Shown here: positions 1 to 64,000 of the stretch, piece after piece
How positions within the stretch are numbered: position 1 is the stretch's first letter
How the letters are laid out: each line of letters starts with the position of its first letter
Assembly: GCA_035539855.1 (NCBI GenBank)
Contig: DATLHO010000017.1
Span: forward strand, 13,291 to 77,290
DNA: 64,000 nt
Reading direction: 5' to 3'
Source of the DNA: Candidatus Kapaibacterium sp.
GTDB lineage: Bacteria; Bacteroidota; Ignavibacteria; OLB7
Notes under the pieces: generated by a model
Told to the model about the DNA's origin: nothing
The model's database searches: none
What the model saw: the letters and a program-made list of their open reading frames with translations, nothing else
Made by a program: the position numbers and the translations under genes

Positions 1-2
1 AG

Positions 3-2555
3 ATGCTGGACACCCTGCGCGGCTTCGCATCGATCGATCCGAGAACCGGCAGCAGGATCTGGTTCGTCCGAACCATTGACGGCGGCAGGTCATGGATCGA
101 CGTCGACACCAACGGCACGTCCTTCCACTTCCTCGACTCGCTCGAAGGGTTCAGGCACGCCTACAAGTCATTCAATGAACCGCGTCTGATGCTCACGACG
201 AATGCCGGAAGCACGTGGGCGGTCGCGGATACGACGATCGTGAACAGTTGGGCGTTGCAGTTCCCGACGCCGAATGTCGGATATGGTCTGATCTGGGGAC
301 GCGCGACTCGCGGCGATCACGGAGCCCGGCTCGCGCGGACGACCGACAGAGGGCGATCGTGGAAGGCTCTTTCGCTCGCGCAGTTCTCGAAGGGCGACAC
401 GACGGCGCAGTCGGATTTCACGCTCTACCGGCCCACGTTCCCGAGCGCGGCGATCGGCTACGGATTCAGCCAGGGCTCGATCTTTCGAACGATGGACTCG
501 GGCACGACGTGGACGAAGCTTGGCAGGTCGTGGGAAAGCGCAATCGACGCGAAGATGCCGATCGAGTATCGACATCTGCACTTCATCGACGACACCACGG
601 GCTACCTCGCCGGTGTCTGCTACGACTTTGGCGATGACATGTCGCTCGGCAAGACGTTTGTCGTGCGAACGAACGATGGAGGTGCGAGCTGGACGGCGCT
701 GCGCCACAACGGCAAGCGCAACATGCCGGATGTCTATCAGGCTACGATTCATGCTCCGGTGCCTGGTGTTGCGTACATCAGAACCGACGAGGTCGCAGGG
801 CGCAATCGCCTCTACAAAAGTGAGTGCGTCGAAGCCGTGTCGGGTTTCATGACGGCCGGACCGCTCCTCTTCAAGGAGGGTGACTCCGCAACGATCGTCG
901 CGCGCGAAGGCTCGACGTACGAGTGGACGACGGGCGAGACGACGCGCGCGATCAAGGTGCGCTACAGCGGTCGCTACGGCGTCCGGATCATGCTCCCGAA
1001 TCACTGCGCGATCTATGACACGATGATCGTCACGGTCGCGCCGATGGTGCGCGCGACTGGGCTTGTACAGCGCGAGTGCACCATGGATTGTGCCGGCGCA
1101 ACGGTGAATCCTGCGGTCGCACGCGCCGCCATCAACGGTTTCTGCGACGACCGCGTTACGGTCCGACAGTACCTGCTGCCGTCGCTGCAGGAAGCCCTGC
1201 TCAGTGAAGTGACGGGATGGAAGGATCCGAGCGTGCGCGGCAGCGCGATCGACGACAGCCGCGCGACCTACATGCTCGTGCAGATCGACACGTTCACGGC
1301 GCGGCTCGTCAAGCTGGCTCCGACGGTGAGCGTCGCGTGGTCGGAAGAGTTTGTGATGATGCCGCTCGCCGGAAGCTATTTCCTCGAGCTCGATCACGCG
1401 AACCGTCCGGTCGTCGCATTGTCGCAATGGAGCCCGCAGCACCAGGCGTACTCCTCCACCGTGGTGCGCTTCACGGCGGATGGCGCCGTGGACTATCGCC
1501 ACGCCTACCAGCACGAGGTCCTCTCGACGGTTCTGCCCGCTGCTCTTCTCATCGCCGATGACAATGCTGTGCTCGTTCCCGTGACCATGTCGGGCGACGT
1601 CTTTATCCTCGAATATGCGCCGGACGGCACGCCGGTCGCGCCGCGCAGATACAGCTACTCCGACAAGAGCTTCGATATCGCGACCGGGCTGTCGCTGGCT
1701 CCCAACGGCGACGCGATCATCACCGCGATGTCGTATACCGACCGCGACTCGTTTGCCGTGGTGGCCGCGATTCGACGCGATGGAAGCGTCCGCTGGCAGA
1801 GCGCCGAGCGCGTCGCGCGCTTTTCGTCCAGCCGGCCACATGCAACGGGACTCGCCGATGGCGGGGCGATCGTTGTCATGCACGGCTCGAAGTACTCACC
1901 GGATACGCTCACGCCCTCCGTCACGCGCGTGGCCGTTGACGGCGGCGTCATCTGGCGCCGGCGCCTGGCGTCCGACACGTCGGATTATCAGGCACTGCGT
2001 CACCTCGATCGTGTGAGCGCATCGTATGTCGATGAGGGCGGGAACACCTACGTGAGCGGTGCAGCGCCTCCCTACGCGTACTGGACGATGCAATTCGACG
2101 CGGACGGAAACAAGCGATGGGAGATCCTCACCGATCTTGAGGGCACTCCACAGAAGATCGTGCCCGATGCCAACGGCGCGCTGTACATCGCCGTCGAGCG
2201 CGGCGTGCTATCCGGCTGCATGCTCCAGCGCCTCGAGCAGGCGGAGTATGTCTCGACGGTGAGACCGGAGTGGGAGGCCTCGCCCGAGTCGCCGACGCTT
2301 CGGGTCCATCCGATACCCGCGACCGATCTGTTGTCCCTGCACTTCCTGATGCTCGAAGCAGGCGAGGTCGCGATCAGCCTCTTCGATGCAGGCGGAAGGC
2401 GGGTCATCCAGCTTGCACCGCGCCTGCAGGCAGCAGGAGACGCGCGCAGGGACATCAGCACTCGCGAACTGACCTCGGGTGTGTACCTCGTTCGCGTCGA
2501 AGCTGGCCAGGTCGTTCATACGGCGCCGGTCGTGGTCTCTCGGGACAGCAGATAG
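3..2555 (+). CDS. Secreted BNR/Ycf48-like beta-propeller repeat protein with T9SS C-terminal sorting domain (5' partial)
   Basis: The ORF is open to the window edge. It carries repeated x-x-G-G-x-[ST]-W motifs (DGGRSWIDV, NAGSTWAV, TDRGRSWKAL, MDSGTTWTKL, NDGGASWTAL). The last ~80 aa resemble a Por/T9SS tail (ISLFDAGGRRV...LTSGVYLVRVEAG). Confidence 0.7.
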   Translation: MLDTLRGFASIDPRTGSRIWFVRTIDGGRSWIDVDTNGTSFHFLDSLEGFRHAYKSFNEPRLMLTTNAGSTWAVADTTIVNSWALQFPTPNVGYGLIWGRATRGDHGARLARTTDRGRSWKALSLAQFSKGDTTAQSDFTLYRPTFPSAAIGYGFSQGSIFRTMDSGTTWTKLGRSWESAIDAKMPIEYRHLHFIDDTTGYLAGVCYDFGDDMSLGKTFVVRTNDGGASWTALRHNGKRNMPDVYQATIHAPVPGVAYIRTDEVAGRNRLYKSECVEAVSGFMTAGPLLFKEGDSATIVAREGSTYEWTTGETTRAIKVRYSGRYGVRIMLPNHCAIYDTMIVTVAPMVRATGLVQRECTMDCAGATVNPAVARAAINGFCDDRVTVRQYLLPSLQEALLSEVTGWKDPSVRGSAIDDSRATYMLVQIDTFTARLVKLAPTVSVAWSEEFVMMPLAGSYFLELDHANRPVVALSQWSPQHQAYSSTVVRFTADGAVDYRHAYQHEVLSTVLPAALLIADDNAVLVPVTMSGDVFILEYAPDGTPVAPRRYSYSDKSFDIATGLSLAPNGDAIITAMSYTDRDSFAVVAAIRRDGSVRWQSAERVARFSSSRPHATGLADGGAIVVMHGSKYSPDTLTPSVTRVAVDGGVIWRRRLASDTSDYQALRHLDRVSASYVDEGGNTYVSGAAPPYAYWTMQFDADGNKRWEILTDLEGTPQKIVPDANGALYIAVERGVLSGCMLQRLEQAEYVSTVRPEWEASPESPTLRVHPIPATDLLSLHFLMLEAGEVAISLFDAGGRRVIQLAPRLQAAGDARRDISTRELTSGVYLVRVEAGQVVHTAPVVVSRDSR

Positions 2556-2631
2556 ACCGTCGTGACCCATGGTCACAGGGTCGCCCTCGCCGGCCCATCG
2601 GTCGACTCCTCTTTTCATCCGACGCTCCGCA

Positions 2632-3168
2632 ATGAAACCAACGCGCGCCGATCTCCTCGCCGCCGCCGACAAGCTCGTCGACGACGTCATCGCCGACGAC
2701 CTGCGCGTGCTCTTCTGCGGCATCAATCCCGGACTCTACACCGCGGCGGTGGGCCATCACTTCGCCCGTCCCGGCAATCGATTCTGGCCGACGCTGCATG
2801 CGGCAGGGTTCACGCCGCGGTTGTTCGCGCCGGACGAGGAGCGAGAGCTGCTCGCGCTGGGCTACGGCATCACCAACGTGGTCGCGCGCGCATCCGCGGC
2901 GGCCGACGAACTCTCGATCGCGGAACTGCGCTCCGGCGGCGCAGCGCTCGCGGCGAAGGTAGTGCGATTCCGTCCGTCGGTGCTCGCGGTGCTCGGCGTC
3001 GGCGCCTACCGCACGGCATTCGAGCGTCCGCGGGCACAGCTCGGCGAGCAGCCCGAGCGCATCGGCGGGACGCGCCTGTGGGTGCTGCCGAATCCGAGCG
3101 GACTCAACGCGCACTATCAGAAGGATGCGCTGGCCGAGCTCTTCCGGGAGCTGCGCGCGTCGGTTTAG
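2632..3168 (+). CDS. mug: G/U mismatch-specific uracil-DNA glycosylase (Mug family)
   Basis: Motifs LFCGINPG, GHHFARPGNRFW and LPNPSGLN are typical of Mug/TDG. I set the start at the internal ATG 2632 (MKPTRADLL) rather than the ORF-track start 2569. Confidence 0.85.
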   Translation: MKPTRADLLAAADKLVDDVIADDLRVLFCGINPGLYTAAVGHHFARPGNRFWPTLHAAGFTPRLFAPDEERELLALGYGITNVVARASAAADELSIAELRSGGAALAAKVVRFRPSVLAVLGVGAYRTAFERPRAQLGEQPERIGGTRLWVLPNPSGLNAHYQKDALAELFRELRASV

Positions 3169-3364
3169 AGCCGCCCGCGGTGTGTTGGTTCCGCGACCCC
3201 GGCGATGAGGCTACGTTAGCCGCCGCCGCGGTGTCCGATGTCGTGCGAAGCTCGGACGCTACGCTGATATCACGGTGACATGGGCGCGCCGGCCGGCGGA
3301 CATCTTTGTCGCCGGATTCGCGATCGAACGGTCGCGTCCCGTTCACACTCACCGGATTGATGTC

Positions 3365-4144
3365 ATGAACACCTTCCGCTCCCTCTCCGCACTCGCCCTC
3401 GCCGCTACGATCGGGCTCGCATCCTGCGACCTCCACGTTCCGACCTCGCTGGCCGTGAACCCGTTCGCGAAGACCACGCATCGCTCGATCCAGGAGTTCG
3501 TCGACGCCCAGGGAACGTACTGCTTCCCCGACGGTGCGGGCGGCTGCGTCCTGTTCGTTCCGCCGGTCGAGAACTACATCGGCTGGGGATCGCCGTCGCA
3601 GGACCGCAGCGTCTCGATGGACTACGCGGGCGTGGCCAACCGCCACATCGTCTCGGCCTCCGGCGGGACGGTGGACCTCGGCACGTCGTACGCCGGATCG
3701 ATCACCGAGAAGACGCTCGACGACGGCCGCGCGCTGGTCTCCGTCGACCTCAAGACGAAGAACGCGCTGACGTACGCCGTCGCGCCGATCGACGAGTTCG
3801 CCGACGGCACGCTGCTGTTCGGTAATCGCGCGCCCGCGGTGGCCGCCGGTGCGACGCCCGCGATGGGTGATTGCCACCTGACGTTCGACTTCATCCTCGC
3901 GCATCCGGGCGACCCGCTGCCGGACATGCTGCAGATCCTCGCGTTCCCGACGACGGGTCAGGAGGTGCGGCGACTGACGTTCGAGGGCTCCGCGAAGGGA
4001 CCGCTGCATGCGGCATTCGGCGTCGTCGAAGGAACCGCCGGCCGTCTGCAGGTGACGCAGATCGGCAACTTCCAGTCGAAGTCGAAGTCGCCGACGTGGG
4101 ATGGCTTCCCCGCGGAGCACGTCAACATCACCGTCGGCAATTGA
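3365..4144 (+). CDS. Hypothetical lipoprotein
   Basis: Signal peptide plus lipobox (MNTFRSLSALALAATIGLASC). I recognised no family. The start is taken at the internal ATG 3365. Confidence 0.6.
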   Translation: MNTFRSLSALALAATIGLASCDLHVPTSLAVNPFAKTTHRSIQEFVDAQGTYCFPDGAGGCVLFVPPVENYIGWGSPSQDRSVSMDYAGVANRHIVSASGGTVDLGTSYAGSITEKTLDDGRALVSVDLKTKNALTYAVAPIDEFADGTLLFGNRAPAVAAGATPAMGDCHLTFDFILAHPGDPLPDMLQILAFPTTGQEVRRLTFEGSAKGPLHAAFGVVEGTAGRLQVTQIGNFQSKSKSPTWDGFPAEHVNITVGN

Positions 4145-4164
4145 TCGACGTCGTGATGGGATCG

Positions 4165-4199
4165 GAAGAGGGACCGCCGGTGATCGGCGGTCCCTCTTC
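4165..4199 (+). terminator. Stem-loop downstream of the lipoprotein gene (putative terminator)
   Basis: Perfect 15-bp stem GAAGAGGGACCGCCG / CGGCGGTCCCTCTTC with a 5-nt loop, 20 nt after the stop. There is no T tract. Confidence 0.5.
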
Positions 4200-4338
4200 G
4201 TCGTAGCGGAACCACCGCTCGCTCAGCGCGTCCCAACACCGCGGACGACATGCTCGCCACCGTCGAAACACCGAATCCCTATTTTCCGTCCGCCTCCCGT
4301 TTCGATCTCGTTGCCGATTTCGCCACGAGCACGACACC

Positions 4339-7300
4339 GTGCACCAGACCAATCGCATGCGCACCGTACGTCCGCTCCTCCTGCTCCTGATTCTCGCGAC
4401 GACCATGCCCGCGCTCGCCCAGCGCCTGACGATCGCGCGACTCGACACGTCGAAGTATCCCACGATCACCGCGCTCGTCTATCCGCTCGACCGCGACGGC
4501 AGGCTCATCGAGGGACTCGACGAGGGAGACTTCCGCGTGCTCGAGAACGGCTCGCGTCGCGAGATCATTTCGATGCGCTGCTCGCCGCCACCGGCCGAGC
4601 AACCGCTGAGCTCGGTGCTCGCGATCGACGTCTCCGGCTCGATGGCCCACGGCGGTCGCGGCGGCGCACCGAACATGGAGCTCGCGCGCGCGGCCGCGGG
4701 CGCATGGATCGACGGACTGCCCGAGGGATCGGAGTCGGCGCTGACGATCTTCGATCACGGCAGCATGATCGTCCAGGACTTCACGAGCGATCGCGACATG
4801 CTCCGCGCCGGCGTGCTCGCGCTGACGCCCAACGGCGGCACCAACTACGACGCCGGCCTGCTGAAGCCTCCGTCGGGCGCGCTCGCGATCGCTGCGAAGG
4901 GCGCCAGTCGAAAGGTCGTGATCTTCCTCACCGACGGACGCGGTCGCGGCAGCGAGCGCGAGATCGTCGACGAGGCGCAGCGCATCGGCGCGACGATCTT
5001 CTGCGTGACGCTCGGAATGCCCGCGCCCGAGGTGCTCGTCAACATCGCGCGGCGCACCGGCGGCGAGGCCTACGAGAACGTGAGCTCGCTCGAGGAGGCG
5101 CGCGCGGTCTATCGTGCGATCCTCTTTCGAGCAAGCGGCGGCGATCCGTGCGAGATCACGTGGCGCAGCCTTCCGGCCTGCACCGTCGAGCGCGAGCTCT
5201 CGATAGAGATACCGTCGAGCGGCTTGAGCGCGACCGACGAGTACGAGGCGCCCGCGAGCTCGGTCGCGCGGCTCGACATCGAGCCGCCGGCGGTGAGCTT
5301 CGGCATGATGACCGCGGGATCGTCGCGCGAGATGACGGTGACGTTGACCGCGGTCAACCGCGACGTCACCGTCTCGAGCATCGCGCCGCTCGGTGCGACC
5401 GGCGGCTTCTCGCTCGTCGGAGCGTCGGCGCCGTTCACGCTGCGCAGCGGCGAGCGCCGCGCGCTGACGGTGCGCTTCGACGCGCCCGACTCGCTGTACC
5501 ACTTCGCACGCTGGCGCATCGACAACGACGCGTGCTTCGGCGGATCGCTCTTCGCCTCCGCCGGCATCGGTAATCCTCCGGCGCCGTCGATCCGCGTCGT
5601 GCATCCCAACGGCGGCGAGCGACTGCACGCCGGTGAGATCGCGGAGATCCTCTGGGACGGCGTGCGTCCGAGCGACACGGTGCGCATCGACTACAGCACC
5701 GACGCGGGCACGACGTGGCGTCCGGTCGCGTCGCGCGCGGGCGGACTCGCGCATCGCTGGCGCGTGCCGGCGACGCCGAGCGAGCGCTGCCTGATGCGCA
5801 TCGCCCAAGTGCCGCCCGGACCCTCGACGCGACGCGACGCTCTGCAGTACGTCGGACCCGGCGACTGGGTGATCGCGTCGGCGTTCAGTCCCGATGGCCG
5901 CCGCGTCGCCGCCGCGAGCTGGGACGGCACGGCGAGCATCTGGGACGTCGCGACCGGACGACGACTGCAGCGGCTCGTTGCCGGATCGAACCCGGCGAGC
6001 GGTGGCCGCGCGTCGCGCGTCTACCACGTCGAGTTCTCCGCCGACGGATCGCGCGTGCTCACCGCCGACGAAGGCAGCGCGGTGCGCGTGTGGGACGTCG
6101 CCAGCGGCCGGCCCGTCAGGACCTTCGACGCGAGCCGCGTCTACAACAAGCCGAACTCCGACAAGGCGGGGGAGGGCGATGTCACTCCCGAGCGCGTTCT
6201 CTCACCCGACGGACGGCGTGTCGCGCTGATGTTCAACTACGGTCGCGTGCAGTATGCAAGTCCGGCGGTGTTCGACGTCGACAGCGGGCGGCTGCTCTTC
6301 GAGATCCCGCAGCCCGCGGGCGTGCACTACCGCGACGTGACGTGGAGTCCCGACGGCGCGACGATCGCGGTCAGCGGCAGCGACAGCACCGTGACGATCC
6401 GGCGCGTTCCCACGGGCGAGGTCGTGCGCACGATCGCGGTCGGAGGCGAGGCCGAGGGAGCGACGTGGTCGCCCGACGGATCGCTGATCGCGACGCTCTC
6501 GCGCGAGGATCGCGGCATGGCCGACGTCTGGAACGTGCGCACGGGCGAGAAGGTCGTCGAGGTTCCGTTCGCATCGCACGGCCACCCGCGCGCGCTCTTC
6601 CATCCCGACGGATCTCGCCTGCTCGTCTGGGGCTACACCTCGACGCCGGGACCGCGGCTCGTCGATCTCTCGGGCGCCGTCGTGCAGGAGTACGATCAGG
6701 ACGGCGAGGGCTCCGTCGGCTACGCGACGTTCACTGCCGACGGGCGCTATGTCGCGACATCCAACGGATACACCATCAAGGTCTACGACACCGAGCAGGG
6801 GACGATCCTCAACGAGATCGAGATCGACGCGCAGGCATCGCACGCGGCGTTCTCGCCCGACGGCACGCGCATCGCCGGCGCGCTCGGCGACACGCTCGGC
6901 ATCTGGCCGTCGAACCGCATGGGACTGCAGCAGGATGTCTCCGACTCGCTCTGGGCGATCGTCGTCGAGACGAAGCCCGTGGCGATCGACGTGGACTTCG
7001 GGCGCCGCGCGGTCGGCGTGCCGGCGGACTCGGTCGTCGAGATGTACATCCGCAACGACGGCACGCGCGCGATGACCGTCGAGTCGATCCGCTTCGGCGG
7101 CGCCTCGGCGCGCGAGTACTCGCTCGTCAGCGGAATCCCTCCGTTCGCGGTCGGACCCGGCGAGGCACGCGCGGTCGAGTTCGAGTTCACGCCGGCGCGC
7201 GTTGGTCCGCGTCGTGCCTCGGTCGTCATCGAGGCCGGCGGCACAACGCTCGAGAAGGTCATCAGGGGCGAGGGCGTCGAGCCGCAACTGCGACTCGGGC

Positions 7301-8292
7301 TCTCCGAGGTGGATTTCGATTCGGTGGAAGTGGGCGACCGCCGCGACTCGCTCGTGACGGTGGCGATCGAGAACACGGGGGAAGTACCGGTCGACGTGAC
7401 GCGCGCCGTGATCGCAGGACCCGACTCGACGCAGTTCGAGATCGTCGACGGCGGCGGACCGTTCACGATCGCGCCGGGAGCATCGCATCCGATGACGCTC
7501 CGCTTCTCGCCGAACGAGCCCGGTCGCACCGCGACGCTGCTGCGCTTCGAGCACGCCGCGATCGGCGCCGATCGCGGCGCGTATCTGTATGGCGAAGGCA
7601 TCGGCCCCGAGCGCTATCCCGACCCGACGACCTTCCGGACGATCGTCACACCGAACGCGATCATCCCGAAGCGAGGACGCGTCGTCGCCGCGAGCTACGA
7701 CGTGTTCGGGCTGATGGCGGGCTACGTGCCGATCGACAACGTGATGGTGATGGCCGGCGGCGCCGTGCCGCTGCCCGACGACTGGGGCGGCGTCAACGGC
7801 ACGATGTACGCGGCATACGGCCTCGGCCTCAAGGCGGGCGTCGAGCTCATGCCGCGGCTGAACGTCGCCGGCGGTCTGATCTGGGGACGCAGCACCTACG
7901 ACAACGACGCGACGGCCGACTCGACCGAGTCGGTGATCACGACGCTCGCGCCGTTCGCCGCGATCAGCTACGGCGACGACGACAGCCGCATCTCCGCGAG
8001 CGCTGGCTACGCGATGAAGACGCACGAGATCATCGTCGCCGGCGAGATCGAGCGCAACGCGATGGTGCTCAGCCTCGGCGGCGACTACCGCATCGCCGAT
8101 CGCTGGAAAGTCTGTGCGGAAGTAATGACGATGGAATCGCTCGGCCACGTGCCGATCGCCGTGACCGCGCGCTGGTTCGGCCGCACCTGGGCCCTCGACG
8201 CGGGCCTCGCATACGTGGGGATCACGACCGGCGACGCCGAAGCGGCGGAGACGCCGGTGCTGCCGATGGTGTCGTGGGTGATGGTGTTTTGA
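4339..8292 (+). CDS. Giant secreted VWA-domain / WD40-repeat / Ig-like multi-domain protein with beta-barrel-like C-terminus
   Basis: Signal peptide (LLLLLILATTMPALAQ). VWA MIDAS motif DVSGSM with downstream TNYDAG and FLTDG. At least 7 WD40/PD40-like repeats (FSPDGRRVAAASWDGTASIWDVATGR and others). Several Ig-like modules (VDFG...V...F.P). The last ~200 aa have alternating beta-strand character and end in ...WVMVF. Confidence 0.8.
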   Translation: MHQTNRMRTVRPLLLLLILATTMPALAQRLTIARLDTSKYPTITALVYPLDRDGRLIEGLDEGDFRVLENGSRREIISMRCSPPPAEQPLSSVLAIDVSGSMAHGGRGGAPNMELARAAAGAWIDGLPEGSESALTIFDHGSMIVQDFTSDRDMLRAGVLALTPNGGTNYDAGLLKPPSGALAIAAKGASRKVVIFLTDGRGRGSEREIVDEAQRIGATIFCVTLGMPAPEVLVNIARRTGGEAYENVSSLEEARAVYRAILFRASGGDPCEITWRSLPACTVERELSIEIPSSGLSATDEYEAPASSVARLDIEPPAVSFGMMTAGSSREMTVTLTAVNRDVTVSSIAPLGATGGFSLVGASAPFTLRSGERRALTVRFDAPDSLYHFARWRIDNDACFGGSLFASAGIGNPPAPSIRVVHPNGGERLHAGEIAEILWDGVRPSDTVRIDYSTDAGTTWRPVASRAGGLAHRWRVPATPSERCLMRIAQVPPGPSTRRDALQYVGPGDWVIASAFSPDGRRVAAASWDGTASIWDVATGRRLQRLVAGSNPASGGRASRVYHVEFSADGSRVLTADEGSAVRVWDVASGRPVRTFDASRVYNKPNSDKAGEGDVTPERVLSPDGRRVALMFNYGRVQYASPAVFDVDSGRLLFEIPQPAGVHYRDVTWSPDGATIAVSGSDSTVTIRRVPTGEVVRTIAVGGEAEGATWSPDGSLIATLSREDRGMADVWNVRTGEKVVEVPFASHGHPRALFHPDGSRLLVWGYTSTPGPRLVDLSGAVVQEYDQDGEGSVGYATFTADGRYVATSNGYTIKVYDTEQGTILNEIEIDAQASHAAFSPDGTRIAGALGDTLGIWPSNRMGLQQDVSDSLWAIVVETKPVAIDVDFGRRAVGVPADSVVEMYIRNDGTRAMTVESIRFGGASAREYSLVSGIPPFAVGPGEARAVEFEFTPARVGPRRASVVIEAGGTTLEKVIRGEGVEPQLRLGLSEVDFDSVEVGDRRDSLVTVAIENTGEVPVDVTRAVIAGPDSTQFEIVDGGGPFTIAPGASHPMTLRFSPNEPGRTATLLRFEHAAIGADRGAYLYGEGIGPERYPDPTTFRTIVTPNAIIPKRGRVVAASYDVFGLMAGYVPIDNVMVMAGGAVPLPDDWGGVNGTMYAAYGLGLKAGVELMPRLNVAGGLIWGRSTYDNDATADSTESVITTLAPFAAISYGDDDSRISASAGYAMKTHEIIVAGEIERNAMVLSLGGDYRIADRWKVCAEVMTMESLGHVPIAVTARWFGRTWALDAGLAYVGITTGDAEAAETPVLPMVSWVMVF

Positions 8293-8330
8293 GGGGAGGG
8301 CTCATCTTCCCACCCCAGTGAGCGCGCCCC

Positions 8331-9016
8331 TGTCATCCCCAGAGGGGATCTTTCTTTGGGTGCGCCTCGCCGCATGTGGCGATAGGGCCACTGCGAATTC
8401 TTCTTTCGCGGCAGCCGCATGCGGCCGCATGCCGCTGCCCTCGCACAACCACACCGACCCACATGCGGTAGTCGCCTCGAAAGAAAGTTCCCCTTCGGGG
8501 ATGACAGAGACGCGCTGTACAGGGTCGAGGCGACGAAGCGCGCATAGCGCGCATCGTCGCCTCGACATCCCGGAAGCTCCCGCCTCTGTCATCCCCAACA
8601 GGGGATCTTTCTTTGGGTGCGCATCACCGTATGTGGCGATAGGGCCAATGCGAATTCTTCTTTCGCGGCAGCCGCATGCGGCTGCCCTCGCACTACCACA
8701 CCGACCCACATGCGGCAGTCGCATCGAAAGAAAGTTCCCCTTCGGGGATGACAGAGAGGCGCTGTTCAAAGTCGAGGCGACGAAGCGCGCCACGCGCGCA
8801 TCGTCGCCTCGACATCCCAGAAGCTCCCGCCCTTGTCATCCCCGGAGGGGATCTTTCTTAGGCTGCGCATCACCGCATGTGGCGAAAGGGCCACAGCGAA
8901 TTCTTCTTTCGCGGCAGCCGCTTGCCGCCGCATGCAGCCGCCCTCGCACTACCACACCGACCCACAAGCGGCAGTCGCACAGTAAGAGAGTTCCCCTTCG
9001 GGGATGACAGAGACGC
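8331..9016. repeat. Three tandem copies (~256, ~247 and ~183 bp) of a highly structured palindromic repeat
   Basis: Copies start at 8331, 8587 and 8834, each with TGTCATCCCC. Each holds a ~175-bp imperfect palindrome running from TGTCATCCCCNNNGGGGATCTTTCTTT to GAAAGAAAGTTCCCCTTCGGGGATGACAGA. The palindrome is centred on GGCAGCCGCATGCGGCTGCC (perfect in copy 2, 8667-8686). Copies 1 and 2 add a ~75-bp linker with a 13-bp-stem hairpin (8524-8566, 8771-8813). Confidence 0.9.
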
Positions 9017-9038
9017 CGCGTGGTTGAGGGGTGAAAAA

Positions 9039-9476
9039 CTACCCGACCCCATCCGTCGCCTGACCATTCCTCGCCTCGTCCTCGAGCACCGCGAATATCT
9101 CCGCGATGTTCGCGCGCAGCTCGTCGAGCTCGCGCTCGCTCCATTGCCGGTAGCCTTCGATGCCGCGATGGATGATCGCGTTCGAGGTCGGACGACTCTC
9201 GCCGCTGATCGCGTCGATGAGTGCTTCGGAGAAGGTCACCGCCTGATCCGCGTTGTAGCCGAACGAATCCTCGAGCGCCCCAACGACGAGCGCGTGCACC
9301 TGCGCGGGCTCGAGTCCCTGCCCCATGCCGGCGGCGAAGACCATCCCGAACGCGAACGTCGAGAGCACCTGCCGCCGCAGCTCCGTCGTCTCCTCGGGCT
9401 CGCCGATGGCGCCGAGAACGTCGGAGATCATCTGTCGGATCTGCAGGCGAAGGGTAGCGAGTGCTGGGTCGGTCAT
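9039..9476 (-). CDS. Hypothetical protein, likely co-transcribed with pncA-pncB
   Basis: Clean ORF directly downstream of pncB on the same strand. I prefer the ATG at 9476. A GTG at 9539 would overlap the pncB stop. No family recognised. Confidence 0.55.
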   Translation of the reverse strand: MTDPALATLRLQIRQMISDVLGAIGEPEETTELRRQVLSTFAFGMVFAAGMGQGLEPAQVHALVVGALEDSFGYNADQAVTFSEALIDAISGESRPTSNAIIHRGIEGYRQWSERELDELRANIAEIFAVLEDEARNGQATDGVG

Positions 9477-9531
9477 GGGTGTCGCGAGAGGCTTCGAAGG
9501 ATGTGTTGCTCGGAAGGTACGATCCGACGGT

Positions 9532-10986
9532 CTACCCACCCAGCTTCCCCGCCAGCTCCTCCGGAACCGTCACCAGCGCACGCCAGTCATTGGGCTCGGC
9601 ACGCATCCGCGCGATGAGCTCCTCGCGCAACGCGTGCAGGCGCGGGCTGATCGTGACCGGATATCGCTCGATGTCCGCGAAGCGCACACGCTGCGCCTCG
9701 ACGAACGCTTTGAGCTTCGTGATGGGAGGGATCGGCTCGTAGAATCCCTTCGTCCAGAAGGGGACCAGCAGCGGCTCGATCGTCGTCGCGCCGTCGATCG
9801 CGATGTCCTCACCGTCGAGGCCGATGACGTCGCCGATGTAGTGACCGGCGTCGTCGGCGCCGCGATAGACCTGCAGGCGGCCGGGCAGCGTCGACTTCTC
9901 GACGGTGCTCGAGAGCTTCATCGTCGGTCGACCGCCGATGAGGCATTCCTTGAAGATCACTCCCGCGACCGACGAGATCTCGCTGATGAGCTTCGTGCCG
10001 ATGCCGAATCCCTCAGCCTCGGGGAAGCGCTCGACCGCGTCGCGAACGCGCTCGGCATCGAGGTCGCCGGTGAGGATCGGCATCAGGCCGAGCAGTCCGT
10101 TGGCCTCGAAGAAACGATGGCACCAGGCTCCGACCGCGGCCAGGTCGCCGCTGTCGACGCGGTATCCCTTGAATGCCGCGCGGCGCGCCGGACTCGATGT
10201 CGCCGCGAGCACCGCGTGGACCGCGCCCTGGTAGACGTCGATCGTGTCGAGGAGGATGACGGTGCCGTTGGGGTTCGCGTCGAGCCAGCGCTCGAACGCG
10301 ACCTGTTCGAAATGCTTCGCGCTGCCCGTGCGCTCGTCGATCTCCGGCTCGTCGATGTAGCGCACGTACGACTGCTGCCAGTAATGCGCCTCGGTTCCGA
10401 CCGCCGGGATGTCGAGCCTGTGCGCGGCCTCGACGTTCGAGGTGTCGTTGAAGCCGCCGATGTACGCCGCGGTTGCCACGTCGATCGAGCGCTCGACGTC
10501 GCCGTTGCGACGCAGCGAGAAGTCGCTCAGCCATCGCTCGCCCGCTGCCATGCGGATGCGCATCGCGTTGGCGGCCACCGTCATCGGCAGGTCGAACGCG
10601 TGCTCGAACTTGATCTCCTGCGCCTGCGTGACGCCGAACGCGCCCGTGATGTCGGCGAAGGGCTCCCCCGCGAACACGATCGTGCCCGGTCGCACGGCGC
10701 GCACGGCCCCGGCGTAGTGCATCTCCTCGATCGCAGCGGCGAAGAGCTCCAGACCACCGCGGTCCTGCTCGAGAAATCGAAGGCGGGGTCGGTCGAGATG
10801 GCTGTCGGTGAGCATCCGCACGAGGCGCTCGTGGCCGAGGCACGGAGCGAACCGGAGCTTGCGCTGCGTGACGTAGAAGGTCGCCTCGACGTCGCTGAGA
10901 CTCTCGCCGTGCAGGTGGGTCTCGGGCTTGTACGACGCGTTGCCCATCACCGCGTGGTAGCGATCGAAGTTCAGCGCCGCCATCAC
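9532..10986 (-). CDS. pncB: Nicotinate phosphoribosyltransferase
   Basis: 484 aa with NAPRTase-like regions (GTEAHYWQQ, GIGTKL). It overlaps the pncA stop by 4 nt. Confidence 0.85.
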   Translation of the reverse strand: MMAALNFDRYHAVMGNASYKPETHLHGESLSDVEATFYVTQRKLRFAPCLGHERLVRMLTDSHLDRPRLRFLEQDRGGLELFAAAIEEMHYAGAVRAVRPGTIVFAGEPFADITGAFGVTQAQEIKFEHAFDLPMTVAANAMRIRMAAGERWLSDFSLRRNGDVERSIDVATAAYIGGFNDTSNVEAAHRLDIPAVGTEAHYWQQSYVRYIDEPEIDERTGSAKHFEQVAFERWLDANPNGTVILLDTIDVYQGAVHAVLAATSSPARRAAFKGYRVDSGDLAAVGAWCHRFFEANGLLGLMPILTGDLDAERVRDAVERFPEAEGFGIGTKLISEISSVAGVIFKECLIGGRPTMKLSSTVEKSTLPGRLQVYRGADDAGHYIGDVIGLDGEDIAIDGATTIEPLLVPFWTKGFYEPIPPITKLKAFVEAQRVRFADIERYPVTISPRLHALREELIARMRAEPNDWRALVTVPEELAGKLGG

Positions 10987-11546
10987 ACGACCTCCGCGCC
11001 GCGCTCACGCATCTCGGCGATCGCGCGTTCGTCGTCGCCGGGCTCGAGGTTGACGCCCCGCATCGCCTCGGCGATCGCCCGCACGCGGAAGCCCGCGGCC
11101 AGCGCGTCGAGCACCGTGTTCTTGACGCAGTAATCCGTGGCGAGCCCGCCGACCCACACCTCCTCGACGCCGCGCTCGCGCAGCAGCGATGCCAGGTCGG
11201 TGCCGTCGAAGGCGGAGTACGAGTCCTCGTCGCCGGTGCCCTTCGACACGACGACGATGCGAGGATCGTCCAGCAGGGCGCGATGGAACGCGGCCCCGTC
11301 GGTGCCCTGCACGCAGTGCACCGGCCAGACGCCGCCGAAGTCCTTGAAGTGCGGGGTCGTCGCCGGATGCCAGTCGCGGCTCTTGACGACGAGCTCGCCG
11401 CGCTCGAGGAACTCGGCGATCAGCGCGTTGAGCGGCTCGACGACCGCGTCGCCGCCCGGCACCGCGAGCGATCCGCCCGGACAGAAGTCGTTCTGCACGT
11501 CGACGACGATGAGGGCGCGGATGGGATGCGGCTGTTGATCGTTCAT
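10983..11546 (-). CDS. pncA: Nicotinamidase / pyrazinamidase (isochorismatase fold)
   Basis: Motifs ALIVVDVQNDFCPGGSL, WPVHCVQGT and GLATDYCV match PncA catalytic and metal-binding regions. Confidence 0.9.
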   Translation of the reverse strand: MNDQQPHPIRALIVVDVQNDFCPGGSLAVPGGDAVVEPLNALIAEFLERGELVVKSRDWHPATTPHFKDFGGVWPVHCVQGTDGAAFHRALLDDPRIVVVSKGTGDEDSYSAFDGTDLASLLRERGVEEVWVGGLATDYCVKNTVLDALAAGFRVRAIAEAMRGVNLEPGDDERAIAEMRERGAEVV

Positions 11547-11595
11547 TGCGGTGCTGCTATGTTCGGGACCCGTTCAACTCCACCGAGGTGTCCTG

Positions 11596-11793
11596 ATGAC
11601 CGACGAGGCAATCCCCCGCGAAGAGCTCGAGGCAATCTTCAAGGATCTGAAGAAGCGCTCCGAATGGAGCATCATGAAGATCTACGATGACGGCGGCGTC
11701 AAGCTCATCGACGAGTTCGGCGTCTTCCGCGAGTTCGATCACTACGAGGAGTTCCTCGCCTACGTGCGCCGGCTCGACCGGCAGCGTCGCTAG
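11596..11793 (+). CDS. Small hypothetical protein (65 aa)
   Basis: ORF with plausible composition. Start at internal ATG 11596. It converges on and overlaps the GNAT gene stop by 4 nt. There is no homology evidence. Confidence 0.4.
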   Translation: MTDEAIPREELEAIFKDLKKRSEWSIMKIYDDGGVKLIDEFGVFREFDHYEEFLAYVRRLDRQRR

Positions 11794-12305
11794 CTCGCTC
11801 CGTCGACGAGCGTCTTGCTCATGACCACGCTGCGGTAGTTGACGTCCTTCCACTGGACGCCGTCGACGAGGCGATAGCCGTGGCGCGCGTAGTACTCGAT
11901 CAGGTGCGTCGCCGTCTCGGCCGTGTCGAGCGCGAGCTCGTCGAGTCCCACGGCGCGCGCGGCACGCTCGACGTGCTCGAGCAGCAGGTTGCCGATGCCG
12001 CCGCCCTGATGCGCCGGCTCGACACCGAACTGCCCGAAGTACCCGACGCCGTCGCGTGCGTACCATGCAGGACCGTGCTCCAACGTGCGGCGGTACAGGC
12101 AGATCGTGCCGACGATGCGCCCGTCGAGCTCGGCGACGAAGCAGCGCCCGGACTCGACGCGCGAGCGTGTCTGCTCGACGGTCTGGTGCGTCGCGAAGAA
12201 GCGCAGGCCCATCTCCGCGAGTCGAGCGTACGCGCGATGCAGCAGCTCGGTGAGATGCTCGAGCGAGTCGGTCTCGGCGATCGGTCTGATGATTGGGTCG
12301 CTCAC
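11790..12305 (-). CDS. GNAT family N-acetyltransferase
   Basis: Acetyl-CoA binding motif region (FGVEPAHQGGGIGNLLLEHVERAA) and typical GNAT length. Confidence 0.8.
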   Translation of the reverse strand: MSDPIIRPIAETDSLEHLTELLHRAYARLAEMGLRFFATHQTVEQTRSRVESGRCFVAELDGRIVGTICLYRRTLEHGPAWYARDGVGYFGQFGVEPAHQGGGIGNLLLEHVERAARAVGLDELALDTAETATHLIEYYARHGYRLVDGVQWKDVNYRSVVMSKTLVDGAS

Positions 12306-12354
12306 CGCCGCGCGATCTGCGAAGAGTTGCGTGTGGATCAGGCCACGGCGTCGA

Positions 12355-13062
12355 TCACGCCATGTTGTGATAGACGGCCTGCACGTCGTCGTCGTCCTCG
12401 AGCTTCTCGATGAGACTGAGCACGCTCTCCTGCGTCTCCTCGGGGACCTGCGTCGTGTTGGTGGGGATGCGCTGCACCTCGGCGCTCTCGACGGCGATTC
12501 CCCGCTCCTCGAGCGCGCGCGCCATCGTCCCGAAGTCCGCGAACGACGTCGTCACGTAGACCGTTCCCTCGTCCACCTCGATCTCCTCGGCGCCGAAGTC
12601 GATGAGCTCGAGCTCGAGCGACTCGACGTCGATGCCCTCGGACGGGAAGCGGAAGACGCCCTTCTTCTCGAAGAGGAACTCGAGCGATCCCGACTGGCCG
12701 AGCGTGCCGCCGTTGCGCGAGAAGTACATGCGCACGTTCGCGACGGTGCGCGTCGGGTTGTCGGTCGCGCAGTCGATCATCAGCGCGACGCCGCCGGGTC
12801 CGTAGCCCTCGTAGGTCGCCTCCTGGAAACTGCCCTCCTCCTTCGCCATCGCCTTCTTGATCGACGACTCGACGGTATCCTTGGGCATGTTCGCGCCCTT
12901 GGCGTTCTGGATCGCCGTGCGCAGGCGCGCGTTCGTCGCGGGATCGGGTCCGCCGGCCTTCACCGCCATCGCGATCTGGCGGCCGATCTTCGTGAACGTC
13001 TTCGACATCTTTCCCCAGCGCTTCTCCTTGCGCGCGCGCCGGAACTCAAAAGCTCTCCCCAT
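12355..13062 (-). CDS. yebC: YebC/PmpR family DNA-binding transcriptional regulator
   Basis: The N-terminus MGRAFEFRRARKEKRWGKMSK, plus YEGYGPGGVA and VQAVYHN, are hallmark YebC sequences. Start set at ATG 13062. Confidence 0.9.
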   Translation of the reverse strand: MGRAFEFRRARKEKRWGKMSKTFTKIGRQIAMAVKAGGPDPATNARLRTAIQNAKGANMPKDTVESSIKKAMAKEEGSFQEATYEGYGPGGVALMIDCATDNPTRTVANVRMYFSRNGGTLGQSGSLEFLFEKKGVFRFPSEGIDVESLELELIDFGAEEIEVDEGTVYVTTSFADFGTMARALEERGIAVESAEVQRIPTNTTQVPEETQESVLSLIEKLEDDDDVQAVYHNMA

Positions 13063-13155
13063 GGTGGGCCGTCGTCGGTGTTGGTGTTCGTTGCTGGTTG
13101 CGTAGACCTGCAAATATGCGGCAACCGGGGAGAAGAATCGACGAAGGGGCGGCGA

Positions 13156-13659
13156 TCACGACGGGCGGACGAGCTCGAGCTCCTCCTCCTCGACCGCGCG
13201 AAGCGTCTCGAGGTGGATTCGTCGGCGCACGACGAAGAACCAGAGCACGGACACCGGCAGGGCGCAGAGAGCGCCGGCGGCCGCGCCCAGCAGCACGAGG
13301 CCGATGACGTCCGCGGCGGACCCGATGCCGCCGCCGAACGTGAGCTGGAAGGCCAGCAGCGACGACGCGCCGAAGGTCGCGCCGAGCAGCAGGAAGCCGT
13401 TGTGCCACCAGAGGTGCCGCGGCATCCGCGTGGTTCGCCCGCAGTGATGGTAGCCGAAGCCCGCGATCGCCAGGGCGAAGATCGCGACGAACGGCGCGGA
13501 GAATCGGTAGGCGAGCACGAGGTTCGACTGCCCGAACGTCTCGTCGAAGATCAGGTGGTTGTTCCCCTGCAGAATCCCCGCCGCGATCAGCGTCAGGGGG
13601 GCCGGGAAGATGAATCCGAGGATCAGACTCCCGATGAGAGCGACGATGCGTATCGGCAT
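13156..13659 (-). CDS. Hypothetical integral membrane protein
   Basis: Four to five hydrophobic helices. No recognisable family. Confidence 0.55.
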   Translation of the reverse strand: MPIRIVALIGSLILGFIFPAPLTLIAAGILQGNNHLIFDETFGQSNLVLAYRFSAPFVAIFALAIAGFGYHHCGRTTRMPRHLWWHNGFLLLGATFGASSLLAFQLTFGGGIGSAADVIGLVLLGAAAGALCALPVSVLWFFVVRRRIHLETLRAVEEEELELVRPS

Positions 13660-13795
13660 ACGATGCTGTCCGGCTCGTGTGCTCGGGTATCGAGCATGCG
13701 CCGGATTCCTCCGACGGATTGTGATGCACGTTGAATGCCAACGCGGCGAATCGGGCGCGGCAAACGCCGAATGTTGCGCGATCAGGCGCTGGCGA

Positions 13796-14137
13796 TCACT
13801 CGCCGGAGATGAACCACACCTTCGCGATCAACGCGTCGCGCACCTGGTAGATCGCGACCGCGCGTCTGGTGCCGCCGCCGGGCGCACCAGTGACGGTCTC
13901 GTCGTCGATCACATGGTCGCCGATGACGATCCGCTTCGTGATGTGCGTCTTCAGATCCGGCGCGCTCGCGAAGAGCTTCGCGTAGCGCTCGCGGAGCTCG
14001 TCCCGACCTTTCATGCGGAGTGTCGCCGGGTGATCGTAGATCTCGACGTCCTCGGTATAGGTCGCGACGAACGCGTCGATGTCGCCGATGTCGTAGGCGT
14101 CGAGCTGGCGCTGGACGATGATGTCGGGTGGCTGCAT
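13796..14137 (-). CDS. SnoaL/NTF2-like (steroid delta-isomerase-like) small protein
   Basis: 113 aa with the pattern QLDAYDIGDIDAFVATY...V.D...V, typical of NTF2-like fold proteins. Confidence 0.6.
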   Translation of the reverse strand: MQPPDIIVQRQLDAYDIGDIDAFVATYTEDVEIYDHPATLRMKGRDELRERYAKLFASAPDLKTHITKRIVIGDHVIDDETVTGAPGGGTRRAVAIYQVRDALIAKVWFISGE

Positions 14138-14253
14138 GGTTTTCGATGAAGGACGGCGGGTTTCCGGTGCGCCGAAGATAGCGAACGCCGGCGCGACACG
14201 ACGAAGGCGGCTAACCGACGTTCAACGGCGTAGAGTGGCGTAGAACGTTGGCA

Positions 14254-14283
14254 GCGAATTCACTGTGGCCCTATGGATGACCG
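14254..14283. repeat. Possible inverted relic of the 8.3-9.0 kb repeat family
   Basis: GAATTCACTGTGGCCCTAT followed by GGATGAC. Its reverse complement, GTCATCC-ATAGGGCCACAGTGAATTC, matches ATAGGGCCACTGCGAATTC of the repeat at 17 of 19 positions, plus the GTCATCC terminus. Confidence 0.45.
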
Positions 14284-14918
14284 AGATCGTCGGGATCGGG
14301 AGGAGGTACATACTTCCGATGATCGAATGGTGGTGTGAAGCCCAGGTAGGTCCGCCAGGCCTCGAGATCGACTCCGGAAGAATCCCACCGAGACTCATCA
14401 CCGACGAATTTGTCCCAGCCCAAGAGGACCAGGCCCCGGTCTTCCATGACCGTCGGGAGCGTCGCACAGACAATGGTTCCACCGGTTATTGGAAAGCTGA
14501 ATGCGGTCCAGGCGTCACGGGGAACGTCCTTCCTGTGAACGGCGTACAACGACACGAGCATCACGAACTCGTCACCGCTCGATGGCTCCCGGACGATTGC
14601 TGCTCCGTACGCCTCATCCCAAACAATGCTGTCCGAGCCACCCTTGCCGAGATTCCAGGACAAGGCGTCGGCGCGTACAAGCACAAGGTCTCGGAGCATT
14701 GTGAAGTCACGCCTGCTATCGTCTCGGCACATGACGCCTGCCCCCGCACTCAGAAGGCTATCGAAGTAGCGTTCGAAGTCCTGACCCAATGGCGTCGCGG
14801 CTCGCGCTGAAGGCGTCATCGTCCGCGGCCGGCACGCGCTTGTGCCGAGGCACAACAGACATAGCGCGCAGGCAAGCAGTGTCCCTGACCGTTTGGAGAT
14901 ACCGTTCATACTCATCAC
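14271..14918 (-). CDS. Hypothetical lipoprotein in a lower-GC patch
   Basis: Signal peptide and lipobox (LLACALCLLCLGTSAC). The region is visibly less GC-rich than its flanks. It lies downstream of the LytTR regulator on the same strand. The overlapping + strand ORF 14265..14810 was judged less likely. Confidence 0.5.
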   Translation of the reverse strand: MMSMNGISKRSGTLLACALCLLCLGTSACRPRTMTPSARAATPLGQDFERYFDSLLSAGAGVMCRDDSRRDFTMLRDLVLVRADALSWNLGKGGSDSIVWDEAYGAAIVREPSSGDEFVMLVSLYAVHRKDVPRDAWTAFSFPITGGTIVCATLPTVMEDRGLVLLGWDKFVGDESRWDSSGVDLEAWRTYLGFTPPFDHRKYVPPPDPDDLGHP

Positions 14919-14999
14919 TCAGGTCAAAGCTCGGTTAAGCCGGCAGCGTGCAACGACGGCTCCACCATTCCTGGACGCGCACTACGAGACAATGCATCA

Positions 15000-15728
15000 T
15001 CACCCACCGAGAACGCCCCTGACGACCCGTATGCGGCGGCGTGCGACCGGGAGCTGCGTCCCGTCATCCAAACGCACGACCGCCGCTCCCGCGAACCACG
15101 GAACGAGCTCGCGGATCGCGCGCGTGCTGACGATGTACGAGCGGTGGATCCGCAGGAACGCCGCCGGATCGAGCCGCACCTCGAGCTCGTCGAGCGTGAA
15201 GTCGATCGCGTGCTCGCCATCGTCGAGGCGCGCGTAGACGACGCGGTCGCGCGACTCGAGCCAGCGGATCGCCTCGACCGGAACGATGCGCAGTCGCCGG
15301 CCCTGGTGAACTGCAATGCGAGCCAGCGGCACGCCCTTCGCGTCGGTCGGCCCCGTCTCGCCGGCGGCGTCGATAAACCTCTTCGCCTGCTGCAGCGTCC
15401 GTTCGAGCGCCGCGGGGCGGACGGGCTTGGTGAGGTAGCCGATCGCCTGCACGTCGAAGGCGCGCAGCGCGTGCTCGTCGTGGGCGGTGACGAAGACGAT
15501 CAAGGGCCGATGCGGCGTCATCAGCTCGGCGACGTCGAAGCCGTCGAGGCCCGGCATCGACACGTCGAGGAAGACGAGATCGGGACGCAGCCGCTGCACG
15601 AGCTCGAGAGCCTCGCGGCCCGACGACGCCTCCGCCGCGACCTCTACGGGCTCGGCGGCGTCGGCCAGCAGCATGCGCAGTCGCGCCCGCGCCAGCGGCT
15701 CGTCATCGACGGTGATGCAGCGGATCAT
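15000..15728 (-). CDS. LytTR-family two-component response regulator
   Basis: Receiver domain (VDDEPLAR...DLVFLDVSMPGLDG...TKP) plus a C-terminal LytTR DNA-binding domain (FLRIHRSYIV). Confidence 0.9.
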   Translation of the reverse strand: MIRCITVDDEPLARARLRMLLADAAEPVEVAAEASSGREALELVQRLRPDLVFLDVSMPGLDGFDVAELMTPHRPLIVFVTAHDEHALRAFDVQAIGYLTKPVRPAALERTLQQAKRFIDAAGETGPTDAKGVPLARIAVHQGRRLRIVPVEAIRWLESRDRVVYARLDDGEHAIDFTLDELEVRLDPAAFLRIHRSYIVSTRAIRELVPWFAGAAVVRLDDGTQLPVARRRIRVVRGVLGG

Positions 15729-16797
15729 CGGTCAGGAGTTTGTTCGTTGGCTCGCGTCTCTCCATTGGGAGTCTCACGCACACCGCTCCGCGCTCGAGAC
15801 GCATCGTCGCGCCGGCGCCGAGCTCCAGCCGCAGTCGCTCGCGAATGTTCGACAGCCCGTGCCCGGCGGTCGAAAGCGTGTCGATGTCCGCAACCCGAAA
15901 ACCCGGACCGCTGTCGGCGACGACGATCTCCACACGGTCGTCGACCTCGCGGGCGACGATCGAGATCGTGAACGGTCCCTCGATGCGGCTGAGCCCGTGC
16001 TTGATCGCGTTCTCGACGAGCGGCTGCAGGAGCAGGCTCACCGCACGGATGTCGCGAAGCCTCTCGGGCACGTCGATGACGATCGAGAGCCGGTCGCCGA
16101 AGCGCGCCTGCTCGATCGTCGTGTAGAGCTCGAGCGCGTCGACCTCCTCGCCGAGCGTCACGGCCGGCTGTGCCGAGGCGCGCAGGCTGTAGCGAAAGAG
16201 ATCGGCGAGCGACTCGATCACGCGCTCGGCCTGTGCCGGAGCGATCCGAACGAGCGCGGCGATGGAGTTGAGCGAGTTGAACAGGAAGTGGGGATTGATC
16301 TGCGCGCGCAACACGCCGAGCTCGGCGCGCACGGCCGCCTGCTCGGCCCGCTCGAGCCGGGCGTGGAAGAGCTCGAGGTAGACGTAGCCGTTGCCGATGA
16401 TCGAGGCGCCGACGGCGACGATTGCGATCAGCAGGAAGGTCGAGAGATTGCCGAAGAGCCGGAAGCCGGAGACCAGCTCGATGATGCGCGTTGCGGCCGC
16501 GAGCGAGACGAGCGTCGCGGCGCCGAGCGCGAGCACGCGCGCCAGCACGTCGCGACGTGTACGCAGCGGCAGACGGCGCTCGAGCCCGTGCGCGACGAGC
16601 TCCTGCGCCCCGCGCATCATGATCGCGTAGGCGATGCCGATCGCGGTCGTCCAGAGCGCGCCGCGCGCGTCGAGCGTGGCTCCGAAGATCACGAGATAGA
16701 CGATCGCGCCGGCGACGGCGCCCCACAGGGCGGTCCGTGCCAGCCAGCGGGCGACGACGCCCGGCATCGCGCGGGTAGCGGCGGTTCTGGCAGTCAT
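15703..16797 (-). CDS. LytS/YehU-type sensor histidine kinase
   Basis: Multi-TM N-terminus. His_kinase motif INPHFLFNSLNSI and HATPase_c motifs (NAIKHG, DSGPGF). It overlaps the regulator gene by 26 nt. Confidence 0.85.
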   Translation of the reverse strand: MTARTAATRAMPGVVARWLARTALWGAVAGAIVYLVIFGATLDARGALWTTAIGIAYAIMMRGAQELVAHGLERRLPLRTRRDVLARVLALGAATLVSLAAATRIIELVSGFRLFGNLSTFLLIAIVAVGASIIGNGYVYLELFHARLERAEQAAVRAELGVLRAQINPHFLFNSLNSIAALVRIAPAQAERVIESLADLFRYSLRASAQPAVTLGEEVDALELYTTIEQARFGDRLSIVIDVPERLRDIRAVSLLLQPLVENAIKHGLSRIEGPFTISIVAREVDDRVEIVVADSGPGFRVADIDTLSTAGHGLSNIRERLRLELGAGATMRLERGAVCVRLPMERREPTNKLLTDDPLHHRR

Positions 16798-16998
16798 ACC
16801 GAGGTCAAGATAACGACGGGCCGGCGCCGCACGCGCCGATCGGTCGCTACGCGCGCGACCGTTCGTCCGGCGGATTCGACCGCTCGTCGGAACTATCCGC
16901 CATCGGACGAATCCTCGCCGGCCCTGCTTCGTTCGAGGCGTAGGTTTGCAGCGTCAATCGACGACACCGAACCGGAGATAACATTCACGTTGACACCA

Positions 16999-17937
16999 AT
17001 GACACTCATGAGCCTCACGACACGACTCCTCACGCTAACCGCAATGCTCGCCCTCGTCGCGGCGCCGACCGCTCTTGCGCAGGGCGAGCCGGTGCCCCAT
17101 CGCTCGCTCGACATGATCGGAATCGCACGCACGTACGCCTCCGAGAACCTTCCGTCCGATGCCCGGATGGTGCTGATCGGCGCGATCGGCAACGTCGAGC
17201 CAGCGCCCGGCATGATGCTGACGATCAACACCGACAGCGGCACGGCCAACGCCTGGGCTTACATCCACTACATCCCTTCGCAGGATCGGTTCGTATCGGT
17301 CGCGGTCGTTGACGTGCCGCCGTTCGGACCGCAGATCTTCGAGACCGAGCCGCCGACGGAGATTCCCGCATCGCTCGTCGACTCGTTGCGGCTCGCGGAT
17401 CCGTTCGCCGGGAGCGGCGCGATGGCGACGCGGCTGATGCTCGACGTCGACTACCTCGACTTCCGCGAGAAGTACCCGTCGGTGCGCGCGGACATCGTCT
17501 CGTACAGCGACCCGACCTCGCGCGACTCGGTCGTGCTGCCGCCGGCGTTTCCGCTCGACGCGCCGCTGTGGTCTGTTCGCTTCCTCGGCGGCGGAGACTC
17601 GGCCCTGATCTGCTGGGTGAGCGGCAGCACGGGCGAGAGCTACTGCGTCCGGGGCGCGGCCGCGGCGATCGAGGACGAGAGCCAGCGCGGCGACGCGACG
17701 GTGATCCCCAATCCCGCCACCGGAAGCGCCACGGTGATCCTGCCGCCGGGCCTCGACGACGAGAGCGACGTCGCGCTCTACGACGCGACCGGCCGACGGG
17801 TCGCCGCCGCACGCCGCATCGAGCGCGCCGGCGACGCATGGCAGGCAACCGTCGATGTGTCGGAGCTGCCCGCCGGCACCTACTATGTCGCTGCCGAGGG
17901 GGCACGCGCGCTCGCACGAATCGTCGTCGCCCGGTAG
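16999..17937 (+). CDS. Secreted hypothetical protein with T9SS C-terminal sorting domain
   Basis: Signal peptide (LTAMLALVAAPTALAQ). The C-terminus IPNPATGSATVILP...VALYDATGRRV...LPAGTYYVAAEG is a classic Por secretion tail. The start was re-set inside the 816-aa read-through ORF. Confidence 0.7.
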   Translation: MTLMSLTTRLLTLTAMLALVAAPTALAQGEPVPHRSLDMIGIARTYASENLPSDARMVLIGAIGNVEPAPGMMLTINTDSGTANAWAYIHYIPSQDRFVSVAVVDVPPFGPQIFETEPPTEIPASLVDSLRLADPFAGSGAMATRLMLDVDYLDFREKYPSVRADIVSYSDPTSRDSVVLPPAFPLDAPLWSVRFLGGGDSALICWVSGSTGESYCVRGAAAAIEDESQRGDATVIPNPATGSATVILPPGLDDESDVALYDATGRRVAAARRIERAGDAWQATVDVSELPAGTYYVAAEGARALARIVVAR

Positions 17938-18035
17938 ACGGCGGCGAGGCTCGCAGGAACGTCGCTGCGGTGGCGCACGCGGAGGTCTGGATCCGGGACG
18001 ACCCGTGGCCTTCGGAAGGGGTGGTCAGGAAGCAC

Positions 18036-18067
18036 GAAGGGGCTCCTCGGAAACGAGGAGCCCCTTC
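18036..18067. terminator. Bidirectional stem-loop between convergent genes
   Basis: Perfect 14-bp stem GAAGGGGCTCCTCG / CGAGGAGCCCCTTC with a GAAA loop. Confidence 0.6.
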
Positions 18068-18143
18068 GGCAATTCAAGGCTTGCGCGCGGAGTCGTGCGG
18101 GCGTTGTCGACGGGCTCAACGAGCGAGCCGGCGCACGCGGGCG

Positions 18144-21100
18144 CTACGGCCGCAGGTGGTCTTCGACCTCGCCCAGCAACGCGCCCGCCAGTCTCTCGAC
18201 CGCGTCGAGCTCCTGCTCGCACGCGTCCCACAGCTCGGCCCGCGCGGCCTGCTCGAGCTGCCGAGCATGCTCGAGTACCGAGGGCGCCTCGACGTAGGAG
18301 ACGGATCCCTTGAGCGTGTGCGCCGCGCGAGCGAGCGCGGTCGCATCGCGACCATCGAGCGCCGTGCGCGCATCGCGCAGCATCTGCGGCGCCGACTCGA
18401 GCAGCGCTCCGAGCACGTCGCGCACCAGCGCCTCGTCGCCGCCGAAGCGCGAGCGCGTCGTCGCCGCGTCGAAGATCGGAGCGACGACTGGCATCGCGCC
18501 GGGAGCCGCTGCGTTATGCCCGTCGCTCGGGTCAGGCGTCTCCGCGATGTCTCGTGCGCCCGCGACTCGCGCCTGCGTTGCGTCTCGCATGTCGGCGACC
18601 GGCGCATCCATTGCGTCGCTCGCTTCCGCGACCGGCGCGCCCTCGACGAGCGCGAAGAGCTCCTCGGCACGGATCGGCTTCGAGATGTAGCCGTCCATGC
18701 CGGCGTCGAGGCAGCGCTCGCGGTCGCCCTTCATCGCGTGAGCGGTGACGGCGATGATCGGCAGGTGGCCGCCGGTGAGCTGCTCGTGCGCGCGGATGGC
18801 CGCGGTCGCCTGGAAGCCATCCATCGTCGGCATCTGCAGATCCATCAGCACGAGATCGAACGTCTCGCGCTCGAGCATCTCGAGCGCCTGGCGACCGTTG
18901 ACGGCGACCGCGACGGAGTGCCCGCGCTGCTCCAGCAGCGTGACCGCGACGCGCTGGTTGACCAGGCCGTCCTCGGCCAGCAGGATGCGCCGCCGCCGAG
19001 GCACGGCCGCGTCGGCGTCGCGCTCGACGTCGCGCTCGACCGGCGTCGGCGACACCGACTCGGCGATCGCGTCGAAGAGATCGGATTGCTTGACCGGCTT
19101 GGTGAGGAAGCGCGAGATCCTCAGACGTCGACCGGTCTCCGCGTCGACCGGACGCGCGGCGGAGGAGAGGAGGATGAGCGTCGTGCGGTCGAGTGCGGTC
19201 TCCTCCCGGATCAGCTCGGCCAGCGACAGTCCGTCGATGTCGGGCATCATCGCGTCGAGCAGCACGAGAGGGAATGGCTCGGATCGCCCGGCGGCAGCGT
19301 GCATCAGCTCGAGCGCATCCTCGGCGCCCGTGGCAAGCGTCGGGACCATGTCCCAGCCGGCGAGCAACTCATGGAGGATCAGGCGGTTCGTCGCGTTGTC
19401 GTCGACGACGAGCACGCGCATGCCGCGCAGCTCCGCCATCGGCAGGCGCTGCGGCGCCGCGTGGCCGATGCCGAAGGTCGCGTTGAAGTGGAACGTGCTG
19501 CCGGAGCCCGGCGTGCTCTCGAGCCAGATCTCGCCGCGCATCATCTCGACGAGCTGCGACGAGATCGCCAGGCCGAGGCCGGTGCCGCCGTAGCGGCGCG
19601 ACATCGAGCTGTCGGCCTGCGAGAACGCCTGGAAGAGGCTCGCGGTCTGCTCCTCCGAGATTCCGATGCCCGTGTCGCAGACGGCGAACTGAAGCGTCAC
19701 CTCGCCATCGACGCGCGAGACCTGCTCGACGTTGACGACGACCTCGCCCTCGTCGGTGAACTTGATCGCGTTGCCGACGAGGTTGACGACGATCTGGCGG
19801 AGCCGGCCGGGATCGCCGATGAGCACATCGGGAACGTTCGGCGGAATCGAGAAGGCGATCTCGAGTCCCTTGTCGAACGCGCGCAGCGCGAGCGCCTGGA
19901 GGGTGTCGCCAAGGGCATCACGCAGGCCGAACGGGATCGATTCGAGCTCGAGCTTGCCGGCCTCGATCTTCGAGAAGTCGAGGATGTCGTTGAGTAGGCG
20001 CAGCAGCGACTCGGCGCTCTGCGCCGTGAGGCCGAGGTACTCGCGCTGCTGCGGCGAGAGCTCCGTGTTGAGCATCAGTCCGGTCATGCCGATGATGCCG
20101 TTCATCGGTGTGCGGATCTCGTGACTCATGTTCGCGAGGAAGTCGCTCTTGGCGCGGTTGGCGCTCTCGGCGACCTCCTTGGCGGCCTGCAGCTCGACTT
20201 GCGAGCGCTCGAGGTCTCCGGCGGTCTCGGCGAGCTGGCGGTGCTTGGTCTCGAGCTCGCGGCGGCTCTCCTCGCGCTCGCGCTCGGTCTGCCGGCGCTC
20301 CTCGTCGACGCGGGCGAGCGTGCGCGACGACCACCAGATGAGCGCCACGATCGCCGCGGTCGCCACGAGCGTGAACAGCGCGGCGCCGAAGCCGAGGCCG
20401 AAGAAGCCGGCCCGCTCGCCCTGCAGTCGCAGCCAGCCGAGTCCGAGCATCACCAGGAGCGCGCCGGGAATCAGGCGGCGCGCCTGGCTGCCTCCGATCG
20501 TCATGCTGGTCATCGTGCGGACCGGCTCGCGGTCCGGTCGCACCGCGAAGATCCCCACGAGCAGGAAGCAGAAGGTCACGGCACTGCTGAGCGCCATCGG
20601 TGCGCGCGCTTCGGTATCGAAGTTCTGATCGACCTGGTAGAGGTAGCCGGTGACCGACATCAACGCGATGACGAGCGCCGCGAGCGTCAGACCCTGTTGC
20701 AGGCGGTAGGAGTCTCGGACGCGCTGATCGAGCGTCGCCAGAGCGGTGCCGGCAAGCAGGAAGCTGAGCGACGTCAGCAGCGGCATGCCGTGGAAGCCGC
20801 CGCGGTCGGCGAACAGGATGCGGTCGATGCCGAATCCCGCGCCCAGCGCGTCGTCGGCCGCGCCCGCGATGCCGATCATCGCGACGACCGCGCCGAGCGC
20901 GTAGGCCAGCGGCTTCAGCCGCTGGCTGCGCGCCGTCTGGATGCGCAGCGCGATGCCGGCGAGCATGAGGCAGACCGCCGTCACCGGGTTCATCGCGCGG
21001 TTCGACGGGTGCAGCAGCGCCTTGAGGTAGGCGCTGTCGAACTGCCAGCCGATGAGCACCATCAGCGGAATGCCGACGACCACGCGCGAACAGAAGCGCG

Positions 21101-21149
21101 CGATGGAGATGGCACGGTCGGAATAGCGTCGGTCCGTCGGGTCGTTCAT
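18144..21149 (-). CDS. Hybrid sensor histidine kinase (multi-TM sensor, HisKA, HATPase, REC, REC, Hpt)
   Basis: H-box [12 protein letters not shown] boxes ([23 protein letters not shown]). Two receivers ([18 protein letters not shown]...SKP). C-terminal Hpt motif AHTLKGS. Start set at ATG 21149 inside the 1520-aa track ORF. Confidence 0.9.
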
Positions 21150-21724
21150 GCGGGGCCGGGGTCGAAGGGGAAGGGGAGCTGCCAGTCGAGCGTCGCGCGG
21201 AGCATCTCGAGCTCGGCCGCGAGCGCGATCGAGCGCCGTCGCAGCACGAGCACCGAGGCGTGCATGACCTCGAACTCGACGATGCCCGAGTGCAGCCGCA
21301 GCTCGAGCGGAACCAGGCCGAGCTTGCGGTAGAAGGGGATCAGGTCGACGCGCGCGATCGCGACGACGTGCGTGCCGCCGCGCCGCTCGACCGCACGCAA
21401 CGCAGCGATGCCAAGCGACAGCGCGGGTCGCTCGATTGCCGCGTCGCCGACGACGACGATGCGGACCTCGTAGAGGCCATCGTCGAACGCCATCGGCAGT
21501 TCTTCGCGCGCGAAGAAGCGCTCGATCGGATAATCGCGCTCCGGTCCGCTGATCTCGACATAGCCGGCGATCTCGCCGTGCTGCGTCGCGACGATGTACT
21601 CGTCGTCGGACCGATCGGTCTCCGGCGCGGCCACTCGAGGGCCCGAGGATTCGAGCCGGAAGTAGCGATGGTCGATCGCGTCGATGATCGAGCGATCCTC
21701 GGGAGTTGCAAAGGCGAGCTGCAT
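21146..21724 (-). CDS. GNAT-fold acyltransferase-like protein, translationally coupled to the hybrid kinase
   Basis: 192-aa ORF starting [11 protein letters not shown]. The stop and the downstream kinase start overlap as ATGA (21146-21149). The weak GNAT-like pattern ([10 protein letters not shown]...[14 protein letters not shown]...FYRKLG) was judged by eye only. Confidence 0.5.
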
Positions 21725-21866
21725 CGGTCGGCGAATAGGTGAGCCGGGCCGCCAAAGATAGGCGATGCCGGAGGCTTCGCATCGCCACTTCTGTGCGATC
21801 TTGCGCCCCACGTTGTCGCGCTCGGCGTCCGCCGATCGCTCGTCCAACCCATCCTGGTGCATCGGT

Positions 21867-22946
21867 ATGTCCGACATCCGCATCCGCGAGCTGCGTGGGA
21901 TCACGATCCTGCTGGCGATCCTCGTCGTCTTCGTCATCGGCGTCGTGCTGCACGAGCTGAGCTCGGTGCTGCTGCCGTTCGTCATCGCGCTGCTGCTGGC
22001 GTTCATCTTCAAGCCGGCCGTGCTGTACCTGCAGCGACGGCGCGTGCCGATGGTCGTGTCGCTGCTGCTCGTCGTCGCGCTCGTCGGCGGCATCCTGTTT
22101 CTCATCTCGCTGATGATCTACTCGAGCGCCGGCGCGTTCATCGAGAATCTCCCGAAGTACCAGGAGCGGCTCGCCGGACTCAACGACCGCCTTGCCTCGC
22201 TCGTCGCGTGGGGAGCCGCGAAGGTCGGCGCCGATCCGGCGTCGATCGACATTGCGAGCATCGTCCAGTGGTCGACCGTCACCTCGGTCGCGACCACGAC
22301 GCTCGGCGCGCTGGTGAGCATGCTCTCGAACGGGTTCCTGATCCTGCTGTTCCTGCTGTTCATCCTCGGCGGCGCCGGGGAGCTCAGCCGCAAGGTCGAG
22401 CACGCCTTCGCCGATCGCACCGCCGAGCGCATCGCGTCGATCATCCGCAACATCGACGTGCAGGTGCGGCAGTATCTCGTGACGAAGACCATCCTCAGCG
22501 CCGTCATGGGCGTCTTCACGGCGGTGGTGCTCGCGATCTTCGGCGTCGACTTCGCGGTGCTCTGGGGATTGCTCGCGTTCCTTCTGAACTACATCCCGAA
22601 CGTCGGCTCCCTGATCGCGACGATCTTCCCCGCGCTCATCGCGATGCTGCAGTTCGATTCGTTCGCGACGCCGTTGATCCTGCTGATCATCCTCGTCGTC
22701 GGACACAACGTGAACGGCAACGTCATCGAGCCGAAGATGATGGAGTTCAGCCTCAACCTCAGCTCGGTGCTCATCCTCGTGATGCTCATTTTCTGGGGAT
22801 GGCTCTGGGGCGTCTGGGGAATGATCCTCGCGATCCCGATCACCTCCACGATCAAGATCGTCTGCGAAAACGTCGAGCCGCTGCGGCCGATCGCCGTGCT
22901 GATGAGCGGGAGGGTGGGAGCGATGGGGAAGAACGCGCCAGGGTGA
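21867..22946 (+). CDS. AI-2E family (PerM/TqsA-like) transporter
   Basis: Eight TM helices and the conserved tail ([29 protein letters not shown]). Start set at ATG 21867. Confidence 0.85.
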
Positions 22947-23080
22947 TGGCGCGGAAGCTCCGCGACCCTTCGGTCACTCCCGCGCTCGCTAGCGAGCGGG
23001 ATTCGTGCCGTGCGCCTTGCACCCTTTGCCGGCCGGTCGTATGATGCGGGAGCGCACTTCGATCATCCCGCTTCACGTCC

Positions 23081-25267
23081 ATGCCGTACCGCCCGCTCGT
23101 CATTCTCCTGCTCGGCCTGCTCTTCGTTTCGCGGAGCACCGCCCAGACGTCCCCGCCGCGCGGCACCGAGTTCTGGGTCGCGTTCATGGAGCGGCTCGTC
23201 GATCTCTCCGATCCGACCGACCCAATGACGCAGTTGCGCCTGGAGATCGTCGCGGGCGATCGGCCGGCCGATGTGCGCGCGGAGATTCCCGGCAGCGGGT
23301 GGTCGGCCGTCGTCTCGCTCGCCGCCGGTGAGGATGGCGCCATCCTCGTCCCGTCGGCGCTGGCGGTGGCGACGGGCTCGGAGCGCGTCGAGAGCCGCGG
23401 CGTGCGCGTCAGCGCGAGTGCGCCGGTCCTGGTCTCGGCGATCAGCCATCACGCCGGCAGTGCCGATGCGACGATCGTCCTTCCGATCGAGGCGCTCGGC
23501 GGGGAGTATGTCGCCGCCACGTTCGATCCGTTCATGTTCTCGAGCACGCTGCGGGGACTCGCCGAGCTCGTCATCGTCGCGCCCGACAACGGGCTGACCG
23601 TCGAGATCACGCCGAGCGCCGCGACCGAGCGCGGACGTCCGGCCGATGTCCCGTTCACCGTCTCGCTGCAGAGCGGACAGACCTATCAACTGCAGTCCGA
23701 AGGCAATCTCACCGGCACGCGCGTTCGCGCGGTCGGCGGCTCGCCCTGCGACCGCTTCGCCGTCTTCAGCGGCAACATCATGGCGCTCGTCGGGGAGTGC
23801 AATTCGGTCGACCACCTCTACGAGCAGATGCTCCCCGTCGCCGCGCTCGGCCGCACCTACGCCGCGATCCCCTTCGCCGGACGCCGCGGCGACCTCCTCG
23901 AGATCGTCGCGTCGCTCGATGCGACCGTCGTCTCCGCCGGCGCCGCCACGACCACGCTCGATGCCGGCGAGCGGTTTCGCCTGCCGCTGGACACGGCGAC
24001 GCTCGTCCAGGCGTCGGGCCCGGTCGCGGTCGTGCAGTACGCGCGCGGCCGCGACTGCGACAGCGTCGGGACCCTCGACGGCGATCCGATGCTCGTGCAG
24101 CTTCGTCCGATCACGCGATCGGGGGATCTCGCGTTCGTCGCGCCGGGGTCGCTCTCGTTCACCGGACACCACGTGACCGTCGTCGCCGACGACACCGCGT
24201 CGATCCGCCTCGACGGCGCGCCCGTGACGGGGTTTCGCATGCTGCCCGGCTCGTCGACGCACGCCTGGGCCCGGCCCGAGATCTCCGGCGGCGCTCACAC
24301 GCTCGCGGGCTCCGGACTCGCCAACGCCACGCTCTACGGAAAGGGTCACGCCGCATCGTACGCCGTCGACCTGAGCGCGACGCCGAGCCTCGTGCCCACG
24401 AGCGCCGACGCCGCGATCGTCCGGCACTGCACCTGCGACGGCGTCGTGCTCGAGGCGCCCGAGGGCTTTGCGAGCTACCGGTGGTCGACGGGCGATTCGA
24501 CGCGCACGATCGTAGCGCGCGCCAGCGGACGCTACGCGGTGACCGTCGGCAACGGCGGCGAGTGCGCGATCACCAGCGACAGCGTCGACGTGATCGTGAG
24601 CGCGCCGCCGACGCTCTCGCTGGCGCCGGCGATCGAAACGGTCGATCCCGGCGAGGTCATCCCCTTCACCATCGCCGTGGGAAACCGAACGACGACGGGC
24701 ACCTGTCCGTCGAGCGTCGACCGCGTCGCGCTGCGCTTTCGCGCGACGATGCTCGCGCCCGAGGCGATCTCCGGCGGCACGATCGTCGGCGATACGCTCA
24801 TCGGAACCGACCGGATCATCACCATCCGACTCCGCCGCGACACGGTGCTGCTCGACATGGTCGCTGCCCTCGGCGACACGCTCGCGGCCGTCGTGACCCT
24901 CGAGGCGCTCGGCGGCGACACGTGTCTGCAGGCGGCCGGCGACACGCTCGCGCGGATCGCCTTCACCGGATGCGAGGTCGGTGGCCGGCGCTACTTCCTT
25001 GGGGGCGAGGCCGCCGCGATCAAACCGGTGCGGCCCGCGCCCGTGCTCGGCGAAGCGTCGGTCGAGATCCGTACGCTGGAGTCCGGCCCGACCCGGCTCG
25101 AGCTCGTCGATCCGCTCGGACGCACCGTGCGAACGCTTCTCGACGCCGCCGTCGAGCCGGGCGAGCATCGACTCCGTCTCGACGCGAGCGGCATCCTCGC
25201 CGGCGCCTACCTGCTCGTCCTCACGACGCCCTCGCGGCACGTCGTCCGGCGCGTCGTCATTCGGTAG
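23081..25267 (+). CDS. Secreted protein with IgGFc-binding-protein-N-terminal-like domain and T9SS C-terminal sorting domain
   Basis: Signal peptide followed by GTEFWVAFME, the typical start of this domain in FCB surface proteins. The C-terminal Por tail is LELVDPLGRTV...LAGAYLLVL. Confidence 0.75.
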   Translation: MPYRPLVILLLGLLFVSRSTAQTSPPRGTEFWVAFMERLVDLSDPTDPMTQLRLEIVAGDRPADVRAEIPGSGWSAVVSLAAGEDGAILVPSALAVATGSERVESRGVRVSASAPVLVSAISHHAGSADATIVLPIEALGGEYVAATFDPFMFSSTLRGLAELVIVAPDNGLTVEITPSAATERGRPADVPFTVSLQSGQTYQLQSEGNLTGTRVRAVGGSPCDRFAVFSGNIMALVGECNSVDHLYEQMLPVAALGRTYAAIPFAGRRGDLLEIVASLDATVVSAGAATTTLDAGERFRLPLDTATLVQASGPVAVVQYARGRDCDSVGTLDGDPMLVQLRPITRSGDLAFVAPGSLSFTGHHVTVVADDTASIRLDGAPVTGFRMLPGSSTHAWARPEISGGAHTLAGSGLANATLYGKGHAASYAVDLSATPSLVPTSADAAIVRHCTCDGVVLEAPEGFASYRWSTGDSTRTIVARASGRYAVTVGNGGECAITSDSVDVIVSAPPTLSLAPAIETVDPGEVIPFTIAVGNRTTTGTCPSSVDRVALRFRATMLAPEAISGGTIVGDTLIGTDRIITIRLRRDTVLLDMVAALGDTLAAVVTLEALGGDTCLQAAGDTLARIAFTGCEVGGRRYFLGGEAAAIKPVRPAPVLGEASVEIRTLESGPTRLELVDPLGRTVRTLLDAAVEPGEHRLRLDASGILAGAYLLVLTTPSRHVVRRVVIR

Positions 25268-25672
25268 CGAGAAAGGTCGGTGAGGTGTTCGCCTGATGTC
25301 CTTTTCTCGCTGACCGACCGGACGCGTCGACCGGAATTCTGTCCGCTTAACGCCGCGCTCACAATTTTGTCACCATCGTCTCCCACCACCTCCCGCGACA
25401 CTCCCCGGGATCCCCACGAGGGCAGTTCCACGAGTTCAACCGCAGCTTCAACTGAATGGCGTAACGTACTCTCATGTGCCGCGCGAGGTGGCCGATTCGG
25501 CTCCCCGGTTTCGGGTAACCGGCGACGTGAAACCGCTGTTTGACCCGAACTCTGGGGGTGCGCCGGCGGGACGAAAAAAGTTCTCCACAAAGCCCAAAAC
25601 CGCGCGAATTCAGGGAGAATGTGAAATAGGCGTTGGTTACTCACGGCTCCGCATGCCTATATTGCGGCCCGG

Positions 25673-25700
25673 GTGGGGAAAAGTGGGAGACGGCAACGGG
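25673..25700 (+). promoter_or_regulatory. Candidate MraZ operator (direct GTGGG repeats, 10-nt phase) upstream of mraZ
   Basis: GTGGG at 25673 and again at 25683, exactly 10 nt apart. A degenerate ACGGG lies at 25696. The site is 20-47 nt upstream of the mraZ ATG. A TATATT box sits at 25658-25663. Confidence 0.4.
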
Positions 25701-25719
25701 TCCAACGTCCGCGGTCAGC

Positions 25720-26178
25720 ATGTCCTTTTTCAAGGGTCGGGAAACATACTCGGTCGACGAGAAGGGGAGGGTGAGTCTCCCGGCGAAGATGCGTCGCAGC
25801 ATCGCGCCGGAGGCGAACGACACCTTCGTGATCACCCGTGGTCCCGACGACGACGCCTGCATCTATCTCTATCCGCTCGACGAGTGGAAGGTGATCGAGG
25901 ACGGGCTCAAGCGGCTCAACCAGTACAGCGAGCAGGACCGGTTCTTTCTGCGGACGCTGTTGTACTGGGCCGACGAGGTGACGATCGACCGGCAGTTCCG
26001 GATCATGATCCCGAAGTCGCTGCAGGAGTTCGCGGGCATTGGACGGACGGTGCTGGTCCTGGGCTCGATGGATCACATCGAGCTGTGGAATCCGGAGGTC
26101 TTTGACAAGTACCTGAGCAAGCAGCAGCAGTCATATGCCGCCGTGGCCGAGTCCGTGATGGGGCAGGCGCGGATGTAA
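25720..26178 (+). CDS. mraZ: Transcriptional regulator MraZ
   Basis: MSFFKGRETYSVDEKGRVSLPAKMR and a second SpoVT/AbrB-like half (DRQFRIMIPKSL). First gene of the dcw cluster. Start re-set to 25720. Confidence 0.9.
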   Translation: MSFFKGRETYSVDEKGRVSLPAKMRRSIAPEANDTFVITRGPDDDACIYLYPLDEWKVIEDGLKRLNQYSEQDRFFLRTLLYWADEVTIDRQFRIMIPKSLQEFAGIGRTVLVLGSMDHIELWNPEVFDKYLSKQQQSYAAVAESVMGQARM

Positions 26179-26205
26179 CGCGATCGGGAGCCTCGCAGAG
26201 CCATT

Positions 26206-27198
26206 ATGAGCCAATACCATCAGCCGGTAATGCTCCGCGAGACGCTCGATCTGCTGATCACCGATGCGGCGGGGGTGTATGTGGACGGGACGCTGGGAGG
26301 CGGCGGACATACCGCGGCCGTTCTCGAGCGTGTGCGGGGCGAGGGCGGGCGTGTGATTGCATTCGATGCGGACGCGGGGGCGATCGCGCACGCGGCCGAG
26401 CGCTTCGCCGGACCCGATGGCGCGCTGGCCGACGGCTCGCTCGTTACGCGCCAGGCGTATTTCCGGCAGGCCTGCGAGATGCTGCGTGAGGAGGGGATCC
26501 GGCCGACGGGCGTGCTGCTCGATCTCGGCGTGTCGAGCCGACAGCTCGACAGCGACCAGATCGGGTTGAGCTACCGGCTGACGATGCCGCTGGACATGCG
26601 CTTCGACCCGGAGTCGGGGGCGCCGTCTGCGCGGGAAATCGTCAACCGCCGGACGCCGGAGGAGATCGCGACCCTGCTGCGCACCTACGGCGAGGAGCCC
26701 GCCGCGTGGAAGATCGCGACGTCGATCGCCTCGGCCCGCTCTGGCCGGCCGATCGAGACGACGACCGACCTGCGCGGGATCATCGAGGCGATCATCCCGC
26801 AGAAGTTCCTGATGGCGACGCTCTCGAGAGTCTTTCAGGCGTTGCGCATCGCCGTCAACGACGAGCTCGGTGAGCTCGAAGACGCGCTCGACGCCTATGC
26901 CGATCTGCTGCGAGTCGGTGGCCGCCTGGTCATCCTCACCTATCACTCGCTCGAGGACCGTATCGTCAAGGATACGTTCCGCGAAGAGGCTCGCTCCTGT
27001 ATTTGTCCTCCCGAGTTTCCGGTCTGCCGCTGTGACAAGGTCCAGCGCTTGCGGGTGCTGACCCGCAAACCGGTCCTCCCCTCCGACGACGAGGTCGCGC
27101 TCAACCCGCGCGCCCGCAGCGCGAAGCTTCGCGCCGCCGAGAAGGTGGGGTCCGATGACCGGGACGCACGTTCGTCCAGTCCGTCCAGGAATCACTGA
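26206..27198 (+). CDS. rsmH: 16S rRNA (cytosine1402-N4)-methyltransferase
   Basis: HQPVML...DGTLGGGGH...DLGVSSRQLD...SYHSLEDRIVK. Confidence 0.95.
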   Translation: MSQYHQPVMLRETLDLLITDAAGVYVDGTLGGGGHTAAVLERVRGEGGRVIAFDADAGAIAHAAERFAGPDGALADGSLVTRQAYFRQACEMLREEGIRPTGVLLDLGVSSRQLDSDQIGLSYRLTMPLDMRFDPESGAPSAREIVNRRTPEEIATLLRTYGEEPAAWKIATSIASARSGRPIETTTDLRGIIEAIIPQKFLMATLSRVFQALRIAVNDELGELEDALDAYADLLRVGGRLVILTYHSLEDRIVKDTFREEARSCICPPEFPVCRCDKVQRLRVLTRKPVLPSDDEVALNPRARSAKLRAAEKVGSDDRDARSSSPSRNH

Positions 27199-27641
27199 TG
27201 GCACTCTCAACCGCATCGCTGGTCGCCCGGCGCTCGCTCAGCGGCGCGCGCACGACGTCGACGCCGAAGGCCCCGGCGCGCGAGCGGACGCCGCGTGCAC
27301 TTCGCCCTGCGCGACGGTGGTTGACGGCCCTGATGCTCTTCGTCGCGGCCGGCCTCGCGGTCGCCTACATCGCCAACGCCATCGCCGTCAATACTCTCGT
27401 GGCCTCGATCGCCTCGCTCGAGCGGGAGCGTGAAGGGGTCCGCAGCGACAACGAGCAGCTCCGCGGCGAGCTGCTGCGGATGATGTCGGTCGAACGCGTG
27501 ACCGCGCTGGCCTCCGGGCAGCTCGGCCTCGTTTCTCCCCAGCGACCGCCGATCGCCCTGGGCCCACAGGCGGGCACGGCAGCGGCGGCGCCGAACGAAC
27601 CAGAGGCATCAGGCCGTGGCGAGGAACCAGTCCGCCCCTAG
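27198..27641 (+). CDS. ftsL: Cell division protein FtsL-like
   Basis: Position between rsmH and ftsI. A single TM helix is followed by a coiled-coil segment. The start overlaps the rsmH stop. Confidence 0.6.
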   Translation: MALSTASLVARRSLSGARTTSTPKAPARERTPRALRPARRWLTALMLFVAAGLAVAYIANAIAVNTLVASIASLEREREGVRSDNEQLRGELLRMMSVERVTALASGQLGLVSPQRPPIALGPQAGTAAAAPNEPEASGRGEEPVRP

Positions 27642-29775
27642 GGTGCCGCAGGCCCCCGTCGCGGCGCCGGCTCCGCGACGGCGAACCGCCGGCTCTCGCG
27701 ACGCGCGCCGCCTCGCCGTCGTCGCCGTGCTGATCACGCTCGGCCTCGGCGCGGTCGTCGTCCGGCTCGCGTCGCTGCAGATCGTCGACGGCGATCGCTA
27801 CGCCGAGCTCGCGCGCCGGCAGTACGAGTCGCGCGTGACCCTCGAGCCCGAGCGCGGACTGATCTACGATCGCAACGGCAACCTCCTGGCGACCAATGCC
27901 CTGAGCTACTCGTTCGCGGTCGACCCGAAGCACGTCGAGCATCCCGCGGAGCTCGCGGCGACCTTCGCCCGGGTGCTCGGCGGCGAGCCGGCGGAGTACC
28001 TGGCGAAGATGGGCCAGAAGAATCGCTCGTTCGTCTGGATCCGCCGCAAGGTCTCCGGCGCGGCACTCGAGGCCCTCAAGTCGGTCACCGACAACGGAGT
28101 CATCAGGATTCGCGAGCCGCTGCGTCGCTTCGAGTACGACTCGCTCGGTGCCCAGCTTCTCGGGTACACGGACATCGACAACACGGGCATCAGCGGCGTC
28201 GAGCATCATTTCAACGAGCAGCTCAAGGGTCGCCCCGGCTTCATGATCATGCAGCGCGACGCGCTCGGACGCCGTCGCCCGGACATCGATCTGCCGCAGT
28301 CCCCGCCGGAGCACGGCTCCGGACTGATGCTCACGATCGACGTCACGGTTCAGGGGATCGTCGAGGAGGAGCTCGCGCGCGGCGTGCGCGCGGCCGGTGC
28401 GGCCTCGGGCACCGCGGTCGCGATCGATCCGCGCACCGGCGAGATCCTCGCGATGTCGAGCTACCCGAGCTTCAACCCGAACGCCGTTCGGGGCGCCGAT
28501 CCGGCGGCGATCCGCATCCGCGCGATCACCGACACCTACGAGCCGGGATCGACGATGAAGGCGATCACGGCGGCCGCCGCGATCGAGGAGGGCGTGGTCG
28601 ACGTCGACGAGGGGATCGAGAGCAACGGCGGCGTGATGCAGGTCGGCACGCACACGGTCCGCGACGACCATCCGGTCGAGAACATGACCTTCCGCACCGC
28701 GCTCGAGCAGTCGAGCAACGTCGGATTCGCGTCGATCGCCTCACGGCTGGCCGCGCCCCGGTTCTACAAGTACGTGCGCGACTTCGGCTTCGGCATCGTC
28801 AGCGGCGTCGACCTGCCCGGCGAAGTCCGCGGCGAGGTCAAGAAGCCGAACGAGTTCACCGTCGGCACGCAGGAGTTCATGGCCTTCGGCTACGAGCTCG
28901 CGGTCACGCCGCTGCAGCTCGTCAGCGCGTACGCGGCGATCGCCAACGGCGGAGTCATGATGCGGCCGCACCTGCTCAAGCGCCGGCTCGATCGCGAAGG
29001 GGGGACCGTTGAGGAGATCGAGCCGCAGGAGATCCGCCGCGTCGTCAGCGAGGAGACCGCCGCGATCGTGCGCGACCTGCTCGTCTCGGTCGTCGAGAAG
29101 GGGACGGGCTCGGCGGCGCGGATCGTCGGACTCAAGATCGCGGGCAAGACCGGAACGGCGCAGCAGCTCTCCGGCGGCGCGTACTCGAAGGAGAAATACA
29201 ACGCCTCGTTCGCGGGGTTCTTTCCGGCGGAGAATCCGAAGGTGGCGCTCCTGGTGCTGCTGGACAATCCGACCAACGGATACTATGGCGGACAGGTCGC
29301 CGCGCCGATCTTCCGCGAGATCGCCCGACGCGTCGTCAACGCGTCGATGCACGGATCGGAGTCGGAGCTGCGGATCGCCGCCGACGCGCCTGCGCAGCGC
29401 AGGGCGGTGCCCATGGCCGCCAGCGCGACGGTCGCGATCCCCGATCTGCGCGGAGTCGAGCTCGGTGCCGCGCGACGGGTTGCCGAGCGCTACGGATTGC
29501 GCGTCATGGCGCGCGGCACCGGCCGCGTCGTCATCGCGCAGGAGCCCGCACCGCGCTCCGGCGTCGCCCAGCGCAGCGTCGTGACGCTGGTCACCGGGGC
29601 CGATCCCCGGCGCATGCCCGACCTGCGAGGAATGAGCCTGCGACGGGCGGTCAACCTCCTGAACGAGGGCCGCATCCGTCCCCGCATCACCGGCACCGGC
29701 CGCGTCCGCGAGCAATCGCCCGCCCCCGGCGCCGCAATCGACAACCGAATCGTAGCCTCGCTCCGTTGCGAATAG
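27616..29775 (+). CDS. ftsI: Peptidoglycan D,D-transpeptidase FtsI (class B PBP) with two C-terminal PASTA-like domains
   Basis: PBP dimerisation domain. Transpeptidase motifs STMK, SSN and KTGT. Two C-terminal repeats of PDLRG...G-x-V-x-Q-x-P. Confidence 0.9.
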   Translation: MARNQSAPRVPQAPVAAPAPRRRTAGSRDARRLAVVAVLITLGLGAVVVRLASLQIVDGDRYAELARRQYESRVTLEPERGLIYDRNGNLLATNALSYSFAVDPKHVEHPAELAATFARVLGGEPAEYLAKMGQKNRSFVWIRRKVSGAALEALKSVTDNGVIRIREPLRRFEYDSLGAQLLGYTDIDNTGISGVEHHFNEQLKGRPGFMIMQRDALGRRRPDIDLPQSPPEHGSGLMLTIDVTVQGIVEEELARGVRAAGAASGTAVAIDPRTGEILAMSSYPSFNPNAVRGADPAAIRIRAITDTYEPGSTMKAITAAAAIEEGVVDVDEGIESNGGVMQVGTHTVRDDHPVENMTFRTALEQSSNVGFASIASRLAAPRFYKYVRDFGFGIVSGVDLPGEVRGEVKKPNEFTVGTQEFMAFGYELAVTPLQLVSAYAAIANGGVMMRPHLLKRRLDREGGTVEEIEPQEIRRVVSEETAAIVRDLLVSVVEKGTGSAARIVGLKIAGKTGTAQQLSGGAYSKEKYNASFAGFFPAENPKVALLVLLDNPTNGYYGGQVAAPIFREIARRVVNASMHGSESELRIAADAPAQRRAVPMAASATVAIPDLRGVELGAARRVAERYGLRVMARGTGRVVIAQEPAPRSGVAQRSVVTLVTGADPRRMPDLRGMSLRRAVNLLNEGRIRPRITGTGRVREQSPAPGAAIDNRIVASLRCE

Positions 29776-30004
29776 AACACAACGGCAGCCGACCGGAACC
29801 GACGAGACAAGCATCGCTGGCATCCCAGCCAACAACAAAAAACAAATAACCAATACCCGTTACCGAACCCCTTCTCCGGGCACGTCAATCCCAACGCTCG
29901 ATCACATACTCCCCCGCCTCACAGGCCTTCGCGAGACTCGCGGCGACCGTGCGCGCGCGCTCGGAGCGCTGCGCTACGACAGCCGCACCGTCGCTGCCGG
30001 CGAC

Positions 30005-31420
30005 GTGTTCGTCGCGATCAACGGACGCGATGACCACGGGCTCGAGTATGTCGGCGACGCGCTCGATCGCGGAGCGACGACGCTCATCATCGATGCGCCG
30101 GAGAGCCTCGACGCCGCAACGCTCGCGCGCGAGGACGTCACGACGATCATCGTCGACGATGCGCGCGTCGCGATGGCGCAGATGGCGATCGCCATGCACG
30201 GCGACCCGTCGCGCCGCGTGAAGCTCTACGGCGTCACGGGAACCAATGGAAAGACCACGACGACCTGGGTCCTGCGCCAACTGCTCGAGGCGGTCGGCGA
30301 GCGGGTCGGGGTCATCGGAACGCTCGGCGCGATGGTCGATACGATCGTCCCCACCGGCTACACGACGCCGGAGTCGCCCGAGCTGCTGACAATCCTCAAC
30401 ACGATGGCCACCGAGGGCTGCACCGCGGTCGCCATGGAAGTCTCCTCGCACGCACTCGCCCTCCACCGCGTCGACGGACTCGGTTTTGCCGGCGCGATCT
30501 TCACAAACCTGACGCAGGATCACCTCGATTTTCATGATTCAATCGAATCCTACCGTGACGCGAAGAAGCTTCTCTTCGACCGACTCGACGCAGATCGACC
30601 AGCAGTGGTCAATGTCGACGACGTACACGGACGAGCGATGGTTCGTGACAGCCATGCTCGAGTACTCCGGTTTGGATCAGCTGCTAATGCTGACGCACTC
30701 GTCACTGGAGTTCGATCTACAGCCGACGGCTCCGCCTGGAGTCTGAAGCTCGGCCCCTCCCTCGGCTCGGCGCAGCTCGAGCTGCGCATGCCGCTGGTGG
30801 GCCGGTTCAATGTCTGGAACGTCACGGCCGCTCTACTGCTCGCGCTCGCCGAGGGCCATGACCGCGATCGACTCGTCGAGGCCGTCGCCTCGCTGCGCCC
30901 GGTGCCCGGACGCATGGAGTCGATCCGACTCGACAACGGCGCGACCGCCGTCGTCGACTACGCGCACACTCCCGACGCGCTCGACAACGTCCTGTCGACC
31001 TTGCAGGAGGTTCGAACCGACGGCGGGAGAATCATCACGGTCTTCGGCTGCGGAGGCGACCGTGACCGCACGAAGCGACCGCAGATGGGCGCGATCGCCG
31101 CGGCTGGATCGGATCGGGTCATCGTGACCTCCGACAATCCGCGCAGCGAGGATCCGGCGGCGATCATCGACGCGATCGTCGCGGGCATCGACCGTCGCGA
31201 CGGCGTCCAGTCGATCGTCGATCGTCGCGAGGCGATCATCGCTGCGCTCGAGAGCGCGCGCAGCGGCGACATCGTTCTGATCGCCGGCAAGGGACACGAG
31301 ACGGACCAGATCGTCGGCGACGAGCGTCGGCACTTCGACGATCGCGAGGTCGTGCGCGAGTGGAACCGACCGTTCGCCGCGCACGACGGTCACGACAGGG
31401 AGGACGTGGCGGCCGCATGA
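30005..31420 (+). CDS. murE: UDP-N-acetylmuramoyl-L-alanyl-D-glutamate--2,6-diaminopimelate ligase
   Basis: GVTGTNGKTTT, the Mur ligase central and C domains, and a DNPR motif. The coordinates follow the ORF-track GTG 30005. MurE-like sequence continues in frame upstream to about 29888 with no ATG, GTG or TTG (see finding). Confidence 0.9.
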   Translation: MFVAINGRDDHGLEYVGDALDRGATTLIIDAPESLDAATLAREDVTTIIVDDARVAMAQMAIAMHGDPSRRVKLYGVTGTNGKTTTTWVLRQLLEAVGERVGVIGTLGAMVDTIVPTGYTTPESPELLTILNTMATEGCTAVAMEVSSHALALHRVDGLGFAGAIFTNLTQDHLDFHDSIESYRDAKKLLFDRLDADRPAVVNVDDVHGRAMVRDSHARVLRFGSAANADALVTGVRSTADGSAWSLKLGPSLGSAQLELRMPLVGRFNVWNVTAALLLALAEGHDRDRLVEAVASLRPVPGRMESIRLDNGATAVVDYAHTPDALDNVLSTLQEVRTDGGRIITVFGCGGDRDRTKRPQMGAIAAAGSDRVIVTSDNPRSEDPAAIIDAIVAGIDRRDGVQSIVDRREAIIAALESARSGDIVLIAGKGHETDQIVGDERRHFDDREVVREWNRPFAAHDGHDREDVAAA

Positions 31421-32841
31421 GAATCGCATCCATCGGAGACCTGCTGTCGGTGCTGCCGACGGCGCGCCTGGTCGGTTCCGCCGGTGCGAAGCGCCGCGCG
31501 GTCGCCGGCTTCTCGACCGACAGTCGTTCCTTGAAAAAACGGGACCTGTTCATCGCGCTCGTCGGCGAGCGCTTCGACGGTCACAGCTTCGTCGCGCACG
31601 CCGACGGCGCGTCCGCGGCGCTGGTCAACGAGTCGTGGCTCGCCGAGCATCCCGACGTCGTCGCGCCGGTGCCGCTGATCGCGGTCGAGGACACGCTCCG
31701 CGCCTACGGCGACATTGCCGCGGCGCACCGCGCGTCGCTTTCGATTCCGATCGTCGCGATCGCCGGCAGCAACGGAAAGACGACGACCAAGGAGCTCGTC
31801 GCCGATCTGCTGGCCACGCGCTACACCGTGCTGCGCACCGAGGGTAATCTCAACAACCTCATCGGCGTGCCCGCGACGATCCTCAGGATCACGCACGAGC
31901 ACACCGCGGCGGTGATCGAGATCGGAACGAACACGCCGGGCGAGATCGCACGGCTCTGCGAGATCCTTCGGCCGACGCACGGCGTGATCACGAACATCGG
32001 CGCGGAGCACCTCGAGCTGCTCGGCTCGCTCGAGGGAGTGGCGGAGGAGGAGGGCGCGCTCTATCGAAGCCTGGCGGAGACCAGCGGGACGGCGTTCGTC
32101 AACCTCGACGATCCGTACCTGGCGAAGATGGGCCGCTCGCTTCCGCTGACGGTGACCTATGGACGCTCGGCCCGCGCGGATGTTCGCGGACGCATCGGCC
32201 GTCTCGACGCCGACGGCGCGCCGTCGATCGAGATCACCGACCGCCGGCGCCCCGACGCCCGGCCGATCGCCGTGCAGTTGCGCACGCCGGGTGTGCACAC
32301 CGCGGTCAACGCGCTGGCGGCATCGGCGATCGCGCTGTCGATGAAGGTGACGCCGACGCGCGTCGCGCGTACGCTCGCGGCGTTCCAGCCGCGCGCCTAC
32401 GCTGCCGGCTACGCGCGGCTCGCGGTCGTTCGTACGCCGCTCGGCGCGACCGTGCTCAACGACACGTACAACGCGAACCCCGATTCGGTGCTCGCCGCGC
32501 TCGAGACGCTCCGCGCGATGAAGCCCGCGCGCGGCGGACGACGCATCGTGGTGCTCGGGGAGATGAAGGAGCTCGGCGCGAGCTCGGAGAGCGAGCATGC
32601 GCGCATGGGGCGGGAGATCGTCGAGCGTGGCGGCGTCGAGCGCGCGCTGTTCTACGGCGAGGCGATGCGCAACGCGCATCACGCGATCGACGGCGCCAGG
32701 GGAATCGACTCCAGCTTCTTCGACGACAAGCGCCAGCTCATCGACACGCTTCTGCGCGAGCTCACGGCGCACGATCTGGTGCTCGTCAAGGGCTCGCGCG
32801 GAATGAAGATGGAGGAGGTCGTGGCAGCGCTGCTCGGATGA
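31417..32841 (+). CDS. murF: UDP-N-acetylmuramoyl-tripeptide--D-alanyl-D-alanine ligase
   Basis: STDSRSLKKRDLFIAL, GSNGKTTTKE and NDTYNANPDS. An ATGA overlap couples it to the murE stop. Confidence 0.9.
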   Translation: MRIASIGDLLSVLPTARLVGSAGAKRRAVAGFSTDSRSLKKRDLFIALVGERFDGHSFVAHADGASAALVNESWLAEHPDVVAPVPLIAVEDTLRAYGDIAAAHRASLSIPIVAIAGSNGKTTTKELVADLLATRYTVLRTEGNLNNLIGVPATILRITHEHTAAVIEIGTNTPGEIARLCEILRPTHGVITNIGAEHLELLGSLEGVAEEEGALYRSLAETSGTAFVNLDDPYLAKMGRSLPLTVTYGRSARADVRGRIGRLDADGAPSIEITDRRRPDARPIAVQLRTPGVHTAVNALAASAIALSMKVTPTRVARTLAAFQPRAYAAGYARLAVVRTPLGATVLNDTYNANPDSVLAALETLRAMKPARGGRRIVVLGEMKELGASSESEHARMGREIVERGGVERALFYGEAMRNAHHAIDGARGIDSSFFDDKRQLIDTLLRELTAHDLVLVKGSRGMKMEEVVAALLG

Positions 32842-32868
32842 TCCGCAATCCGAACTTCGAAATCCGAA

Positions 32869-33993
32869 ATGCTCTATTACCTGGCCCAGTATCTCGAATC
32901 AGCGTTCCAGCCGCCGGGGTTCGGACTGTTCCGCTTCGTGACCTTTCGCGCGGCCGGAGCGGCGATCACGGCGCTCATGATCGCGCTGTTCATCGGGCCG
33001 CGGATCATCCTCGCGCTGCGCCGCCGCCACATCGGCGAGCAGGGCAAGCGCGAGGCACCGAAGAGCCACATGGCCAAGGCCGGCACCCCGACGATGGGCG
33101 GCCTGATCGTCCTGCTCTCGCTGATCGTGCCGTCTCTGCTGTGGTGCGACGTCAAGAGCGCGTACGTGATCCTCGCGGTGGTCGTGACGGTGTTCCTCGG
33201 CGGTGTGGGATTTCTCGATGACTACCTCAAGGTCATCCGCAAGCTGCCGAAGGGATTGATCGGACGCTACAAGATCATCGGCCAGCTCGCGATCGGATTC
33301 GTGCTCGGCGGCGTGATCTACTTCTTCCCGGAATGGTTCCCGGGGAATTTCGAGCGGCTGCACACGTACACGACGGTGCCGTTCGTGAAGGACCTCGTGA
33401 TCGACTTCGGATGGATGTACATCCCGATCACCATGTTCGTCGTCACCGCGACCTCGAACGCCGTCAACCTCACCGACGGACTCGACGGACTGGCGATCGG
33501 AACGGTGAGCATCGTCGCGCTGACCCTCGCGGTGATCACGTACATCTCGGGCAACGCGGTCGCGGCGGAGTACCTGAACATCCCGTACCTGCGCGGCGCC
33601 GAAGAGCTCGCAATCTTCTGCGCGGCGCTGGTCGGAGCCGGACTCGGCTTCCTCTGGTACAACTCCTATCCCGCCCAGATCTTCATGGGGGATACAGGCT
33701 CTCTGGCGCTTGGCGGCGCGATCGCGGCAATCATGATCCTCGTCAAGAAGGAGTACATGATCCCGGTCCTCGGCGGTGTCTTCTTCGCCGAGTCGCTCTC
33801 GGTCATGGCGCAGGTCGCATACTTCAAGTACACGCGCAAGCGCTTCGGTGAGGGACGCAGAATCTTCCGACGCGCGCCCCTGCATCATCACTTCGAAGAG
33901 CGGGGATGGCCCGAAGCGAAGATCGTCACGCGGTTCTACATCGTGGCGATTCTGTTGGCGATAGTGGGTGTTGTGACGTTGAAGATCAGATGA
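32869..33993 (+). CDS. mraY: Phospho-N-acetylmuramoyl-pentapeptide transferase
   Basis: KAGTPTMGG, NAVNLTDGLDGLA and MGDTGSLALGG. Confidence 0.95.
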   Translation: MLYYLAQYLESAFQPPGFGLFRFVTFRAAGAAITALMIALFIGPRIILALRRRHIGEQGKREAPKSHMAKAGTPTMGGLIVLLSLIVPSLLWCDVKSAYVILAVVVTVFLGGVGFLDDYLKVIRKLPKGLIGRYKIIGQLAIGFVLGGVIYFFPEWFPGNFERLHTYTTVPFVKDLVIDFGWMYIPITMFVVTATSNAVNLTDGLDGLAIGTVSIVALTLAVITYISGNAVAAEYLNIPYLRGAEELAIFCAALVGAGLGFLWYNSYPAQIFMGDTGSLALGGAIAAIMILVKKEYMIPVLGGVFFAESLSVMAQVAYFKYTRKRFGEGRRIFRRAPLHHHFEERGWPEAKIVTRFYIVAILLAIVGVVTLKIR

Positions 33994-34162
33994 GATGTCA
34001 GCTGTCTGACTTGTCAGATGTCAGATGTCAGATGTTAGATGTCACATACCAGGAAGTGTCTGGTGTCAGATGTCAGATGTTAGATGTCACAAACCAGGAA
34101 AGACCTCCGACTCCATCCGTCTCTTGTATGTGACATCTGACCTCTAACATCTGACCTCTAAC
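33994..34162 (+). repeat. Bipartite inverted heptamer-array element filling the mraY-murD spacer
   Basis: Units in 7-nt register run from 33994 (GATGTCA GCTGTCT GACTTGT CAGATGT x3 TAGATGT CACATAC). The module is repeated at 34067-34094. An inverse array TGACATC TGACCTC TAACATC TGACCTC TAAC lies at 34131-34162 and ends at the murD ATG. Confidence 0.85.
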
Positions 34163-35530
34163 ATGCCTACTCACACCGTTATCGGCTCCGCCCGCTCCGG
34201 CCTCGCGGCCGTGCGGTTGCTGCGTGCCGAGGGTGCGACGGTGTTTGTGAGTGATAGTCGTCCGGCGGTGGATGCTGCTGAGTCGATTGCGGCGCTCGAG
34301 GAGATGGGGGTCGAGTACGAGTTTGGAGGACACACCGACCGGGTGCTCGAGGCGGCGACGATCGTGTTGTCGCCGGGAGTGCCCGACACGATTCCGATCG
34401 TGCGCAAGGCGGTGGAGCGGGGGCTGGCGGTGGTCGGCGAGATCGAGATCGCCGCTGCGCGCTGTCGCGCGCCGATCGTCGCGATCACGGGCACCAACGG
34501 CAAGACGACGACGACCGAGCTCGCCGGGCACATCTTCCGCACCGCCGGCCGACGGACGTTCGTCGCCGGCAACGTCGGACTCGCGTTCAGCGAGATCGCC
34601 GCGGAGGCCGACGAGACGAGCGTCGTCGTGCTCGAGGTCAGTTCGTTCCAGCTCGAGCACATCGTCGAGTTCCGACCGCGCGTCGCGATCGTGACGAACG
34701 TGACGCCGGATCACATGGATCGCTACGCGAGCTTCGAGGCGTACCTCGCGGCGAAGCTCCGAATCGCGGAGAACCAGACGAGCGACGACACGCTCATCGT
34801 CGGCGTCGACAGCGCGCCGTTGCGCGAGGCGCCGTTTGCGGGCGGCGCGCACATGCTCGCCTTCTCACAGCTCGAGGAGGTCGCCAGCGGCGCCTGGCTG
34901 AAGGACGGGACCGTGATGCTCCGGCTGCACCCGACGCTCGAGCCGGTCGCGCTCATCGCGGCCGACGAGATCCGCATCCGCGGACCGCACAATCTCTACA
35001 ACGCGATGGCCGCGTCGCTCGCGGCCGCCGCGATGGGTGTCGAGCCCGAGACGATCGCGCGCTCGCTGCGCGAGTTCCCGGGCGTCGCGCACCGGCTCGA
35101 GCCGGTCGGCGATGTCGACGGCGTCGCCTACGTCAACGACTCGAAGGCGACCAACGTCGACTCGGTCCGCTACGCGCTCGCGAGCTTCGATCGGCCGATC
35201 GTGCTGATCGCCGGCGGCGTCAGCAAGCATGCGCCGTACGACGCGATCCTCGATCTCGTCCGCGAGCGCGTCAAGGCGGTGGTGCTCGTCGGCGAGGCGG
35301 CCGACGAGATGCAGAAGGCCTTCGAGCCGCTCGTGCCGGTGCACCGGGCGGGCATGAGTCTCGAGGACGCGGTGGCGCAGGCCCGCCGGATCGCCGAGCC
35401 CGGCGACGTCGTCCTTCTGTCGCCGGCCTGCGCAAGCTTCGACATGTTCAGGAACTACGAGCACCGCGGCGATCGTTTCCGCGAGCTCGTTCAGTCGATG
35501 GCGACGGCGCCCGCAGGCGCATCGTCATAG
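34163..35530 (+). CDS. murD: UDP-N-acetylmuramoylalanine--D-glutamate ligase
   Basis: ITGTNGKTTTT, DSKATNVDS and Mur ligase domains. Confidence 0.95.
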   Translation: MPTHTVIGSARSGLAAVRLLRAEGATVFVSDSRPAVDAAESIAALEEMGVEYEFGGHTDRVLEAATIVLSPGVPDTIPIVRKAVERGLAVVGEIEIAAARCRAPIVAITGTNGKTTTTELAGHIFRTAGRRTFVAGNVGLAFSEIAAEADETSVVVLEVSSFQLEHIVEFRPRVAIVTNVTPDHMDRYASFEAYLAAKLRIAENQTSDDTLIVGVDSAPLREAPFAGGAHMLAFSQLEEVASGAWLKDGTVMLRLHPTLEPVALIAADEIRIRGPHNLYNAMAASLAAAAMGVEPETIARSLREFPGVAHRLEPVGDVDGVAYVNDSKATNVDSVRYALASFDRPIVLIAGGVSKHAPYDAILDLVRERVKAVVLVGEAADEMQKAFEPLVPVHRAGMSLEDAVAQARRIAEPGDVVLLSPACASFDMFRNYEHRGDRFRELVQSMATAPAGASS

Positions 35531-35562
35531 CGGTCTCACTTCGTACCGAGCGCATCGCAATC

Positions 35563-36768
35563 GTGAGAACAGGCACACATACCGGCTCCGCCTCCCAGGG
35601 CGTCCTGCAGTTCGTCGGCGATCTGCCGACGAGCGCGCCGGCGGCCTCTCCGGTGGCGGCGCGCGGACACAGCGACTGGTTCATCCTGCTCGCGGTGCTC
35701 GGTCTGCTGTTCTTCTCGGTGGCGTTCGTCTACAGCGCGAGCTCGAGCTTCGCCGACGCGCGGACCGGCTCGACCGAGACGTTCTTCTGGAGCCACGCGA
35801 TCCGCGTCTTCGCGGGCGTCGCGATCATGCTCGTCGTCGCGCGCGTGGACTATCACTGGCTCGAGCGGTGGTCGAAGCCGATGATCCTCATCGCGCTGGG
35901 GCTGCTCTGCTACGTGCTCCTCGACGGCGCGCGGATGAAGGGCGCATCGCGCTGGATCGACATCGGGTTCATCAGCTTCCAGCCGTCGGAGTTCGCGAAG
36001 TTCGCGCTGATCCTTCACCTGGCGGTGATGCTCGCCGACAAGCGCGACTACGTCGGCGATCTGAAGTTCGCGTTCGTTCCGATGCTCGTCTGGATCGCGG
36101 GCGTCTGCGGTCTGATCGCGCTGCAGCCGAACCTCTCGACGGCGATGGTGATCTTCACGCTCTCGATGATCGTGCTGTTCATCGGCCGCGCGAAGCTCAG
36201 CCATCTGGCGAGCGTCGTCGTCGGCGGACTGGTCGCCGGTGGCGCCTACGCGGTCTCGGCCGAGTATCGAATGAAGCGGATCATGTCGTACATCGGACTG
36301 CACTCCGGCGGTTCGGGCGATGGGCTCGCGGCGATGAACTATCAGCTCCACCAGGCGCTGATCGCAACGGGATCGGGGGGCATCGGCGGACTGGGTCCGG
36401 GACAGAGCCGACAGCGGCTGTTTCTTCCGGAGCCGTTCGGCGACTTCATCTACTCGATCATTGCAGAAGAGTACGGCTTCCTCGGGGCGACCGCGCTTCT
36501 GGTCGTGTTTGGACTGATCGTCTGGCGCGGCATCATCGTTGCACGCCACGCCCCCGACGATCTCGGGCGCATCGCGGCCGCGGGCATCGCGCTGACGATC
36601 GGGTTCTACGCCCTTGTCAACGCCGGCGTCACGACCGGACTGCTGCCGACGACGGGTCTGCCGATGCCGTTCATCAGCTACGGCGGAAGCTCGGTGCTCA
36701 TCAGCGCGGCCGCGGTCGGTGTGCTGTTGAACATCTCGCAGCAGGCCAACGTGATGCCGAGAGGTTGA
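35563..36768 (+). CDS. ftsW: Peptidoglycan glycosyltransferase FtsW (SEDS family)
   Basis: Ten-TM SEDS pattern (FQPSEFAKF, LPFISYGGSS) at the expected dcw position. Confidence 0.9.
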   Translation: MRTGTHTGSASQGVLQFVGDLPTSAPAASPVAARGHSDWFILLAVLGLLFFSVAFVYSASSSFADARTGSTETFFWSHAIRVFAGVAIMLVVARVDYHWLERWSKPMILIALGLLCYVLLDGARMKGASRWIDIGFISFQPSEFAKFALILHLAVMLADKRDYVGDLKFAFVPMLVWIAGVCGLIALQPNLSTAMVIFTLSMIVLFIGRAKLSHLASVVVGGLVAGGAYAVSAEYRMKRIMSYIGLHSGGSGDGLAAMNYQLHQALIATGSGGIGGLGPGQSRQRLFLPEPFGDFIYSIIAEEYGFLGATALLVVFGLIVWRGIIVARHAPDDLGRIAAAGIALTIGFYALVNAGVTTGLLPTTGLPMPFISYGGSSVLISAAAVGVLLNISQQANVMPRG

Positions 36769-37850
36769 TGGTGGCCGCACCTCGACTGCTGTTCGTCGCC
36801 GGAGGCACCGGCGGGCACCTGTTCCCGGCGATGGCGGTCGCCGATCGCTGTCGCGATCTGGCTCCCGACGCGACGATCGAGTTCATTGGCACACGCGGGA
36901 AGATCGAGGAGAGGATCGTACCTCGCGCCGGCTACCCGTTGAATCTGCTGTGGATCAGCGGGCTGTCGAAGAAGCTGTCGTTCGGAACGCTGATGCTGCC
37001 GGCGAAGATCGCCTCGTCGATCTGGCAGGCCAATCGCATCATCTCCCGGCTCCGGCCGCACGCGGTCGTCTGCGCCGGCGCGTACGTCAGCTACCCGGTC
37101 GGCATCGCCGCATCGATGCGCCGCGTGCCGCTGGTGCTGATGGAGTCGAACGCGTATCCCGGACTCGTCACGCGCAAGCTCGCGCCGCGCGCCAGCGAGA
37201 TCCACGTCGCGTTCGAATCGACGCGGGGATTGCTCCGCAGCGACCGGGTCATCGTCAGCGGCAACCCGGTGCGCAAGGTCTTCGCCGAACGGTTCGACCA
37301 GGCCGAGGCGCGGCGACACTTCGGACTCGACACGGATCGCCCGACGATCTTCGCCTTCGGCGGATCGCTCGGCGCCCGCTCGATCAACAACGCGCTCGAC
37401 GCGATCGCGCCGCAGTTGATCGCCGACGGAGTGCAGATCATCTGGCAGACCGGGACGACGTACGCGGGGGGTGAGCGCAGGGAGCCGGCGATGCATCGCT
37501 CGACCTTCATCCACGAGATGGAGCTCGGCTACGCCGCTGCCGATCTCGTCGTCGCCCGCGCGGGCGCGACGACCGCGGCGGAGCTCGCGGCGGTCGGCAA
37601 GGCGTCGATCCTCGTACCGCTGCCGATCGAGACGGTGCGCCAGCGAGAGAACGCCGAGGCGATGCGGGATGCCGGCGCCGCACGCATGGTGCTCGACGCC
37701 GCGCTCGAGACAGAGCTGCTGCCGGCGATCCGCGGTCTGCTTGCCGATCGAGACGCGCTTGCGCGCATGGGAGCGTCCGCACGACTGCTCGCGGTGCTCG
37801 ACGCCGACGAGAGAATTGCACGGAGCGTGCTGAAGTTCACGCAGAATTGA
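36768..37850 (+). CDS. murG: UDP-N-acetylglucosamine--N-acetylmuramyl-(pentapeptide) pyrophosphoryl-undecaprenol N-acetylglucosamine transferase
   Basis: AGGTGGHLFPA, FGGSLGA and RAGATTAAEL. Start re-set to ATG 36768, overlapping the ftsW stop by 1 nt. Confidence 0.9.
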   Translation: MVAAPRLLFVAGGTGGHLFPAMAVADRCRDLAPDATIEFIGTRGKIEERIVPRAGYPLNLLWISGLSKKLSFGTLMLPAKIASSIWQANRIISRLRPHAVVCAGAYVSYPVGIAASMRRVPLVLMESNAYPGLVTRKLAPRASEIHVAFESTRGLLRSDRVIVSGNPVRKVFAERFDQAEARRHFGLDTDRPTIFAFGGSLGARSINNALDAIAPQLIADGVQIIWQTGTTYAGGERREPAMHRSTFIHEMELGYAAADLVVARAGATTAAELAAVGKASILVPLPIETVRQRENAEAMRDAGAARMVLDAALETELLPAIRGLLADRDALARMGASARLLAVLDADERIARSVLKFTQN

Positions 37851-37857
37851 GCGGGAC

Positions 37858-38406
37858 ATGAAAGAAGAGCGCTTCCGACATCGCCTCGACATCTTCTACC
37901 TGGCCACGATCGGCTACGGTGTGACCCTGCTCGCCTACGCCGCGATCAAGGGCCTCTGGATCGACGGGCGATTCGAGGTGGTGTGGAAGGAGGATCCGAT
38001 CGTCTACCTGCTGGCGCTCTGTGCCGTGCTCTCGGCGATGGCGCTCGTGGTCTCGGCGATTCTCAACCGCAAGCTCATCGTGCGCGAGGACGAGCTGGTT
38101 CTGCGCACGCGATTCGCCGAGCGCGTGCTGCGCGCCGCCGATGTCGAGTGGATCGCGTTTCGATCCGAGCCGCGCGCCGCTGCGCGCGCCGGGCGTGCGT
38201 GGCCGGTCGCGCGACTGAAGCTCAAGGGCGAGCGGCGCCGTCGGAGGATCCGACCGGGAAGCTTCGAGCGCAGTGAGGAGCTCGTGCGCACGCTGCGCGA
38301 CTGGGCGCGCGCCAACAACGTCGAGCTGCTGATCCGACGCCGCGTCAAGGCTCAGGAGGCCGATGGCGCGGGACCGGCGATCGATCCGCAGAGCTCCGAC
38401 CGATAA
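37858..38406 (+). CDS. Hypothetical two-TM membrane protein inserted between murG and murC
   Basis: Two N-terminal hydrophobic helices, then a ~90-aa soluble part (LIVREDELVLRT...VEWIAF) and a basic tail. A bacterial PH-like fold is suspected by eye only. Confidence 0.55.
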   Translation: MKEERFRHRLDIFYLATIGYGVTLLAYAAIKGLWIDGRFEVVWKEDPIVYLLALCAVLSAMALVVSAILNRKLIVREDELVLRTRFAERVLRAADVEWIAFRSEPRAAARAGRAWPVARLKLKGERRRRRIRPGSFERSEELVRTLRDWARANNVELLIRRRVKAQEADGAGPAIDPQSSDR

Positions 38407-38430
38407 TCAAGGGTAATCACCGAGCGCTGA

Positions 38431-39861
38431 ATGCGCCTCGCTACGGACCATATGTTTACGACCATTCAGAACGTTCACTTCGTCGGCATCGGCGGCATCG
38501 GTATGTCCGGCCTCGCCGAGATCCTGCTGGACCAGGGATTCCGCGTCAGCGGAAGCGACCTGGCCCTCAGCGACGTGACCGAGCGTCTCGCCTCCCTCGG
38601 CGCGCACGTCGTCGAGGGGCACGCGGCCGAGAACGTCGTCGGTGCGGACGTCGTGGTCTACTCGAGCGCGGTGGCGCCGGAGGAGAATCCCGAGACCGCG
38701 GCGGCGCTGCGCCGGAAGATCCCGGTCATCCGCCGCGCCGAGATGCTCGCCGAGGTCACGCGGATGAAGTACGGCATCGCCGTCGCCGGCACGCACGGCA
38801 AGACGACGACGACGTCGATGATCGGCCTCGTGCTCATCGAGGGCGGCGTCGATCCGACGGTCATCGTCGGCGGCCGCCTCTCGGGACTCGGCGGCTCCAA
38901 CGCGCGCCTCGGGCGCGGCGAGTGGACCGTCGTCGAGGCCGACGAGTTCGATCGATCCTTCCTCTCGCTCTCGCCGACGGTCGCGGTCATTACGAACCTC
39001 GAGCGCGAGCACCTCGACATCTACTCCGATCTCGACGACCTCAAGCGGTCGTTCATCGAATTCGCGAACAAGGTTCCCTTCTACGGATTCGTCGCGCTCT
39101 GCCTCGACGAGCCGTCGCTGATGGACATTCTCCCGCAGGTCAAGAAGCGCGTCGTCAGCTACGGCACCACGCCGCAGTGCGACGTACGCGCGGTCGATCC
39201 GGTGTTCACCGAGCGGCACTCGCGCTTCACCGTCATGCGCAAGGGAGAGACGCTCGGCGAGATCACCGTCCCGGTGCCGGGCGAGCACAACATGAAGAAC
39301 GCGCTCGCGGCGGTTGCTGTGGGACTGGAGACCGGTGTGAGCTTCGAGTCGATCGCGCGCGCTCTCGCGCAGTTCACCGGCGTCTATCGCCGCTTCGAGA
39401 TCAAGGGCGAGGCAAACGGCGTGATGGTCATCGACGACTACGCGCATCATCCTACCGAAGTGCGCGCGACGCTCAAGGCACTGCGCAACGGCTGGCGCCG
39501 GCGCGTCGTCGCGATCTTCCAGCCGCATACGTACTCGCGCACGCGTGACTTCTACGAGGAGTTCGGCAAGGCGTTCGTCAACGCCGACGTGGCGATCATC
39601 ACCGACGTCTACGCCGCGCGCGAGCGGCCGATCCAGGGGATCGACGGCGAGCTGATCGTCCACAGCGCCGCGGCGTACGGCCATCGCAGCGTCTGCTACG
39701 TCCCGGACCGCGCCGACGTCGCCGCCCGTGCGCTCGAGCTCATCGAGCCGGGCGACATGGTGATCACCATGGGCGCGGGCGACATCTGGAAGTCCGCCGA
39801 CGAGATCCTCGAAGCGCTGACGGTGCGTGAGGGCGCGGCCGAGGAGGCGCGCGCCTCGTAG
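38431..39861 (+). CDS. murC: UDP-N-acetylmuramate--L-alanine ligase
   Basis: HFVGIGGIGMSGLA, AGTHGKTTTTS and DDYAHHPTE. Confidence 0.95.
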   Translation: MRLATDHMFTTIQNVHFVGIGGIGMSGLAEILLDQGFRVSGSDLALSDVTERLASLGAHVVEGHAAENVVGADVVVYSSAVAPEENPETAAALRRKIPVIRRAEMLAEVTRMKYGIAVAGTHGKTTTTSMIGLVLIEGGVDPTVIVGGRLSGLGGSNARLGRGEWTVVEADEFDRSFLSLSPTVAVITNLEREHLDIYSDLDDLKRSFIEFANKVPFYGFVALCLDEPSLMDILPQVKKRVVSYGTTPQCDVRAVDPVFTERHSRFTVMRKGETLGEITVPVPGEHNMKNALAAVAVGLETGVSFESIARALAQFTGVYRRFEIKGEANGVMVIDDYAHHPTEVRATLKALRNGWRRRVVAIFQPHTYSRTRDFYEEFGKAFVNADVAIITDVYAARERPIQGIDGELIVHSAAAYGHRSVCYVPDRADVAARALELIEPGDMVITMGAGDIWKSADEILEALTVREGAAEEARAS

Positions 39862-39903
39862 GGCGCGTCGCCACGGAGCGCACCGAAGCGCGCGCATCAG
39901 AGT

Positions 39904-40986
39904 GTGCACGATAGCGCGCGCATCGCAAAGCGCACAGCGGCGCTCACATCAGAGCGCGCAGAAGTGCGCACGTGGCGCGGCAGCAGAGATTCGAAACCCA
40001 GATTCGCACGACGCTCCGTGATCAACCTCGACGACATTCGCCGGAGCTTCAGCGGGCGCATCGCGATCAGCGAGCCTCTCGAGCGCTACACGACGTTCCG
40101 CATCGGCGGACCGGCCGACATCTATCTGGAACCGAGCGACAAGCACGATGCGGTGGCGCTCATCGCTCACCTACGTCGCGAGAACGTCCCGTTCTTTCTC
40201 ATGGGCAACGGCAGCAATCTCCTCGTCGCCGACGAAGGGATCCGCGGCGCGGTCGTCAACCTCGAGCACGGGTTCAACTACGTGAGCGCCGACGACGACG
40301 GAGTGATCACCGCCGGAGCGGGGATCAGGCTCGCGAAGTTCGTCGACTTCTGCATCGGCCGCGGCTGTCGCGGCGCCGAGATGCTCGCGGGCATTCCCGG
40401 CACGCTCGGCGGCGGCATCATCATGAACGCCGGCGCCTACGGCGGAGAGATCTCCGATCACCTGCTGGCCGTCGAGGTCATCCGCGGCGAGGAGCTCGTC
40501 CGGGTGTCGAAGGAAATGGGAGGCTTCGCCTACCGGACCTCGGGGCTCGCGCGCGACGTGGTGCTCGAAGCGTCGTTCCGCTTCCCGGAGGGCTCGCCAG
40601 AGGAGATGAAGACGATCCGTCGCGAGACGATGCTCAAGCGCAATCGATCGCAGCCGGTGCAGTTCCCGAACGCGGGGAGCATCTTCAAGAACCCTCCGGG
40701 TGACCATGCCGCGCGACTGATCGAGGCATGTGGACTCAAGGGGCGGCGTGTCGGCGGCGCCGAGATCAGCGAGCTGCACGCGAACTTCATCATCAACGTC
40801 GACGGCGCCAGCGCGCGCGACGTGCTCGCGCTGGCGGCGATCGCCCGCGGCGAGGTGGCGCGGCGCTTCGGCGTCGAGCTCGAGCTGGAGATCAAGCCGA
40901 TCGGCTTCGACGCCGACGACCTGGTGGCATTAACCAAGGAGCTGCCCGATGCGAGCGCGCAGGAAACTCGTCCGCAAGCCCCGTGA
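39904..40986 (+). CDS. murB: UDP-N-acetylenolpyruvoylglucosamine reductase
   Basis: YTTFRIGGPA, GNGSNLLV, GIPGTLGG and GSIFKNP. The true start may be the in-frame GTG at 40018. Confidence 0.85.
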   Translation: MHDSARIAKRTAALTSERAEVRTWRGSRDSKPRFARRSVINLDDIRRSFSGRIAISEPLERYTTFRIGGPADIYLEPSDKHDAVALIAHLRRENVPFFLMGNGSNLLVADEGIRGAVVNLEHGFNYVSADDDGVITAGAGIRLAKFVDFCIGRGCRGAEMLAGIPGTLGGGIIMNAGAYGGEISDHLLAVEVIRGEELVRVSKEMGGFAYRTSGLARDVVLEASFRFPEGSPEEMKTIRRETMLKRNRSQPVQFPNAGSIFKNPPGDHAARLIEACGLKGRRVGGAEISELHANFIINVDGASARDVLALAAIARGEVARRFGVELELEIKPIGFDADDLVALTKELPDASAQETRPQAP

Positions 40987-41767
40987 TCCGCAGGAGCGGC
41001 GCGAGGAGGCGCGGCGGTTCGCCTCGAAAGTCTCGAAGATCATCCTGGCGCTCGCCGCGGTGCTGACGCTGATCGTCGTTGCCAACCGTTGGGGAGCGCG
41101 CGAGACGCTCGAGCAGGTGCGGATCGTCGGGCGCGTCGTGCTCGACTCCTCCGAGATTATGGAGCGCGCGGGGATCGGGCCGCACGTGTCGCTGCGCAGT
41201 CTCGACCTGCGCCAGGTCGAGACGAGGATCGCCTCGCACCCGTTCCTTTCGCGCGTCGCGGTCTACCGTGACAGCCGCGGGACCCTCGTCGTCGAGGTGA
41301 CCGAGCGCACGCCGCTCGCGCTGGCGGTGCTCGGCGGCTCGCCGGTCTACCTCGACTCGCAGGCGGTGGCACTGCCGTACCGCTTCAGCCGCGCGACGCT
41401 CGACGTGCCGCTGGTGCGCGGCATCGAGCGGGTCGATACGAGCGAGGCGGGCTCGCGCAAGCCCTCGACGGTGCTCGATTCGGCGCTCGCGCTCGAGTCG
41501 CTCGGCGTCGTCCGCGCGCTGCGAGACTTCGACGAATCGCTCTACCGGCAGATCTCCGAGATCGTGCGCGGCCTCGACGGAGCCTACACGCTCGTCAGCG
41601 CCGACGGCGCCATCCCGATCCACGCCGGCACGGCCGCCGACATCCCGGCGCGCCTCCCGAAGCTCGACCTGTTCATGCGCACCGCACTCGCGGCGCGCCC
41701 CGGCGCCCGCCCCCGCTACGTCGACCTCCGATGGCGCGGCCAGGTGGTGGTGAAGTGGGAGGGATGA
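40949..41767 (+). CDS. ftsQ: Cell division protein FtsQ (POTRA domain)
   Basis: A basic N-terminus, a single TM helix and a POTRA-like segment (IVGRVVLDSSEI...LVVEVTERTPLA) at the expected dcw position. Confidence 0.8.
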   Translation: MRARRKLVRKPRDPQERREEARRFASKVSKIILALAAVLTLIVVANRWGARETLEQVRIVGRVVLDSSEIMERAGIGPHVSLRSLDLRQVETRIASHPFLSRVAVYRDSRGTLVVEVTERTPLALAVLGGSPVYLDSQAVALPYRFSRATLDVPLVRGIERVDTSEAGSRKPSTVLDSALALESLGVVRALRDFDESLYRQISEIVRGLDGAYTLVSADGAIPIHAGTAADIPARLPKLDLFMRTALAARPGARPRYVDLRWRGQVVVKWEG

Positions 41768-41802
41768 TCCCGAATACGAATGACCTCCGAAGCAACCCGC
41801 AT

Positions 41803-41846
41803 CGTGACATCTGACTTCTGACATCTGACATCTGACATCCGACCCC
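41803..41846 (+). repeat. Heptamer half-array (TGACATC-type units) abutting the ftsA start codon
   Basis: TGACATC TGACTTC TGACATC TGACATC TGACATC CGACCCC in register from 41805, ending 2 nt before the ATG at 41849. Confidence 0.8.
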
Positions 41847-41848
41847 CG

Positions 41849-43162
41849 ATGGCCAAGGCGCAACACACTCCCGCAGCAGTTCCCGACAACCGGCAGATCG
41901 TTGTCGGCCTCGATATCGGCACGAGCAAGGTCTGTGCGATCGTCGCGGAGCGGCACCAGGAATCTCCCGAGGAGATTCACGTGCTCGGCATCGGCCACGC
42001 TCCCTCCGACGGACTCAATCGCGGGGTCGTCGTGAACATCGAGAAGACGGTGCGCTCGATCGAGCGTGCGGTCGAGCAGGCGCAGCAGCAGTCGGGCGTG
42101 CAGGTGCGCTCGGTGTCGGTTGGTATCGCCGGCGATCACGTGCAATCGTTCCCCAGCCGCGGCGTCGTGACGATCTCAAATCCCGAGCGCGTCGTCCGCC
42201 AGCAGGACGTCGACCGGCTGATCGAGGACTCGCAGCGGGTGCTCATGCCGTCGGATCGGCGGATCCTCCACGTGATCCCGCAGGAGTACATCATCGACGG
42301 GCAGGATGGGATTTTCGATCCCGTCGGCATGTCGGGCATTCGCATGGAGGCGAATGTCCACATCATCACCGGGCTGGTGACCGCGGCGCAGAACATCTAC
42401 CGCTGCGTCGAGCGTGCCGGCCTGGTCGTCGAGGACATCGTGCTCGAGCCGCTGGCCAGCGCCAACGCGGTGCTCGACGAGGAGGAGAAGGAGATCGGCG
42501 TGGCGTTGATCGACATCGGCGGCGGCACGACCGACATCGCGGTCTACGAGGACAAGACGATCCGGCACACCTCGGTCGTCGGCATCGCCGGGCGCATGGT
42601 CACCGACGACATCCGTCGCGGACTCGGCGTCATCGGCGAGCAGGCCGAGCGCATCAAGCGCGAGTACGGCTACGCGCTCGCGTCGATGATCCTCAACGAC
42701 GAGGTCTTCATGATCCCCGGCATCGGCGGACGCAAGCCGATGGAGATCTCGAAGCTCATGCTCGCGCAGATCATCCAGCCCCGCATGGAGGAGATCCTGG
42801 AGTTCGCGCTGATGGAGCTGAAGAAATCAGGATATCTGCGCCAGCTCTCCGCCGGCGTCGTGCTCACCGGTGGCGGCGCGCTGTTGCGCGGCTCCGTCGA
42901 GCTCGCGCAGGAGGTACTGGGCATGCCGGTGAAGCTCGGCATTCCGTCCGGCTTCGGCGGCTCGGGCCTTGCGCCCGAGGTCGAGTCCCCCATCTACGCC
43001 ACGGCCGTCGGCCTGGTGATGCACGGGCTCGGCCGCGACGACACCATTGCACTGTCGATCGAGGACGATGCCAGCGTCCCCGGCGACGGCTCGACTCCGC
43101 GGGGCGACGGATCGCGCAGCTCGATCCTCTCGCGCATGCGGAAGTTCTTCGACGAATTCTAA
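41849..43162 (+). CDS. ftsA: Cell division protein FtsA
   Basis: Actin-like ATPase motifs (GLDIGTSKVCA, DIGGGTTD) at the expected dcw position. Confidence 0.95.
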   Translation: MAKAQHTPAAVPDNRQIVVGLDIGTSKVCAIVAERHQESPEEIHVLGIGHAPSDGLNRGVVVNIEKTVRSIERAVEQAQQQSGVQVRSVSVGIAGDHVQSFPSRGVVTISNPERVVRQQDVDRLIEDSQRVLMPSDRRILHVIPQEYIIDGQDGIFDPVGMSGIRMEANVHIITGLVTAAQNIYRCVERAGLVVEDIVLEPLASANAVLDEEEKEIGVALIDIGGGTTDIAVYEDKTIRHTSVVGIAGRMVTDDIRRGLGVIGEQAERIKREYGYALASMILNDEVFMIPGIGGRKPMEISKLMLAQIIQPRMEEILEFALMELKKSGYLRQLSAGVVLTGGGALLRGSVELAQEVLGMPVKLGIPSGFGGSGLAPEVESPIYATAVGLVMHGLGRDDTIALSIEDDASVPGDGSTPRGDGSRSSILSRMRKFFDEF

Positions 43163-43228
43163 GCAGCGAACGAATCATACAAACCTACATTCGGGCCATT
43201 TCAACCCGCTAGTCAAGGGAGGACCTCT

Positions 43229-44554
43229 ATGATCGAACTCGATCGATCCGTTGAGCACCACGGCGCCAAGATCAAGATCGTTGGTGTTGGTGGCGGTGGT
43301 GGCAACGCGGTCAACAGCATGATCGAGCGTGGCCTCGAGGGTTGCGAATTCATCGCGGTGAATACCGACATGCAGGCGCTGACGAACAACCTCTCGTCCG
43401 TCAAGTGCCATGTCGGCAAGCAGCTCACACGCGGACTTGGCGCCGGCGCCAATCCTGAAGTCGGAAGCAATGCGGTCGAGGAGGATCGCGAGGAGATCAC
43501 GCAGGTTCTCTCCGGCGCCGACATGGTCTTCGTCACCGCGGGCATGGGTGGCGGAACCGGTACCGGCGGTGCTCCGGTCGTCGCCGAGATCGCCCGTTCG
43601 CAGGGCGCGCTCGTCGTCGGCATCGTCACGCGTCCGTTCGACTGGGAGGGGCAGCGGCGCAAGGCCCAGGCCGAGCTCGGCATCGCCGAGCTCAAGAAGC
43701 ACGTCGATACGCTCATCGTCGTTCCAAACCAGAAGCTCCTGTCGATCATCGACAAGCGCACCGGGTTCAAGGAGGCCTTCCACAAGGTCGACGACGTACT
43801 CTACAACGCGACGCGCGGCATCGCGCAGATCATCACCGGCCACGGCATCGTCAACGTCGACTTCGCCGACGTGCGCACGGTGATGGCCGACATGGGCGAC
43901 GCGCTGATGGGCACGGGCATGGCCGCCGGCGAGTACCGCGCGACCGAGGCCGCACAGAACGCGATCAGCTCGCCGCTGCTCGAGGGCATCTCGATCACCG
44001 GCTCGCAGGGCGTGCTCATCAACATCACGGCCTCGAGCGAGCTGACGATGATGGAGGTCGACGAGTCGGTCAAGATCGTCCACGAGGCGGTCGGGGCCGA
44101 GGCGAACATCATCTTCGGCGTCGTGCTCGACGATGATCTCGGCGACAACATGATGGTGACCGTCATCGCGACCGGCTTCAACCGTGCTCGCGAGAACCGC
44201 CCGGCGACCCAGCAGCAGGTGGCCCTGCACGCGCAGGCACAACAGCAGCCCGCGACGCAGCAGCCGGCCGTGCCCGCGCAGCAGCCGGCCCGCCAGGTCC
44301 GGATGGATTCGACCCCCGACCAGGCCAACGTGCCGATCGGACAGCGCGACCTCGAGCGCTACAACGAGCCGGCGTACATGCGCCGCGGCACCGGCATCAA
44401 CCGCGGCGGATACGACATCCGCAAGCGGGAGGAGGCCGCACCGAAGGCCGAGGAGAAGCCGGCCGAGCAGTCGAAGCAGGCCGAGGCACAGGAGCAGCCG
44501 AAGCGCCAGGCCGCGGCCGACAAGCCCGCGTTCCTGCGCCGGATCATGGACTGA
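43229..44554 (+). CDS. ftsZ: Cell division protein FtsZ
   Basis: GVGGGGGNAVN and the tubulin signature GGGTGTG. A Q/P-rich linker and the C-terminal peptide KPAFLRRIMD. Confidence 0.97.
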   Translation: MIELDRSVEHHGAKIKIVGVGGGGGNAVNSMIERGLEGCEFIAVNTDMQALTNNLSSVKCHVGKQLTRGLGAGANPEVGSNAVEEDREEITQVLSGADMVFVTAGMGGGTGTGGAPVVAEIARSQGALVVGIVTRPFDWEGQRRKAQAELGIAELKKHVDTLIVVPNQKLLSIIDKRTGFKEAFHKVDDVLYNATRGIAQIITGHGIVNVDFADVRTVMADMGDALMGTGMAAGEYRATEAAQNAISSPLLEGISITGSQGVLINITASSELTMMEVDESVKIVHEAVGAEANIIFGVVLDDDLGDNMMVTVIATGFNRARENRPATQQQVALHAQAQQQPATQQPAVPAQQPARQVRMDSTPDQANVPIGQRDLERYNEPAYMRRGTGINRGGYDIRKREEAAPKAEEKPAEQSKQAEAQEQPKRQAAADKPAFLRRIMD

Positions 44555-44634
44555 TCGAACGGCCGCCCATGAGCCGTTGATCCCCCATGCCTCCGACGGA
44601 CGTCATTCAGGAGCTGGACCAGCACGATTCTTGA

Positions 44635-44662
44635 GAGCCCTTTCCCCCGCGGGAAAGGGCTC
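44635..44662 (+). terminator. Stem-loop terminator after ftsZ
   Basis: Perfect 12-bp stem GAGCCCTTTCCC / GGGAAAGGGCTC with a CCGC loop, 80 nt after the ftsZ stop. Confidence 0.6.
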
Positions 44663-44735
44663 AAACTTTCCTCATGCGCCGAGCGTTTCATCGGCGCTGA
44701 CGAACCCGACCACGACCAACGAGGAACGACCAGGA

Positions 44736-45455
44736 GTGCTCGACGCCATCGTACCGACCAGAACCCTCGCCACGCTCGCAGCGCTCGTTGCGCTCGTCGC
44801 CGCCGGGTGCTCCGACGAGCCGACCGGACCCGATGCCGGCAGCTCGGGCACGCCGCGCACCGGCAGCACCTACACGATGCATCGCTTCGATGCGGATACC
44901 ACCGGCGCCCCGATCGCCGGCAGCGGCGACACCATCGTCACGACACTCGTCGCGACCGACGGGCGGTTCGGCGCGGAAACGGGTGTGCGCGTCTACACCC
45001 AGGGCTCCGACACCGTTGCCCTGTTGCGCGATGCCGGCAACGGCGACCTCCTGTACTATCCGGCATGGCAGGGGGCGGCGCTGGTCGGCTGGATCTCGCT
45101 TCCGATCACGACCAGGAGCCCTACCGAGCGCGTGCTGCGCGACACCACGATCGACCTCGGCGGCGGGCAGACCGGCCGCAGCCGTGTAACCCTCGAGGTC
45201 GCCTACGTGTCTACTCACCAGGTGACCGTCGGCGACAGAACCCTCGAGGCGCATGAGGTGCGCATCCGCATCGTTGGCGTGCACCCGCTGACCCCCGATC
45301 AGAATCTCACCGAGACATCGACGCATACCGTCCGATATGCGCCGGCGATCGGTTACTTTGTCCGCATCGAGACGGGCGAATCGCAGCAGAGCCCCTTCTC
45401 GACGATCACCGGACCCACCGCCGTCTCGGCGCTCACCCGGTTCGAGCTCAAGTAA
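44736..45455 (+). CDS. Hypothetical lipoprotein
   Basis: GTG start inside a read-through ORF. Signal peptide and lipobox (LAALVALVAAGCS). Confidence 0.55.
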   Translation: MLDAIVPTRTLATLAALVALVAAGCSDEPTGPDAGSSGTPRTGSTYTMHRFDADTTGAPIAGSGDTIVTTLVATDGRFGAETGVRVYTQGSDTVALLRDAGNGDLLYYPAWQGAALVGWISLPITTRSPTERVLRDTTIDLGGGQTGRSRVTLEVAYVSTHQVTVGDRTLEAHEVRIRIVGVHPLTPDQNLTETSTHTVRYAPAIGYFVRIETGESQQSPFSTITGPTAVSALTRFELK

Positions 45456-45476
45456 CTCCGACTCCTCTTCCCGCAC

Positions 45477-45887
45477 GTGCCTACATCCATCGTCCTCACG
45501 CTCCGCGCCGGCGCGCTCATTGCGCTGGCCGCCGTCATGCTTGGTGCCTGCAGCAAGGAAGCCGAACCCTCGCACCCGACGCCCGACGGCGAAGCGTCGT
45601 CCACGCCGGCCGCGCCGGAGGGACCCCGCCAGGATTTCGATCCGCGCACGACCGCCGACGTCAACGAGAAGGTCTACCGCGAGTACGCCTCCCTCGCCCT
45701 CGGCATTCCTCGCCGCGAGCAGGACAGCATCGTCAAGTCGACGCCGATCTCCGAGATCGAAGCGGCGATGACCGCGCGGCTGGGGCGTCAGGATTCGGTC
45801 GCGCGCGCGCAGCTCTCCGAAAAATATTCGATCCCGCTCGACTCCGTCGACGCCATCCTCGCGGCGAGGAACGTTCCGCAACGGTAG
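45477..45887 (+). CDS. Hypothetical lipoprotein
   Basis: Signal peptide and lipobox (LIALAAVMLGACS). 136 aa. Confidence 0.55.
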   Translation: MPTSIVLTLRAGALIALAAVMLGACSKEAEPSHPTPDGEASSTPAAPEGPRQDFDPRTTADVNEKVYREYASLALGIPRREQDSIVKSTPISEIEAAMTARLGRQDSVARAQLSEKYSIPLDSVDAILAARNVPQR

Positions 45888-45989
45888 TCCGCTTCTTCAC
45901 CCTCCGGTCAGTCGCGTGACACCACCGCGCGATCGCGTTTCGTTTCCTCCGAATCCTCCTACGCGTGCTACGCGCCCGTTCACTTCCCC

Positions 45990-48900
45990 ATGGACACACG
46001 CGCACCCAATACGACCACGAACGCCCCCGTTCCCGTGAGGGATTCCGGAGGGCGGGCCACCCGGCTGCCCTTCATCGGACGAGAACAGATGCTCAGGGGC
46101 ATCGCCCGGGCGTACTCGCACACGCACGATGGCGGGCGTATGCTCGTGACGATCGTCGGCGAGCGTGGCAGCGGCCGATCAAGGACGCTGCGCGAGATTC
46201 GCTCGATGACCGAGCTCGCCGGCGCCCTCCTACTGGAGCCCAGACTGCCGGCCGGCTCGAGCGACGTCGTCGCCGCGGTGGCTCGAGCTCTGCGTGAGGA
46301 GCTCGGAGTGCGACGCTCGATCGGACCGCTGAGTCCGGTCGACGCAGCTGACGCAAGTGAGGCTCCGGACGATCTCGCCGCGACCCTCGCGACGACGCTC
46401 ACCGCGACCGCCGCGGTGATGCCGCTGGTGCTGCTCGTCGACGACATCGATGACGACCCCGCCGCGGTCGTTGCGCTCGCCGGCCTCCTGCAATCAGTCG
46501 ACGCTCCCTGGCTCGCGATCATGACGAGCCGCCAGTCGACGGCCTCGGCCGCGGCGATGGTCGCGCGCAGCGCCGATGCGCACACGGCCGAGCTGTATTG
46601 CGAGCACTTCGACCACGAGAGCGTCACCGCGCTTCTGCGCGCGCTGCAGCGCGAGGAGCCCGAAGCACTCGACGTCGGCTGGCTCGTCGAGCGAACGCAC
46701 GGACTGCCGCTGCTGCTGCGCGAGGCGATCGAGGCTGCGATGCGATGCGGAGCGCTCGTTCTCGAAGACGGGCGCCTGCGACGTGCCGACGAGATCGGAC
46801 GCGCCGCCGACGAATACGCCGCACAGCTTCCGTTGTCGGTCCCGGAAATCCTGTCGCTCTCGGAGCCCGAGCGCGCGGCGCTCGCGACGTGCGCGCTGCT
46901 TGGACTGACGGCGCCCGAGGCCCTGCTCGAGCGACTTGCGGTGACCGACACCTGCCTGTCACGCCTCGCTCGACTGCGGCTGGTGCGCCGCGACAACGCG
47001 AGCGTGACGTTCGAGAGTCGCCTGGTGCACGAGGCATCACTCGCCGACGCGCGCGCGCAACGGATCGACGAGCGCCACGCCCCGGTCCTGGCCGAGATCG
47101 TGCCCGGGGCAATCGACGACGGGCTGCGTCCTCCGCCGGGAACGATCGATCTGCTCGTGAGGACGGCTCCGGACGAGGCGCGCCGTCTGGAGCTCATCGG
47201 CGAGCTTCTCGCGTGCGCATCGCGGCTGGCGACGGCGAACGAGTATTATCAGGCGGCCCTGATCATGCGCTCGTGCTACGACGCCGGCGTTGCCATCACC
47301 GACGATCACGACCGGCTCGCCGCATGGTTCGATCAGTATGTCGGCGTGCTGCATGCGCTTGGCAGGGTGGATGAACAGCGTCGCGTGATCGACGACTTCC
47401 TGCGCCGGCATCCGGCCGAGAATGCGACGCCGGCGCTCGTGCCGATGGTCGCGCGCGCGATGCTCTGGCGCGCCGAGGATCTCGAGCGCAGCAAGCTCAT
47501 GCAGCGGGCGATCGAGATGCTCGATGCGGCCGACGTGATCATCGAGCGCGTCGCCGAGCCGGAGCTCGCCGCGTCGCTGAGGCATCGCGCGGTGATGGGC
47601 CGCGCGCGCGTCTACAGCGTGGCCGATCGCAACGACGATGCGCTGGCACTGCTGCGACGGCTTCTCGACGAGATCGACTCCGACGCGCACCTACCGGTCG
47701 CCTTCGACGCGCTGCTGGTCTTCGGTCGCGTTGCCGACACGCCCGAACAGCGCGCCGAGGCCGAGAGCCGCATCGAGGCGATGCTCGACCGCTTCGAGCG
47801 CGATGGACGCGAGCGACTCGCCGTGCAGATGCGCGCGGCCCGCATCGGGCTGCATACCTCCGACGATGACTTCGACCTGCGCGAGCCGGAGATCCGGGAG
47901 ATCGTGGAGCAGACGAAACGCTGCTCGCTGCCGCGCACCGAGACGAACGCCTGGGTCTGGCTTGCGATGATCCACTCCGAGCGCGGCGAGCAGCGCGAAG
48001 CGCTCCGCGCGATCGATCACGCGATCGAAGCGCGCTGGCGTGTCGGCTCGATCGCGCTGTGGCAGCTTGCGATGATCACGCGGGCGCAGATCCTGATGCT
48101 CGATCGACGCGACGACGAGGCGCTCGAAGCGATCGCGCAGGTGGAGCTCGACGCGGAGACGTACGGCCGACCGTGTCGGCGCTTTCTGATCGACGTGGTC
48201 AAGTGCATCATCGCCGTTCGCCGGGGCGAATGGCAGTCTGGCACCGCCGGACTCGCCGTTCTCGCCGAGACAGGCAACGCCGAGCGCTTCGAAGCGGTAC
48301 GCGAGACGATGCTGGTCGTCGAGGGAGAGATCCTTCTGCACTCGCATTCGATCGAGCGTGAACAGGCGCGCGATTACGCACGGCGCGTACTGCTCGAGGA
48401 TCCCCAGGATCTCGACGCGCGCAGGCTGCTGCCGGTCGCTCTGGCGGTCGTTGCGCGCGCGCATGACGACGCGGGCACCGCGGCGCGGGGACGCGTCGGC
48501 GCAAGCGACCCTCTGATACAGGAGCTCGGGCGTCGCGTGACCGAATCCGTCGCGCTCTGGATCGAGCGTCGGGCCGAGGCCAATGCCGAGCATGCGCTGC
48601 ACCTGCTGCGCGCACACGCGCCCCGCGCGCTTCCGGCCGAGGACCTCGCGGCGATCGGAGCGCGGCTGCCTCAGGGTCTCGCCGGTCCATCGTGGCATCA
48701 CTGCGAGGTCCAGACGCTCGGCTCGATGCGCGTGATCGACGCGACCGGCGCGGAACGGGGCGGGCGGCACTTCGGTCAGCACAAGAGCGACTCGAAGCCG
48801 AAGAAGATGCTCGCGGCCCTCGCAGTCGCGGCGATCGTCGGCCGGCGCCTCAAGCGCGAACGGCTCATTGAGATGGTCTGGGGAGAATCGGTCGCGGCCG

Positions 48901-49457
48901 AGACGGCGGTCAACAATTTCCACGTCACGCTTTCCGGCCTGCGTCAGGTCGTCGGCGACGTCGTCGACTTCGACGGCTCGAGCTACATGCTCAACACGAG
49001 CCTCGTGCGCGTCGACGCCTTGTGGATGCTCGCCCTCGTCGACGAAGCGGCCGCCGTTCAGCGCGCCGGGCTCCACTACAAGTCGTACGACCTTCTGCGT
49101 CAGGCAATCGCGCTGGTCAACGGAGAGTTCCTCGACGGCATCTACGACGAATGGACAGATGTCGCGAGGGAGATCGTCCGGGCGAAATCTCGCTTCGCTC
49201 GACTGCGTGTTGCGGAGATCGCCCTGGCGCGCGGCGAGTCCGACGTCGCCCGTCGTGAGATCGGCATGCTGCTCGACGCCGACCCTCTGGACGAGGAGGC
49301 CGAGTATCTGGCCCTCTCGATCCTGCGAGCCGATGGCGAGCGCCTGCGGGCGCTTCGCGAGCTCGACCGCTTCACCGCCGCACTCGCAGCCGAATACGGC
49401 ACCGAGCCCTCGGCGCGATTGCAATCGTTGCGCGGGTCGATTGCCCTGGCCGACTGA
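45990..49457 (+). CDS. Large STAND-type P-loop ATPase with helical repeats and a C-terminal winged-helix + BTAD (SARP-like) DNA-binding module
   Basis: Walker A-like GERGSGRS (46158-46181) and Walker B LVLLVDDIDD. A long alpha-helical middle region. The C-terminus VQTLGSMRV...KKMLAALAV...RERLIEMVWGE then Y..Y..LRQA...G.FL...YDEW resembles OmpR-type wHTH plus BTAD. Confidence 0.75.
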   Translation: MDTRAPNTTTNAPVPVRDSGGRATRLPFIGREQMLRGIARAYSHTHDGGRMLVTIVGERGSGRSRTLREIRSMTELAGALLLEPRLPAGSSDVVAAVARALREELGVRRSIGPLSPVDAADASEAPDDLAATLATTLTATAAVMPLVLLVDDIDDDPAAVVALAGLLQSVDAPWLAIMTSRQSTASAAAMVARSADAHTAELYCEHFDHESVTALLRALQREEPEALDVGWLVERTHGLPLLLREAIEAAMRCGALVLEDGRLRRADEIGRAADEYAAQLPLSVPEILSLSEPERAALATCALLGLTAPEALLERLAVTDTCLSRLARLRLVRRDNASVTFESRLVHEASLADARAQRIDERHAPVLAEIVPGAIDDGLRPPPGTIDLLVRTAPDEARRLELIGELLACASRLATANEYYQAALIMRSCYDAGVAITDDHDRLAAWFDQYVGVLHALGRVDEQRRVIDDFLRRHPAENATPALVPMVARAMLWRAEDLERSKLMQRAIEMLDAADVIIERVAEPELAASLRHRAVMGRARVYSVADRNDDALALLRRLLDEIDSDAHLPVAFDALLVFGRVADTPEQRAEAESRIEAMLDRFERDGRERLAVQMRAARIGLHTSDDDFDLREPEIREIVEQTKRCSLPRTETNAWVWLAMIHSERGEQREALRAIDHAIEARWRVGSIALWQLAMITRAQILMLDRRDDEALEAIAQVELDAETYGRPCRRFLIDVVKCIIAVRRGEWQSGTAGLAVLAETGNAERFEAVRETMLVVEGEILLHSHSIEREQARDYARRVLLEDPQDLDARRLLPVALAVVARAHDDAGTAARGRVGASDPLIQELGRRVTESVALWIERRAEANAEHALHLLRAHAPRALPAEDLAAIGARLPQGLAGPSWHHCEVQTLGSMRVIDATGAERGGRHFGQHKSDSKPKKMLAALAVAAIVGRRLKRERLIEMVWGESVAAETAVNNFHVTLSGLRQVVGDVVDFDGSSYMLNTSLVRVDALWMLALVDEAAAVQRAGLHYKSYDLLRQAIALVNGEFLDGIYDEWTDVAREIVRAKSRFARLRVAEIALARGESDVARREIGMLLDADPLDEEAEYLALSILRADGERLRALRELDRFTAALAAEYGTEPSARLQSLRGSIALAD

Positions 49458-49639
49458 GTCGAGCACGACGGGTCGAAAACGGCTCGAATCGGCTGATTTC
49501 GTGTTTAAGCGTCGGCCTAAGTCGACCGCTGTACCTTTGATCAGAACATGAGACTGTGGCACGGGACGATGTCTCACTTCAGTCGATCAGCGTTCTCGTT
49601 CGACATGCGCCTGGGGGGGAAGCATGTCGAATGAAAAGA

Positions 49640-49671
49640 AAAAGGCCCGCGTCATCGACGCGGGCCTTTTT
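49640..49671. terminator. Bidirectional intrinsic terminator
   Basis: AAAAA-GGCCCGCGTC-ATC-GACGCGGGCC-TTTTT. A 10-bp GC stem is flanked by an A run and a T run, between convergent genes. Confidence 0.8.
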
Positions 49672-49700
49672 GCTGGGTGTCGTGCCTGTGACGGCGTCGA

Positions 49701-50354
49701 CTACTGGTTCGTCGGCTTGACCTCGACGGCGTTGATCTCGACGATCGACACCGGCGTCTTGGGCTGGCCGTTGTAGCGCGGATCGAGCTCGACCCGCTCG
49801 ATACGGTGGATGATGTCCATGCCCTTGGTCACGCGACCGAAGATCGTGTACGAATACGGCAGGTGGCTGGCCCGCTCGTCGCTCAGGACGATGAAGAACT
49901 GGCTCGTGTTCGTGTTCGGTCCGCGGTTGGCCATCGCGAGGATGCCTTCCTTGTAACCGAGCTTCGCAAGCGGGCCTGTCGGATTGAGCTCGTCGGCGAA
50001 CGTGCTGCCGAAGATCGACGTGCCGCCGGTGCCCCAGAGGTCCCGCCGCGACGCGCTGTCGCGCGAAAACGGGTCGCCCGCCTGGACGACGAAGCCTGGG
50101 ACGACGCGATGGAAGAGAATGCCGTTGTAGTACCCCTTCTTCGCCAGTTCGACGAAGTTCTTCACGGTCTTCGGCGCGTCGATGCCGTAGAGCTCGATCT
50201 CGATGTCGCCCATGCTCGTGCGAAGCACGGCCATGTGCGTGGCTTTTGGACCGGTCTGTGTCTCCTGCGCGCGCATCGGCGCGGAGGCTGCGAGCAGGCC
50301 GATCGACGTGAGAACAAGTGCTGAAAGAAGTCGCATGGCTGTCGTATGTGACAT
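49701..50354 (-). CDS. Secreted cyclophilin-type peptidyl-prolyl cis-trans isomerase
   Basis: FHRVVPGFVVQAGDP, MANRGPNTNTSQFFI and a signal peptide. The start could be ATG 50354 or 50336. Confidence 0.9.
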   Translation of the reverse strand: MSHTTAMRLLSALVLTSIGLLAASAPMRAQETQTGPKATHMAVLRTSMGDIEIELYGIDAPKTVKNFVELAKKGYYNGILFHRVVPGFVVQAGDPFSRDSASRRDLWGTGGTSIFGSTFADELNPTGPLAKLGYKEGILAMANRGPNTNTSQFFIVLSDERASHLPYSYTIFGRVTKGMDIIHRIERVELDPRYNGQPKTPVSIVEINAVEVKPTNQ

Positions 50355-50468
50355 CAGGATGTGCCCTCGATAACGTATACGGCGGTATGACACCGCCCCA
50401 CCACCGAAGTTAAACGACGAAGCTCCCGAAACAAACCACATTGAGCGAGGCGCCCAGGTGTTGGGCGA

Positions 50469-51170
50469 TCAGGCGCTCACCTCCTTGACCTTGATCCCGG
50501 TGATGCGCGCGGGCGTTCGCGGCATTTCTCCCTGATATCCCGTCGATTCGATCCTCATGAGCGATTCCTGACCGTCGCGGACGCGGCCGATGATCGTGTA
50601 GAGGTACTGAAGCTGCGCCGCGGCGCCGTCGCCGAGCACGATGAAGAATTGGCTGGAGTTCGTATTGGGACCACTGTTGGCCATCGCCACCATGCCGGTT
50701 GCGTAGCCGAGCTTTGCCGAGGGCTTGGCCGCGTCGAGCTCATCGTCGAACGTGCCGCCGTAGATCGATTCACCGCCCTGCCCCCAGAATTCCCGCTTCG
50801 ACTCGTCCTTCGACTGCGGATCGCCGGCCTGTGCGACGAATCCGGGCACGACGCGATGGAAGGCGATCCCGTCATAGAACCCCTTCTTCGCGAGCCCGAC
50901 GAAGTTGTTGACGGCCTTCGGCGCATCCTTGCCGAAGAGCTCGATGACGACCTCGCCCGAGTCTGTCGCGATCGTCGCGACGTGCGTCACGACGGGACCC
51001 GCCGTGTCCGCGACCTGGACGCTGTCGCCGGAGCCCATCGCTCCGGACGCTCCTGGGGCGAGCGTCGTCGTATCGATGCCACCGGCCGAGGGAGTCTCCG
51101 AGGTGCCGCCGCCGCAGGCGACGAGGATGAAGGCGAGGAGGAGGTAGAGGTGTTGGTATGGGCGGTTCAT
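50469..51170 (-). CDS. Cyclophilin-type peptidyl-prolyl cis-trans isomerase, lipoprotein
   Basis: Lipobox LLAFILVACGG. FHRVVPGFVAQAGDP and MANSGPNTNSSQFFI. Confidence 0.9.
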   Translation of the reverse strand: MNRPYQHLYLLLAFILVACGGGTSETPSAGGIDTTTLAPGASGAMGSGDSVQVADTAGPVVTHVATIATDSGEVVIELFGKDAPKAVNNFVGLAKKGFYDGIAFHRVVPGFVAQAGDPQSKDESKREFWGQGGESIYGGTFDDELDAAKPSAKLGYATGMVAMANSGPNTNSSQFFIVLGDGAAAQLQYLYTIIGRVRDGQESLMRIESTGYQGEMPRTPARITGIKVKEVSA

Positions 51171-51177
51171 GTTGGTT

Positions 51178-51456
51178 TGTCAGATGATAGATGTCAGATG
51201 TTAGATGTCACGAGGCGAAGAGGTTTCGGTGAGCCAGGCCCCCTTCCATGAGCGGCGCCCCGTCATCCTTGACGAGCGGAGCGAGTCGGGGATCTGTCTT
51301 CGGCGGTAGCCGTGCCGAACGGTACCGCTACCGCGGAGGATAGATCTCCGCCGCGCTTCGCTTGCGAAGATGACGGGGGCGCATTCATTCCGGGTAGAGT
51401 GCCTCGTGACATTTGACATCTGACATCTGACATCGAACATCTGACATCTGACATCA
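51178..51456 (-). repeat. Bipartite inverted heptamer-array element filling the uppP-cyclophilin spacer, with a nested palindrome
   Basis: The array at 51407-51455 holds 7 units in perfect register (TGACATT, TGACATC x3, GAACATC, TGACATC x2), and the last unit contains the uppP stop. The inverse array at 51181-51215 holds 4 units plus CACGAGG. Read on the - strand this gives stop-(GATGTCA)n...(ACATCTN)n-CAAACCAAC-ATG. A 122-bp palindrome lies at 51258-51379. Confidence 0.85.
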
Positions 51457-52299
51457 AGCCCCCAACCACCCCACCGCCACCGCAATCAAAATCCCCCCGC
51501 CCAGCAACAGCCGATAGGCGATGAACAGCCGCGTCGAGTGCGTCCGCAGATACCGCAGGAGGAACGCGATCGAGGCATACCCGCTGACTGCGGAGACCGC
51601 CGTGGCGACGACGAGCGTGAGCGTGCCGGCGCCGTCGAGGTGGCCGACGACCTTGAAGAATTCGAGCAGTCCGCTCGCGGCGATTGCGGGGATCGACAGC
51701 AGGAAGCTGAAGCGCGCGGCCGCCTCGCGGGTGAGCCCCGCGAAGAGTCCGGCGGTCAGCGTCGTGCCGGAGCGCGAGGAGCCAGGGATCAGCGCGATCG
51801 CCTGGGCCGCGCCGATGAACACGGCGTCGCGGGGCGTGAGCTGCTCGATCGGTCGGTTGAAGCGGGCGACGCGCTCGGCGATCTCCAGGAGAATCGCCAG
51901 GACGACGAGGCTGGTTCCGATCACGACGAGGTTCTTCGTCAACGCGCCCTCGATGACGTCCTTGAACGCGAGTCCGATGATGACGATGGGGATGGTGCCG
52001 AGCGCGATCATCCAGCCGCTTCGCGATTCGAACGTCTGCTCGCGGACGGGGACGCGACGGAGATTCTCGCGAACGAACGCGCCGACGATGGCGACGATGT
52101 CGCGACTGAAGTAGACCAGCACCGCGACGAGCGTCCCGAGCTGCACGATCGCTATGAACTCCGTCCATCGTTCCGGCCGGGTCGGATCGATCAGGCCCAT
52201 TGCTCGGCCGACGAGCGTCAGATGGGCGGTCGAGCTGATGGGAAGGAACTCGCTCAGACCCTGGATCAGGCCGAGCACGATTGCCTGGACGATCGTCAA
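51454..52299 (-). CDS. uppP: Undecaprenyl-diphosphate phosphatase
   Basis: LGLIQGLSEFLPISSTAHL and the PGSSRSG motif. Eight TM helices. Confidence 0.95.
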   Translation of the reverse strand: MTIVQAIVLGLIQGLSEFLPISSTAHLTLVGRAMGLIDPTRPERWTEFIAIVQLGTLVAVLVYFSRDIVAIVGAFVRENLRRVPVREQTFESRSGWMIALGTIPIVIIGLAFKDVIEGALTKNLVVIGTSLVVLAILLEIAERVARFNRPIEQLTPRDAVFIGAAQAIALIPGSSRSGTTLTAGLFAGLTREAAARFSFLLSIPAIAASGLLEFFKVVGHLDGAGTLTLVVATAVSAVSGYASIAFLLRYLRTHSTRLFIAYRLLLGGGILIAVAVGWLGA

Positions 52300-52531
52300 A
52301 TCCTACACTCCGCTGATTCGTCTACCGTCGTTGAAGCGCCGTTCGGGAATCCTCGAAGATAGGAAGATTCGACGGCGCCCGCTCGGCACGGGCGATCGGG
52401 GGCTGTTTCGTACTTTCGTGCAGCCAATCCCCCCGATCCCACCGGACGCCTTCCGCTCCAGTAACCGACGGCGCTGCGACCCGGCTCGATGCCGTGTCGC
52501 GTCACCCGCGACGAGGGACTTCGACGCCTTG

Positions 52532-53689
52532 ATGCCATTGCATACCTCCGACGACATCGCCGTGCGCGAGCAGCTCGCGCCGCTGTTTCGACCCCATACG
52601 TTCCTTGCCGGCGTCACGACGCTCCGCAACCGGCTGGTGATGGCCCCGATGACGACCTATTCGTCGCATCCGAACGGCATGATCACCGCCGACGAGATCG
52701 CCTACCTGCGACGGCGATCCAAGGGCGTCGGCATGACGATCACCGCCGCATGCTACGTCTCCTACGACGGCCATGCCTTCGACGGTCAGTGGAGCTGCGC
52801 GTCGGACGAGGCGATCCCGAGTCTGAAGGAGGCGGCCGACGCGATCCGCGAGGCCGGTGCGCTGGCCGTGCTGCAGCTTCATCACGGCGGCCGGCTCTGC
52901 GCCGCATCGCTGCTCGGCCACGCGCCGCTGGGTCCGAGCGCGGTGCGCGCCGAGCGTCCCGGCGCCGACGAGCCGCGTGAAATGAGCGAGTCCGAGATCG
53001 AGCGCACGATCGCGGCCTTCGGTCAGGCTGCCCGGCGCGCCGTTCGCGCGGGCTTCGACGGGGTCGAGATCCACGGCGCCAACGGCTACCTGCTGCAGCA
53101 GTTCTTCTCGCCGCACGCCAACCGTCGCACCGATCAGTGGGGAGGCTCCGTCGAGAACCGCGCCGCCTTCCCGATCGCGGTGCTCGAGGAGGTTCAGGAG
53201 GTCGTCCGCCGCAACGCGTATCGTCCGTTCTCGATCGGCTACCGGCTCTCGCCGGAGGAGGTCGAGGAGGAGGGGATCACGACCGAGGACACGCTGCATC
53301 TGGTCGAGGGACTCGTCGCCTGCCGTCCCGACTGGCTGCACATCTCGACGAACGATTACTTCGCCGGCAGTCTCCGCGACCGCGACGATGCGCGCGCGCG
53401 GACCGACATGATCGCCGAGCGCGTCGACAACCGCACGGCGATCATCGGCGTCGGCTCGGTGCTGACGCCCGACACCGCGTTGAAGATCCTCGAGTCCGGC
53501 GCGCACCTGGTGGCGCTCGGCCGGGAGCTGATCATGGAGCCGGAGTGGGTCGAGAAGGTCGCCGCCGGCGATCTCGACGACCTTCGCGTGTGTCTTCCTG
53601 CCGAAGGCGCCGACGTCGAGTTGACGATTCCGACGCCGATGTACCGCAGGATGCTCGGGCGGCCGGGCTGGCTGCCGGTCTGTGCCTGA
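52532..53689 (+). CDS. NADH:flavin oxidoreductase (Old Yellow Enzyme family)
   Basis: NRLVMAPMT, LQLHHGGR and HGANGYLLQQFFSPHANRRTDQWGGSVENR. Start re-set to ATG 52532. Confidence 0.85.
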   Translation: MPLHTSDDIAVREQLAPLFRPHTFLAGVTTLRNRLVMAPMTTYSSHPNGMITADEIAYLRRRSKGVGMTITAACYVSYDGHAFDGQWSCASDEAIPSLKEAADAIREAGALAVLQLHHGGRLCAASLLGHAPLGPSAVRAERPGADEPREMSESEIERTIAAFGQAARRAVRAGFDGVEIHGANGYLLQQFFSPHANRRTDQWGGSVENRAAFPIAVLEEVQEVVRRNAYRPFSIGYRLSPEEVEEEGITTEDTLHLVEGLVACRPDWLHISTNDYFAGSLRDRDDARARTDMIAERVDNRTAIIGVGSVLTPDTALKILESGAHLVALGRELIMEPEWVEKVAAGDLDDLRVCLPAEGADVELTIPTPMYRRMLGRPGWLPVCA

Positions 53690-53809
53690 GGGGAAATCCC
53701 CGTGCCCCGTTATACCAAAGAGGCGCCTCGTGCGTCTCCCTCGTGTCGATTTCCGAACCAGGCCGAACTCAACCAACGCATTCGTATTCATCCATACACG
53801 GAGACATCC

Positions 53810-54529
53810 TTGAGAAACGTTCTCGCACTGGCGGCCCTCTGCGCCGCGCTGCTCAGCGTACCCGCGTACGCCCAGAAGTCGGGCGCGAAGACCGCACCGA
53901 AGAAGACCACGCTGAAGACCTCGTCGGACAGCATCAGCTACTCGATCGGCGCGATGATCGGCCGCAATCTGAAGCAGCAGGAGATGGGCCTCGACGCCAA
54001 TATCCTCACCGCCGCGATCGCCGATGCGCTCGCCGACCGCGCGCTCGCGTTGAGTGATGCCGAGATGGAGGGCGTGCTCAAGGTGCTGCAGGAGACGATG
54101 ACCTCGAAGCAGGTCTCGAAGATCCAGGAGCTCGCCGCCAAGAACAAGGCGGCCGGCGAGGCGTTCCTCGCGCAGAACAGGTCGCGCCAGGGCGTCGTCG
54201 TGCTTCCGAGCGGCCTGCAGTACGAAGTGATCACCGACGCCACGGGCGCCAAGCCCACGGCGAGCGACAAGGTCACGACGCACTACAAGGGAACGCTCAT
54301 CGACGGCACGACCTTCGACAGCTCGTACGATCGTGGCGAGCCGGCTTCGTTCCAGCTCGACCAGGTCATCCGCGGATGGACCGAGGCGCTGCAGCTGATG
54401 TCGGTTGGATCGAAGTGGCGTCTGTTCGTACCGGCCGAGCTCGCCTATGGCGAGGGCGCCCCCAACGGCAGCCCGATCGGACCGAACTCGACCCTCATCT
54501 TCGAGGTCGAGCTTCTCAAGATCAACTAG
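53810..54529 (+). CDS. fkpA: FKBP-type peptidyl-prolyl isomerase (FkpA/Mip-like, secreted)
   Basis: Signal peptide, an FKBP N-terminal dimerisation helix region, and the FKBP core (YKGTLIDGTTFDSS, VIRGWTEAL, LIFEVELL). I prefer the TTG at 53810, which follows GGAGA, over the track start 53702. Confidence 0.85.
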   Translation: MRNVLALAALCAALLSVPAYAQKSGAKTAPKKTTLKTSSDSISYSIGAMIGRNLKQQEMGLDANILTAAIADALADRALALSDAEMEGVLKVLQETMTSKQVSKIQELAAKNKAAGEAFLAQNRSRQGVVVLPSGLQYEVITDATGAKPTASDKVTTHYKGTLIDGTTFDSSYDRGEPASFQLDQVIRGWTEALQLMSVGSKWRLFVPAELAYGEGAPNGSPIGPNSTLIFEVELLKIN

Positions 54530-54550
54530 CGACCACCAGGCCTCTATGAG

Positions 54551-54584
54551 AAAGCCCCCACCGGCACTGTCCGGTGGGGGCTTT
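54551..54584. terminator. Bidirectional intrinsic terminator
   Basis: AAA-GCCCCCACCGG-CACTGT-CCGGTGGGGGC-TTT, between convergent genes. Confidence 0.75.
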
Positions 54585-54644
54585 CACGTTCACGGGCGCT
54601 CGATGGCGCGCGACAAGCGAAGACGCGCGTCGGTCGCGCGCGGG

Positions 54645-56798
54645 TCACTTCGCCTCGGCGGTCCTCATGTCGACGAACGTCGCGCGGGCGCGCAGATCGG
54701 CGATGAGCTTCGTCATGAGCTCGGTGCGATGGCGCTGGCGATAGCTCTCGGCGAACGCTCCGTCGTCGCGACGATAGTCCGCATCGGTCGGGCCGGTCTT
54801 CTCGAGCACGCGCAGGAAGTAGTAGCCGTGCGTGCCGCGGACGGGGCCGCCGACGGCCTGGCGCGGCACAGCGACGACGAGCGAGTCGAGGATCGTCTCC
54901 TCCTCGTCCGGCGGCGCGTTCGCCGGCCGATCGTTCAGCAGAAAGACCTCGGCCATCGGCGCGAGATCGCGCAGCGGTCCGATCAGCATCTCCGGCGTGA
55001 TGCTGTCGGCGATCGCCTTCATGCGCGGCGCGAGCATGTCGAGCTGGCGGGCGCGGCGGGCGTGCGCCATCGGGTAGTTGGGGATCTTCTCGAACTCCGG
55101 CGTGCCGCCCGACCAGATGCCGTTGAGACGCACGACCATGAGCCGGTCGAACGGCAGCGGAAGGATCGCGACGTCGCCGGGCTTGGCGTCGAAGGCGAAG
55201 CGAGCGGGCGAGAGCACGTCGCCGTAGCGCTCGAGGCGCTTGATGTACGTCGTGTCGGTCGCCATGACGGGATAGCGCGAGCGGAACGCCGCGATGAGCG
55301 AGTCGACGCCGACGCCGCTGCGATACGCCGCGGACAGCGCCTCGGCGTCGCGCACGACGGCTGCGCGGGCGACGTCGGAGATCGCCATCGGGACACGCAG
55401 CTCGCGAAGCGAGAACGCGTCGGTGATCCTCTCGGTCACCCAGATGAGGTGGTAGCCGTGCTCGGTGCGAACCGGACCGATGACGGTGCCGGGCGCGCCG
55501 GCGAACGCCGCGCTGTCGAAGGCGCGGGCCATCCGTCCGCGGCTGAAGTAGCCGAGGTCGCCCTCCTGCGAGACCGCCGCGTCCGTGCTGAAGTAGGTGA
55601 CGCCCTCGATGAACTCGGCTTCGTTGTCGATGCTGTCGCGCAGCACGTTGATCAGCTTCCACGCGTCGCTCTCGGACGCCGTGTCGCCGGGCGCGATCCT
55701 CAGCAGGATGTGGCGCGCGCGCAGGACCGTGTCCTTCGTCGGCGTGCGGCCATCGAGGTACAGCAGCGTCGATTCGCCCTGCTGCGCAAACGGTCCGACG
55801 ACGTCGCCGGCGCGCGCGCCGATGAGCTGGCGGAGCATCTCGCTCGTCATCTGCGCCGGGCTGACGGGGTTTCCGCCGAAGCGGTCGGCCGCGAGGCTGC
55901 GCTGCACGTCGGCGACCGCACGGGCTCTCGACGCGAGCGGCGCCGCGGCGATTACCGAGCGCATCGAGTCGAGCGTCGCGCGGTGGGCGGCAGAGTCGGC
56001 GGACGTGGGCTCGATTGGCAGCACCGTCGCGCCGATCAGGCGCGCGGGCGCCGCCCAGTAGTCGTTCGTGTGCGCATCGTACCAGGCGCGAGCCTCCTCG
56101 AGGCTCACCGGCACCTGACTCTCGTCGATCGTCGAGTGCAGCACGCGGACGAACGAGCCGACGATGCGCGTCTTCTCGGCGAAGTACCGGTTGCGGATCT
56201 TCTTCTCGTCGAGCGGCTTGTCCGCCACGAGCGCGTCGGTGACGCGACGGCGGTTCTCGCGCGACTGAACGTAGAGGATGACCTTCTCGAGGTCGGCCTT
56301 CCACTGCCGCACGAGCGAGTCGCGCTCGACCGAGGCGTCGAGCACGCGGATGATCTGCGACGGATCGCGAATGACCATCTCGAAGACATCCCGCCGGAAG
56401 CGGCCGCGCGAATCGACGAACGGCGCGCGCATGAACTCCGGAGGATCCTTCAGCAGCATCTTCAACGCGTCCTCGCGGCTGACCGCGAGGCGCCGCCGAA
56501 CGGCCTCCTGCCGGACGAGCTCGTCGTCGACGAGTCCGAGCATGATCGTGTCGCCGATCAGCTCGTCGACGGCGACGCGCACGCCGGCGCGACGCTGGAA
56601 CCGCATGTGATCCTCGACCGCGTCGCGGTACTGATCGAGCGGGATCGGCTCGCCGTTGATGGTCGCCGCCGGCGTTCCCGCCGAACGGCGCGGCTCGCTC
56701 CTCGGCGTGCCGCGGCCGCGCTGGGCCGTCAGGTCCGGAGCGTCGAGGCACAGGAGCAGGGCGATCAGAAGCAGAGCGGTGTATCGGTATGATCGCAT
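54645..56798 (-). CDS. PpiD/SurA-like periplasmic chaperone with parvulin-type PPIase domain
   Basis: Signal/anchor sequence (YTALLLIALLL). Parvulin core (ARHILL...GDLGYFSRGRMARAFD...GPVRTEHGYHLIWV). Long SurA-N-like helical regions. Start set at ATG 56798. Confidence 0.75.
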   Translation of the reverse strand: MRSYRYTALLLIALLLCLDAPDLTAQRGRGTPRSEPRRSAGTPAATINGEPIPLDQYRDAVEDHMRFQRRAGVRVAVDELIGDTIMLGLVDDELVRQEAVRRRLAVSREDALKMLLKDPPEFMRAPFVDSRGRFRRDVFEMVIRDPSQIIRVLDASVERDSLVRQWKADLEKVILYVQSRENRRRVTDALVADKPLDEKKIRNRYFAEKTRIVGSFVRVLHSTIDESQVPVSLEEARAWYDAHTNDYWAAPARLIGATVLPIEPTSADSAAHRATLDSMRSVIAAAPLASRARAVADVQRSLAADRFGGNPVSPAQMTSEMLRQLIGARAGDVVGPFAQQGESTLLYLDGRTPTKDTVLRARHILLRIAPGDTASESDAWKLINVLRDSIDNEAEFIEGVTYFSTDAAVSQEGDLGYFSRGRMARAFDSAAFAGAPGTVIGPVRTEHGYHLIWVTERITDAFSLRELRVPMAISDVARAAVVRDAEALSAAYRSGVGVDSLIAAFRSRYPVMATDTTYIKRLERYGDVLSPARFAFDAKPGDVAILPLPFDRLMVVRLNGIWSGGTPEFEKIPNYPMAHARRARQLDMLAPRMKAIADSITPEMLIGPLRDLAPMAEVFLLNDRPANAPPDEEETILDSLVVAVPRQAVGGPVRGTHGYYFLRVLEKTGPTDADYRRDDGAFAESYRQRHRTELMTKLIADLRARATFVDMRTAEAK

Positions 56799-57038
56799 CG
56801 GACGAATCTTCGAGGATGTGTAAAGCACGGAACGGGATGGAGCCGCAGTCGGAGATCCCGAACGAGCGAGGAACATAGAGCGCCCGCGAGGCGCCGGGAA
56901 AGGGAAAAGCCCCCGATCGCACGTCGCGACCGAAGGGCGCAGGGACCAAACACGCCGCGGGGTCGCGAGGTTAGGTCCGTCGAACGACGAAGGCCCGGGC
57001 GAGCTGCCCGGGCCTTTCGTACTACTTGCGACGCACGC

Positions 57039-58319
57039 TCAGGTGCGCTGCTTGACGACCCGGGCCTTCGCGGCGAGTCGTCCGCCGACCTTCTCCTTGT
57101 AGCGCGCCATGATGCGCTTGACGTAGTCGCGCGTCTCGGCGAACGGCGGCACGCCGCGGTACTTCTCGACGTTGCCGGGTCCGGCGTTGTACGCGGCCAG
57201 TGCGAGCGTGACATCGCCCTTGAAGCGCTTGAGCATGAGCTTCAGGTAGCGGACGCCGCCGTCGAGCGACTGGTGCGGATCGTTCGGGTTGCGCACGCCC
57301 ATCATCTCGGCCGTGCCCGGGATCATCTGCGTCAGACCCATCGCCGAGTCGACCGACATCGCGCCGGCGTTGAAGTTCGATTCCTGCTGCACGAGCGCGG
57401 CGATCAGGTACGGATCGATCTGGTACTTCGTGCTGATCTTCGTGATGAGATCGCGGTACGGAACTTTCCACGTGAACTCGACGATCGCGTCGGGACCCTC
57501 GACGATGAGCTCCTCGCGCGAGCGGTACGAGCGCTCCTGCACCGACACCGAGGTCTTGTTCGAGAACGTCGCCGCGGCCTTCTTCTTGGCGGCGTTCTGC
57601 GTCGGGTTCCAGATCATGACCGAGACCATCGTGTTGCCGATGCGGCGCACCGCGCGGGCGACCGTGAGGGTATCGGGCTCGCCGATGCCGGCGAGCAGCG
57701 TCCGATGCACGACGAACTCGAAACCGAAGCGGCGGGTGTACCAGCCGACGAGGGCCTCGACCGTCGAGTCGCTCGAGAAGCTCTGCGCGAACGTCGGGGC
57801 GATGAGCTTCGGAAGCGTCGGCTTCCGCGACTCGGCGCGACCCTTCATGTTGTACGGCGAGGCGACGGCGGCGCGACGGCCGGCGACCGGAATGATTCTC
57901 AGCAGACTGTCGTCGGGAAGCCGGTCGAGATGCGCGAACGTGACGTAGTCCAGCGCCTGCCACTCGCGGGCGATCGCCTTGGCGTAGTCACGGTTGACGC
58001 GCTGGGCCGCCTCCGCCTCGGCGCGGCGGCGTGCCTCCTCGGCGTGCTTCGCCTCCTCGGCCTCGAGACGTGCCGTCTCCTCGGCGCGGCGGCGCGCCTC
58101 CTCGGCGGCGGCACGCTCTGCGGCCGCGCGCTCTGCCGCGGCGGCGCGCTCGGCTGCGACCCGCGCGATCGAATCGGCGGCGTGCTTCTGCGTGCTGTCG
58201 GACTGGAGATAGCCGGGCTTCGGATCGTCCTGCGTCTGTGCCGCGACGGGCTGCCCGAAAAGGGCCGCCGCAGCGATCGCAAGCGCCGCGGTACGAAGTC
58301 TGAGCGTCATCGGGTGCAA
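57039..58319 (-). CDS. Lytic murein transglycosylase (SLT domain) with an Ala/Glu/Arg-rich N-terminal repeat region
   Basis: SLT motifs (VQQESNFNAGAMS, AMGLTQMIP, AAYNAGPGNV) and a signal peptide. Confidence 0.85.
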   Translation of the reverse strand: MHPMTLRLRTAALAIAAAALFGQPVAAQTQDDPKPGYLQSDSTQKHAADSIARVAAERAAAAERAAAERAAAEEARRRAEETARLEAEEAKHAEEARRRAEAEAAQRVNRDYAKAIAREWQALDYVTFAHLDRLPDDSLLRIIPVAGRRAAVASPYNMKGRAESRKPTLPKLIAPTFAQSFSSDSTVEALVGWYTRRFGFEFVVHRTLLAGIGEPDTLTVARAVRRIGNTMVSVMIWNPTQNAAKKKAAATFSNKTSVSVQERSYRSREELIVEGPDAIVEFTWKVPYRDLITKISTKYQIDPYLIAALVQQESNFNAGAMSVDSAMGLTQMIPGTAEMMGVRNPNDPHQSLDGGVRYLKLMLKRFKGDVTLALAAYNAGPGNVEKYRGVPPFAETRDYVKRIMARYKEKVGGRLAAKARVVKQRT

Positions 58320-58571
58320 TCAGTACTGAAGAGTTGCTGGACGGAGTGAGTGACGTCCGCAGCGACAATTTTAGTGCCCGCACCGGCCGAGGGGACGCGG
58401 AGCGCCGGTGAGCGGGACGGACAAACTACACGCGGCCATCGCAACGGCCAAACCCCTCAGGAGTCTCCGATTCGTCCCCTCGGCGCCGCCAGGGCCGTTC
58501 GGGGCCGCGCCGCGGGAGCGCTTTTCCCGACCCGGGGACCTATCTTGCCGTCCCCACTTATCCGGTGCCGA

Positions 58572-58880
58572 ATGGAAACGAACGCGTGGATCGACCGACT
58601 TTACGACGATGACTCGATCACCGACGGCCTCGCCGACCCGGAGGCCGAACAGGTGATGAGCTGGGCCGAGAACCATCTCGCGACCTGCGAGAGCGAACAG
58701 GATGCGCTCCACCTGTTCAACGACATCCGCCTGCTCAGTCGCTACGTCCAGGAGGGAGGGAGCTTCGACCACCTGTTCACGGCACTCCGCGCGAGCGCGC
58801 TGCAGGTGCCGGTCGCCGGCGTGCCGGCTCCCGGCGAGCTCGACGCCGGCACCGAGACGATCTATCCGCCCGAGAGCTGA
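58572..58880 (+). CDS. Small acidic hypothetical protein
   Basis: 102-aa ORF from ATG 58572, ending 4 nt before the phosphatase start. No recognisable family. Confidence 0.4.
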   Translation: METNAWIDRLYDDDSITDGLADPEAEQVMSWAENHLATCESEQDALHLFNDIRLLSRYVQEGGSFDHLFTALRASALQVPVAGVPAPGELDAGTETIYPPES

Positions 58881-58884
58881 ACGC

Positions 58885-60588
58885 ATGCCCGAGCTTCTCG
58901 TCTCTTCGCTCGACATCACCGCGCTGCTCGAGTACAGCCGTCTGCTCAACAGCGTCGACGACGTCGAGGTGATCCACGGCAACGTGCTCCTGTCGCTGAT
59001 GGGGAAGCTCGGCCTCGGACGCGCCGCCGTCGCGGTGCCGATCGGCGACGGGCGCTTCCGCGTCACCGAGACGAAGGGACCGGCCGCGGCGCTCGCCGGC
59101 AGCGAGATCGAGTGGCGCTGCGCGGCCGGCACGGCGCTCGTGCCGGTCGACCGTCTCGAGAGCGACCAGACGCGCGCGCTGCTCGAGTCCGCCGCGATCG
59201 AGCGGGTCATGGAAGTCTCCTTCGGCGGCACGCACCTGATGCTCGTGCTGCTCGGTCGTCCGTTGGTCGGCCGCGAGCTCGGGCAGGACGAGGTCAACTA
59301 CGCGCTGCTCATCGGCGCAATTGCCGCGGCGGCGCTCGACGGCTGTCGCGTCCGCGCGTCGCTGCGCCGGGTCAACCGCCGGCTCGAGCGTCAGGTACAC
59401 CGCCTGCGCTCGCTCTTCGAGGCCAGCAGCGCGTTCAACACCCTGCTCGACCGCGGCTCGATCCTCCGCCTGCTCGGCTTCACGCTCATGGGCGAGATGG
59501 CGATCGGCCGCTTCGCCGTCGCGATCAGAAGCGGCGACGGCCTGCGCACGGTGCTCAACCGGTTCCACGAGGAGATCCCCTCCGAGGCCCTCGAGTACCT
59601 CGCGCGCGAGGCGCCGATGATCGTCGAGCTCGCCGAGGGCGAGCCGCACGAGGGAGTGCGCGCCGATCTTCACGCGCGCGGCGTGCGGGCGTCGATCCCG
59701 ATGGAGGTGCAGGGCGAGGTGCGCGGAGTGCTCCTGGCCGGCGCCCCGCTTCAGCGCGCGATCGACGAAGAGGACATCGAGTACCTCTGCTCGCTCGCGA
59801 ACCTCGCGGTGACGTCGCTCGAGAATGCGCGGCTGCTCGAGGAGATGATCGAGAAGAAGAGGATGGAGGAGGATCTCCGCATCGCCGCCGAGATCCAGCG
59901 GGGGCTGCTTCCGGAGACCTTGCCGACGCTTGCCGGCTACGAGATCGCCGCACGGACGATCCCCTCGCAGCAGGTCGGGGGCGACTGCTACGACGTGATC
60001 GGGCTCGACGGTGGACGCGTGCTCGTCTCGATCGCCGACGTCTCGGGCAAGGGCACGCCCGCGTCGCTGCTGATGGCCAACGTCCAGGCGGCGCTGCGGA
60101 CGCTGGCGAAGATCGATCTGCCGCTGCCGGATCTCGTCAGCCGCATCAACGACGTGATCTATCAGAACACGGCCGTCGACAAGTTCATTACGGCGTTCTT
60201 CGGCATCCTCGATCCCGCGACCGGAGAGTTCGCCTACGTCAACGCGGGACACAACCATCCCTATCTGTTCAACGAGGGCGGGGTGGTGCCGCTGGATTCG
60301 GGGGGATTGATCCTCGGCGTCATGCCGACGACGTTCCCCTACGAGGAGGGCAGGGTCCGTATGGAGCCGGGCGATCTGCTCGTGCTCTACACCGACGGGG
60401 TCAGCGAGTGTCTCGATCCGGATCGCCAGGAGTACGGAGACGATCGCCTGCAGTCGCTCTTCCTGGGAACGCGCGAGATCGGCGCCGAGGAGGCGATCGA
60501 GCTCACGAGCGAGGATCTGCGCCGCTTCGCCAGGGGCGCGCAGCAGTCCGACGACATCACGCTCGTCGTCCTTCGCAGGACGCGGTGA
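58885..60588 (+). CDS. SpoIIE/RsbU-family PP2C serine phosphatase with N-terminal GAF-like sensor regions
   Basis: AAEIQRGLLP, GGDCYDV, ADVSGKG, AGHNHPYL, LVLYTDGV and DDITLVVL. Start re-set to ATG 58885. Confidence 0.85.
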   Translation: MPELLVSSLDITALLEYSRLLNSVDDVEVIHGNVLLSLMGKLGLGRAAVAVPIGDGRFRVTETKGPAAALAGSEIEWRCAAGTALVPVDRLESDQTRALLESAAIERVMEVSFGGTHLMLVLLGRPLVGRELGQDEVNYALLIGAIAAAALDGCRVRASLRRVNRRLERQVHRLRSLFEASSAFNTLLDRGSILRLLGFTLMGEMAIGRFAVAIRSGDGLRTVLNRFHEEIPSEALEYLAREAPMIVELAEGEPHEGVRADLHARGVRASIPMEVQGEVRGVLLAGAPLQRAIDEEDIEYLCSLANLAVTSLENARLLEEMIEKKRMEEDLRIAAEIQRGLLPETLPTLAGYEIAARTIPSQQVGGDCYDVIGLDGGRVLVSIADVSGKGTPASLLMANVQAALRTLAKIDLPLPDLVSRINDVIYQNTAVDKFITAFFGILDPATGEFAYVNAGHNHPYLFNEGGVVPLDSGGLILGVMPTTFPYEEGRVRMEPGDLLVLYTDGVSECLDPDRQEYGDDRLQSLFLGTREIGAEEAIELTSEDLRRFARGAQQSDDITLVVLRRTR

Positions 60589-60695
60589 ATGGTGTTGCGC
60601 GGCTAACGCGACGACGGGATTTTCGTTTTGTCGAGGAATCCCCTGACCGTACTTTCCCATCCCCGTACTGACGTCCAGTCCACGGAACGCCCCCC

Positions 60696-61673
60696 ATGAC
60701 CATAGGCCAGCGACTGAGAGCAGCGCGCGAGGACCACGCCATCACGATCGATGACGTTGCCCGCCGCACCAACATCCGTCCGCGATTTCTCCAGGCGATC
60801 GAAGAGGATGATCTGGCGACGATCCCGTCGTCGCACCAGCGCCTGTTCGTGCGCGAGTTCGCGAAGGTCGTCGGGCTCGCGCCCGAGGAGATTCTCGCCG
60901 AGCTTCCCGAAGTCTCGCCCGCGGTCGTCGCGCCCGAAGTCACGACACGCGAGGCCGCGCCGTTCCGCAGCGAGGCCTCCGAGACCGACCGCCGCGAATA
61001 CCGTGAGATCCTCCGAAACCTCTCGAACACGGGAGGCCGTCTCGCCACGATGACGCGCAATCCCGCGTTCATGCTCATCGGCGCGGCGACGGTGCTGTTG
61101 CTGGCGGTGGCGGTCTACTACTTCCTGACCGGCGACGACGCGTCGGAAGCGCGAGCCGCGGCGATCGGCGCCGACAGCCTCGCGCCGACCGAGATCCTCT
61201 CCGGCGGCGAGGTCGATACCTCCGCGACCGCAACGCCGGCGATCGACGTCGGCAGCGGTGACAGCCTGACGCTCGAGGGCAGGGCGACGGCGAAAGTGTG
61301 GTACACGATCGTGATGGACGGCAAGCGCAGCGAGACCGGCACGCTCGACAGCGGTGCGGTCAAGACGTGGCGCGCGTTCGAGCTCTTCAAGGTCTCGCTC
61401 GGCAACGCCGGCGGACTGCAGCTCTCGCTCAACGAGCGCGCGATCGGGACGCTCGGACCGGCCTCGTCGGTGGTGCGCAGCCGGATCATCGACAAGGACG
61501 GCATCCGCACCGGTCCGGCGCGCAGGCCGACGAGCACCGTCGTCACCGAGCCGGCGAAGCCCGCGACGCGCCGCGCGATCGCGCGCACCGGCGGCACCAG
61601 CGTCCGCCCGCGTGCAGCGCGCACGAAGCGTGCGGAGCCGATGAAGGAGATCATGACGACGCAGATCCGCTAG
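60696..61673 (+). CDS. rodZ: RodZ-like cytoskeleton protein (HTH + TM + DUF4115-like C-terminus)
   Basis: An XRE-type HTH N-terminus (IGQRLRAAREDHAITIDDVARRTNIRPRFLQAIEEDD), a single TM helix, and a C-terminal beta domain (VWYTIVMDGK...). Confidence 0.75.
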   Translation: MTIGQRLRAAREDHAITIDDVARRTNIRPRFLQAIEEDDLATIPSSHQRLFVREFAKVVGLAPEEILAELPEVSPAVVAPEVTTREAAPFRSEASETDRREYREILRNLSNTGGRLATMTRNPAFMLIGAATVLLLAVAVYYFLTGDDASEARAAAIGADSLAPTEILSGGEVDTSATATPAIDVGSGDSLTLEGRATAKVWYTIVMDGKRSETGTLDSGAVKTWRAFELFKVSLGNAGGLQLSLNERAIGTLGPASSVVRSRIIDKDGIRTGPARRPTSTVVTEPAKPATRRAIARTGGTSVRPRAARTKRAEPMKEIMTTQIR

Positions 61674-61688
61674 CGGATTCCCCGGCGC

Positions 61689-62579
61689 CTACGGCACGAG
61701 GTCGATCCGCACCGAGTCCGCGACATACGAAAACGCGCCCAGGCTCTTCGTGGCGTTGTCGAACGTCGCGGCGACGTCGTAGCGGCCGCGGTACAGGACG
61801 AACGTCAGGTAGCCATCCTCCTGGCGGATGAGCCCCGCGAGGTTGCGTCCCGGGAACGTGAACTCTCCGATGTCCTCGACCGCGAGCGCCTGCAGCGGCG
61901 GCGCGACCAGCGTCGGCGCGGCGACGCTCGGACGCCAGCTCACGTAGATGAACACACGCGTCTGCGGCAGCACACCGGTCCAGCGCAGCTTCAGAGAATC
62001 CCCCGCGTCGAGGCTCGCGATCGAGACGTCACGGCCGCTCGACAGCGTGATGCTGCCGAAGCTTGGCGGCATCGAGACCGCCGCCTGCACCGATTCGCCG
62101 GTCGTCCACCCCGCCAGCCACCGCACCTGCCGGTCGACCGAAAACACCGCCGGAGCGGTCGTGTCGAGCTCGTAGTGCGCCGGAGGAGAGTTTTGCAGGA
62201 ACGGGAGCGCGACGCCGTTCGCGCTGAGGCCGTTGATCGGCTTCGCGGTGCCGTCGATCGAGAACAGGCCGAGGCCGCGGAAGTGGCGTCGCGGCGGCAT
62301 CTCGCCGCTGTAGCGGCTTGCGCCGATCTCGCCGGCGACGACGACGCCGGTTGCCGTATCACCACCGATCGCCGTCGTGTTCGAGATCAGCGTGCTCAAC
62401 AGACCCGTGTTGACGCCACCGAAGGCGCCGCGCGGCAGATCGTCGTACGAGGTCGGGTCGTCGCCGCAGCCGGCGATCGTCAGGAGCGTCGCGAATGTCG
62501 CGGCCACACGGGACACGCGAGCGAGTCGCGGCGGCGCGAGCTGCGCGGATGCAAAACGGGCGAGAAAAGGACGTGGCAC
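61689..62579 (-). CDS. Hypothetical lipoprotein
   Basis: GTG 62579 is preceded by AGGAGA. Lipobox (FATLLTIAGCG). It is part of a longer read-through ORF in the track. Confidence 0.5.
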   Translation of the reverse strand: MPRPFLARFASAQLAPPRLARVSRVAATFATLLTIAGCGDDPTSYDDLPRGAFGGVNTGLLSTLISNTTAIGGDTATGVVVAGEIGASRYSGEMPPRRHFRGLGLFSIDGTAKPINGLSANGVALPFLQNSPPAHYELDTTAPAVFSVDRQVRWLAGWTTGESVQAAVSMPPSFGSITLSSGRDVSIASLDAGDSLKLRWTGVLPQTRVFIYVSWRPSVAAPTLVAPPLQALAVEDIGEFTFPGRNLAGLIRQEDGYLTFVLYRGRYDVAATFDNATKSLGAFSYVADSVRIDLVP

Positions 62580-62654
62580 GGTGCGGTCTCCTGGAGACGG
62601 GGTGAACGGGACATGACTGGTCTGATCCGCGGGGCGGCGGGAGTAACTTAAAAT

Positions 62655-64000
62655 ATGGCAAAACAGCGAGTCCGATTTACCTGCAGCGCCTGCGGCGCGA
62701 CCTCTCCACGCTGGCAGGGGCGCTGTCCACACTGCGACGCGTGGGAGAGCTTCGTCGAGGAGGTCATCGCCGCGCCCGTCGCCGCGAAGCGGGGCGACCG
62801 GGCGGCGGTGCGCGGGACGGCGGCGGAGGTGGTGCGGCTCGACGAGGTGACGGTCGCGAGCGAGCCGAGGATCCTCACGGGCATCCGCGAGCTCGACCGC
62901 GTGCTCGGCGGGGGCATCGTGCCCGGCACGTTCATCCTCGTCGGCGGCGATCCCGGCGTCGGTAAGTCGACGCTGATGGCGCAGATGTGCGCGGGACTCG
63001 GCGATCGGACCATCCTCTACATCACCGGCGAGGAATCGCTGCGTCAGATCAAGCTCCGCGCCGACCGACTCGGCGTCGCCGGCGGCGCGCTGTACCTGCT
63101 GGCGGAGACGAACCTCGAGACGATGCTCGCCTCGATCCGCGCGAACTCGCCGGAGATCGTGATCGTCGACTCGATCCAGACGGTCTACGATCCGGCGATC
63201 GAGTCGGCGCCGGGATCGGTCGGGCAGGTGCGCGAGTGCGCCGCGACCCTGATGCAGTTCGCGAAGTCGAGCGGCATCGCAATCTTCATCGTGGGACACG
63301 TGACCAAGGAGGGATCGATCGCCGGACCGAAGGTGCTCGAGCACATGGTCGACACGGTGCTGCAGTTCGAAGGGGAGCGCACGCACATCTACAGGATTCT
63401 GCGCACGACGAAGAATCGCTACGGCTCGACGAACGAGATCGGCGTCTTCGAGATGGCCGAGGCGGGTCTCGTGGAGGTGACCAATCCGAGCGCGCTCTTC
63501 CTGTCCGAGCGCAGCTACGGCGCAAGCGGGTCGGTGATCGCGGCGACGCTCGAAGGGACGCGGCCGATTCTGGTCGAGGCCCAGGCGCTCGTCACGCAGG
63601 CGAGCTACGGCGTGCCGCAGCGCTCGGCGACCGGCTTCGATTACAAGCGTCTGCAGATGCTCCTGGCCGTGCTCGAGAAGCGCCTCGGCCTGCCGCTGGG
63701 GCAGCGCGACGTCTTCGTCAACATAGCAGGCGGCGTGCGCATCGACGATCCCGCGGTCGACCTCGCGGTCGCCGGGGCGATCGTCTCGTCGTTCCGGGAC
63801 ATCCCGGCCGACTCGGGGACGGTCGTCGTCGGCGAGATCGGGCTCGGCGGCGAGATCCGCGCGATCGCGCAGATCGAGCAGCGCATCTCCGAGGCCGCGA
63901 AGCTCGGCTTCAAGACGATCGTCCTGCCGGGTTCGAACATGAAGAAGGCGCCGAAGCGCAGTGACATCGAGCTGCGCGACGTCGGAACGATCCAGCAGGG
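62655..64000 (+). CDS. radA: DNA repair protein RadA/Sms (3' partial, runs off the window)
   Basis: Not in the ORF track because it has no stop in the window. From ATG 62655 it reads MAKQRVRFTCSACGATSPRWQGRCPHCDAWESF (zinc ribbon). It also has Walker A GGDPGVGKST, the KNRYG motif and a Lon-like C-terminal domain. Confidence 0.9.
   Translation, partial: MAKQRVRFTCSACGATSPRWQGRCPHCDAWESFVEEVIAAPVAAKRGDRAAVRGTAAEVVRLDEVTVASEPRILTGIRELDRVLGGGIVPGTFILVGGDPGVGKSTLMAQMCAGLGDRTILYITGEESLRQIKLRADRLGVAGGALYLLAETNLETMLASIRANSPEIVIVDSIQTVYDPAIESAPGSVGQVRECAATLMQFAKSSGIAIFIVGHVTKEGSIAGPKVLEHMVDTVLQFEGERTHIYRILRTTKNRYGSTNEIGVFEMAEAGLVEVTNPSALFLSERSYGASGSVIAATLEGTRPILVEAQALVTQASYGVPQRSATGFDYKRLQMLLAVLEKRLGLPLGQRDVFVNIAGGVRIDDPAVDLAVAGAIVSSFRDIPADSGTVVVGEIGLGGEIRAIAQIEQRISEAAKLGFKTIVLPGSNMKKAPKRSDIELRDVGTIQQ

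Follow-up and report, generated by a model that had tools for sequence, protein, structure and literature searches.

A tandem palindromic array in a Bacteroidota genome as a probable diverged relative of CGTC-tagged REP and Ssn-related repeats

Positions 8325 to 9016 of the 64,000-nucleotide stretch analysed here (the window) hold 2.7–3 head-to-tail units, each of which is an imperfect palindrome, and we consider it probable that this array is a diverged, long-spacer, array-forming variant of the Ssn-related/CGTC-REP repeats. CGTC-tagged REPs were described in 2013 without a dedicated transposase, any other partner enzyme or an association with RAYT (PMC3733652), and work published in 2025 showed that a new class of site-specific ssDNA nucleases targets Neisseria dRS3/NTS (PMC11893778). 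The array would consist of three tandem copies of a composite unit made of a module A and a hairpin B, module A being an HH dimer of short tagged hairpins with a long self-complementary spacer, nested in a palindrome with 22-nt arms. The original prediction had suggested a likeness to GTCATCC...GGATC-type palindromic repeats, and this proved a good lead. In their termini, the units match the CGTC/TGTC-tagged REP and Ssn-related motif (SRM) class, so the kind of repeat is known although the family (family 1) is new.

Tandem Repeats Finder reported a single array at 8325–9016 (period 247, 2.7 copies, 87% matches, score 1073). The intergenic gap around it, predicted to be 750 bp, measures ~746 bp, from the stop codon of a VWA/WD40 gene at 8292 to that of a convergent gene at 9039. 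The second gene had been taken for the tail of a pncB operon; its convergent orientation holds, but the adjoining gene is an Imm48-family immunity gene, and the NAPRTase (pncB) and isochorismatase genes lie only behind it. An exact-protein look-up of the Imm48-like gene gave no match, and no orthologue was found in 20 relatives. The three predicted copy starts (8331, 8587 and 8834) agree with the sequence, as TGTCAT begins at each of them, and the predicted inverted termini are present as arms that pair over 47 nt at 81%. The palindrome does not end at TGTCA/TGACA, as had been supposed: it runs ~22–26 nt further out on each side, which makes the unit ~220 nt long. Flank profiles and arm-to-arm comparison gave outer arms beyond the tags of the form CCCC-RRAR-CGCGCCCC, mirrored by GGGNCGCG-YTGTT-GGGG. 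The features of the array are as follows:

8305–8330, + strand: 5' outer arm of unit 1 (CCCACCCCAGTGAGCGCGCCCC), from flank profiles and arm-to-arm comparison; carries the palindrome past the tag
8331–8512, + strand: module A of unit 1, a TGTC-tagged hairpin dimer with the tags outward (nhmmer family profile, 165 bits)
8335–8349, + strand: 5' terminal mini-hairpin of unit 1, ATCCCC-AGA-GGGGAT, compared with the NTS, CGTCATTCCCGCGMAVGCGGGAATCYRG
8524–8566, no strand: module B hairpin 1 (GTCGAGGCGACGAAGCGCGC-ATA-GCGCGCATCGTCGCCTCGAC), from inverted-repeat pairing (20-nt arms, 95% complementary) and a genome census of B-type hairpins
8587–8759, + strand: module A of unit 2, with the shortest centre, GGCAGCCGCATGCGGCTGCC (nhmmer, 171 bits)
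8771–8813, no strand: module B hairpin 2 (inverted-repeat pairing, 20-nt stem at 95%)
8834–9012, + strand: module A of unit 3, with an expanded centre and no B after it (nhmmer, 157 bits)
9013–9038, + strand: 3' outer arm of unit 3 (GACGCCGCGTGGTTGAGGGGTG...), reaching the stop codon of the convergent Imm48-like gene

What had been called a linker with a 13-bp perfect stem is indeed a hairpin, but its stems are 20 nt long at 95%, and it is a separate module (B) that is also found beside solitary copies; its predicted absence after copy 3 was borne out. The central expansion ascribed to copy 1 is real, but not peculiar to it, since copy 3 is expanded too. In unit 1, the TGTC tag (8331–8334) precedes the 5' mini-hairpin and CTTTCTTT follows it, and the interior is a long structured spacer with a central variable hairpin in its expanded form. 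Unit 2 with its flanks folds as a single long hairpin (−124.6 kcal/mol). The repeats also create spurious ORFs, for example a 229-aa ORF that spans the array. A coding repeat was rejected because neither period (247 or 256 nt) is divisible by three and this ORF has no Pfam match. A 13-codon mini-ORF (ATG...TGA) conserved in the 3' arm was likewise rejected, because about one copy in four has a 1-nt difference in loop length that throws it out of frame.

Each terminus of module A is built from a [T/C]GTC tag, a mini-hairpin of the form AT(C/T)CCC-loop-GGG(G/A)AT and a C-T-rich tail (sequence form TGTCATCCCC), with the tags pointing outward; they lie on the outside in all full copies. TGTC is the common tag (~88 termini) and CGTC the rare one (~9), and the residues G, T and C are invariant in 25 aligned copies. 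The stem base is A-T followed by T-A (AT...AT), the stems are of 5–6 bp (at least 5 bp at 33 of 43 5' ends and 38 of 43 3' ends), the loops are mostly of 2–4 nt and the tail is CTT. Between the termini lies a conserved, self-complementary spacer of ~135 nt.

The terminal hairpins stay paired through compensatory changes. Pair 56–68 of the terminal hairpin is UA in 33 cases, CG in 10 and broken in 1, and pair 57–67 is CG in 29, UA in 13 and broken in 2; doubly changed cells in the local hairpins number 23 compared to 8.2 in shuffles, and none of 500 shuffles reached 23. These changes may represent few events, because they are common to several loci; alternatively, their cause may be templated correction of the short palindromes and not selection. 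At the same sites the long-range pairing is broken. In the long hairpin, 81.5% of cells are paired, against 41–51% in slid controls; as this equals the shuffle mean (81.7%), the long palindrome shows no covariation. The long-range palindrome is thus only inherited and not kept by compensatory change.

Of the three readings that the original prediction had offered, the REP/BIME-like one stands, in that the family is dispersed, almost always intergenic, modular (A + B) and forms arrays, whereas the MITE-like one finds no support and the evidence speaks against a strand-specific RNA. Over 42 copies the mean fold energy is −104 kcal/mol for the sense and −108 kcal/mol for the antisense strand, with the sense strand more stable in 16 of 42, and the UNCG-like loops are symmetrical, at both ends of the unit. 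A strand-specific RNA structure was rejected because the two strands fold equally well. The Rfam search of the array gave no family match, only sub-threshold ones (plant and animal miRNA models and asX4, at 15–35 bits versus thresholds of 74–268).

Family 1 comprises 62 copies at 38 loci on 33 contigs of the genome, so the array is not a locus-specific duplication. Forty-six copies are full length, in size classes of about 149 nt and 173–199 nt, and nine arrays of 2–5 units are present; half copies are solo or at contig ends. Nine of the 62 copies lie within 300 nt of a contig end, as repeats break the assembly. With a crude ORF/GC3 caller for the surrounding genes, 36 of the 38 loci fall outside long ORF calls, and 24 of 38 3'-facing ORFs end no more than 40 nt from an element; on informal reading, the gene neighbours are diverse. 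Outside module A there are ~10 weak candidates for singleton tagged hairpins and no firm singleton units apart from the dimers. A generic tagged-hairpin count gave 4,828 in the genome and 2,274 in the reversed-genome control, and is mostly chance.

The family is confined to this lineage. BLAST did not find it in 40 relatives, nor did a covariance model of the 3' module in 300 genomes of the class, and an exact-pattern scan of a 185,579-species contig collection returned four single chance matches, none of them confirmed by the family profile. In a metagenome pattern scan, at least two of the matches listed were genuine contigs (L133 and L059), the others being mostly chance. These two contigs are 99.6–99.8% identical to the genome, have identical copy numbers and belong to the same population, and therefore no insertion polymorphism or empty site was seen in comparing them with it; soil samples of the Ga0247822/Ga0247823 series carry this population. 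Copies within one array are 87% identical on average, and copies at different loci 73%, with a maximum of 85%. To judge from the latter values, family 1 is old, with no trace of recent spread.

The genome has a single small GIY-YIG gene (contig C37, 255–593, minus strand), which encodes a single-domain protein of 113 aa. The protein matched PF01541 only (8e-11) and nothing in NCBIfam, and the motifs GIY, YVG, R-x-x-x-H and REK are conserved. Set beside the definition of the Ssn family (cd10448: at most 150 aa, a GIY-YIG domain only, homology to N. meningitidis SsnA, CAX49033.1), it is a putative Ssn-type nuclease and a candidate member of cd10448. No copy of family 1 is present on this contig. 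Instead, copies of a second palindromic family (family 2) stand on both sides of the gene, one at C37:109–254, abutting the stop codon, and another upstream at C37:619–754. Family 2, of which 39 contigs carry 51 copies, follows the plan of module A and shares with it the form [C/T]GTC-ATCC...GGAT-C-TTTCTT(C/T)GG and a mirror-image 3' end. It is younger than family 1 (mean pairwise identity 83%; 86–95% to its consensus), and one copy lies in the window, within the uppP-cyclophilin spacer:

51259–51376, + strand: family-2 copy, a CGTC-tagged palindrome (nhmmer family-2 profile, 120 bits; BLAST C17:64548–64668)

Homologues of the GIY-YIG protein are 'GIY-YIG nuclease family proteins' of 95–115 aa. 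Of 40 relatives, 11 carry homologues, and in five of these genomes (L185, L186, L187, L197 and L199) tagged hairpins stand on both sides of the gene. The flanking hairpin in L186, TGTCATTCCCGCGAAAGCGGGAATCCA, passes the SRM pattern. Three relatives have 118, 37 and 8 canonical NTS-type hairpins, and the gene is present in all three (reversed-pattern control, 0; Fisher P = 0.017 for the link to the gene).

How might such units have come about? Whenever the DNA is single-stranded, be it on entry by transformation, in intermediates of replication or repair, or in an extruded cruciform, either strand would offer one tag-plus-hairpin per unit in cleavable orientation. The Ssn-type enzymes of Neisseria, N. 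elongata, N. wadsworthii and Wolbachia cut a few bases upstream of the tag in vitro; by analogy, an Ssn-type nuclease would bind the stem base and tag here and cut in the same position. We infer that the C37 nuclease may cleave family-1 termini and that the units may be mobile. The units may have spread in the past via a process tied to the GIY-YIG enzyme or to recombination, and arrays would then have lengthened as A+B units were duplicated in tandem on the spot, for which the higher identity within arrays than between loci speaks. In a bolder form of the idea, which we regard as doubtful, the tagged-hairpin dimers of families 1 and 2 would be mobile but non-autonomous, and the single-copy GIY-YIG ssDNA nuclease, whose gene lies among them, would excise and insert them. 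As the tags point outward, its cuts on the two strands would fall just beyond the element and so free the whole palindrome, for example from a cruciform or replication fork.

Several other explanations have to be weighed against a diverged Ssn-related/CGTC-REP variant. The geometry is also that of REPINs (PMC3116915, PMC3337134), with inverted hairpins carrying an outer conserved tetranucleotide, a long foldback, intergenic positions and arrays. A strict REPIN or BIME would be non-autonomous and would move by means of a REP-associated tyrosine (Y1/HUH) transposase that reads the tetranucleotide and hairpin on ssDNA. The proposed search for a RAYT partner failed, as six-frame translations of the 99%-complete genome, assembled in 333 contigs, contained no PF01797 match at E ≤ 0.01 while control genomes were matched. 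Furthermore, the tag is TGTC/CGTC and not GTAG, CGTC REPs are reported to have no link to RAYT, and another candidate partner, the GIY-YIG nuclease gene, sits inside repeats; we therefore hold this origin to be very improbable. We find a classical MITE, that is, a cut-and-paste deletion derivative of a DDE-transposase IS with TG...CA terminal inverted repeats and target-site duplications, scarcely credible. The terminal inverted repeats do start TGT...ACA, the size classes resemble deletion derivatives and an IS21-like istA gene is present on a 3-kb contig, but just outside the TGTC/GACA ends the flanks are an inverted complement (CCC...GGG, then CGCG...CGCG) and not a direct duplication. No Y1/RAYT, TnpB or DDE_Tnp_1 gene was found in the genome and no transposase matches the elements; the rve matches are limited to two weak loci, with no TGTC[ACT]T termini within 4 kb of either, and no long element bounded by two family-1 halves was found.

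REPs in general have been proposed as terminators or stabilisers, and a host-serving element, either a two-way intrinsic terminator or an mRNA-stabilising hairpin kept by selection for that function, would account for CTTTCTTT inward of each terminal hairpin and for copies directly behind stop codons. A scan of the array found 6 terminator-like sites compared to 0.8 in shuffles, and at least 5 T occur within 8 nt past the terminal hairpin at 35 of 43 5' ends and 26 of 38 3' ends. Among 28 classifiable loci, only 5 are divergent, compared to 8 convergent and 15 co-directional, which favours such a role. Against it, there are these five loci between divergent genes, and at the co-directional loci the element has the same orientation in only 10 cases versus 5 opposite. 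The stem is short (5–6 bp), the T-tract is interrupted, arrays of 3–5 units would be redundant for termination, Rfam gave no match and the link to the GIY-YIG gene is left unexplained. As the whole explanation we consider this unlikely. As a secondary role it is compatible with the diverged-variant explanation, where the hairpin and CTTTCTTT tail at each end could serve as an inward-facing terminator for both flanking genes. Unlikely too, in our estimate, is an inert relic: family 1 would be extinct, would now lack both function and partner, and would owe its perfect short hairpins to templated (quasi-palindrome) correction in replication. Its divergence between loci, the lack of near-identical dispersed copies, the decay of the long palindrome without compensation and the equal folding of both strands agree with such a relic. 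So do the module B hairpins, whose stems in the genome census are almost perfect while many positions differ between loci, with non-wobble mismatches, as would fit a DNA-level copying process. On the other hand, the younger sister family 2 still brackets an intact GIY-YIG gene, and the tag, stem base and 3' arm of module A are far more conserved than the rest (20 of 76 columns invariant).

If the array is a diverged Ssn-related/CGTC-REP variant, the sequence data point to the same repeat-nuclease partnership in an uncultured Bacteroidota lineage. The canonical motifs of sister genera and the two palindromic derivatives of this genome, both strongly diverged, would form a natural series, which could show whether the Ssn enzyme reads the tag and stem base or the inner stem, whether dimers move, and how 250-bp tandem arrays come to fill intergenic regions. 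If mobility through the GIY-YIG enzyme were true, this would be the GIY-YIG counterpart of REPIN-RAYT, and Ssn the long-missing 'transposase' of the CGTC-tagged REPs.

Finally, we compared the array with known systems. The CGTC REP class, which takes in Neisseria dRS3 and Rickettsia RPE-4/RPE-6 (Di Nocera, De Gregorio & Rocco 2013, PMC3733652), has the tag CGTC, often TGTC (CCTC allowed), A-T at stem positions 1 and 2, a stem of 8–9 bp, a loop of 4–5 nt and a 3-nt tail that is mostly CCA. HH dimers predominate, with conserved or structured spacers of 20–100 nt, and some are nested in a longer palindrome; the repeats lie near ORF 3' ends, occur in Bacteroidetes/Chlorobi, form families of tens to hundreds and are rarely clustered (PMC3733652). 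Module A shares with them the terminal CGTC/TGTC tag, the A-T/T-A stem base, inverted units with tags outside, a conserved self-complementary spacer, folding of the dimer into one long stem-loop and nesting in a palindrome, and family 1 the position close behind ORF 3' ends, the family size and the lack of a RAYT. In contrast, module A has a shorter stem (5–6 bp) and loop (2–4 nt), a CTT tail, a longer spacer (~135 nt) and units only within dimers, with no firm singletons, and family 1 forms regular A + B tandem arrays of up to 5 units.

SsnA, a GIY-YIG protein of 94 aa with a single domain, cuts the NTS, CGTCATTCCCGCGMAVGCGGGAATCYRG, in ssDNA, and copies of its motif usually flank its gene; loop identity is unneeded and stem extensions are tolerated (Nat Commun 2025, PMC11893778). 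The SRM pattern HGTCWYN(0-2)YYVSBRHN(0-5)WNVSBRGN(0-2)RNCYNB (PMC11893778) found no match inside module A copies or in the consensus termini of families 1 and 2, while the NTS control matched. Here the motif occurs only as both ends of 115–220-nt palindromes, and the repeats beside the GIY-YIG gene are the sister family 2, not family 1. Module A shares with NTS/SRM an oriented hairpin with HGTC as the tag upstream of it, AT for WY where the stem begins and R-N-C-Y (A-T-C-T) past the stem. Moreover, as with NTS and SsnA, a small single-domain GIY-YIG gene is bracketed by repeats, here those of family 2, and the homologues in relatives by tagged hairpins that include near-canonical NTS. The REPIN-RAYT system differs in its GTAG tag and in its Y1 (HUH) transposase partner, which is absent from this genome. 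The likeness to REPIN-RAYT and the E. coli BIMEs (PMC3116915, PMC3337134) lies in the foldback inverted hairpin pairs, the mosaic arrays of different hairpin modules, the vertical persistence within a single lineage and the one-copy gene for a partner that sits among the repeats.

The triplet in the window forms one array at 8325-9016 (Tandem Repeats Finder: period 247, 2.7 copies, 87% matches), and TGTCAT is present at all three unit starts of the original prediction (8331, 8587 and 8834). Inverted termini, 47 nt long and 81% complementary, bound each unit, and behind units 1 and 2 comes a 43-nt hairpin whose 20-nt arms are 95% complementary. The original prediction described this arrangement correctly except in three respects. 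The real palindrome reaches ∼22-26 nt farther outward on each side than claimed; the central expansion reported for unit 1 exists but is not confined there, as unit 3 has one too; and the 'linker' does contain a hairpin but is an independent module (module B) rather than a mere linker beside the TGTC-tagged hairpin-dimer unit (module A, or family 1).

Features at the array (window positions)
stop at 8292: VWA/WD40 protein gene, 1317 aa, bordering the array
8524-8566: module B hairpin
8771-8813: module B hairpin
9039-9539, minus strand: Imm48-family immunity protein homologue, 166 aa (PF15574, 1.2e-27), converging on the array with its stop at 9039
behind the Imm48 gene: nicotinate phosphoribosyltransferase gene and isochorismatase gene

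We rejected a coding repeat, as the unit length is not divisible by three and the 229-aa ORF that spans the array has no Pfam match. Rfam gave nothing above threshold for the array. The Imm48-like gene, for which no orthologue was found in 20 relatives, is an accessory gene directly adjoining the repeats.

When one unit was used as a BLAST query against the genome that contains the window (333 contigs totalling 4.87 Mb, 99% complete), 92 segments on >30 contigs matched, and an iterated nhmmer census counted 62 copies, spread over 38 loci and 33 contigs. The original prediction had named a purely local duplication as the alternative to a repeat family; with 62 dispersed copies, the family is not locus-specific. 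Of the 62 copies, 46 are full length; copy sizes fall into clusters of ∼149 nt, without the central hairpin, and 173-199 nt, and there are nine tandem arrays, each of 2-5 units. Because nine of the 62 copies lie <300 nt from a contig end, the true copy number is probably higher. Copies of one array share a mean identity of 87% (76-95%) versus 73% (60-85%) for copies from different loci, which suggests that the arrays grew through local duplication and that the dispersal is old. Family 1 was not found by BLAST in 40 relatives or, as an exact pattern, in a 185,579-species contig collection, and a covariance model of its best-conserved 76 nt gave a single borderline match (E = 8.8e-4) among 300 genomes of the same class. 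Two metagenome contigs do carry copies, but they come from the same population as the window's genome (99.6-99.8% identity) and match it in copy numbers. Family 1 is a real, lineage-specific repeat family.

The module A consensus reads CGCCCC, then TGTC-ATCCCC-GNA-GGGGAT-CTTTCTTTGG..., a central variable hairpin, ...CCGAAAGAAAG-ATCCCC-TNC-GGGGAT-GACA and finally GGGGCG. Folded alone, each unit forms one long, imperfect hairpin (-93 to -125 kcal/mol), equally stable for the sense and antisense strands. In the alignment of 25 long copies, 81.5% of cells paired over long range versus 41-51% in slid controls. Because this value equals the shuffle expectation (81.7%) and compensatory changes are not in excess, the long palindrome is inherited, not maintained. 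The two terminal mini-hairpins, by contrast, do show such an excess. Among 44 distinct 3' ends, pair 56-68 was intact in all but 1 (33 UA, 10 CG) and pair 57-67 in all but 2 (29 CG, 13 UA). Both sides had changed in 23 cells versus 8.2 after shuffling, and 0/500 shuffles reached the observed figure. The variants (ATCCCC/GGGGAT, TTCCC/GGGAA, CCCCC/GGGGG and ATGCCC/GGGCAT) occur independently at either end and break the end-to-end pairing; as they are common to several loci, the independent compensatory events are few. Module B, with the form CGAG-N-CG-N-GCGCGC-NNN-GCGCGC...CTCG, also occurs on contigs C108, C140, C150, C167, C246, C276, C280, C29 and C308 and at C154:37417. Its stems are near-perfect (17-21 bp), yet 6-7 positions differ from locus to locus and the mismatches are of the non-G-T type, a pattern that would suit templated correction of the palindrome at the DNA level, or selection on both strands.

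A crude ORF/GC3 gene caller made 28 loci classifiable: the neighbours were co-directional in 15, convergent in 8 and divergent in 5. Stops lay ≤40 nt away for 24 of 38 ORFs with the 3' end facing an element, and there was no clear orientation bias relative to co-directional neighbours (10 same, 5 opposite). In a consensus scan, each terminal hairpin with its CTTTCTTT tail resembled a terminator, facing inward from both ends, and the array held 6 such sites versus 0.8 in shuffles; a terminator role of the module A ends may be a side effect.

The original prediction had proposed a RAYT as partner. Whole-genome searches for Y1/RAYT (PF01797), TnpB (PF07282) and DDE_Tnp_1 (PF01609) found none of these domains, and control genomes were positive for each. 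Of two weak rve matches, one is a fragment and the other an IS21-like istA gene, and the termini at both loci are unlike those of family 1. These are the sole two rve matches in an assembly that is otherwise almost free of transposases.

Genes considered in the partner search and copies of family 2, the CGTC-tagged sister family (contig:positions; bare positions, window)
C208:1293-2876, minus: IS21-like IstA transposase ORF, 528 aa, on a 3-kb contig
C37:255-593, minus: small GIY-YIG gene, 113 aa, candidate Ssn-type ssDNA nuclease (PF01541 only, 8e-11)
C37:109-254: family-2 copy abutting the stop codon of that gene
C37:619-754: family-2 copy upstream of it
C153:39881-40081, minus: other small GIY-YIG ORF, ∼88 aa, downstream of a tRNA gene
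51259-51376: full CGTC-tagged family-2 copy, ∼118 nt, inside the heptamer-repeat spacer from uppP to the cyclophilin gene

In Neisseria, the 94-aa single-domain GIY-YIG protein SsnA binds and cuts its target NTS, CGTCATTCCCGCGMAVGCGGGAATCYRG, solely as single-stranded DNA; direction is set by the upstream tag, whereas the identity of the loop is not required and the loop position can be extended (PMC11893778, 2025). Across phyla, ssn genes typically have their own 'Ssn-related motifs' (SRM) on both sides (PMC11893778). Of the four GIY-YIG matches in the window's genome, two are UvrC-sized and two small. The C153 ORF, whose flanks lack tagged hairpins, is of another GIY-YIG subfamily and weakly matches group I intron endonucleases. 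The C37 gene, which appears to be the sole one of its kind in the assembly, is bracketed by repeats starting CCACGTCATCC... that belong to family 2, not family 1. Family 2 comprises 51 dispersed palindromes of 115-126 nt on 39 contigs (mean pairwise identity 83%), none in tandem, and is absent from the 40 relatives. Its consensus, CGTC-ATCC-[inner hairpin]-GGAT-C-TnTCTTCGGCGG-[central hairpin]-CCGCGGAAGAnaG-ATCC-[inner hairpin]-GGAT-GACG, follows the module A ground plan and has its tag, stem base and T-rich arm. The termini of neither family match the published SRM pattern. The genome carries one candidate Ssn-like nuclease gene, embedded in the sister family. The encoded protein would most likely recognise the tag and hairpin base in single-stranded DNA, with the family-1 arrays produced by local duplication.

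The C37 protein has many single-domain GIY-YIG homologues of 95-115 aa, and 11 of 40 relatives have at least one. At five fetched loci, [T/C]GTC-tagged hairpins stand on both sides of the homologue gene. The flanking hairpin of G015, which belongs to the same taxonomic family as the window's genome, is TGTCATTCCCGCGAAAGCGGGAATCCA; it matches the published SRM pattern and is practically identical to the Neisseria NTS. Near-canonical NTS-type hairpins TGTCATTCCCGCGAAAGCGGGAATC number 118, 37 and 8 in G015, G023 and G020 (loci L186, L199 and others), three relatives of the same class that each have one to three small GIY-YIG homologues. Other relatives have 0-4 copies of the canonical pattern, and a reversed-pattern control gave 0; canonical hairpins and the GIY-YIG gene are associated (Fisher P = 0.017). 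The joint presence of NTS hairpins and small GIY-YIG homologues argues that an Ssn/SRM system is well established in this Bacteroidota lineage.

CGTC-tagged REPs, known from Proteobacteria, Chlorobi, Bacteroidetes and others (PMC3733652; Di Nocera et al.), have a terminal CGTC, frequently TGTC, A-T pairs at stem positions 1-2, a stem of 8-9 bp, a loop of 4-5 nt and a 3-nt tail (PMC3733652). They occur mainly as 'HH dimers', in which the tags lie outside and the spacers (20-100 bp) are conserved or structured. Certain dimers sit within longer palindromes, and the repeats lie close behind ORFs without an associated transposase (PMC3733652). Their Neisseria member is dRS3, of which the NTS is a longer form (PMC11893778). 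The module A termini resemble the NTS in their tag, in the AT at the base of the stem, in a stem of C-run and G-run and in the A-T-C-Y behind it. Compared with published CGTC REPs, module A has shorter stems and loops and a longer spacer. Family 1 is best placed in the CGTC/TGTC-tagged REP or Ssn-related motif class, as a diverged variant that has a long spacer and forms arrays: the kind of repeat is already known, whereas the variant and the host lineage are new.

Follow-up and report, generated by a model that had tools for sequence, protein, structure and literature searches.

Inverted heptamer arrays in the mraY–murD spacer of a Candidatus Kapaibacterium sp.: a strain-variable insert resembling ribosomal intervening sequences

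Introduction

The spacer between the cell-wall genes mraY and murD in Candidatus Kapaibacterium sp. (positions 33994–34162 of the window, by which we mean the whole stretch of 64 000 nucleotides analysed here) consists mostly of tandem heptamers, GATGTCA on the mraY side and TGACATC on the murD side, that run from the stop codon of one gene to the start codon of the next. What is this sequence, and does it serve the genes that it separates? An initial annotation of the letters proposed an intercistronic hairpin controlling mraY/murD coupling, a protein-binding array or MITE-like ends. To our knowledge, bacterial heptamer repeats have been catalogued since 1990 without any accepted function, and three explanations have been offered separately, namely G-quadruplexes, translational regulator sites and slippage. 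We analysed the spacer, its counterparts within the window and similar arrays in other genomes.

The mraY–murD element and its counterparts in the window

The identities of the flanking genes were confirmed by NCBIfam (mraY, 32869–33993, E = 3e-115; murD, 34163–35530, E = 6e-128), and direct re-inspection of the letters gave the same spacer sequence as had been read initially. The 7-nt register begins directly 3' of the mraY stop codon TGA (33991–33993, + strand), which the first heptamer abuts; the last mraY sense codon is AGA, where relatives instead have CGA TAG or CGA TAA. The 5' arm with its first module (33994–34056, +) reads GATGTCA GCTGTCT GACTTGT (CAGATGT)3 TAGATGT CACATAC CAGGAAG, with ATG present in several frames; its portion 34012–34052 pairs with the 3' arm. 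A second copy of the 45-nt module (34057–34100, +; ...(CAGATGT)2 TAGATGT CACAAAC CAGGAA) offers the 3' arm an alternative partner for pairing. It is followed by a non-heptameric interior, or loop (34101–34126, +; AGACCTCCGACTCCATCCGTCTCTTG), which has the same letters in strains L203, L204 and L206, and by the 3' arm itself (34127–34162, +), TATG TGACATC TGACCTC TAACATC TGACCTC TAAC, up to the murD start codon ATG (34163–34165, +). The 3' arm is poor in G (4 of its 36 nt) and contains stops in all three frames; a search for a Shine-Dalgarno (SD) motif within it found none.

TRF recovered a period of 7 (13.1 copies, 33993–34089), a period of 45 corresponding to the duplicated module (2.0 copies, 34012–34100) and a period of 14 (2.3 copies, 34133–34164), which bears out both the stop-to-start arrays and the module duplication described initially. 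The inverted arms (34012–34052 and 34123–34163) are 41 nt long and 85% complementary, in agreement with the description of one long, imperfect inverted repeat that reaches from a stop codon to a start codon. The statement that the spacer is built entirely of heptamer arrays goes too far: about a quarter is non-heptameric (roughly 34093–34126, plus the short linker CCAGGAAGTGTCTGG). With at most two mismatches, CAGATGTCAGATGT matches the window 23 times against 0.20 expected (approx. 100-fold above chance), and none of 100 shuffles yielded as many. A CRISPR had already been discounted, rightly so: the units are contiguous and 7 nt long, as against repeats of 24–48 nt with unique spacers of similar size. 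Likewise, a G-quadruplex function is ruled out by the unit sequence, GATGTCA/TGACATC being without a G-run.

The recurrence of this architecture at 51178–51456 was also verified. This second full element separates uppP (51454–52299, −) from a PPIase gene (50469–51170, −; both by NCBIfam), with period-7 TRF arrays at 51178–51210 and 51407–51455 and inverted arms (51178–51216 and 51401–51439) of 39 nt that are again 85% complementary. On the minus strand, its 5' arm (51401–51456) reads TGATGTCA GATGTCA GATGTTC GATGTCA GATGTCA GATGTCA AATGTCAC, the uppP stop codon (51454–51456) falling within the first heptamer unit; its cargo (51217–51400, −) consists of a palindromic, GC-rich repeat (..GCGCCCCGTCATCC...GGGGATCTGTCTTC..) akin to the units of a 247-bp tandem repeat at 8321–9016; and its 3' arm (51171–51216, −), GCCTCGTGACATC TAACATC TGACATC TATCATC TGACAAACCAAC, precedes the PPIase ATG (51168–51170). 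A third site, overlooked in the initial annotation, is a lone TGACATC array of five units (41805–41839) in the ftsQ|ftsA spacer. This orphan array of the 3' type (41802–41843, +; GTG ACATC TGACTTC (TGACATC)3 CGAC) ends 9 nt (CGACCCCCG) upstream of the ftsA ATG, is free of start codons and is interrupted by stops in every frame.

The sites thus consist of head-to-tail 7-nt units, at least three in number as in heptameric simple-sequence repeats (SSRs), the period-7 TRF arrays of the window holding 4.7–13.1 copies. All three separate co-directional genes and abut, or come close to, a stop and/or a start codon, as in the Xanthomonas type (PMC4692102); two of the three are inverted pairs, with interiors of 26–184 nt. 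The distance from array to start codon is 4 nt for murD (TAAC), 9 nt for ftsA and approximately 8 nt for the PPIase gene, with UGA in all frames and no SD motif. The idea of a lineage devoid of SD motifs holds in part only, as SD-like motifs are present before ftsZ and ftsQ.

Predicted structure and expression context

The folding check against shuffled sequences that had been suggested for this spacer came out in favour of a hairpin: 33985–34170 gave −69.1 kcal/mol, against −50.7 ± 4.5 for the shuffles (z = −4.09), and the minus strand of 51165–51465 gave z = −8.41, to which its GC-rich interior contributes in part. The ftsA leader is less structured than its shuffles (z = +1.1). The predicted mraY–murD hairpin would sequester the entire murD initiation region. 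In 33700–34400, neither a sigma-70-like promoter nor an intrinsic terminator was found, and the 3' arm continues straight into the murD ATG. Stems are only approximately 85–90% complementary, and their mismatches carry no RNA-specific signature, with 24 G·U against 26 A·C over 29 hairpins; owing to this absence of a G·U bias, pairing may be maintained, or merely created, at the DNA level. Rfam detected no family at gathering thresholds in the window, rRNA included, and 33900–34260 gave chance-level matches alone.

Relatives and strains

Relatives with 85, 77 and 69% MurD identity have mraY–murD spacers of 18, 19 and 35 nt, respectively, all free of arrays, and a relative at 72% has a non-repetitive spacer of 172 nt; for a 79% relative (P0003), a spacer of 60 nt is given by gene coordinates alone. 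In a scan of metagenomes with MurD, the best match reached 60% identity, and no close relative was retrieved. Strains were compared as members of the same 90% MurD cluster as the window. One of them (L203) has a spacer identical to that of the window, a second (L204) lacks one of the two 45-nt modules and, in a third (L205), a complete TTATTGG...CCAATAA hairpin stands in place of the 5' arm, the 3' arm being kept. Hairpins of this latter type also occur at two unrelated dcw loci (L135 and L166).

The element thus varies in length and copy number between strains, and its arrays are absent from the relatives with readable spacer DNA. This comparison of sequences indicates that the mraY–murD element is a recently acquired, strain-variable insert and not a conserved dcw regulator; the syntenic spacers, which the initial annotation had named as a check on its coupling regulator, speak against such a role. 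The spacer should accordingly not be taken for a conserved element that controls cell-wall synthesis. The link to undecaprenyl-phosphate enzymes, suggested by the position of the two full elements behind mraY and uppP, was rejected as coincidence: the third site is at ftsQ|ftsA and, elsewhere, similar elements are found at mraZ|rsmH, at rsmH|ftsL, in rRNA operons and beside unrelated genes.

Distribution, polarity and association with rRNA intervening sequences

Among species-representative genomes, (TGACATC)3 occurs at more than 118 loci, distributed over many phyla. Adjacent inverted pairs follow the order GATGTCA..TGACATC in 14 cases and the reverse order in none, giving 16:0 with the two pairs of the window (p = 3e-5), and single arrays present TGACATC toward a start codon in 50 cases versus 21 in reverse (p = 8e-4), these orientation statistics being drawn from crude ORF calls at loci chosen for containing the motif. 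Metagenome loci selected by MurD constitute a sample not chosen for repeats; there, the G-rich arm comes first in all 13 inverted period-7 pairs detected, which are built from a wide variety of units; this agrees with the polarity described in PMC4692102. An element with (GATGTCA)n at its 5' end and (TGACATC)n at its 3' end reads the same on either strand, since this order is strand-symmetric.

Several other genomes contain hairpins that occupy the entire spacer between co-directional genes. The layout in which an array follows a stop codon and its complement precedes a start codon is a genuine recurring one, as initially supposed, and extends to other phyla and other units, with gaps of 7/4 nt (L001), 11/8 nt (L076) and 12/2 nt (L080); in L147, the two junctions mraZ|rsmH and rsmH|ftsL both display it.

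No target-site duplication was found at the flanks of 14 hairpins, the outer edges of the arrays being ragged and decaying. Once heptamers were masked, internal sequences proved unrelated in 16 of 17 elements; the sole shared loop joins two Blastocatellia MAGs (L019 and L062) with differing flanks. Nor was any transposase found between arm pairs up to 1.2 kb apart. Given unrelated loops (bar this one pair) and the lack of target-site duplications, copy-and-paste mobility is only putative.

In viral contigs, TGACATC arrays were detected at 11 loci versus 2 for TGACTCA. Another control heptamer, TGCAATC, was not clean, as it belongs to a related hairpin family (CAGATTG...CAATCTG). The variant CAGATGTTAGATGTCA, considered as a marker of common descent, occurs in five other loci and is too weak to interpret.

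GATGTCA/TGACATC arrays also serve as stems in intervening sequences (IVSs) of 23S rRNA, once in L095 and twice in L012. By sequence comparison, the L095 IVS and one of those in L012 lie in helix 45, and the other is near helix 25; in L005, the arrays are located in an rRNA spacer. Genes for the PF05635 ‘IVS protein’ (IVP), a four-helix bundle, are generally bracketed by inverted heptamer arrays: this was the case for all five in the collected loci and, among IVP loci of viral contigs, which were not selected for repeats, for 16 of 30 versus 0 of 300 random controls (p = 2e-19). GATGTCA arms flank the PF05635 genes of both L095 and L012, which share 59% identity. PF05635 is the only ORF met between arms, and no transposase chemistry is known for it. 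In the window, a tblastn search found no PF05635 homolog.

Origin and effect of the insert

The elements of the window belong to a class of bacterial heptanucleotide arrays in inverted pairs between co-directional genes, here with a new unit, and the window copies are best read as ORF-less shells of the class that, elsewhere, forms 23S IVS stems and brackets PF05635 genes. With moderate confidence, we consider the mraY–murD spacer to be a palindromic, recently acquired, strain-variable, ORF-less, IVS-like insert with tandem-heptamer arms, which is co-transcribed and tolerated.

As no promoter- or terminator-like site was found, the insert would be co-transcribed within the dcw operon, and its transcript is predicted to fold into an imperfect stem of approximately 40 bp, the base of which would adjoin the mraY stop and the murD start. 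As read from the letters, the arm facing downstream has a G-poor sequence, a unit without ATG, GTG or TTG, and UGA in all three frames; murD thereby gains a clean, insulated leader in either insertion orientation, and the ATG-bearing arm lies harmless behind the upstream stop. The insert may thus owe its tolerance to the stop-rich arm without start codons on the side of the downstream gene, and it is probably this harmless codon content of the arms that accounts for the single polarity seen and for survival at stop/start junctions. By analogy with IVSs, the long double-stranded RNA is probably cut by RNase III, and such a cleavage would part the mraY and murD messages, leaving murD with a short, unstructured, CA-rich leader resembling that of ftsA. 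The insert could have arisen either through horizontal spread as a cassette or through local slippage and template switching. It would be selfish or neutral, with modulatory side effects.

Three other readings were weighed. The first, which we regard as unlikely, is that the spacer is simple-sequence DNA grown in place by slippage, with an inverted copy made by intramolecular template switching; it would then have no element identity, mobility or function, and its position and polarity would be those that selection tolerates. Among the long SSR units of bacteria, heptamers are indeed the most common (Mrazek 2007, as summarised in PMC4679880), and ragged array ends without target-site duplications, loops unrelated between copies and G·U mismatches not above A·C are all consistent with such an origin. 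Copy number is also polymorphic among strains, but the polymorphism concerns a 45-nt module and not single units, and L205, although it belongs to a cluster sharing over 90% MurD identity, acquired at this very site an entire hairpin made of another unit, the two arms and a loop included. Similarly, many different heptamer units exist, but identical unit and order are found in many phyla, the TTATTGG/CCAATAA type recurs in unrelated dcw loci, and related PF05635 genes accompany related units, as in L095 and L012.

The MITE-like ends of the initial annotation, that is, an ordinary DNA-level MITE with heptamer arrays as terminal inverted repeats for a transposase encoded elsewhere in the genome, appear very improbable. 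The fixed order of the terminal inverted arrays, a size of 60–280 bp, presence or absence among relatives and nesting with another repeat (51217–51400) would suit a MITE, but its termini should be sharp and duplicate the target site, and arm length is highly variable here. The one loop common to the two Blastocatellia MAGs is likewise outweighed by unrelated internal sequences in 16 of the 17 elements, and PF05635, the sole ORF met between the arms, is not a known transposase. The least probable reading is a cis-regulator dedicated to the mraY/murD junction or to undecaprenyl-phosphate enzymes, setting coupling, processing or stability via the hairpin or a heptamer-binding protein such as that proposed for TAACTGA arrays (PMC4679880): the hairpin base does adjoin the mraY stop and is predicted to close off murD initiation, but the element is absent in relatives at 69–85% identity, variable or replaced among strains, and matched by like architecture at ftsQ|ftsA and, in other phyla, at unrelated junctions and in rRNA.

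Starting from the tolerated, IVS-like insert, we tentatively advance a broader proposal. The window hairpins could be ORF-less derivatives of hitherto unrecognised, cross-phylum mobile ‘IVS cassettes’, in which paired inverted heptamer arrays may or may not flank a PF05635 gene and which colonise exposed rRNA helices and operon stop/start junctions and are removed or processed by RNase III. Their polarity, with a start-bearing G/T-rich arm first and a start-free, stop-rich C/A-rich arm last, would render them harmless in either orientation, PF05635 would be their own factor, and many bacterial heptamer repeats (STRR, Xanthomonas GGGAATC and TAACTGA sequences being candidates) would be their footprints rather than G-quadruplex signals or products of slippage. 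Indeed, GATGTCA, a unit incapable of forming a quadruplex, obeys the same rules of position and polarity. This single testable hypothesis would join two old puzzles, the nature of heptamer repeats and the source of rRNA IVSs and their ‘IVS proteins’. If RNase III cuts such stems in mRNA, these inserts would represent a general, portable means of splitting operons post-transcriptionally.

Comparison with known systems

Short tandemly repeated repetitive (STRR) heptanucleotide sequences were reportedly described in heterocystous cyanobacteria by Mazel et al. in 1990. Each genome contains several families of these intergenic tandem heptamers, and we know of no explanation of their function. The window arrays are likewise intergenic tandem heptamers, but STRR sequences were defined in cyanobacteria with other units, and an inverted stop-to-start architecture lies outside their definition. 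In enterobacterial REP/BIME sequences and the RNase III sites of phage T7, intercistronic hairpins alter segmental mRNA stability or processing without termination. The resemblance is that of hairpins between cistrons of one transcript; REPs, however, are single imperfect palindromes of approximately 35 nt with a link to RAYT transposases, each T7 site has its own sequence, and neither consists of tandem heptamers.

The 23S rRNA IVSs with a PF05635/S23p ORF (e.g. in Coxiella, PMC4990558) resemble the window elements in having terminal inverted repeats that form a long stem and enclose variable cargo. They occur sporadically in transcribed DNA as selfish sequences obtained by horizontal transfer, to which we liken the window elements, and they are excised by RNase III (PMC4990558). 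The window elements differ in that they occupy mRNA spacers, that of mraY–murD rather than 23S helix 9, 25 or 45, and in that their loops lack the optional PF05635 (TIGR02436) ORF; RNase III excision would apply to them by analogy.

Although the initial annotation recognised no named repeat family, heptamer arrays of this kind are on record, start-proximal in Beggiatoaceae (PMC4679880) and as inverted pairs in Xanthomonas and Nostoc (PMC4692102). The TAACTGA arrays of marine Beggiatoaceae, cyanobacteria and Bacteroidetes (MacGregor 2015, PMC4679880) are oriented toward start codons and stop a few nucleotides short of them, usually without a ribosome-binding site, their forward strand containing stops in all frames; their patchy phylogenetic distribution suggests horizontal transfer, and a candidate protein-binding role was proposed for them. 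The window arrays likewise turn a stop-containing strand toward the start codon, across a gap of a few nucleotides and with no ribosome-binding site. However, TGACATC and TAACTGA have only the core CTGA in common (CATCTGA against TAACTGA), and TAACTGA arrays are nearly always direct repeats (one inverted set among 170), whereas two of the three window sites are inverted pairs forming long hairpins.

The heptameric SSRs of Xanthomonas (GGGAATC) and Nostoc (GGGGA(C/T)T), often of approximately four or more units (Rehm et al. 2015, PMC4692102), resemble the window elements in tandem heptamers, inverted pairs, stop/start placement, co-directional ORFs and length variation. One strand lies at most 50 bp after, or overlaps, a stop codon and its complement at most 50 bp before the next ORF; in Xanthomonas, 70–75 inverted pairs per genome are enriched between co-directional ORFs, and the repeats are transcribed, with transcripts that often start or stop inside them and lengths that differ between related genomes (PMC4692102). 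Their unit is G-rich, G-quadruplexes being the explanation offered, whereas GATGTCA could not form one, and the host here is an FCB-group bacterium, unlike Xanthomonas and Nostoc. The inverted stop/start architecture itself is therefore already published for GGGAATC (PMC4692102), and TAACTGA arrays (PMC4679880) resemble it. What is new here is the occurrence of (TGACATC)3 in many phyla, the fixed order of its pairs, and the connection with 23S IVS stems and PF05635 genes, neither of which was reported in PMC4692102 and both of which were found here.

The heptamer hairpin between mraY and murD

The element that fills the spacer between mraY (32869-33993) and murD (34163-35530; gene calls here are from NCBIfam) is a strain-variable, ORF-less member of a class of inverted heptamer arrays. 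On re-reading, the 169 nt match the initial annotation. Indeed, heptamers in register begin directly 3' of the mraY TGA, a 45-nt module, (CAGATGT)n-TAGATGT-CACAnAC-CAGGAA, is present in two copies (TRF, 34012-34100, 93% matches), and inverse units (TGACATC, TGACCTC and TAACATC) make up the final 36 nt 5' of the murD ATG. Only the wording ‘built entirely’ from heptamers was somewhat overstated, as most of the spacer is heptameric but about a quarter is not. The inverted arms (34012-34052 and 34123-34163, 41 nt) are 85% complementary, and the spacer folds as RNA at -69.1 kcal/mol, versus -50.7 +/- 4.5 for shuffles (z -4.1). Rfam has no family match in the window, and around the spacer (33700-34400) there is neither a sigma-70-like promoter nor an intrinsic terminator.

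The two-unit motif, with at most two mismatches, occurs 23 times in the 64 kb (0.2 expected), and every match falls in one of three places: 33992-34160, 41807-41841 and 51181-51457. The last bears out the recurrence reported near 51178-51456: a second inverted-arm element lies between uppP (51454-52299, minus strand) and a PPIase gene (50469-51170, minus strand), with 39-nt arms (51178-51216 and 51401-51439) that are 85% complementary and an RNA fold at z -8.4. The remaining place had been overlooked. Between ftsQ (40949-41767) and ftsA (41849-43162), five TGACATC units (41807-41841) stop 9 nt short of the ftsA ATG, and the leader carrying this orphan array is less structured than its shuffles (z +1.1).

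The window holds other repeats. The interior of the second hairpin (51217-51400) is a palindromic unit related to a 247-bp tandem repeat (8321-9016, 2.7 copies, 87% matches, internal palindromes TGTCATCCCCnGAGGGGATCTTTCTT) that fills a 1-kb intergenic region; two repeat families are thus nested. The spacer between murF (31360-32841) and mraY (32841-32870, 27 nt) is a four-unit array of a different heptamer spanning TGA to ATG (ATCCGCA, ATCCGAA, CTTCGAA, ATCCGAA), and a similar stretch (TCCCGAA TACGAA...TCCGAAG) follows the ftsQ stop at 41767-41795. A 182-aa ORF without Pfam match separates murG from murC (37858-38406); it is kept at the same position in a strain of the same 90% MurD cluster (L203, 4025-4573) and in two more distant relatives (L122, 13712-14221; L262, 4113-4646).

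Variation among strains and relatives

The host is an FCB-group bacterium (67% GC) whose closest named MurD matches, in Ca. Kapabacteria, Bacteroidota and Rhodothermus, share 53-63% identity. Within the 90% MurD cluster, the L203 spacer is identical to that of the window, the L204 spacer (124 nt) lacks one 45-nt module, and the L206 contig ends within the array. L205 retains the 3' arm (GTGACATC TGACCTC TAACATC TGACATC TAAC-ATG), predicted to be unpaired, while a complete (TTATTGG)n...(CCAATAA)n hairpin, of another unit, takes the place of the 5' part, and mraY ends in TAG where the window has TGA. One position (34153) in the last full 3'-arm unit has three alleles in these near-identical strains, the window reading TGACCTC, L205 TGACATC and L206 TGACGTC. 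Both orphan arrays, in L205 and before ftsA, start with GTGACATC, the inner boundary of the hairpin arm, and hence look like remnants of full hairpins.

At greater distances, the mraY-murD spacer is short and array-free in L119/L120 (18 nt; 85% MurD identity), L121 (19 nt; 77%) and L122 (35 nt; 69%), GC-rich and non-repetitive in L262 (172 nt; 72%), and 60 nt, from gene coordinates only, in P0003 (79%). The element is therefore recent and variable, and no conserved component of the operon. These array-free spacers, together with the missing module in L204 and the replacement in L205, speak against a dedicated mraY/murD regulator. The suggested tie to enzymes handling undecaprenyl phosphate (MraY, UppP) is likewise rejected.

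The TTATTGG unit belongs to a family, (TTATTGG/GTATTGG)n...(CCAATAA)n, found at junctions of the cell-wall/division (dcw) gene cluster in L205 (2415-2590), in L119 (1339-1497), whose 159-nt murF-mraY spacer has TATTGGT/TTACTGG-type heptamers, and in unrelated metagenomic lineages (L135, 1267-1410 and 154-177, including its mraY-murD spacer; L166, 7365-7462). Viral contigs L225 (1238-1312) and L227 (3004-3065) carry (CAGATTG)n...(CAATCTG)n hairpins that have a CAGAT/ATCTG core in common with the unit of the window. Across families, many 5'-arm units contain YAG (CAG or TAG), and 3' arms contain CTR.

One unit across phyla and in rRNA genes

A scan of one genome per species gave exact (TGACATC)3 matches at at least 118 loci. 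Listed hosts include Blastocatellia/Pyrinomonadaceae, Saprospiraceae, other Bacteroidota, Xanthobacteraceae, Rhodospirillales, Planctomycetota, Verrucomicrobiota, Gemmatimonadota, Actinomycetota and CPR. Among the matches listed, and by crude ORF calls, a long ORF starts within 40 nt after the TGACATC array in 50 of 148 cases versus 21 in the reverse orientation (p = 8e-4), and 56 GATGTCA arrays versus 33 come after a stop. Wherever both orientations lie within 600 nt among these matches, the order is GATGTCA...TGACATC (14/14 pairs; 16:0 with the two window elements, p = 3e-5), an order that is strand-symmetric and hence identical whichever strand is read. Several hairpins occupy the entire spacer between co-directional genes, leaving gaps of 7 and 4 nt (locus L001), 6 and 20 nt (L017), 11 and 8 nt (L076) or 12 and 2 nt (L080). 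The outer ends of the hairpins are ragged and show no target-site duplications; after heptamer masking, the loops share no similarity except in two Blastocatellia MAGs with different flanks, which have a 21-nt match.

The same arrays also occur in rRNA operons. In L095 (Rhodospirillaceae), the stem of a 23S rRNA intervening sequence (IVS) is made of these arrays, and comparison with E. coli puts this IVS in helix 45. In L012 (Rhodospirillales), a single 23S gene has two separate IVSs with heptamer-array stems (5835-5930 and 6575-7045), one in an L095-like helix-45 context and the other near helix 25 by position. In L005 (a betaproteobacterium), the two tRNAs between the 16S and 23S genes are flanked by arrays (599-620 and 1230-1316): a local hairpin follows the 16S 3' end, and (TGACATC)3 lies just before 23S. 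The helix-45 IVSs contain an ORF of the four-helix-bundle family PF05635/TIGR02436; in L095, its ATG start lies within the GATGTCA array and its TGA stop within the TGACATC array. IVSs are selfish elements of sporadic occurrence, acquired horizontally; terminal inverted repeats form their stem, and RNase III excises them (PMC4990558).

Other units and PF05635 genes

In 0.97 Mb of dcw loci chosen irrespective of repeats, period-7 arrays (TRF) are numerous and often form inverted pairs with other units, such as GGTTTCA/AAACCTG, GGCTGTT/AACAGCC, AGTTATG/AACTCAT, GATTGCG/AATCCGC and GGTTGTC/GACAACC; the G-rich arm comes first in 13/13 detected pairs, some of which share an arm. The stop-array...array-start layout appears twice within one dcw cluster, L147: as mraZ-TAG|(GGTTTCA)n...(AAACCTG)n, 6 nt from the rsmH ATG, and as (GGCTGTT)n holding the last rsmH codons and TAG, a PF05635 ORF and (AACAGCC)n, 4 nt from the ftsL ATG.

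Inverted heptamer arrays bracket all five PF05635/TIGR02436 ‘four helix bundle / 23S rRNA IVS protein’ genes of the loci first examined (L147 2726-3242, L001 6353-6786, L085 4380-4930 and the IVS loci L095 2457-2880 and L012 6575-7045). In viral-contig loci picked irrespective of repeats (L232-L261), flanking inverted repeats of score >=14 with internal period 7 were found at 16/30 PF05635 genes versus 0/300 random segments (p = 2e-19; L254 and L259 inspected by eye), and 13 of the 23 distinct arms are period 7, each with its own unit. Generally, these genes are embedded in inverted heptamer arrays with lineage-specific units, G-rich arm first, a link for which we found no publication. In L254 (459-535), the 5'-arm module of the PF05635 cassette is tandemly duplicated, (AGTGGAG)4 ... 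TAGAGTGGAGAGTGGAGAG, mirroring the 45-nt 5'-arm duplication of the window.

Codon content and possible mechanism

The GATGTCA unit offers ATG in every frame and zero stops; TGACATC offers TGA in every frame and lacks ATG, GTG and TTG. Start codons are absent from the 3'-arm unit in all six families checked. A palindrome running from G/T-rich to C/A-rich would turn its start-free, stop-rich arm towards the next gene whichever strand is read, and the reverse order would put an ATG-laden arm there. This could explain why the polarity is fixed, why single arrays are biased in orientation and why the inserts persist exactly at stop/start junctions.

The murD, mraY, ftsA and PPIase leaders are C/A-rich without an SD motif; ftsZ and ftsQ are preceded by one. 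A strongly C/A-rich tract in the ftsI-murE spacer (29776-30004, approx. 230 nt provided that the called GTG 30005 is the murE start), with AACAAAT-like heptamers at 29834-29855, agrees with an overall tendency towards G-poor leaders in this genome. The entire murD initiation region lies enclosed in the predicted stem, so that murD translation would need stem opening, by ribosomes terminating on mraY at its base, or cleavage. We favour RNase III cleavage, by analogy with Xanthomonas transcript ends and with the IVSs whose stems these arrays form; murD would then have a short leader without structure, as ftsA does. Stem mismatches (G·U 24 versus A·C 26 in 29 stems) count against a specifically RNA-level constraint, and the pairing may simply reflect the making or maintenance of DNA palindromes.

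Comparison with published heptamer repeats

The initial observation is confirmed and its interpretation partly supported. The statement that the repeat matches no named family does not hold for its architecture. Rehm et al. (2015) described heptamers, GGGAATC in Xanthomonas and GGGGA(C/T)T in Nostoc, as inverted pairs at close spacing, 70-75 of them in each Xanthomonas genome, preferentially between co-directional ORFs, with the G-rich strand overlapping or at most 50 bp past a stop codon and the complement at most 50 bp before the next ORF; the repeats are transcribed, transcripts often start or stop inside them, and the authors read them as G-quadruplexes (PMC4692102). MacGregor (2015) reported start-directed TAACTGA arrays, usually without RBS, with stops in all frames and a patchy cross-phylum distribution, and cites Mrazek (2007) for heptamers as the commonest long SSR unit in bacteria (PMC4679880). 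Given these descriptions, the stop-array...array-start architecture is of a known kind. As far as we found, three features are undescribed: the cross-phylum spread of one unit, GATGTCA/TGACATC, in fixed order; its arrays as rRNA IVS stems; and the inverted heptamer arrays that generally surround PF05635 genes. Within that known kind, both unit and lineage are new, and the GATGTCA unit makes quadruplex formation impossible.

Follow-up and report, generated by a model that had tools for sequence, protein, structure and literature searches.

Inverted heptanucleotide arrays enclosing a nested palindrome form a composite repeat at the uppP-cyclophilin junction of an uncultured Kapabacteria/Ignavibacteria relative

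The spacer between uppP and the co-directional cyclophilin gene (51178-51455, minus strand; positions are those of the window, the whole 64,000-nt stretch of DNA analyzed here) contains two convergent heptanucleotide arrays and a palindromic core between them. The upstream gene was identified by its Pfam BacA match (E = 3.8e-77), and the downstream gene encodes a 233-aa Pfam Pro_isomerase protein with an LVAC lipobox at its N-terminus, as read from the translation. The coordinates of all features are collected in Table 1.

Table 1. Features of the uppP-cyclophilin spacer, with positions in the window.
Feature	Coordinates	Strand	Basis
uppP stop codon TGA	51454..51456	-	read from sequence, Pfam BacA
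5' (G-rich) arm, 7 in-phase GATGTCA-type units	51407..51455	-	sequence reading, TRF, 14-mer count
CGAGGC, inner extension of the arm inverted repeat	51401..51406	-	sequence reading, inverted-repeat detection
Linker between 5' arm and palindrome, non-repeat, ACTCTACCCGGAATGAAT	51383..51400	-	sequence reading
Nested imperfect palindrome, REP/MITE-like, termini CCCCGTCATC...GATGACGGGG	51255..51382	.	inverted-repeat detection, self-BLAST
Linker between palindrome and 3' arm, non-repeat	51217..51254	-	sequence reading
GCCTCG, partner of CGAGGC	51211..51216	-	sequence reading, inverted-repeat detection
3' (C-rich) arm, TGACATC TAACATC TGACATC TATCATC TGACA	51178..51210	-	sequence, TRF, 14-mer count
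Sigma-70-like match GTGACA-16 nt-TATCAT, made of 3' arm units	51184..51211	-	consensus match only
Cyclophilin lipoprotein gene ATG	51168..51170	-	gene at 50469-51170, Pfam Pro_isomerase

The initial annotation had placed the uppP stop codon inside the first of seven phased GATGTCA-type units, and sequence reading and TRF agree on this. The G and A of the stop TGA (51456-51454) are the opening two bases of unit 1, from which the arm runs without indels (51455-51407) as GATGTCA, GATGTCA, GATGTTC, GATGTCA, GATGTCA, GATGTCA, AATGTCA, that is, five perfect units plus GATGTTC and AATGTCA (TRF: period 7, 7.0 copies, 88% matches, 0% indels). The 3' arm has 4.7 copies (76% matches, 0% indels), in keeping with the asymmetry first reported, about seven units after the stop and about four before the start. 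It lacks any ATG, has a stop codon in each of the three frames and ends 7 nt from the cyclophilin start codon, with AACCAAC in between. Together, the two arms constitute a 39-nt inverted repeat, 85% complementary and with the G-rich arm first, and the core between CGAGGC and GCCTCG comprises 184 nt (51400-51217). The spacer hence displays both the three or more head-to-tail 7-nt units without indels of intergenic heptanucleotide SSR/LSSR arrays and the convergent inverted pairing of two arrays of the Xanthomonas type.

With up to two mismatches allowed, the window contains 24 matches to the 14-mer GATGTCAGATGTCA, where 0.38 would be expected by chance (0/100 shuffles); all 24 are confined to three sites. 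Strong tandem arrays in the window (periods of 6-12 nt) have period 7 only, with two short period-5 stretches also passing; an A-rich tract at 29834-29855, flagged as period 7 by TRF, was rejected as a real array. Translation of the arrays yields DVRCQM repeats, and the ORFs 51201..51485(-) and 33906..34133(+), suspected from the outset to be spurious, are such translations. Rfam returned no family at the gathering threshold in the window, nor did a permissive E-value bring one up for the spacer, the best sub-threshold match being a miRNA hairpin model (33.7 bits versus a threshold of 128).

The imperfect palindrome that had been noticed in the core was recovered with 63-nt arms (51255-51317 and 51320-51382; 71% complementary) over 128 nt, and BLAST of the core against itself aligned 122 nt (51258-51378) at 77%; its assignment to a different repeat family holds for the termini only. 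Self-BLAST detected no further copy in the window, where only the ~13-nt termini recur, at 8325-9016, and searches of plasmid and phage collections with the core gave no match. The terminal pattern CCCCGTCATC...GATGACGGGG, for which no name was found in Rfam or the searchable literature, was matched at more than 120 metagenome loci. A sub-terminal motif, GTCATCC..GCGAAGGATCT, and a palindromic interior may also be common to these loci, although the interiors are unalignable and part of the match was forced by the search pattern; among the conserved bases outside the forced pattern, GGATGAC was present in 10/10, and the window core has AGCGAAG..GGAGATCT. Rfam assigned no family to 14 loci with related palindromes. 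A period-7 array within 150 nt was absent from 114 of 120 palindromes sharing these termini and present at the other 6/120, against ~1.2 expected from overall density. A specific association between palindrome and heptamer array was nonetheless rejected, because both are intergenic-only, which alone could explain the excess.

Two further sites in the window carry the same heptamer. The mraY-murD copy (33994-34164) repeats the stop-to-start layout with its arms around a different core, and has CATAC/GTATG where the uppP-cyclophilin spacer has CACGAGG/CCTCGTG, so that the latter pair is no feature of the family. The ftsQ-ftsA site (41800-41843) is a single array without this core, so that two of the three GATGTCA/TGACATC sites are inverted pairs; the mraY leader contains a different heptamer. 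The distance from array to ATG is 7 nt for the cyclophilin gene, 2-4 nt for murD and ~9 nt for ftsA, with TGACATC as the sense-strand reading in each case; GGAG, GAGG and AGGA are absent before these ATGs. All three genes thus have a start-proximal array in one orientation at a Shine-Dalgarno-less start, as described for TAACTGA repeats. In the two bipartite copies, the apparent agreement of arm orientation with transcription is automatic: the pair GATGTCA...TGACATC is identical on both strands and its orientation therefore uninformative, leaving the single ftsQ-ftsA array as the only strand-informative site. Each of the window's four heptamer junctions (murF-mraY, mraY-murD, ftsQ-ftsA and uppP-cyclophilin) lies beside cell-envelope genes, a post-hoc observation that could hint at co-regulation.

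Comparison of this spacer among relatives, which the initial annotation had called for, revealed that arms and core palindrome do not always co-occur. Over 1726 nt, a near-identical strain (L119; 99.8% identical) differs from the window by four mismatches and a single 14-nt gap. The gap takes out precisely two units of the 5' arm (5 versus 7), the 7-nt-step variation known among close relatives in such arrays, with the proviso that L119 is a short-read assembly contig in which the difference could stem from assembly collapse. A relative with 84% UppP identity (L120/L121) has a 158-nt spacer with TGACATC TGACATC TGACCGACATCCGAC immediately before the ATG and neither 5' array nor palindrome, retaining the orthologous start-proximal array only. 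At 85% identity, L123 has a 44-nt spacer with just a T-TGACATC-CTGACTC vestige, and at 76-79% identity L122, L124 and L125 have spacers of 50-95 nt and no heptamers. Array and palindrome are both missing from the four relatives with 44-95 nt spacers (L122-L125), the full element is missing from five relatives otherwise syntenic at these genes, and the junction is short (44-52 nt) in three; two close relatives, P0003 (spacer of 372 nt) and P0005, were left out of this comparison. With the 3' arm found alone or as a vestige in these relatives, arms without this core elsewhere, palindromes without arms and a composite of identical layout made from another heptamer (L165, described below), the earlier proposal of a nested or modular composite is borne out. 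The composite is not conserved: intergenic repeats of known kinds have accumulated here recently and change fast, and no conserved device is seen.

These data bear on the notion that all 278 bp move as a single element, MITE or fold-back-like, with terminal inverted repeats made of heptamer sub-repeats. The length of its terminal inverted repeats (39 nt, 85%), its internal palindrome and its status as an insertion relative to short ancestral spacers would fit, as would a further locus (L165:240-445) with the same architecture built on another heptamer, (AGAGAGA)n-palindrome-(TCTCTCT)n, where the arrays directly adjoin a palindrome with termini of this type. The ends (CTT/GATG... and ...CTGA/CAAACC), however, bear no target-site duplication, and near-identical copies moving together, the other hallmark of MITEs, are lacking for 51178-51455: there is no second copy in the 64 kb and no match in the plasmid and phage collections. 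The occurrence of the 3' arm alone at the orthologous position in L120/L121, the different core enclosed by the mraY-murD arms and the change in unit number between near-identical strains also speak against a single unit, making this reading very improbable.

At the RNA level, the spacer is predicted to fold at -157 kcal/mol (z = -10.1), with the uppP stop and cyclophilin start codons in one basal helix and the cyclophilin start region 67% paired in free RNA. No Rho-independent terminator (G+C-rich hairpin plus U-tract) was found in the spacer, where the stem is followed by CAAACCAACAUG. Folding of positions -35 to +15 for 36 genes identified the three genes preceded by TGACATC as the three least structured (-0.4, -3.3 and -4.6 kcal/mol versus a median of -11.6), a difference that is significant for these genes plus mraY (Mann-Whitney p = 0.0026), and the unpaired ftsQ-ftsA array folds worse than 198 of 200 shuffles. 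The lineage is poor in Shine-Dalgarno sequences, with an SD 4-mer at 8/37 crude gene starts versus a 14% background.

A dedicated RNA junction could be read into these results, in which the C-rich arm is the initiation region, the G-rich arm its anti-sequence, and ribosomes terminating on uppP melt the stem and thereby permit cyclophilin translation (coupling), or RNase III cuts it and so separates the cistrons. The shared basal helix with its occluded start region, the very stable hairpin lacking a U-tract terminator, the equal stop-to-start layout at mraY-murD, the locally unstructured leader and the skew of the TGACATC reading towards start codons across phyla (see below) are all consistent with such a device. 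When a ribosome is modelled as parked at the uppP stop, however, the unpaired probability of the start region rises only from 0.33 to about 0.5, since spare 5' units capture the 3' arm again in a shifted register, and strong translational coupling was rejected on the grounds of this modest opening. Moreover, the variant units of the two arms (GATGTTC and AATGTCA versus TAACATC and TATCATC) are mutually unmatched, showing no covariation, the element is missing in five syntenic relatives, and the bipartite orientation agreement follows from strand symmetry. With absence at 76-85% UppP identity, uncompensated variant units and only partial modelled opening of the start, the conserved RNA junction function envisaged in the initial annotation is unlikely.

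Action at the DNA level was also considered, either as an outward promoter for the cyclophilin gene or as a contingency locus with spacing tuned by unit number, in which a cruciform-prone repeat modulates transcription. The 3' arm contains a sigma-70-like sequence, GTGACA-16 nt-TATCAT, matching 10/12 positions (one match versus 0.2 expected) of an E. coli consensus that may not apply in an Ignavibacteria/Kapabacteria-related host. Unit number is polymorphic, and heptamer repeats changed the behavior of the recO promoter in Nostoc reporter assays (bioRxiv 10.1101/2022.06.06.494920). Yet the -10-like hexamer TATCAT ends 13 nt before the cyclophilin ATG, which would result in an almost leaderless mRNA, the polymorphic units lie in the distal arm, outside the inter-hexamer stretch, and arrays in other genomes often sit 0-12 nt from the ATG, leaving no room for a promoter. 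The chance that this is how the element acts appears slim.

In other genomes, (GATGTCA)3 was found in more than 118 stretches, over ten phyla. A cross-phylum family specific to GATGTCA was nevertheless rejected as stated, since same-composition controls are about equally common in de-replicated viral contigs (9 independent loci for GATGTCA versus 3, 28, 10, 7, 0 and 1 for the control heptamers). Units with a CAG/CTG junction averaged 12.5 independent loci versus 2.7, a difference that is not significant (4 versus 3 patterns). Two asymmetries were nonetheless evident. Among arrays of other genomes (n = 126), the TGACATC reading lies upstream of starts in 26 cases and the GATGTCA reading in 7 (p = 0.0013; 14 ambiguous), as judged from crude, ORF-based gene calls, and arrays are often located directly at the ATG (0-12 nt). 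The G-rich arm precedes its partner in 49/51 inverted pairs drawn from many phyla; for 36 inverted pairs elsewhere the ratio is 34 to 2, with 9 to 0 between convergent genes as placed by the same crude gene calls. This last figure led us to reject avoidance of upstream AUGs as the sole cause of arm order. Neutral slippage alone predicts neither the start-side nor the arm-order asymmetry, and both point to selection or to some mechanism with a direction. A common pattern, TGANNTC/TCTGA, is followed by the units that flank arrays in other genomes. Literature string searches with the heptamer dimer and the palindrome terminus returned nothing relevant.

Sequence-specific recognition might underlie these regularities if the arrays were multivalent sites for a heptad-spaced single-strand nucleic-acid binder (for instance ribosomal protein S1, a cold-shock protein or a hitherto unknown factor) governing a post-transcriptional regulon that includes envelope genes. 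The four envelope-gene junctions in 64 kb, the common pattern of flanking units and the near-invariant arm order point in this direction, and a similar proposal has been made for TAACTGA repeats, CspB being known to bind heptamers (PMC4679880). The comparable frequency of control heptamers, however, indicates no clear sequence specificity, arrays are unconserved at orthologous junctions, the arm supposed to be bound is sequestered in duplex at two of the three sites, and no candidate protein was identified; we deem this reading improbable.

The explanation that we prefer, in which we place middling confidence, is that slippage-driven simple-sequence arrays and a nested REP/MITE-like palindrome accreted in an ancestrally short spacer as a non-conserved composite. 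Two unrelated kinds of intergenic repeat would have come together at the uppP-cyclophilin junction. The first is a convergent inverted heptanucleotide pair with the G-rich arm first (GATGTCA x7 / TGACATC x4.7), whose arrays would lengthen and shorten by 7 nt through replication slippage; the start-proximal TGACATC arm is probably older, and the opposite arm may have been added later, perhaps via template-switch or fold-back copying. We infer slippage and template switching as the generators from the arrangement and variation of the units. The second is the 128-nt REP/MITE-like palindrome in the loop, with termini apparently common to many palindromes of environmental bacteria.

Any effect of this accreted composite would arise from its transcription together with the neighboring genes. 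The C-rich arm would provide an AUG-free leader with stops in all frames, exceptionally unstructured for a 67% G+C genome, and such a leader suits initiation that is poor in Shine-Dalgarno sequences. The G-rich arm and the palindrome are predicted to fold back on this leader in a hairpin of -157 to -190 kcal/mol that sequesters it and at whose base the stop codon of uppP pairs with the start codon of the cyclophilin gene. According to these models, the net effect is likely to be a damped or conditional translation of the cyclophilin and a stability or processing barrier between the cistrons.

A more far-reaching possibility, quite unlikely in our estimation, is that TGANNTC-class arrays are no neutral microsatellites but form a cross-phylum, orientation-constrained system of cis-elements, in which the C-rich reading is an unstructured, AUG-free ribosome landing pad abutting starts and the G-rich reading is always located 5' of it. 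In this genome, such a system would tune translation at envelope operon junctions (murF-mraY-murD, ftsQ-ftsA and uppP-cyclophilin). The 5' G-rich arm would then be a built-in anti-sequence, or would hide the C-rich tract from Rho or a heptad-binding protein. We know of no current model that explains the G-rich-arm-first rule across phyla. To our knowledge, no other long simple repeat is as over-represented in many bacteria as the heptamer array, a class from which the cyanobacterial STRRs were described three decades ago. The uppP-cyclophilin junction offers a dated series at one orthologous position, which begins with no array, passes through a seed of one or two units and then an array next to the start codon, and ends with an inverted pair around a palindrome, making the order of assembly of the composite visible. 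In addition, the least structured start regions of a 67% G+C genome render the TAACTGA-type translational hypothesis directly testable. For annotation, such arrays matter as a source of spurious ORFs and of breaks in short-read assemblies.

Several known repeat systems resemble parts of this element. The STRR heptanucleotide repeats of cyanobacteria (Calothrix PCC 7601) are likewise tandem and intergenic, but have other units, occur in another phylum and have not been described with a nested palindrome. REP/BIME, ERIC, Neisseria Correia-type repeats and MITEs are intergenic palindromes co-transcribed with flanking genes. They can lend stability to the mRNA upstream of them, serve as substrates of RNase III or supply promoters that face outward, and the whole hairpin described here may resemble them in function. 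The nested core appears to share with this set its conserved termini and variable interior, and differs from it in the absence of a target-site duplication. Eukaryotic fold-back (FB) transposons have long inverted terminal arms of short tandem sub-repeats in variable number, as do the arms here; unlike them, the present element has a bacterial host, no link to a transposase and no evidence of mobility as a unit.

The arrays themselves find closer counterparts. Heptamer SSRs are over-represented in bacteria, and intergenic heptamer arrays have been described for Xanthomonas (GGGAATC) and Nostoc (GGGGA(C/T)T), with 70-75 convergent inverted pairs per Xanthomonas genome whose lengths vary between species (Rehm et al. 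2015, PMC4692102); the LSSR class goes back to Mrazek et al. 2007, as cited in PMC4692102. Like these, the arrays analyzed here are built from 7-nt units that follow one another head-to-tail and are near-perfect, occur in a genome of high G+C content, are nearly always intergenic and near the end of the upstream ORF, frequently form convergent pairs capable of stem-loops, differ in length between close relatives and are, by inference, transcribed with their neighbors. They differ in their host, an uncultured Kapabacteria/Ignavibacteria relative, in a unit, GATGTCA, that makes a G-quadruplex impossible, in a pair running exactly from stop codon to start codon and in a loop occupied by a nested palindromic repeat.

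TAACTGA direct repeats, reported from marine Beggiatoaceae, cyanobacteria and some Bacteroidetes, form arrays that lie a few nt ahead of start codons lacking an SD sequence, with only one indirect (inverted) set in the BOGUAY genome (MacGregor 2015, PMC4679880). The arrays in the window share with them start-proximal heptamers without a Shine-Dalgarno sequence, one preferred gene orientation, stop codons within the repeat and strain indels in 7-nt steps. The unit is nonetheless a different one, matching TAACTGA in 5/7 bases, CTGA included, in its best register (CATCTGA); inverted pairs occupy two of three sites, in contrast to BOGUAY; and the 64 kb seen here give no evidence of hundreds of copies. 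On the basis of these sequence comparisons, the uppP-cyclophilin arrays appear to belong with the intergenic heptamer arrays already described, including both inverted pairs and start-proximal ones.

The spacer between uppP and the downstream cyclophilin gene consists of intergenic heptamer simple-sequence arrays in convergent inverted-pair form, with GATGTCA-type units after the uppP stop codon (G-rich arm), TGACATC-type units before the cyclophilin start (C-rich arm) and a palindromic repeat nested between them. The bipartite heptamer element described here by the initial annotation was confirmed by TRF (7.0 and 4.7 period-7 copies, without indels), by a repeat finder (arms of 39 nt, 85% complementary) and by a pattern search. 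For the heptamer dimer pattern the window contains 24 matches where 0.38 would be expected, and three sites hold all 24. Among tandem periods of 6-12 nt, strong arrays occur at period 7 alone; besides these, two short period-5 stretches pass the tandem-repeat scan of the window. The spacer RNA is predicted to fold at -157 kcal/mol (z = -10), and the variant units, as read from the sequence, show no mutual compensation between the two arms. The C-rich arm contains stop codons in all frames and no ATG, and the two ORFs previously termed spurious are indeed translations of the arrays.

Features of the uppP-cyclophilin spacer and other heptamer sites in the window
Feature	Position	Strand	Description
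uppP	51454-52299	-	Pfam BacA, E = 3.8e-77
uppP stop TGA	51456-51454	-	its G and A open the first heptamer
G-rich arm	to 51407	-	7 units in perfect phase: GATGTCA, GATGTCA, GATGTTC, GATGTCA, GATGTCA, GATGTCA, AATGTCA
CGAGGC	51406-51401	-	directly after G-rich arm
Linker, 18 nt		-	between CGAGGC and palindrome
Imperfect palindrome	51255-51382		arms 63 nt, 71% complementary
Linker, 38 nt		-	between palindrome and GCCTCG
GCCTCG	51216-51211	-	directly before C-rich arm
C-rich arm	ends 51178	-	TGACATC, TAACATC, TGACATC, TATCATC, TGACA
AACCAAC		-	between C-rich arm and ATG
Cyclophilin, 233 aa	ATG at 51170	-	Pfam Pro_isomerase; lipobox LVAC in N-terminus
mraY-murD bipartite copy	33994-34164		inner junction CATAC/GTATG, different core
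ftsQ-ftsA single TGACATC-type array	41800-41843		six units, partner arm absent, ends ~9 nt before ftsA ATG
murF-mraY spacer	32842-32868		27 nt, all heptamer from stop to start codon: TCCGCAA TCCGAAC TTCGAAA TCCGAAA-TG

Comparison with orthologous loci indicates that the element is a recent assembly in an operon junction that was originally short. Among named organisms, Kapabacteria and Ignavibacteria have the nearest UppP proteins (60-68% identity). Relatives keep the order FMN-oxidoreductase, uppP, cyclophilin, cyclophilin, AAA-BTAD regulator; the uppP-cyclophilin spacer varies widely among them. At 85% UppP identity (locus L123) it is 44 nt long and holds only T-TGACATC-CTGACTC; at 84% (L120/L121) it spans 158 nt, with TGACATC TGACATC TGACCGACATCCGAC abutting the ATG, the G-rich array and palindrome absent, and RNA structure in L120 that is not significant (z = +1.0). 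The spacers of L122, L124 and L125 (79, 77 and 76% identity; 95, 52 and 50 nt) lack heptamers. In L119, a near-identical strain encoding the same UppP protein, the alignment shows 4 mismatches in 1726 nt and one 14-nt gap (1630-1680 versus window 51407-51455) corresponding to exactly two G-rich-arm units, five against seven. The L119 contig breaks within the palindrome, so short-read assemblies are fragmented by these repeats. In the relatives' spacers, gain and loss of the arms is independent of that of the core, which answers the check set in the initial annotation, and the composite reading advanced there is supported. We propose that a short ancestral junction gained a start-codon-proximal heptamer seed, that this grew into a start-proximal array, that the inverted arm and the palindrome were later additions, and that unit number is still in flux. 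Downstream of uppP, the cyclophilin genes are tandem paralogs (233 and 246 aa; 49701-51170), the first with a lipobox, and the pair is kept in all relatives examined beside an opposite-strand 1155-aa AAA_16-BTAD regulator (45990-49457).

Heptamers also occupy three other junctions in the window. At mraY-murD, the C-rich arm (4.5 units) ends at the murD ATG, and a 45-nt block of the G-rich arm (heptamers plus CA(T/A)ACCAGGAAG) is duplicated with 93% identity at 34012-34100, which points to larger-unit duplication as a further growth route for arrays; this copy folds at -70.5 kcal/mol (z = -3.8). The ftsQ-ftsA array, the only strand-informative heptamer site within the window, folds more weakly than 198 of 200 shuffles. 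The murF-mraY heptamer TCCGAAA, in the register CGAAATC, shares 6 of 7 positions with CGACATC. CATAC/GTATG takes the place of CACGAGG at mraY-murD; together with the different core there and the lone ftsQ-ftsA array, this shows that CACGAGG is not a family feature and that arms exist without the palindrome.

We class the core among REP/MITE-like palindromes, with termini of an unnamed, widespread type, the match being partly forced by the search pattern. It is single-copy within the window, plasmid and phage collections gave no match, and neither an Rfam family nor the searchable literature contains the sequence. Three tandem 247-nt units at 8325-9016 (2.7 copies, 87-89% identical) carry the core's termini, CGCCCCCGTCATC...GATGACGGGGCG, at their ends; each comprises a ~190-nt imperfect palindrome with matching termini (CGCCCCTGTCATCC...GGGGATGACAGAG) and, after it, a second G+C-rich hairpin (GTCGAGGCGACGA...TCGTCGCCTCGAC). 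Scanning metagenomes for CCCCGTCATC-N85-115-GATGACGGGG returned at least 120 loci (L126-L245), in many clusters with unrelated interiors; among the matches listed, the biggest cluster comprises 21 loci, many of which come from a single soil sample series (Ga0070685). The sub-terminal motif GTCATCCTGAGCGAAGCGAAGGATCT is frequent among the listed loci, and the window core carries a similar one (GTCATCTTCGCAAGCGAAGCGCGGCGGAGATCT). These loci represent a very widespread, seemingly unnamed set of palindromic intergenic repeats that have CCCCGTCATCC and GGATGACGGGG as termini and often carry TGAGCGAAGCGAAGGATCT as a sub-terminal motif; an Rfam search of 14 loci with such palindromes gave no match. 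One among the matches listed (L165:240-445) is built as the same kind of composite from another heptamer: between convergent genes, a stop codon precedes (AGAGAGA)n, the CCCCGTCATC palindrome and (TCTCTCT)n.

The element is unlikely to have a dedicated, conserved function at the junction; an incidental effect on cyclophilin translation and mRNA processing is likely but unproven. In the window (67.4% G+C), Shine-Dalgarno motifs are scarce (present at 8 of 37 crude gene starts, against a 14% background). Among the -35..+15 regions of 36 window genes, the three least structured are those preceded by TGACATC arrays (-0.4, -3.3 and -4.6 kcal/mol, versus a median of -11.6; Mann-Whitney p = 0.0026 when grouped with mraY, whose leader bears the related TCCGAAA heptamer and folds at -9.9 kcal/mol), a result that holds partly by construction because the repeat is non-self-complementary and lower in G+C. 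In the predicted full fold (51500-51130, -190 kcal/mol), the region around the uppP stop codon is base-paired with the start codon of the cyclophilin gene, and the unpaired probability of the start region averages 0.33. When the bases under a ribosome parked at the stop codon are forced open, this value rises to only ~0.5; the 3' arm is predicted to shift register and re-pair with units left spare in the longer 5' arm. The spacer contains no canonical terminator; the 3' arm harbors one sigma-70-like match (GTGACA-16 nt-TATCAT) whose -10-like hexamer ends 13 nt before the cyclophilin ATG, a consensus match only; this lineage's promoters may differ.

Beyond the window, a species-representative genome collection yielded over 118 stretches with (GATGTCA)3, from Acidobacteriota, Bacteroidota, Planctomycetota, Pseudomonadota, Actinomycetota, Patescibacteria, Cyanobacteria and other phyla. 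Degenerate TGANNTC units typically border these arrays, which are frequently in inverted pairs. A specific GATGTCA family was nevertheless rejected: in viral contigs, triple repeats of six same-composition control heptamers yielded 3, 28, 10, 7, 0 and 1 de-replicated independent loci versus 9 for GATGTCA, and this comparable frequency indicates a general heptamer-repeat phenomenon.

It is chiefly the orientation of these arrays that speaks against a wholly neutral model. The initial annotation had drawn attention to the arm layout relative to stop and start codons, but an ordered GATGTCA...TGACATC pair reads identically on both strands, so this layout is automatic in both bipartite copies and uninformative about strand-specific function. 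Among 126 arrays in other genomes, however, a long-ORF start follows within 50 nt of the TGACATC reading in 26 cases and of the GATGTCA reading in 7 (p = 0.0013), with 14 further arrays ambiguous because a long open frame runs through the GATGTCA reading; the distance to the start is at most 12 nt in 14 of the 26, and the start is ATG in 21. Inverted pairs place the G-rich arm ahead of the C-rich arm by 34 to 2, and three other heptamers in viral contigs show the same order by 15 to 0, for a combined 49 of 51 across many phyla and viral contigs (L001-L118, L246-L313). Avoidance of upstream AUGs was ruled out as the complete cause of this order, which also prevails between convergent genes (9 to 0). 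A candidate cause, offered as an idea, is Rho: a C-rich unstructured tract would load it if it were the first to emerge on the transcript.

What is left of most interest is general and not local: the strong G-first rule and the C-rich reading near start codons across phyla. Heptamer arrays as a general phenomenon have already been described in the literature. TAACTGA arrays lie immediately 5' of start codons lacking Shine-Dalgarno motifs in Beggiatoaceae, cyanobacteria and Bacteroidetes (PMC4679880), and heptamer repeats affect reporters in Nostoc (bioRxiv 10.1101/2022.06.06.494920). Heptamer simple-sequence repeats are over-represented, and Xanthomonas GGGAATC arrays form 70-75 convergent inverted pairs per genome (PMC4692102), the same form as is seen at uppP-cyclophilin.
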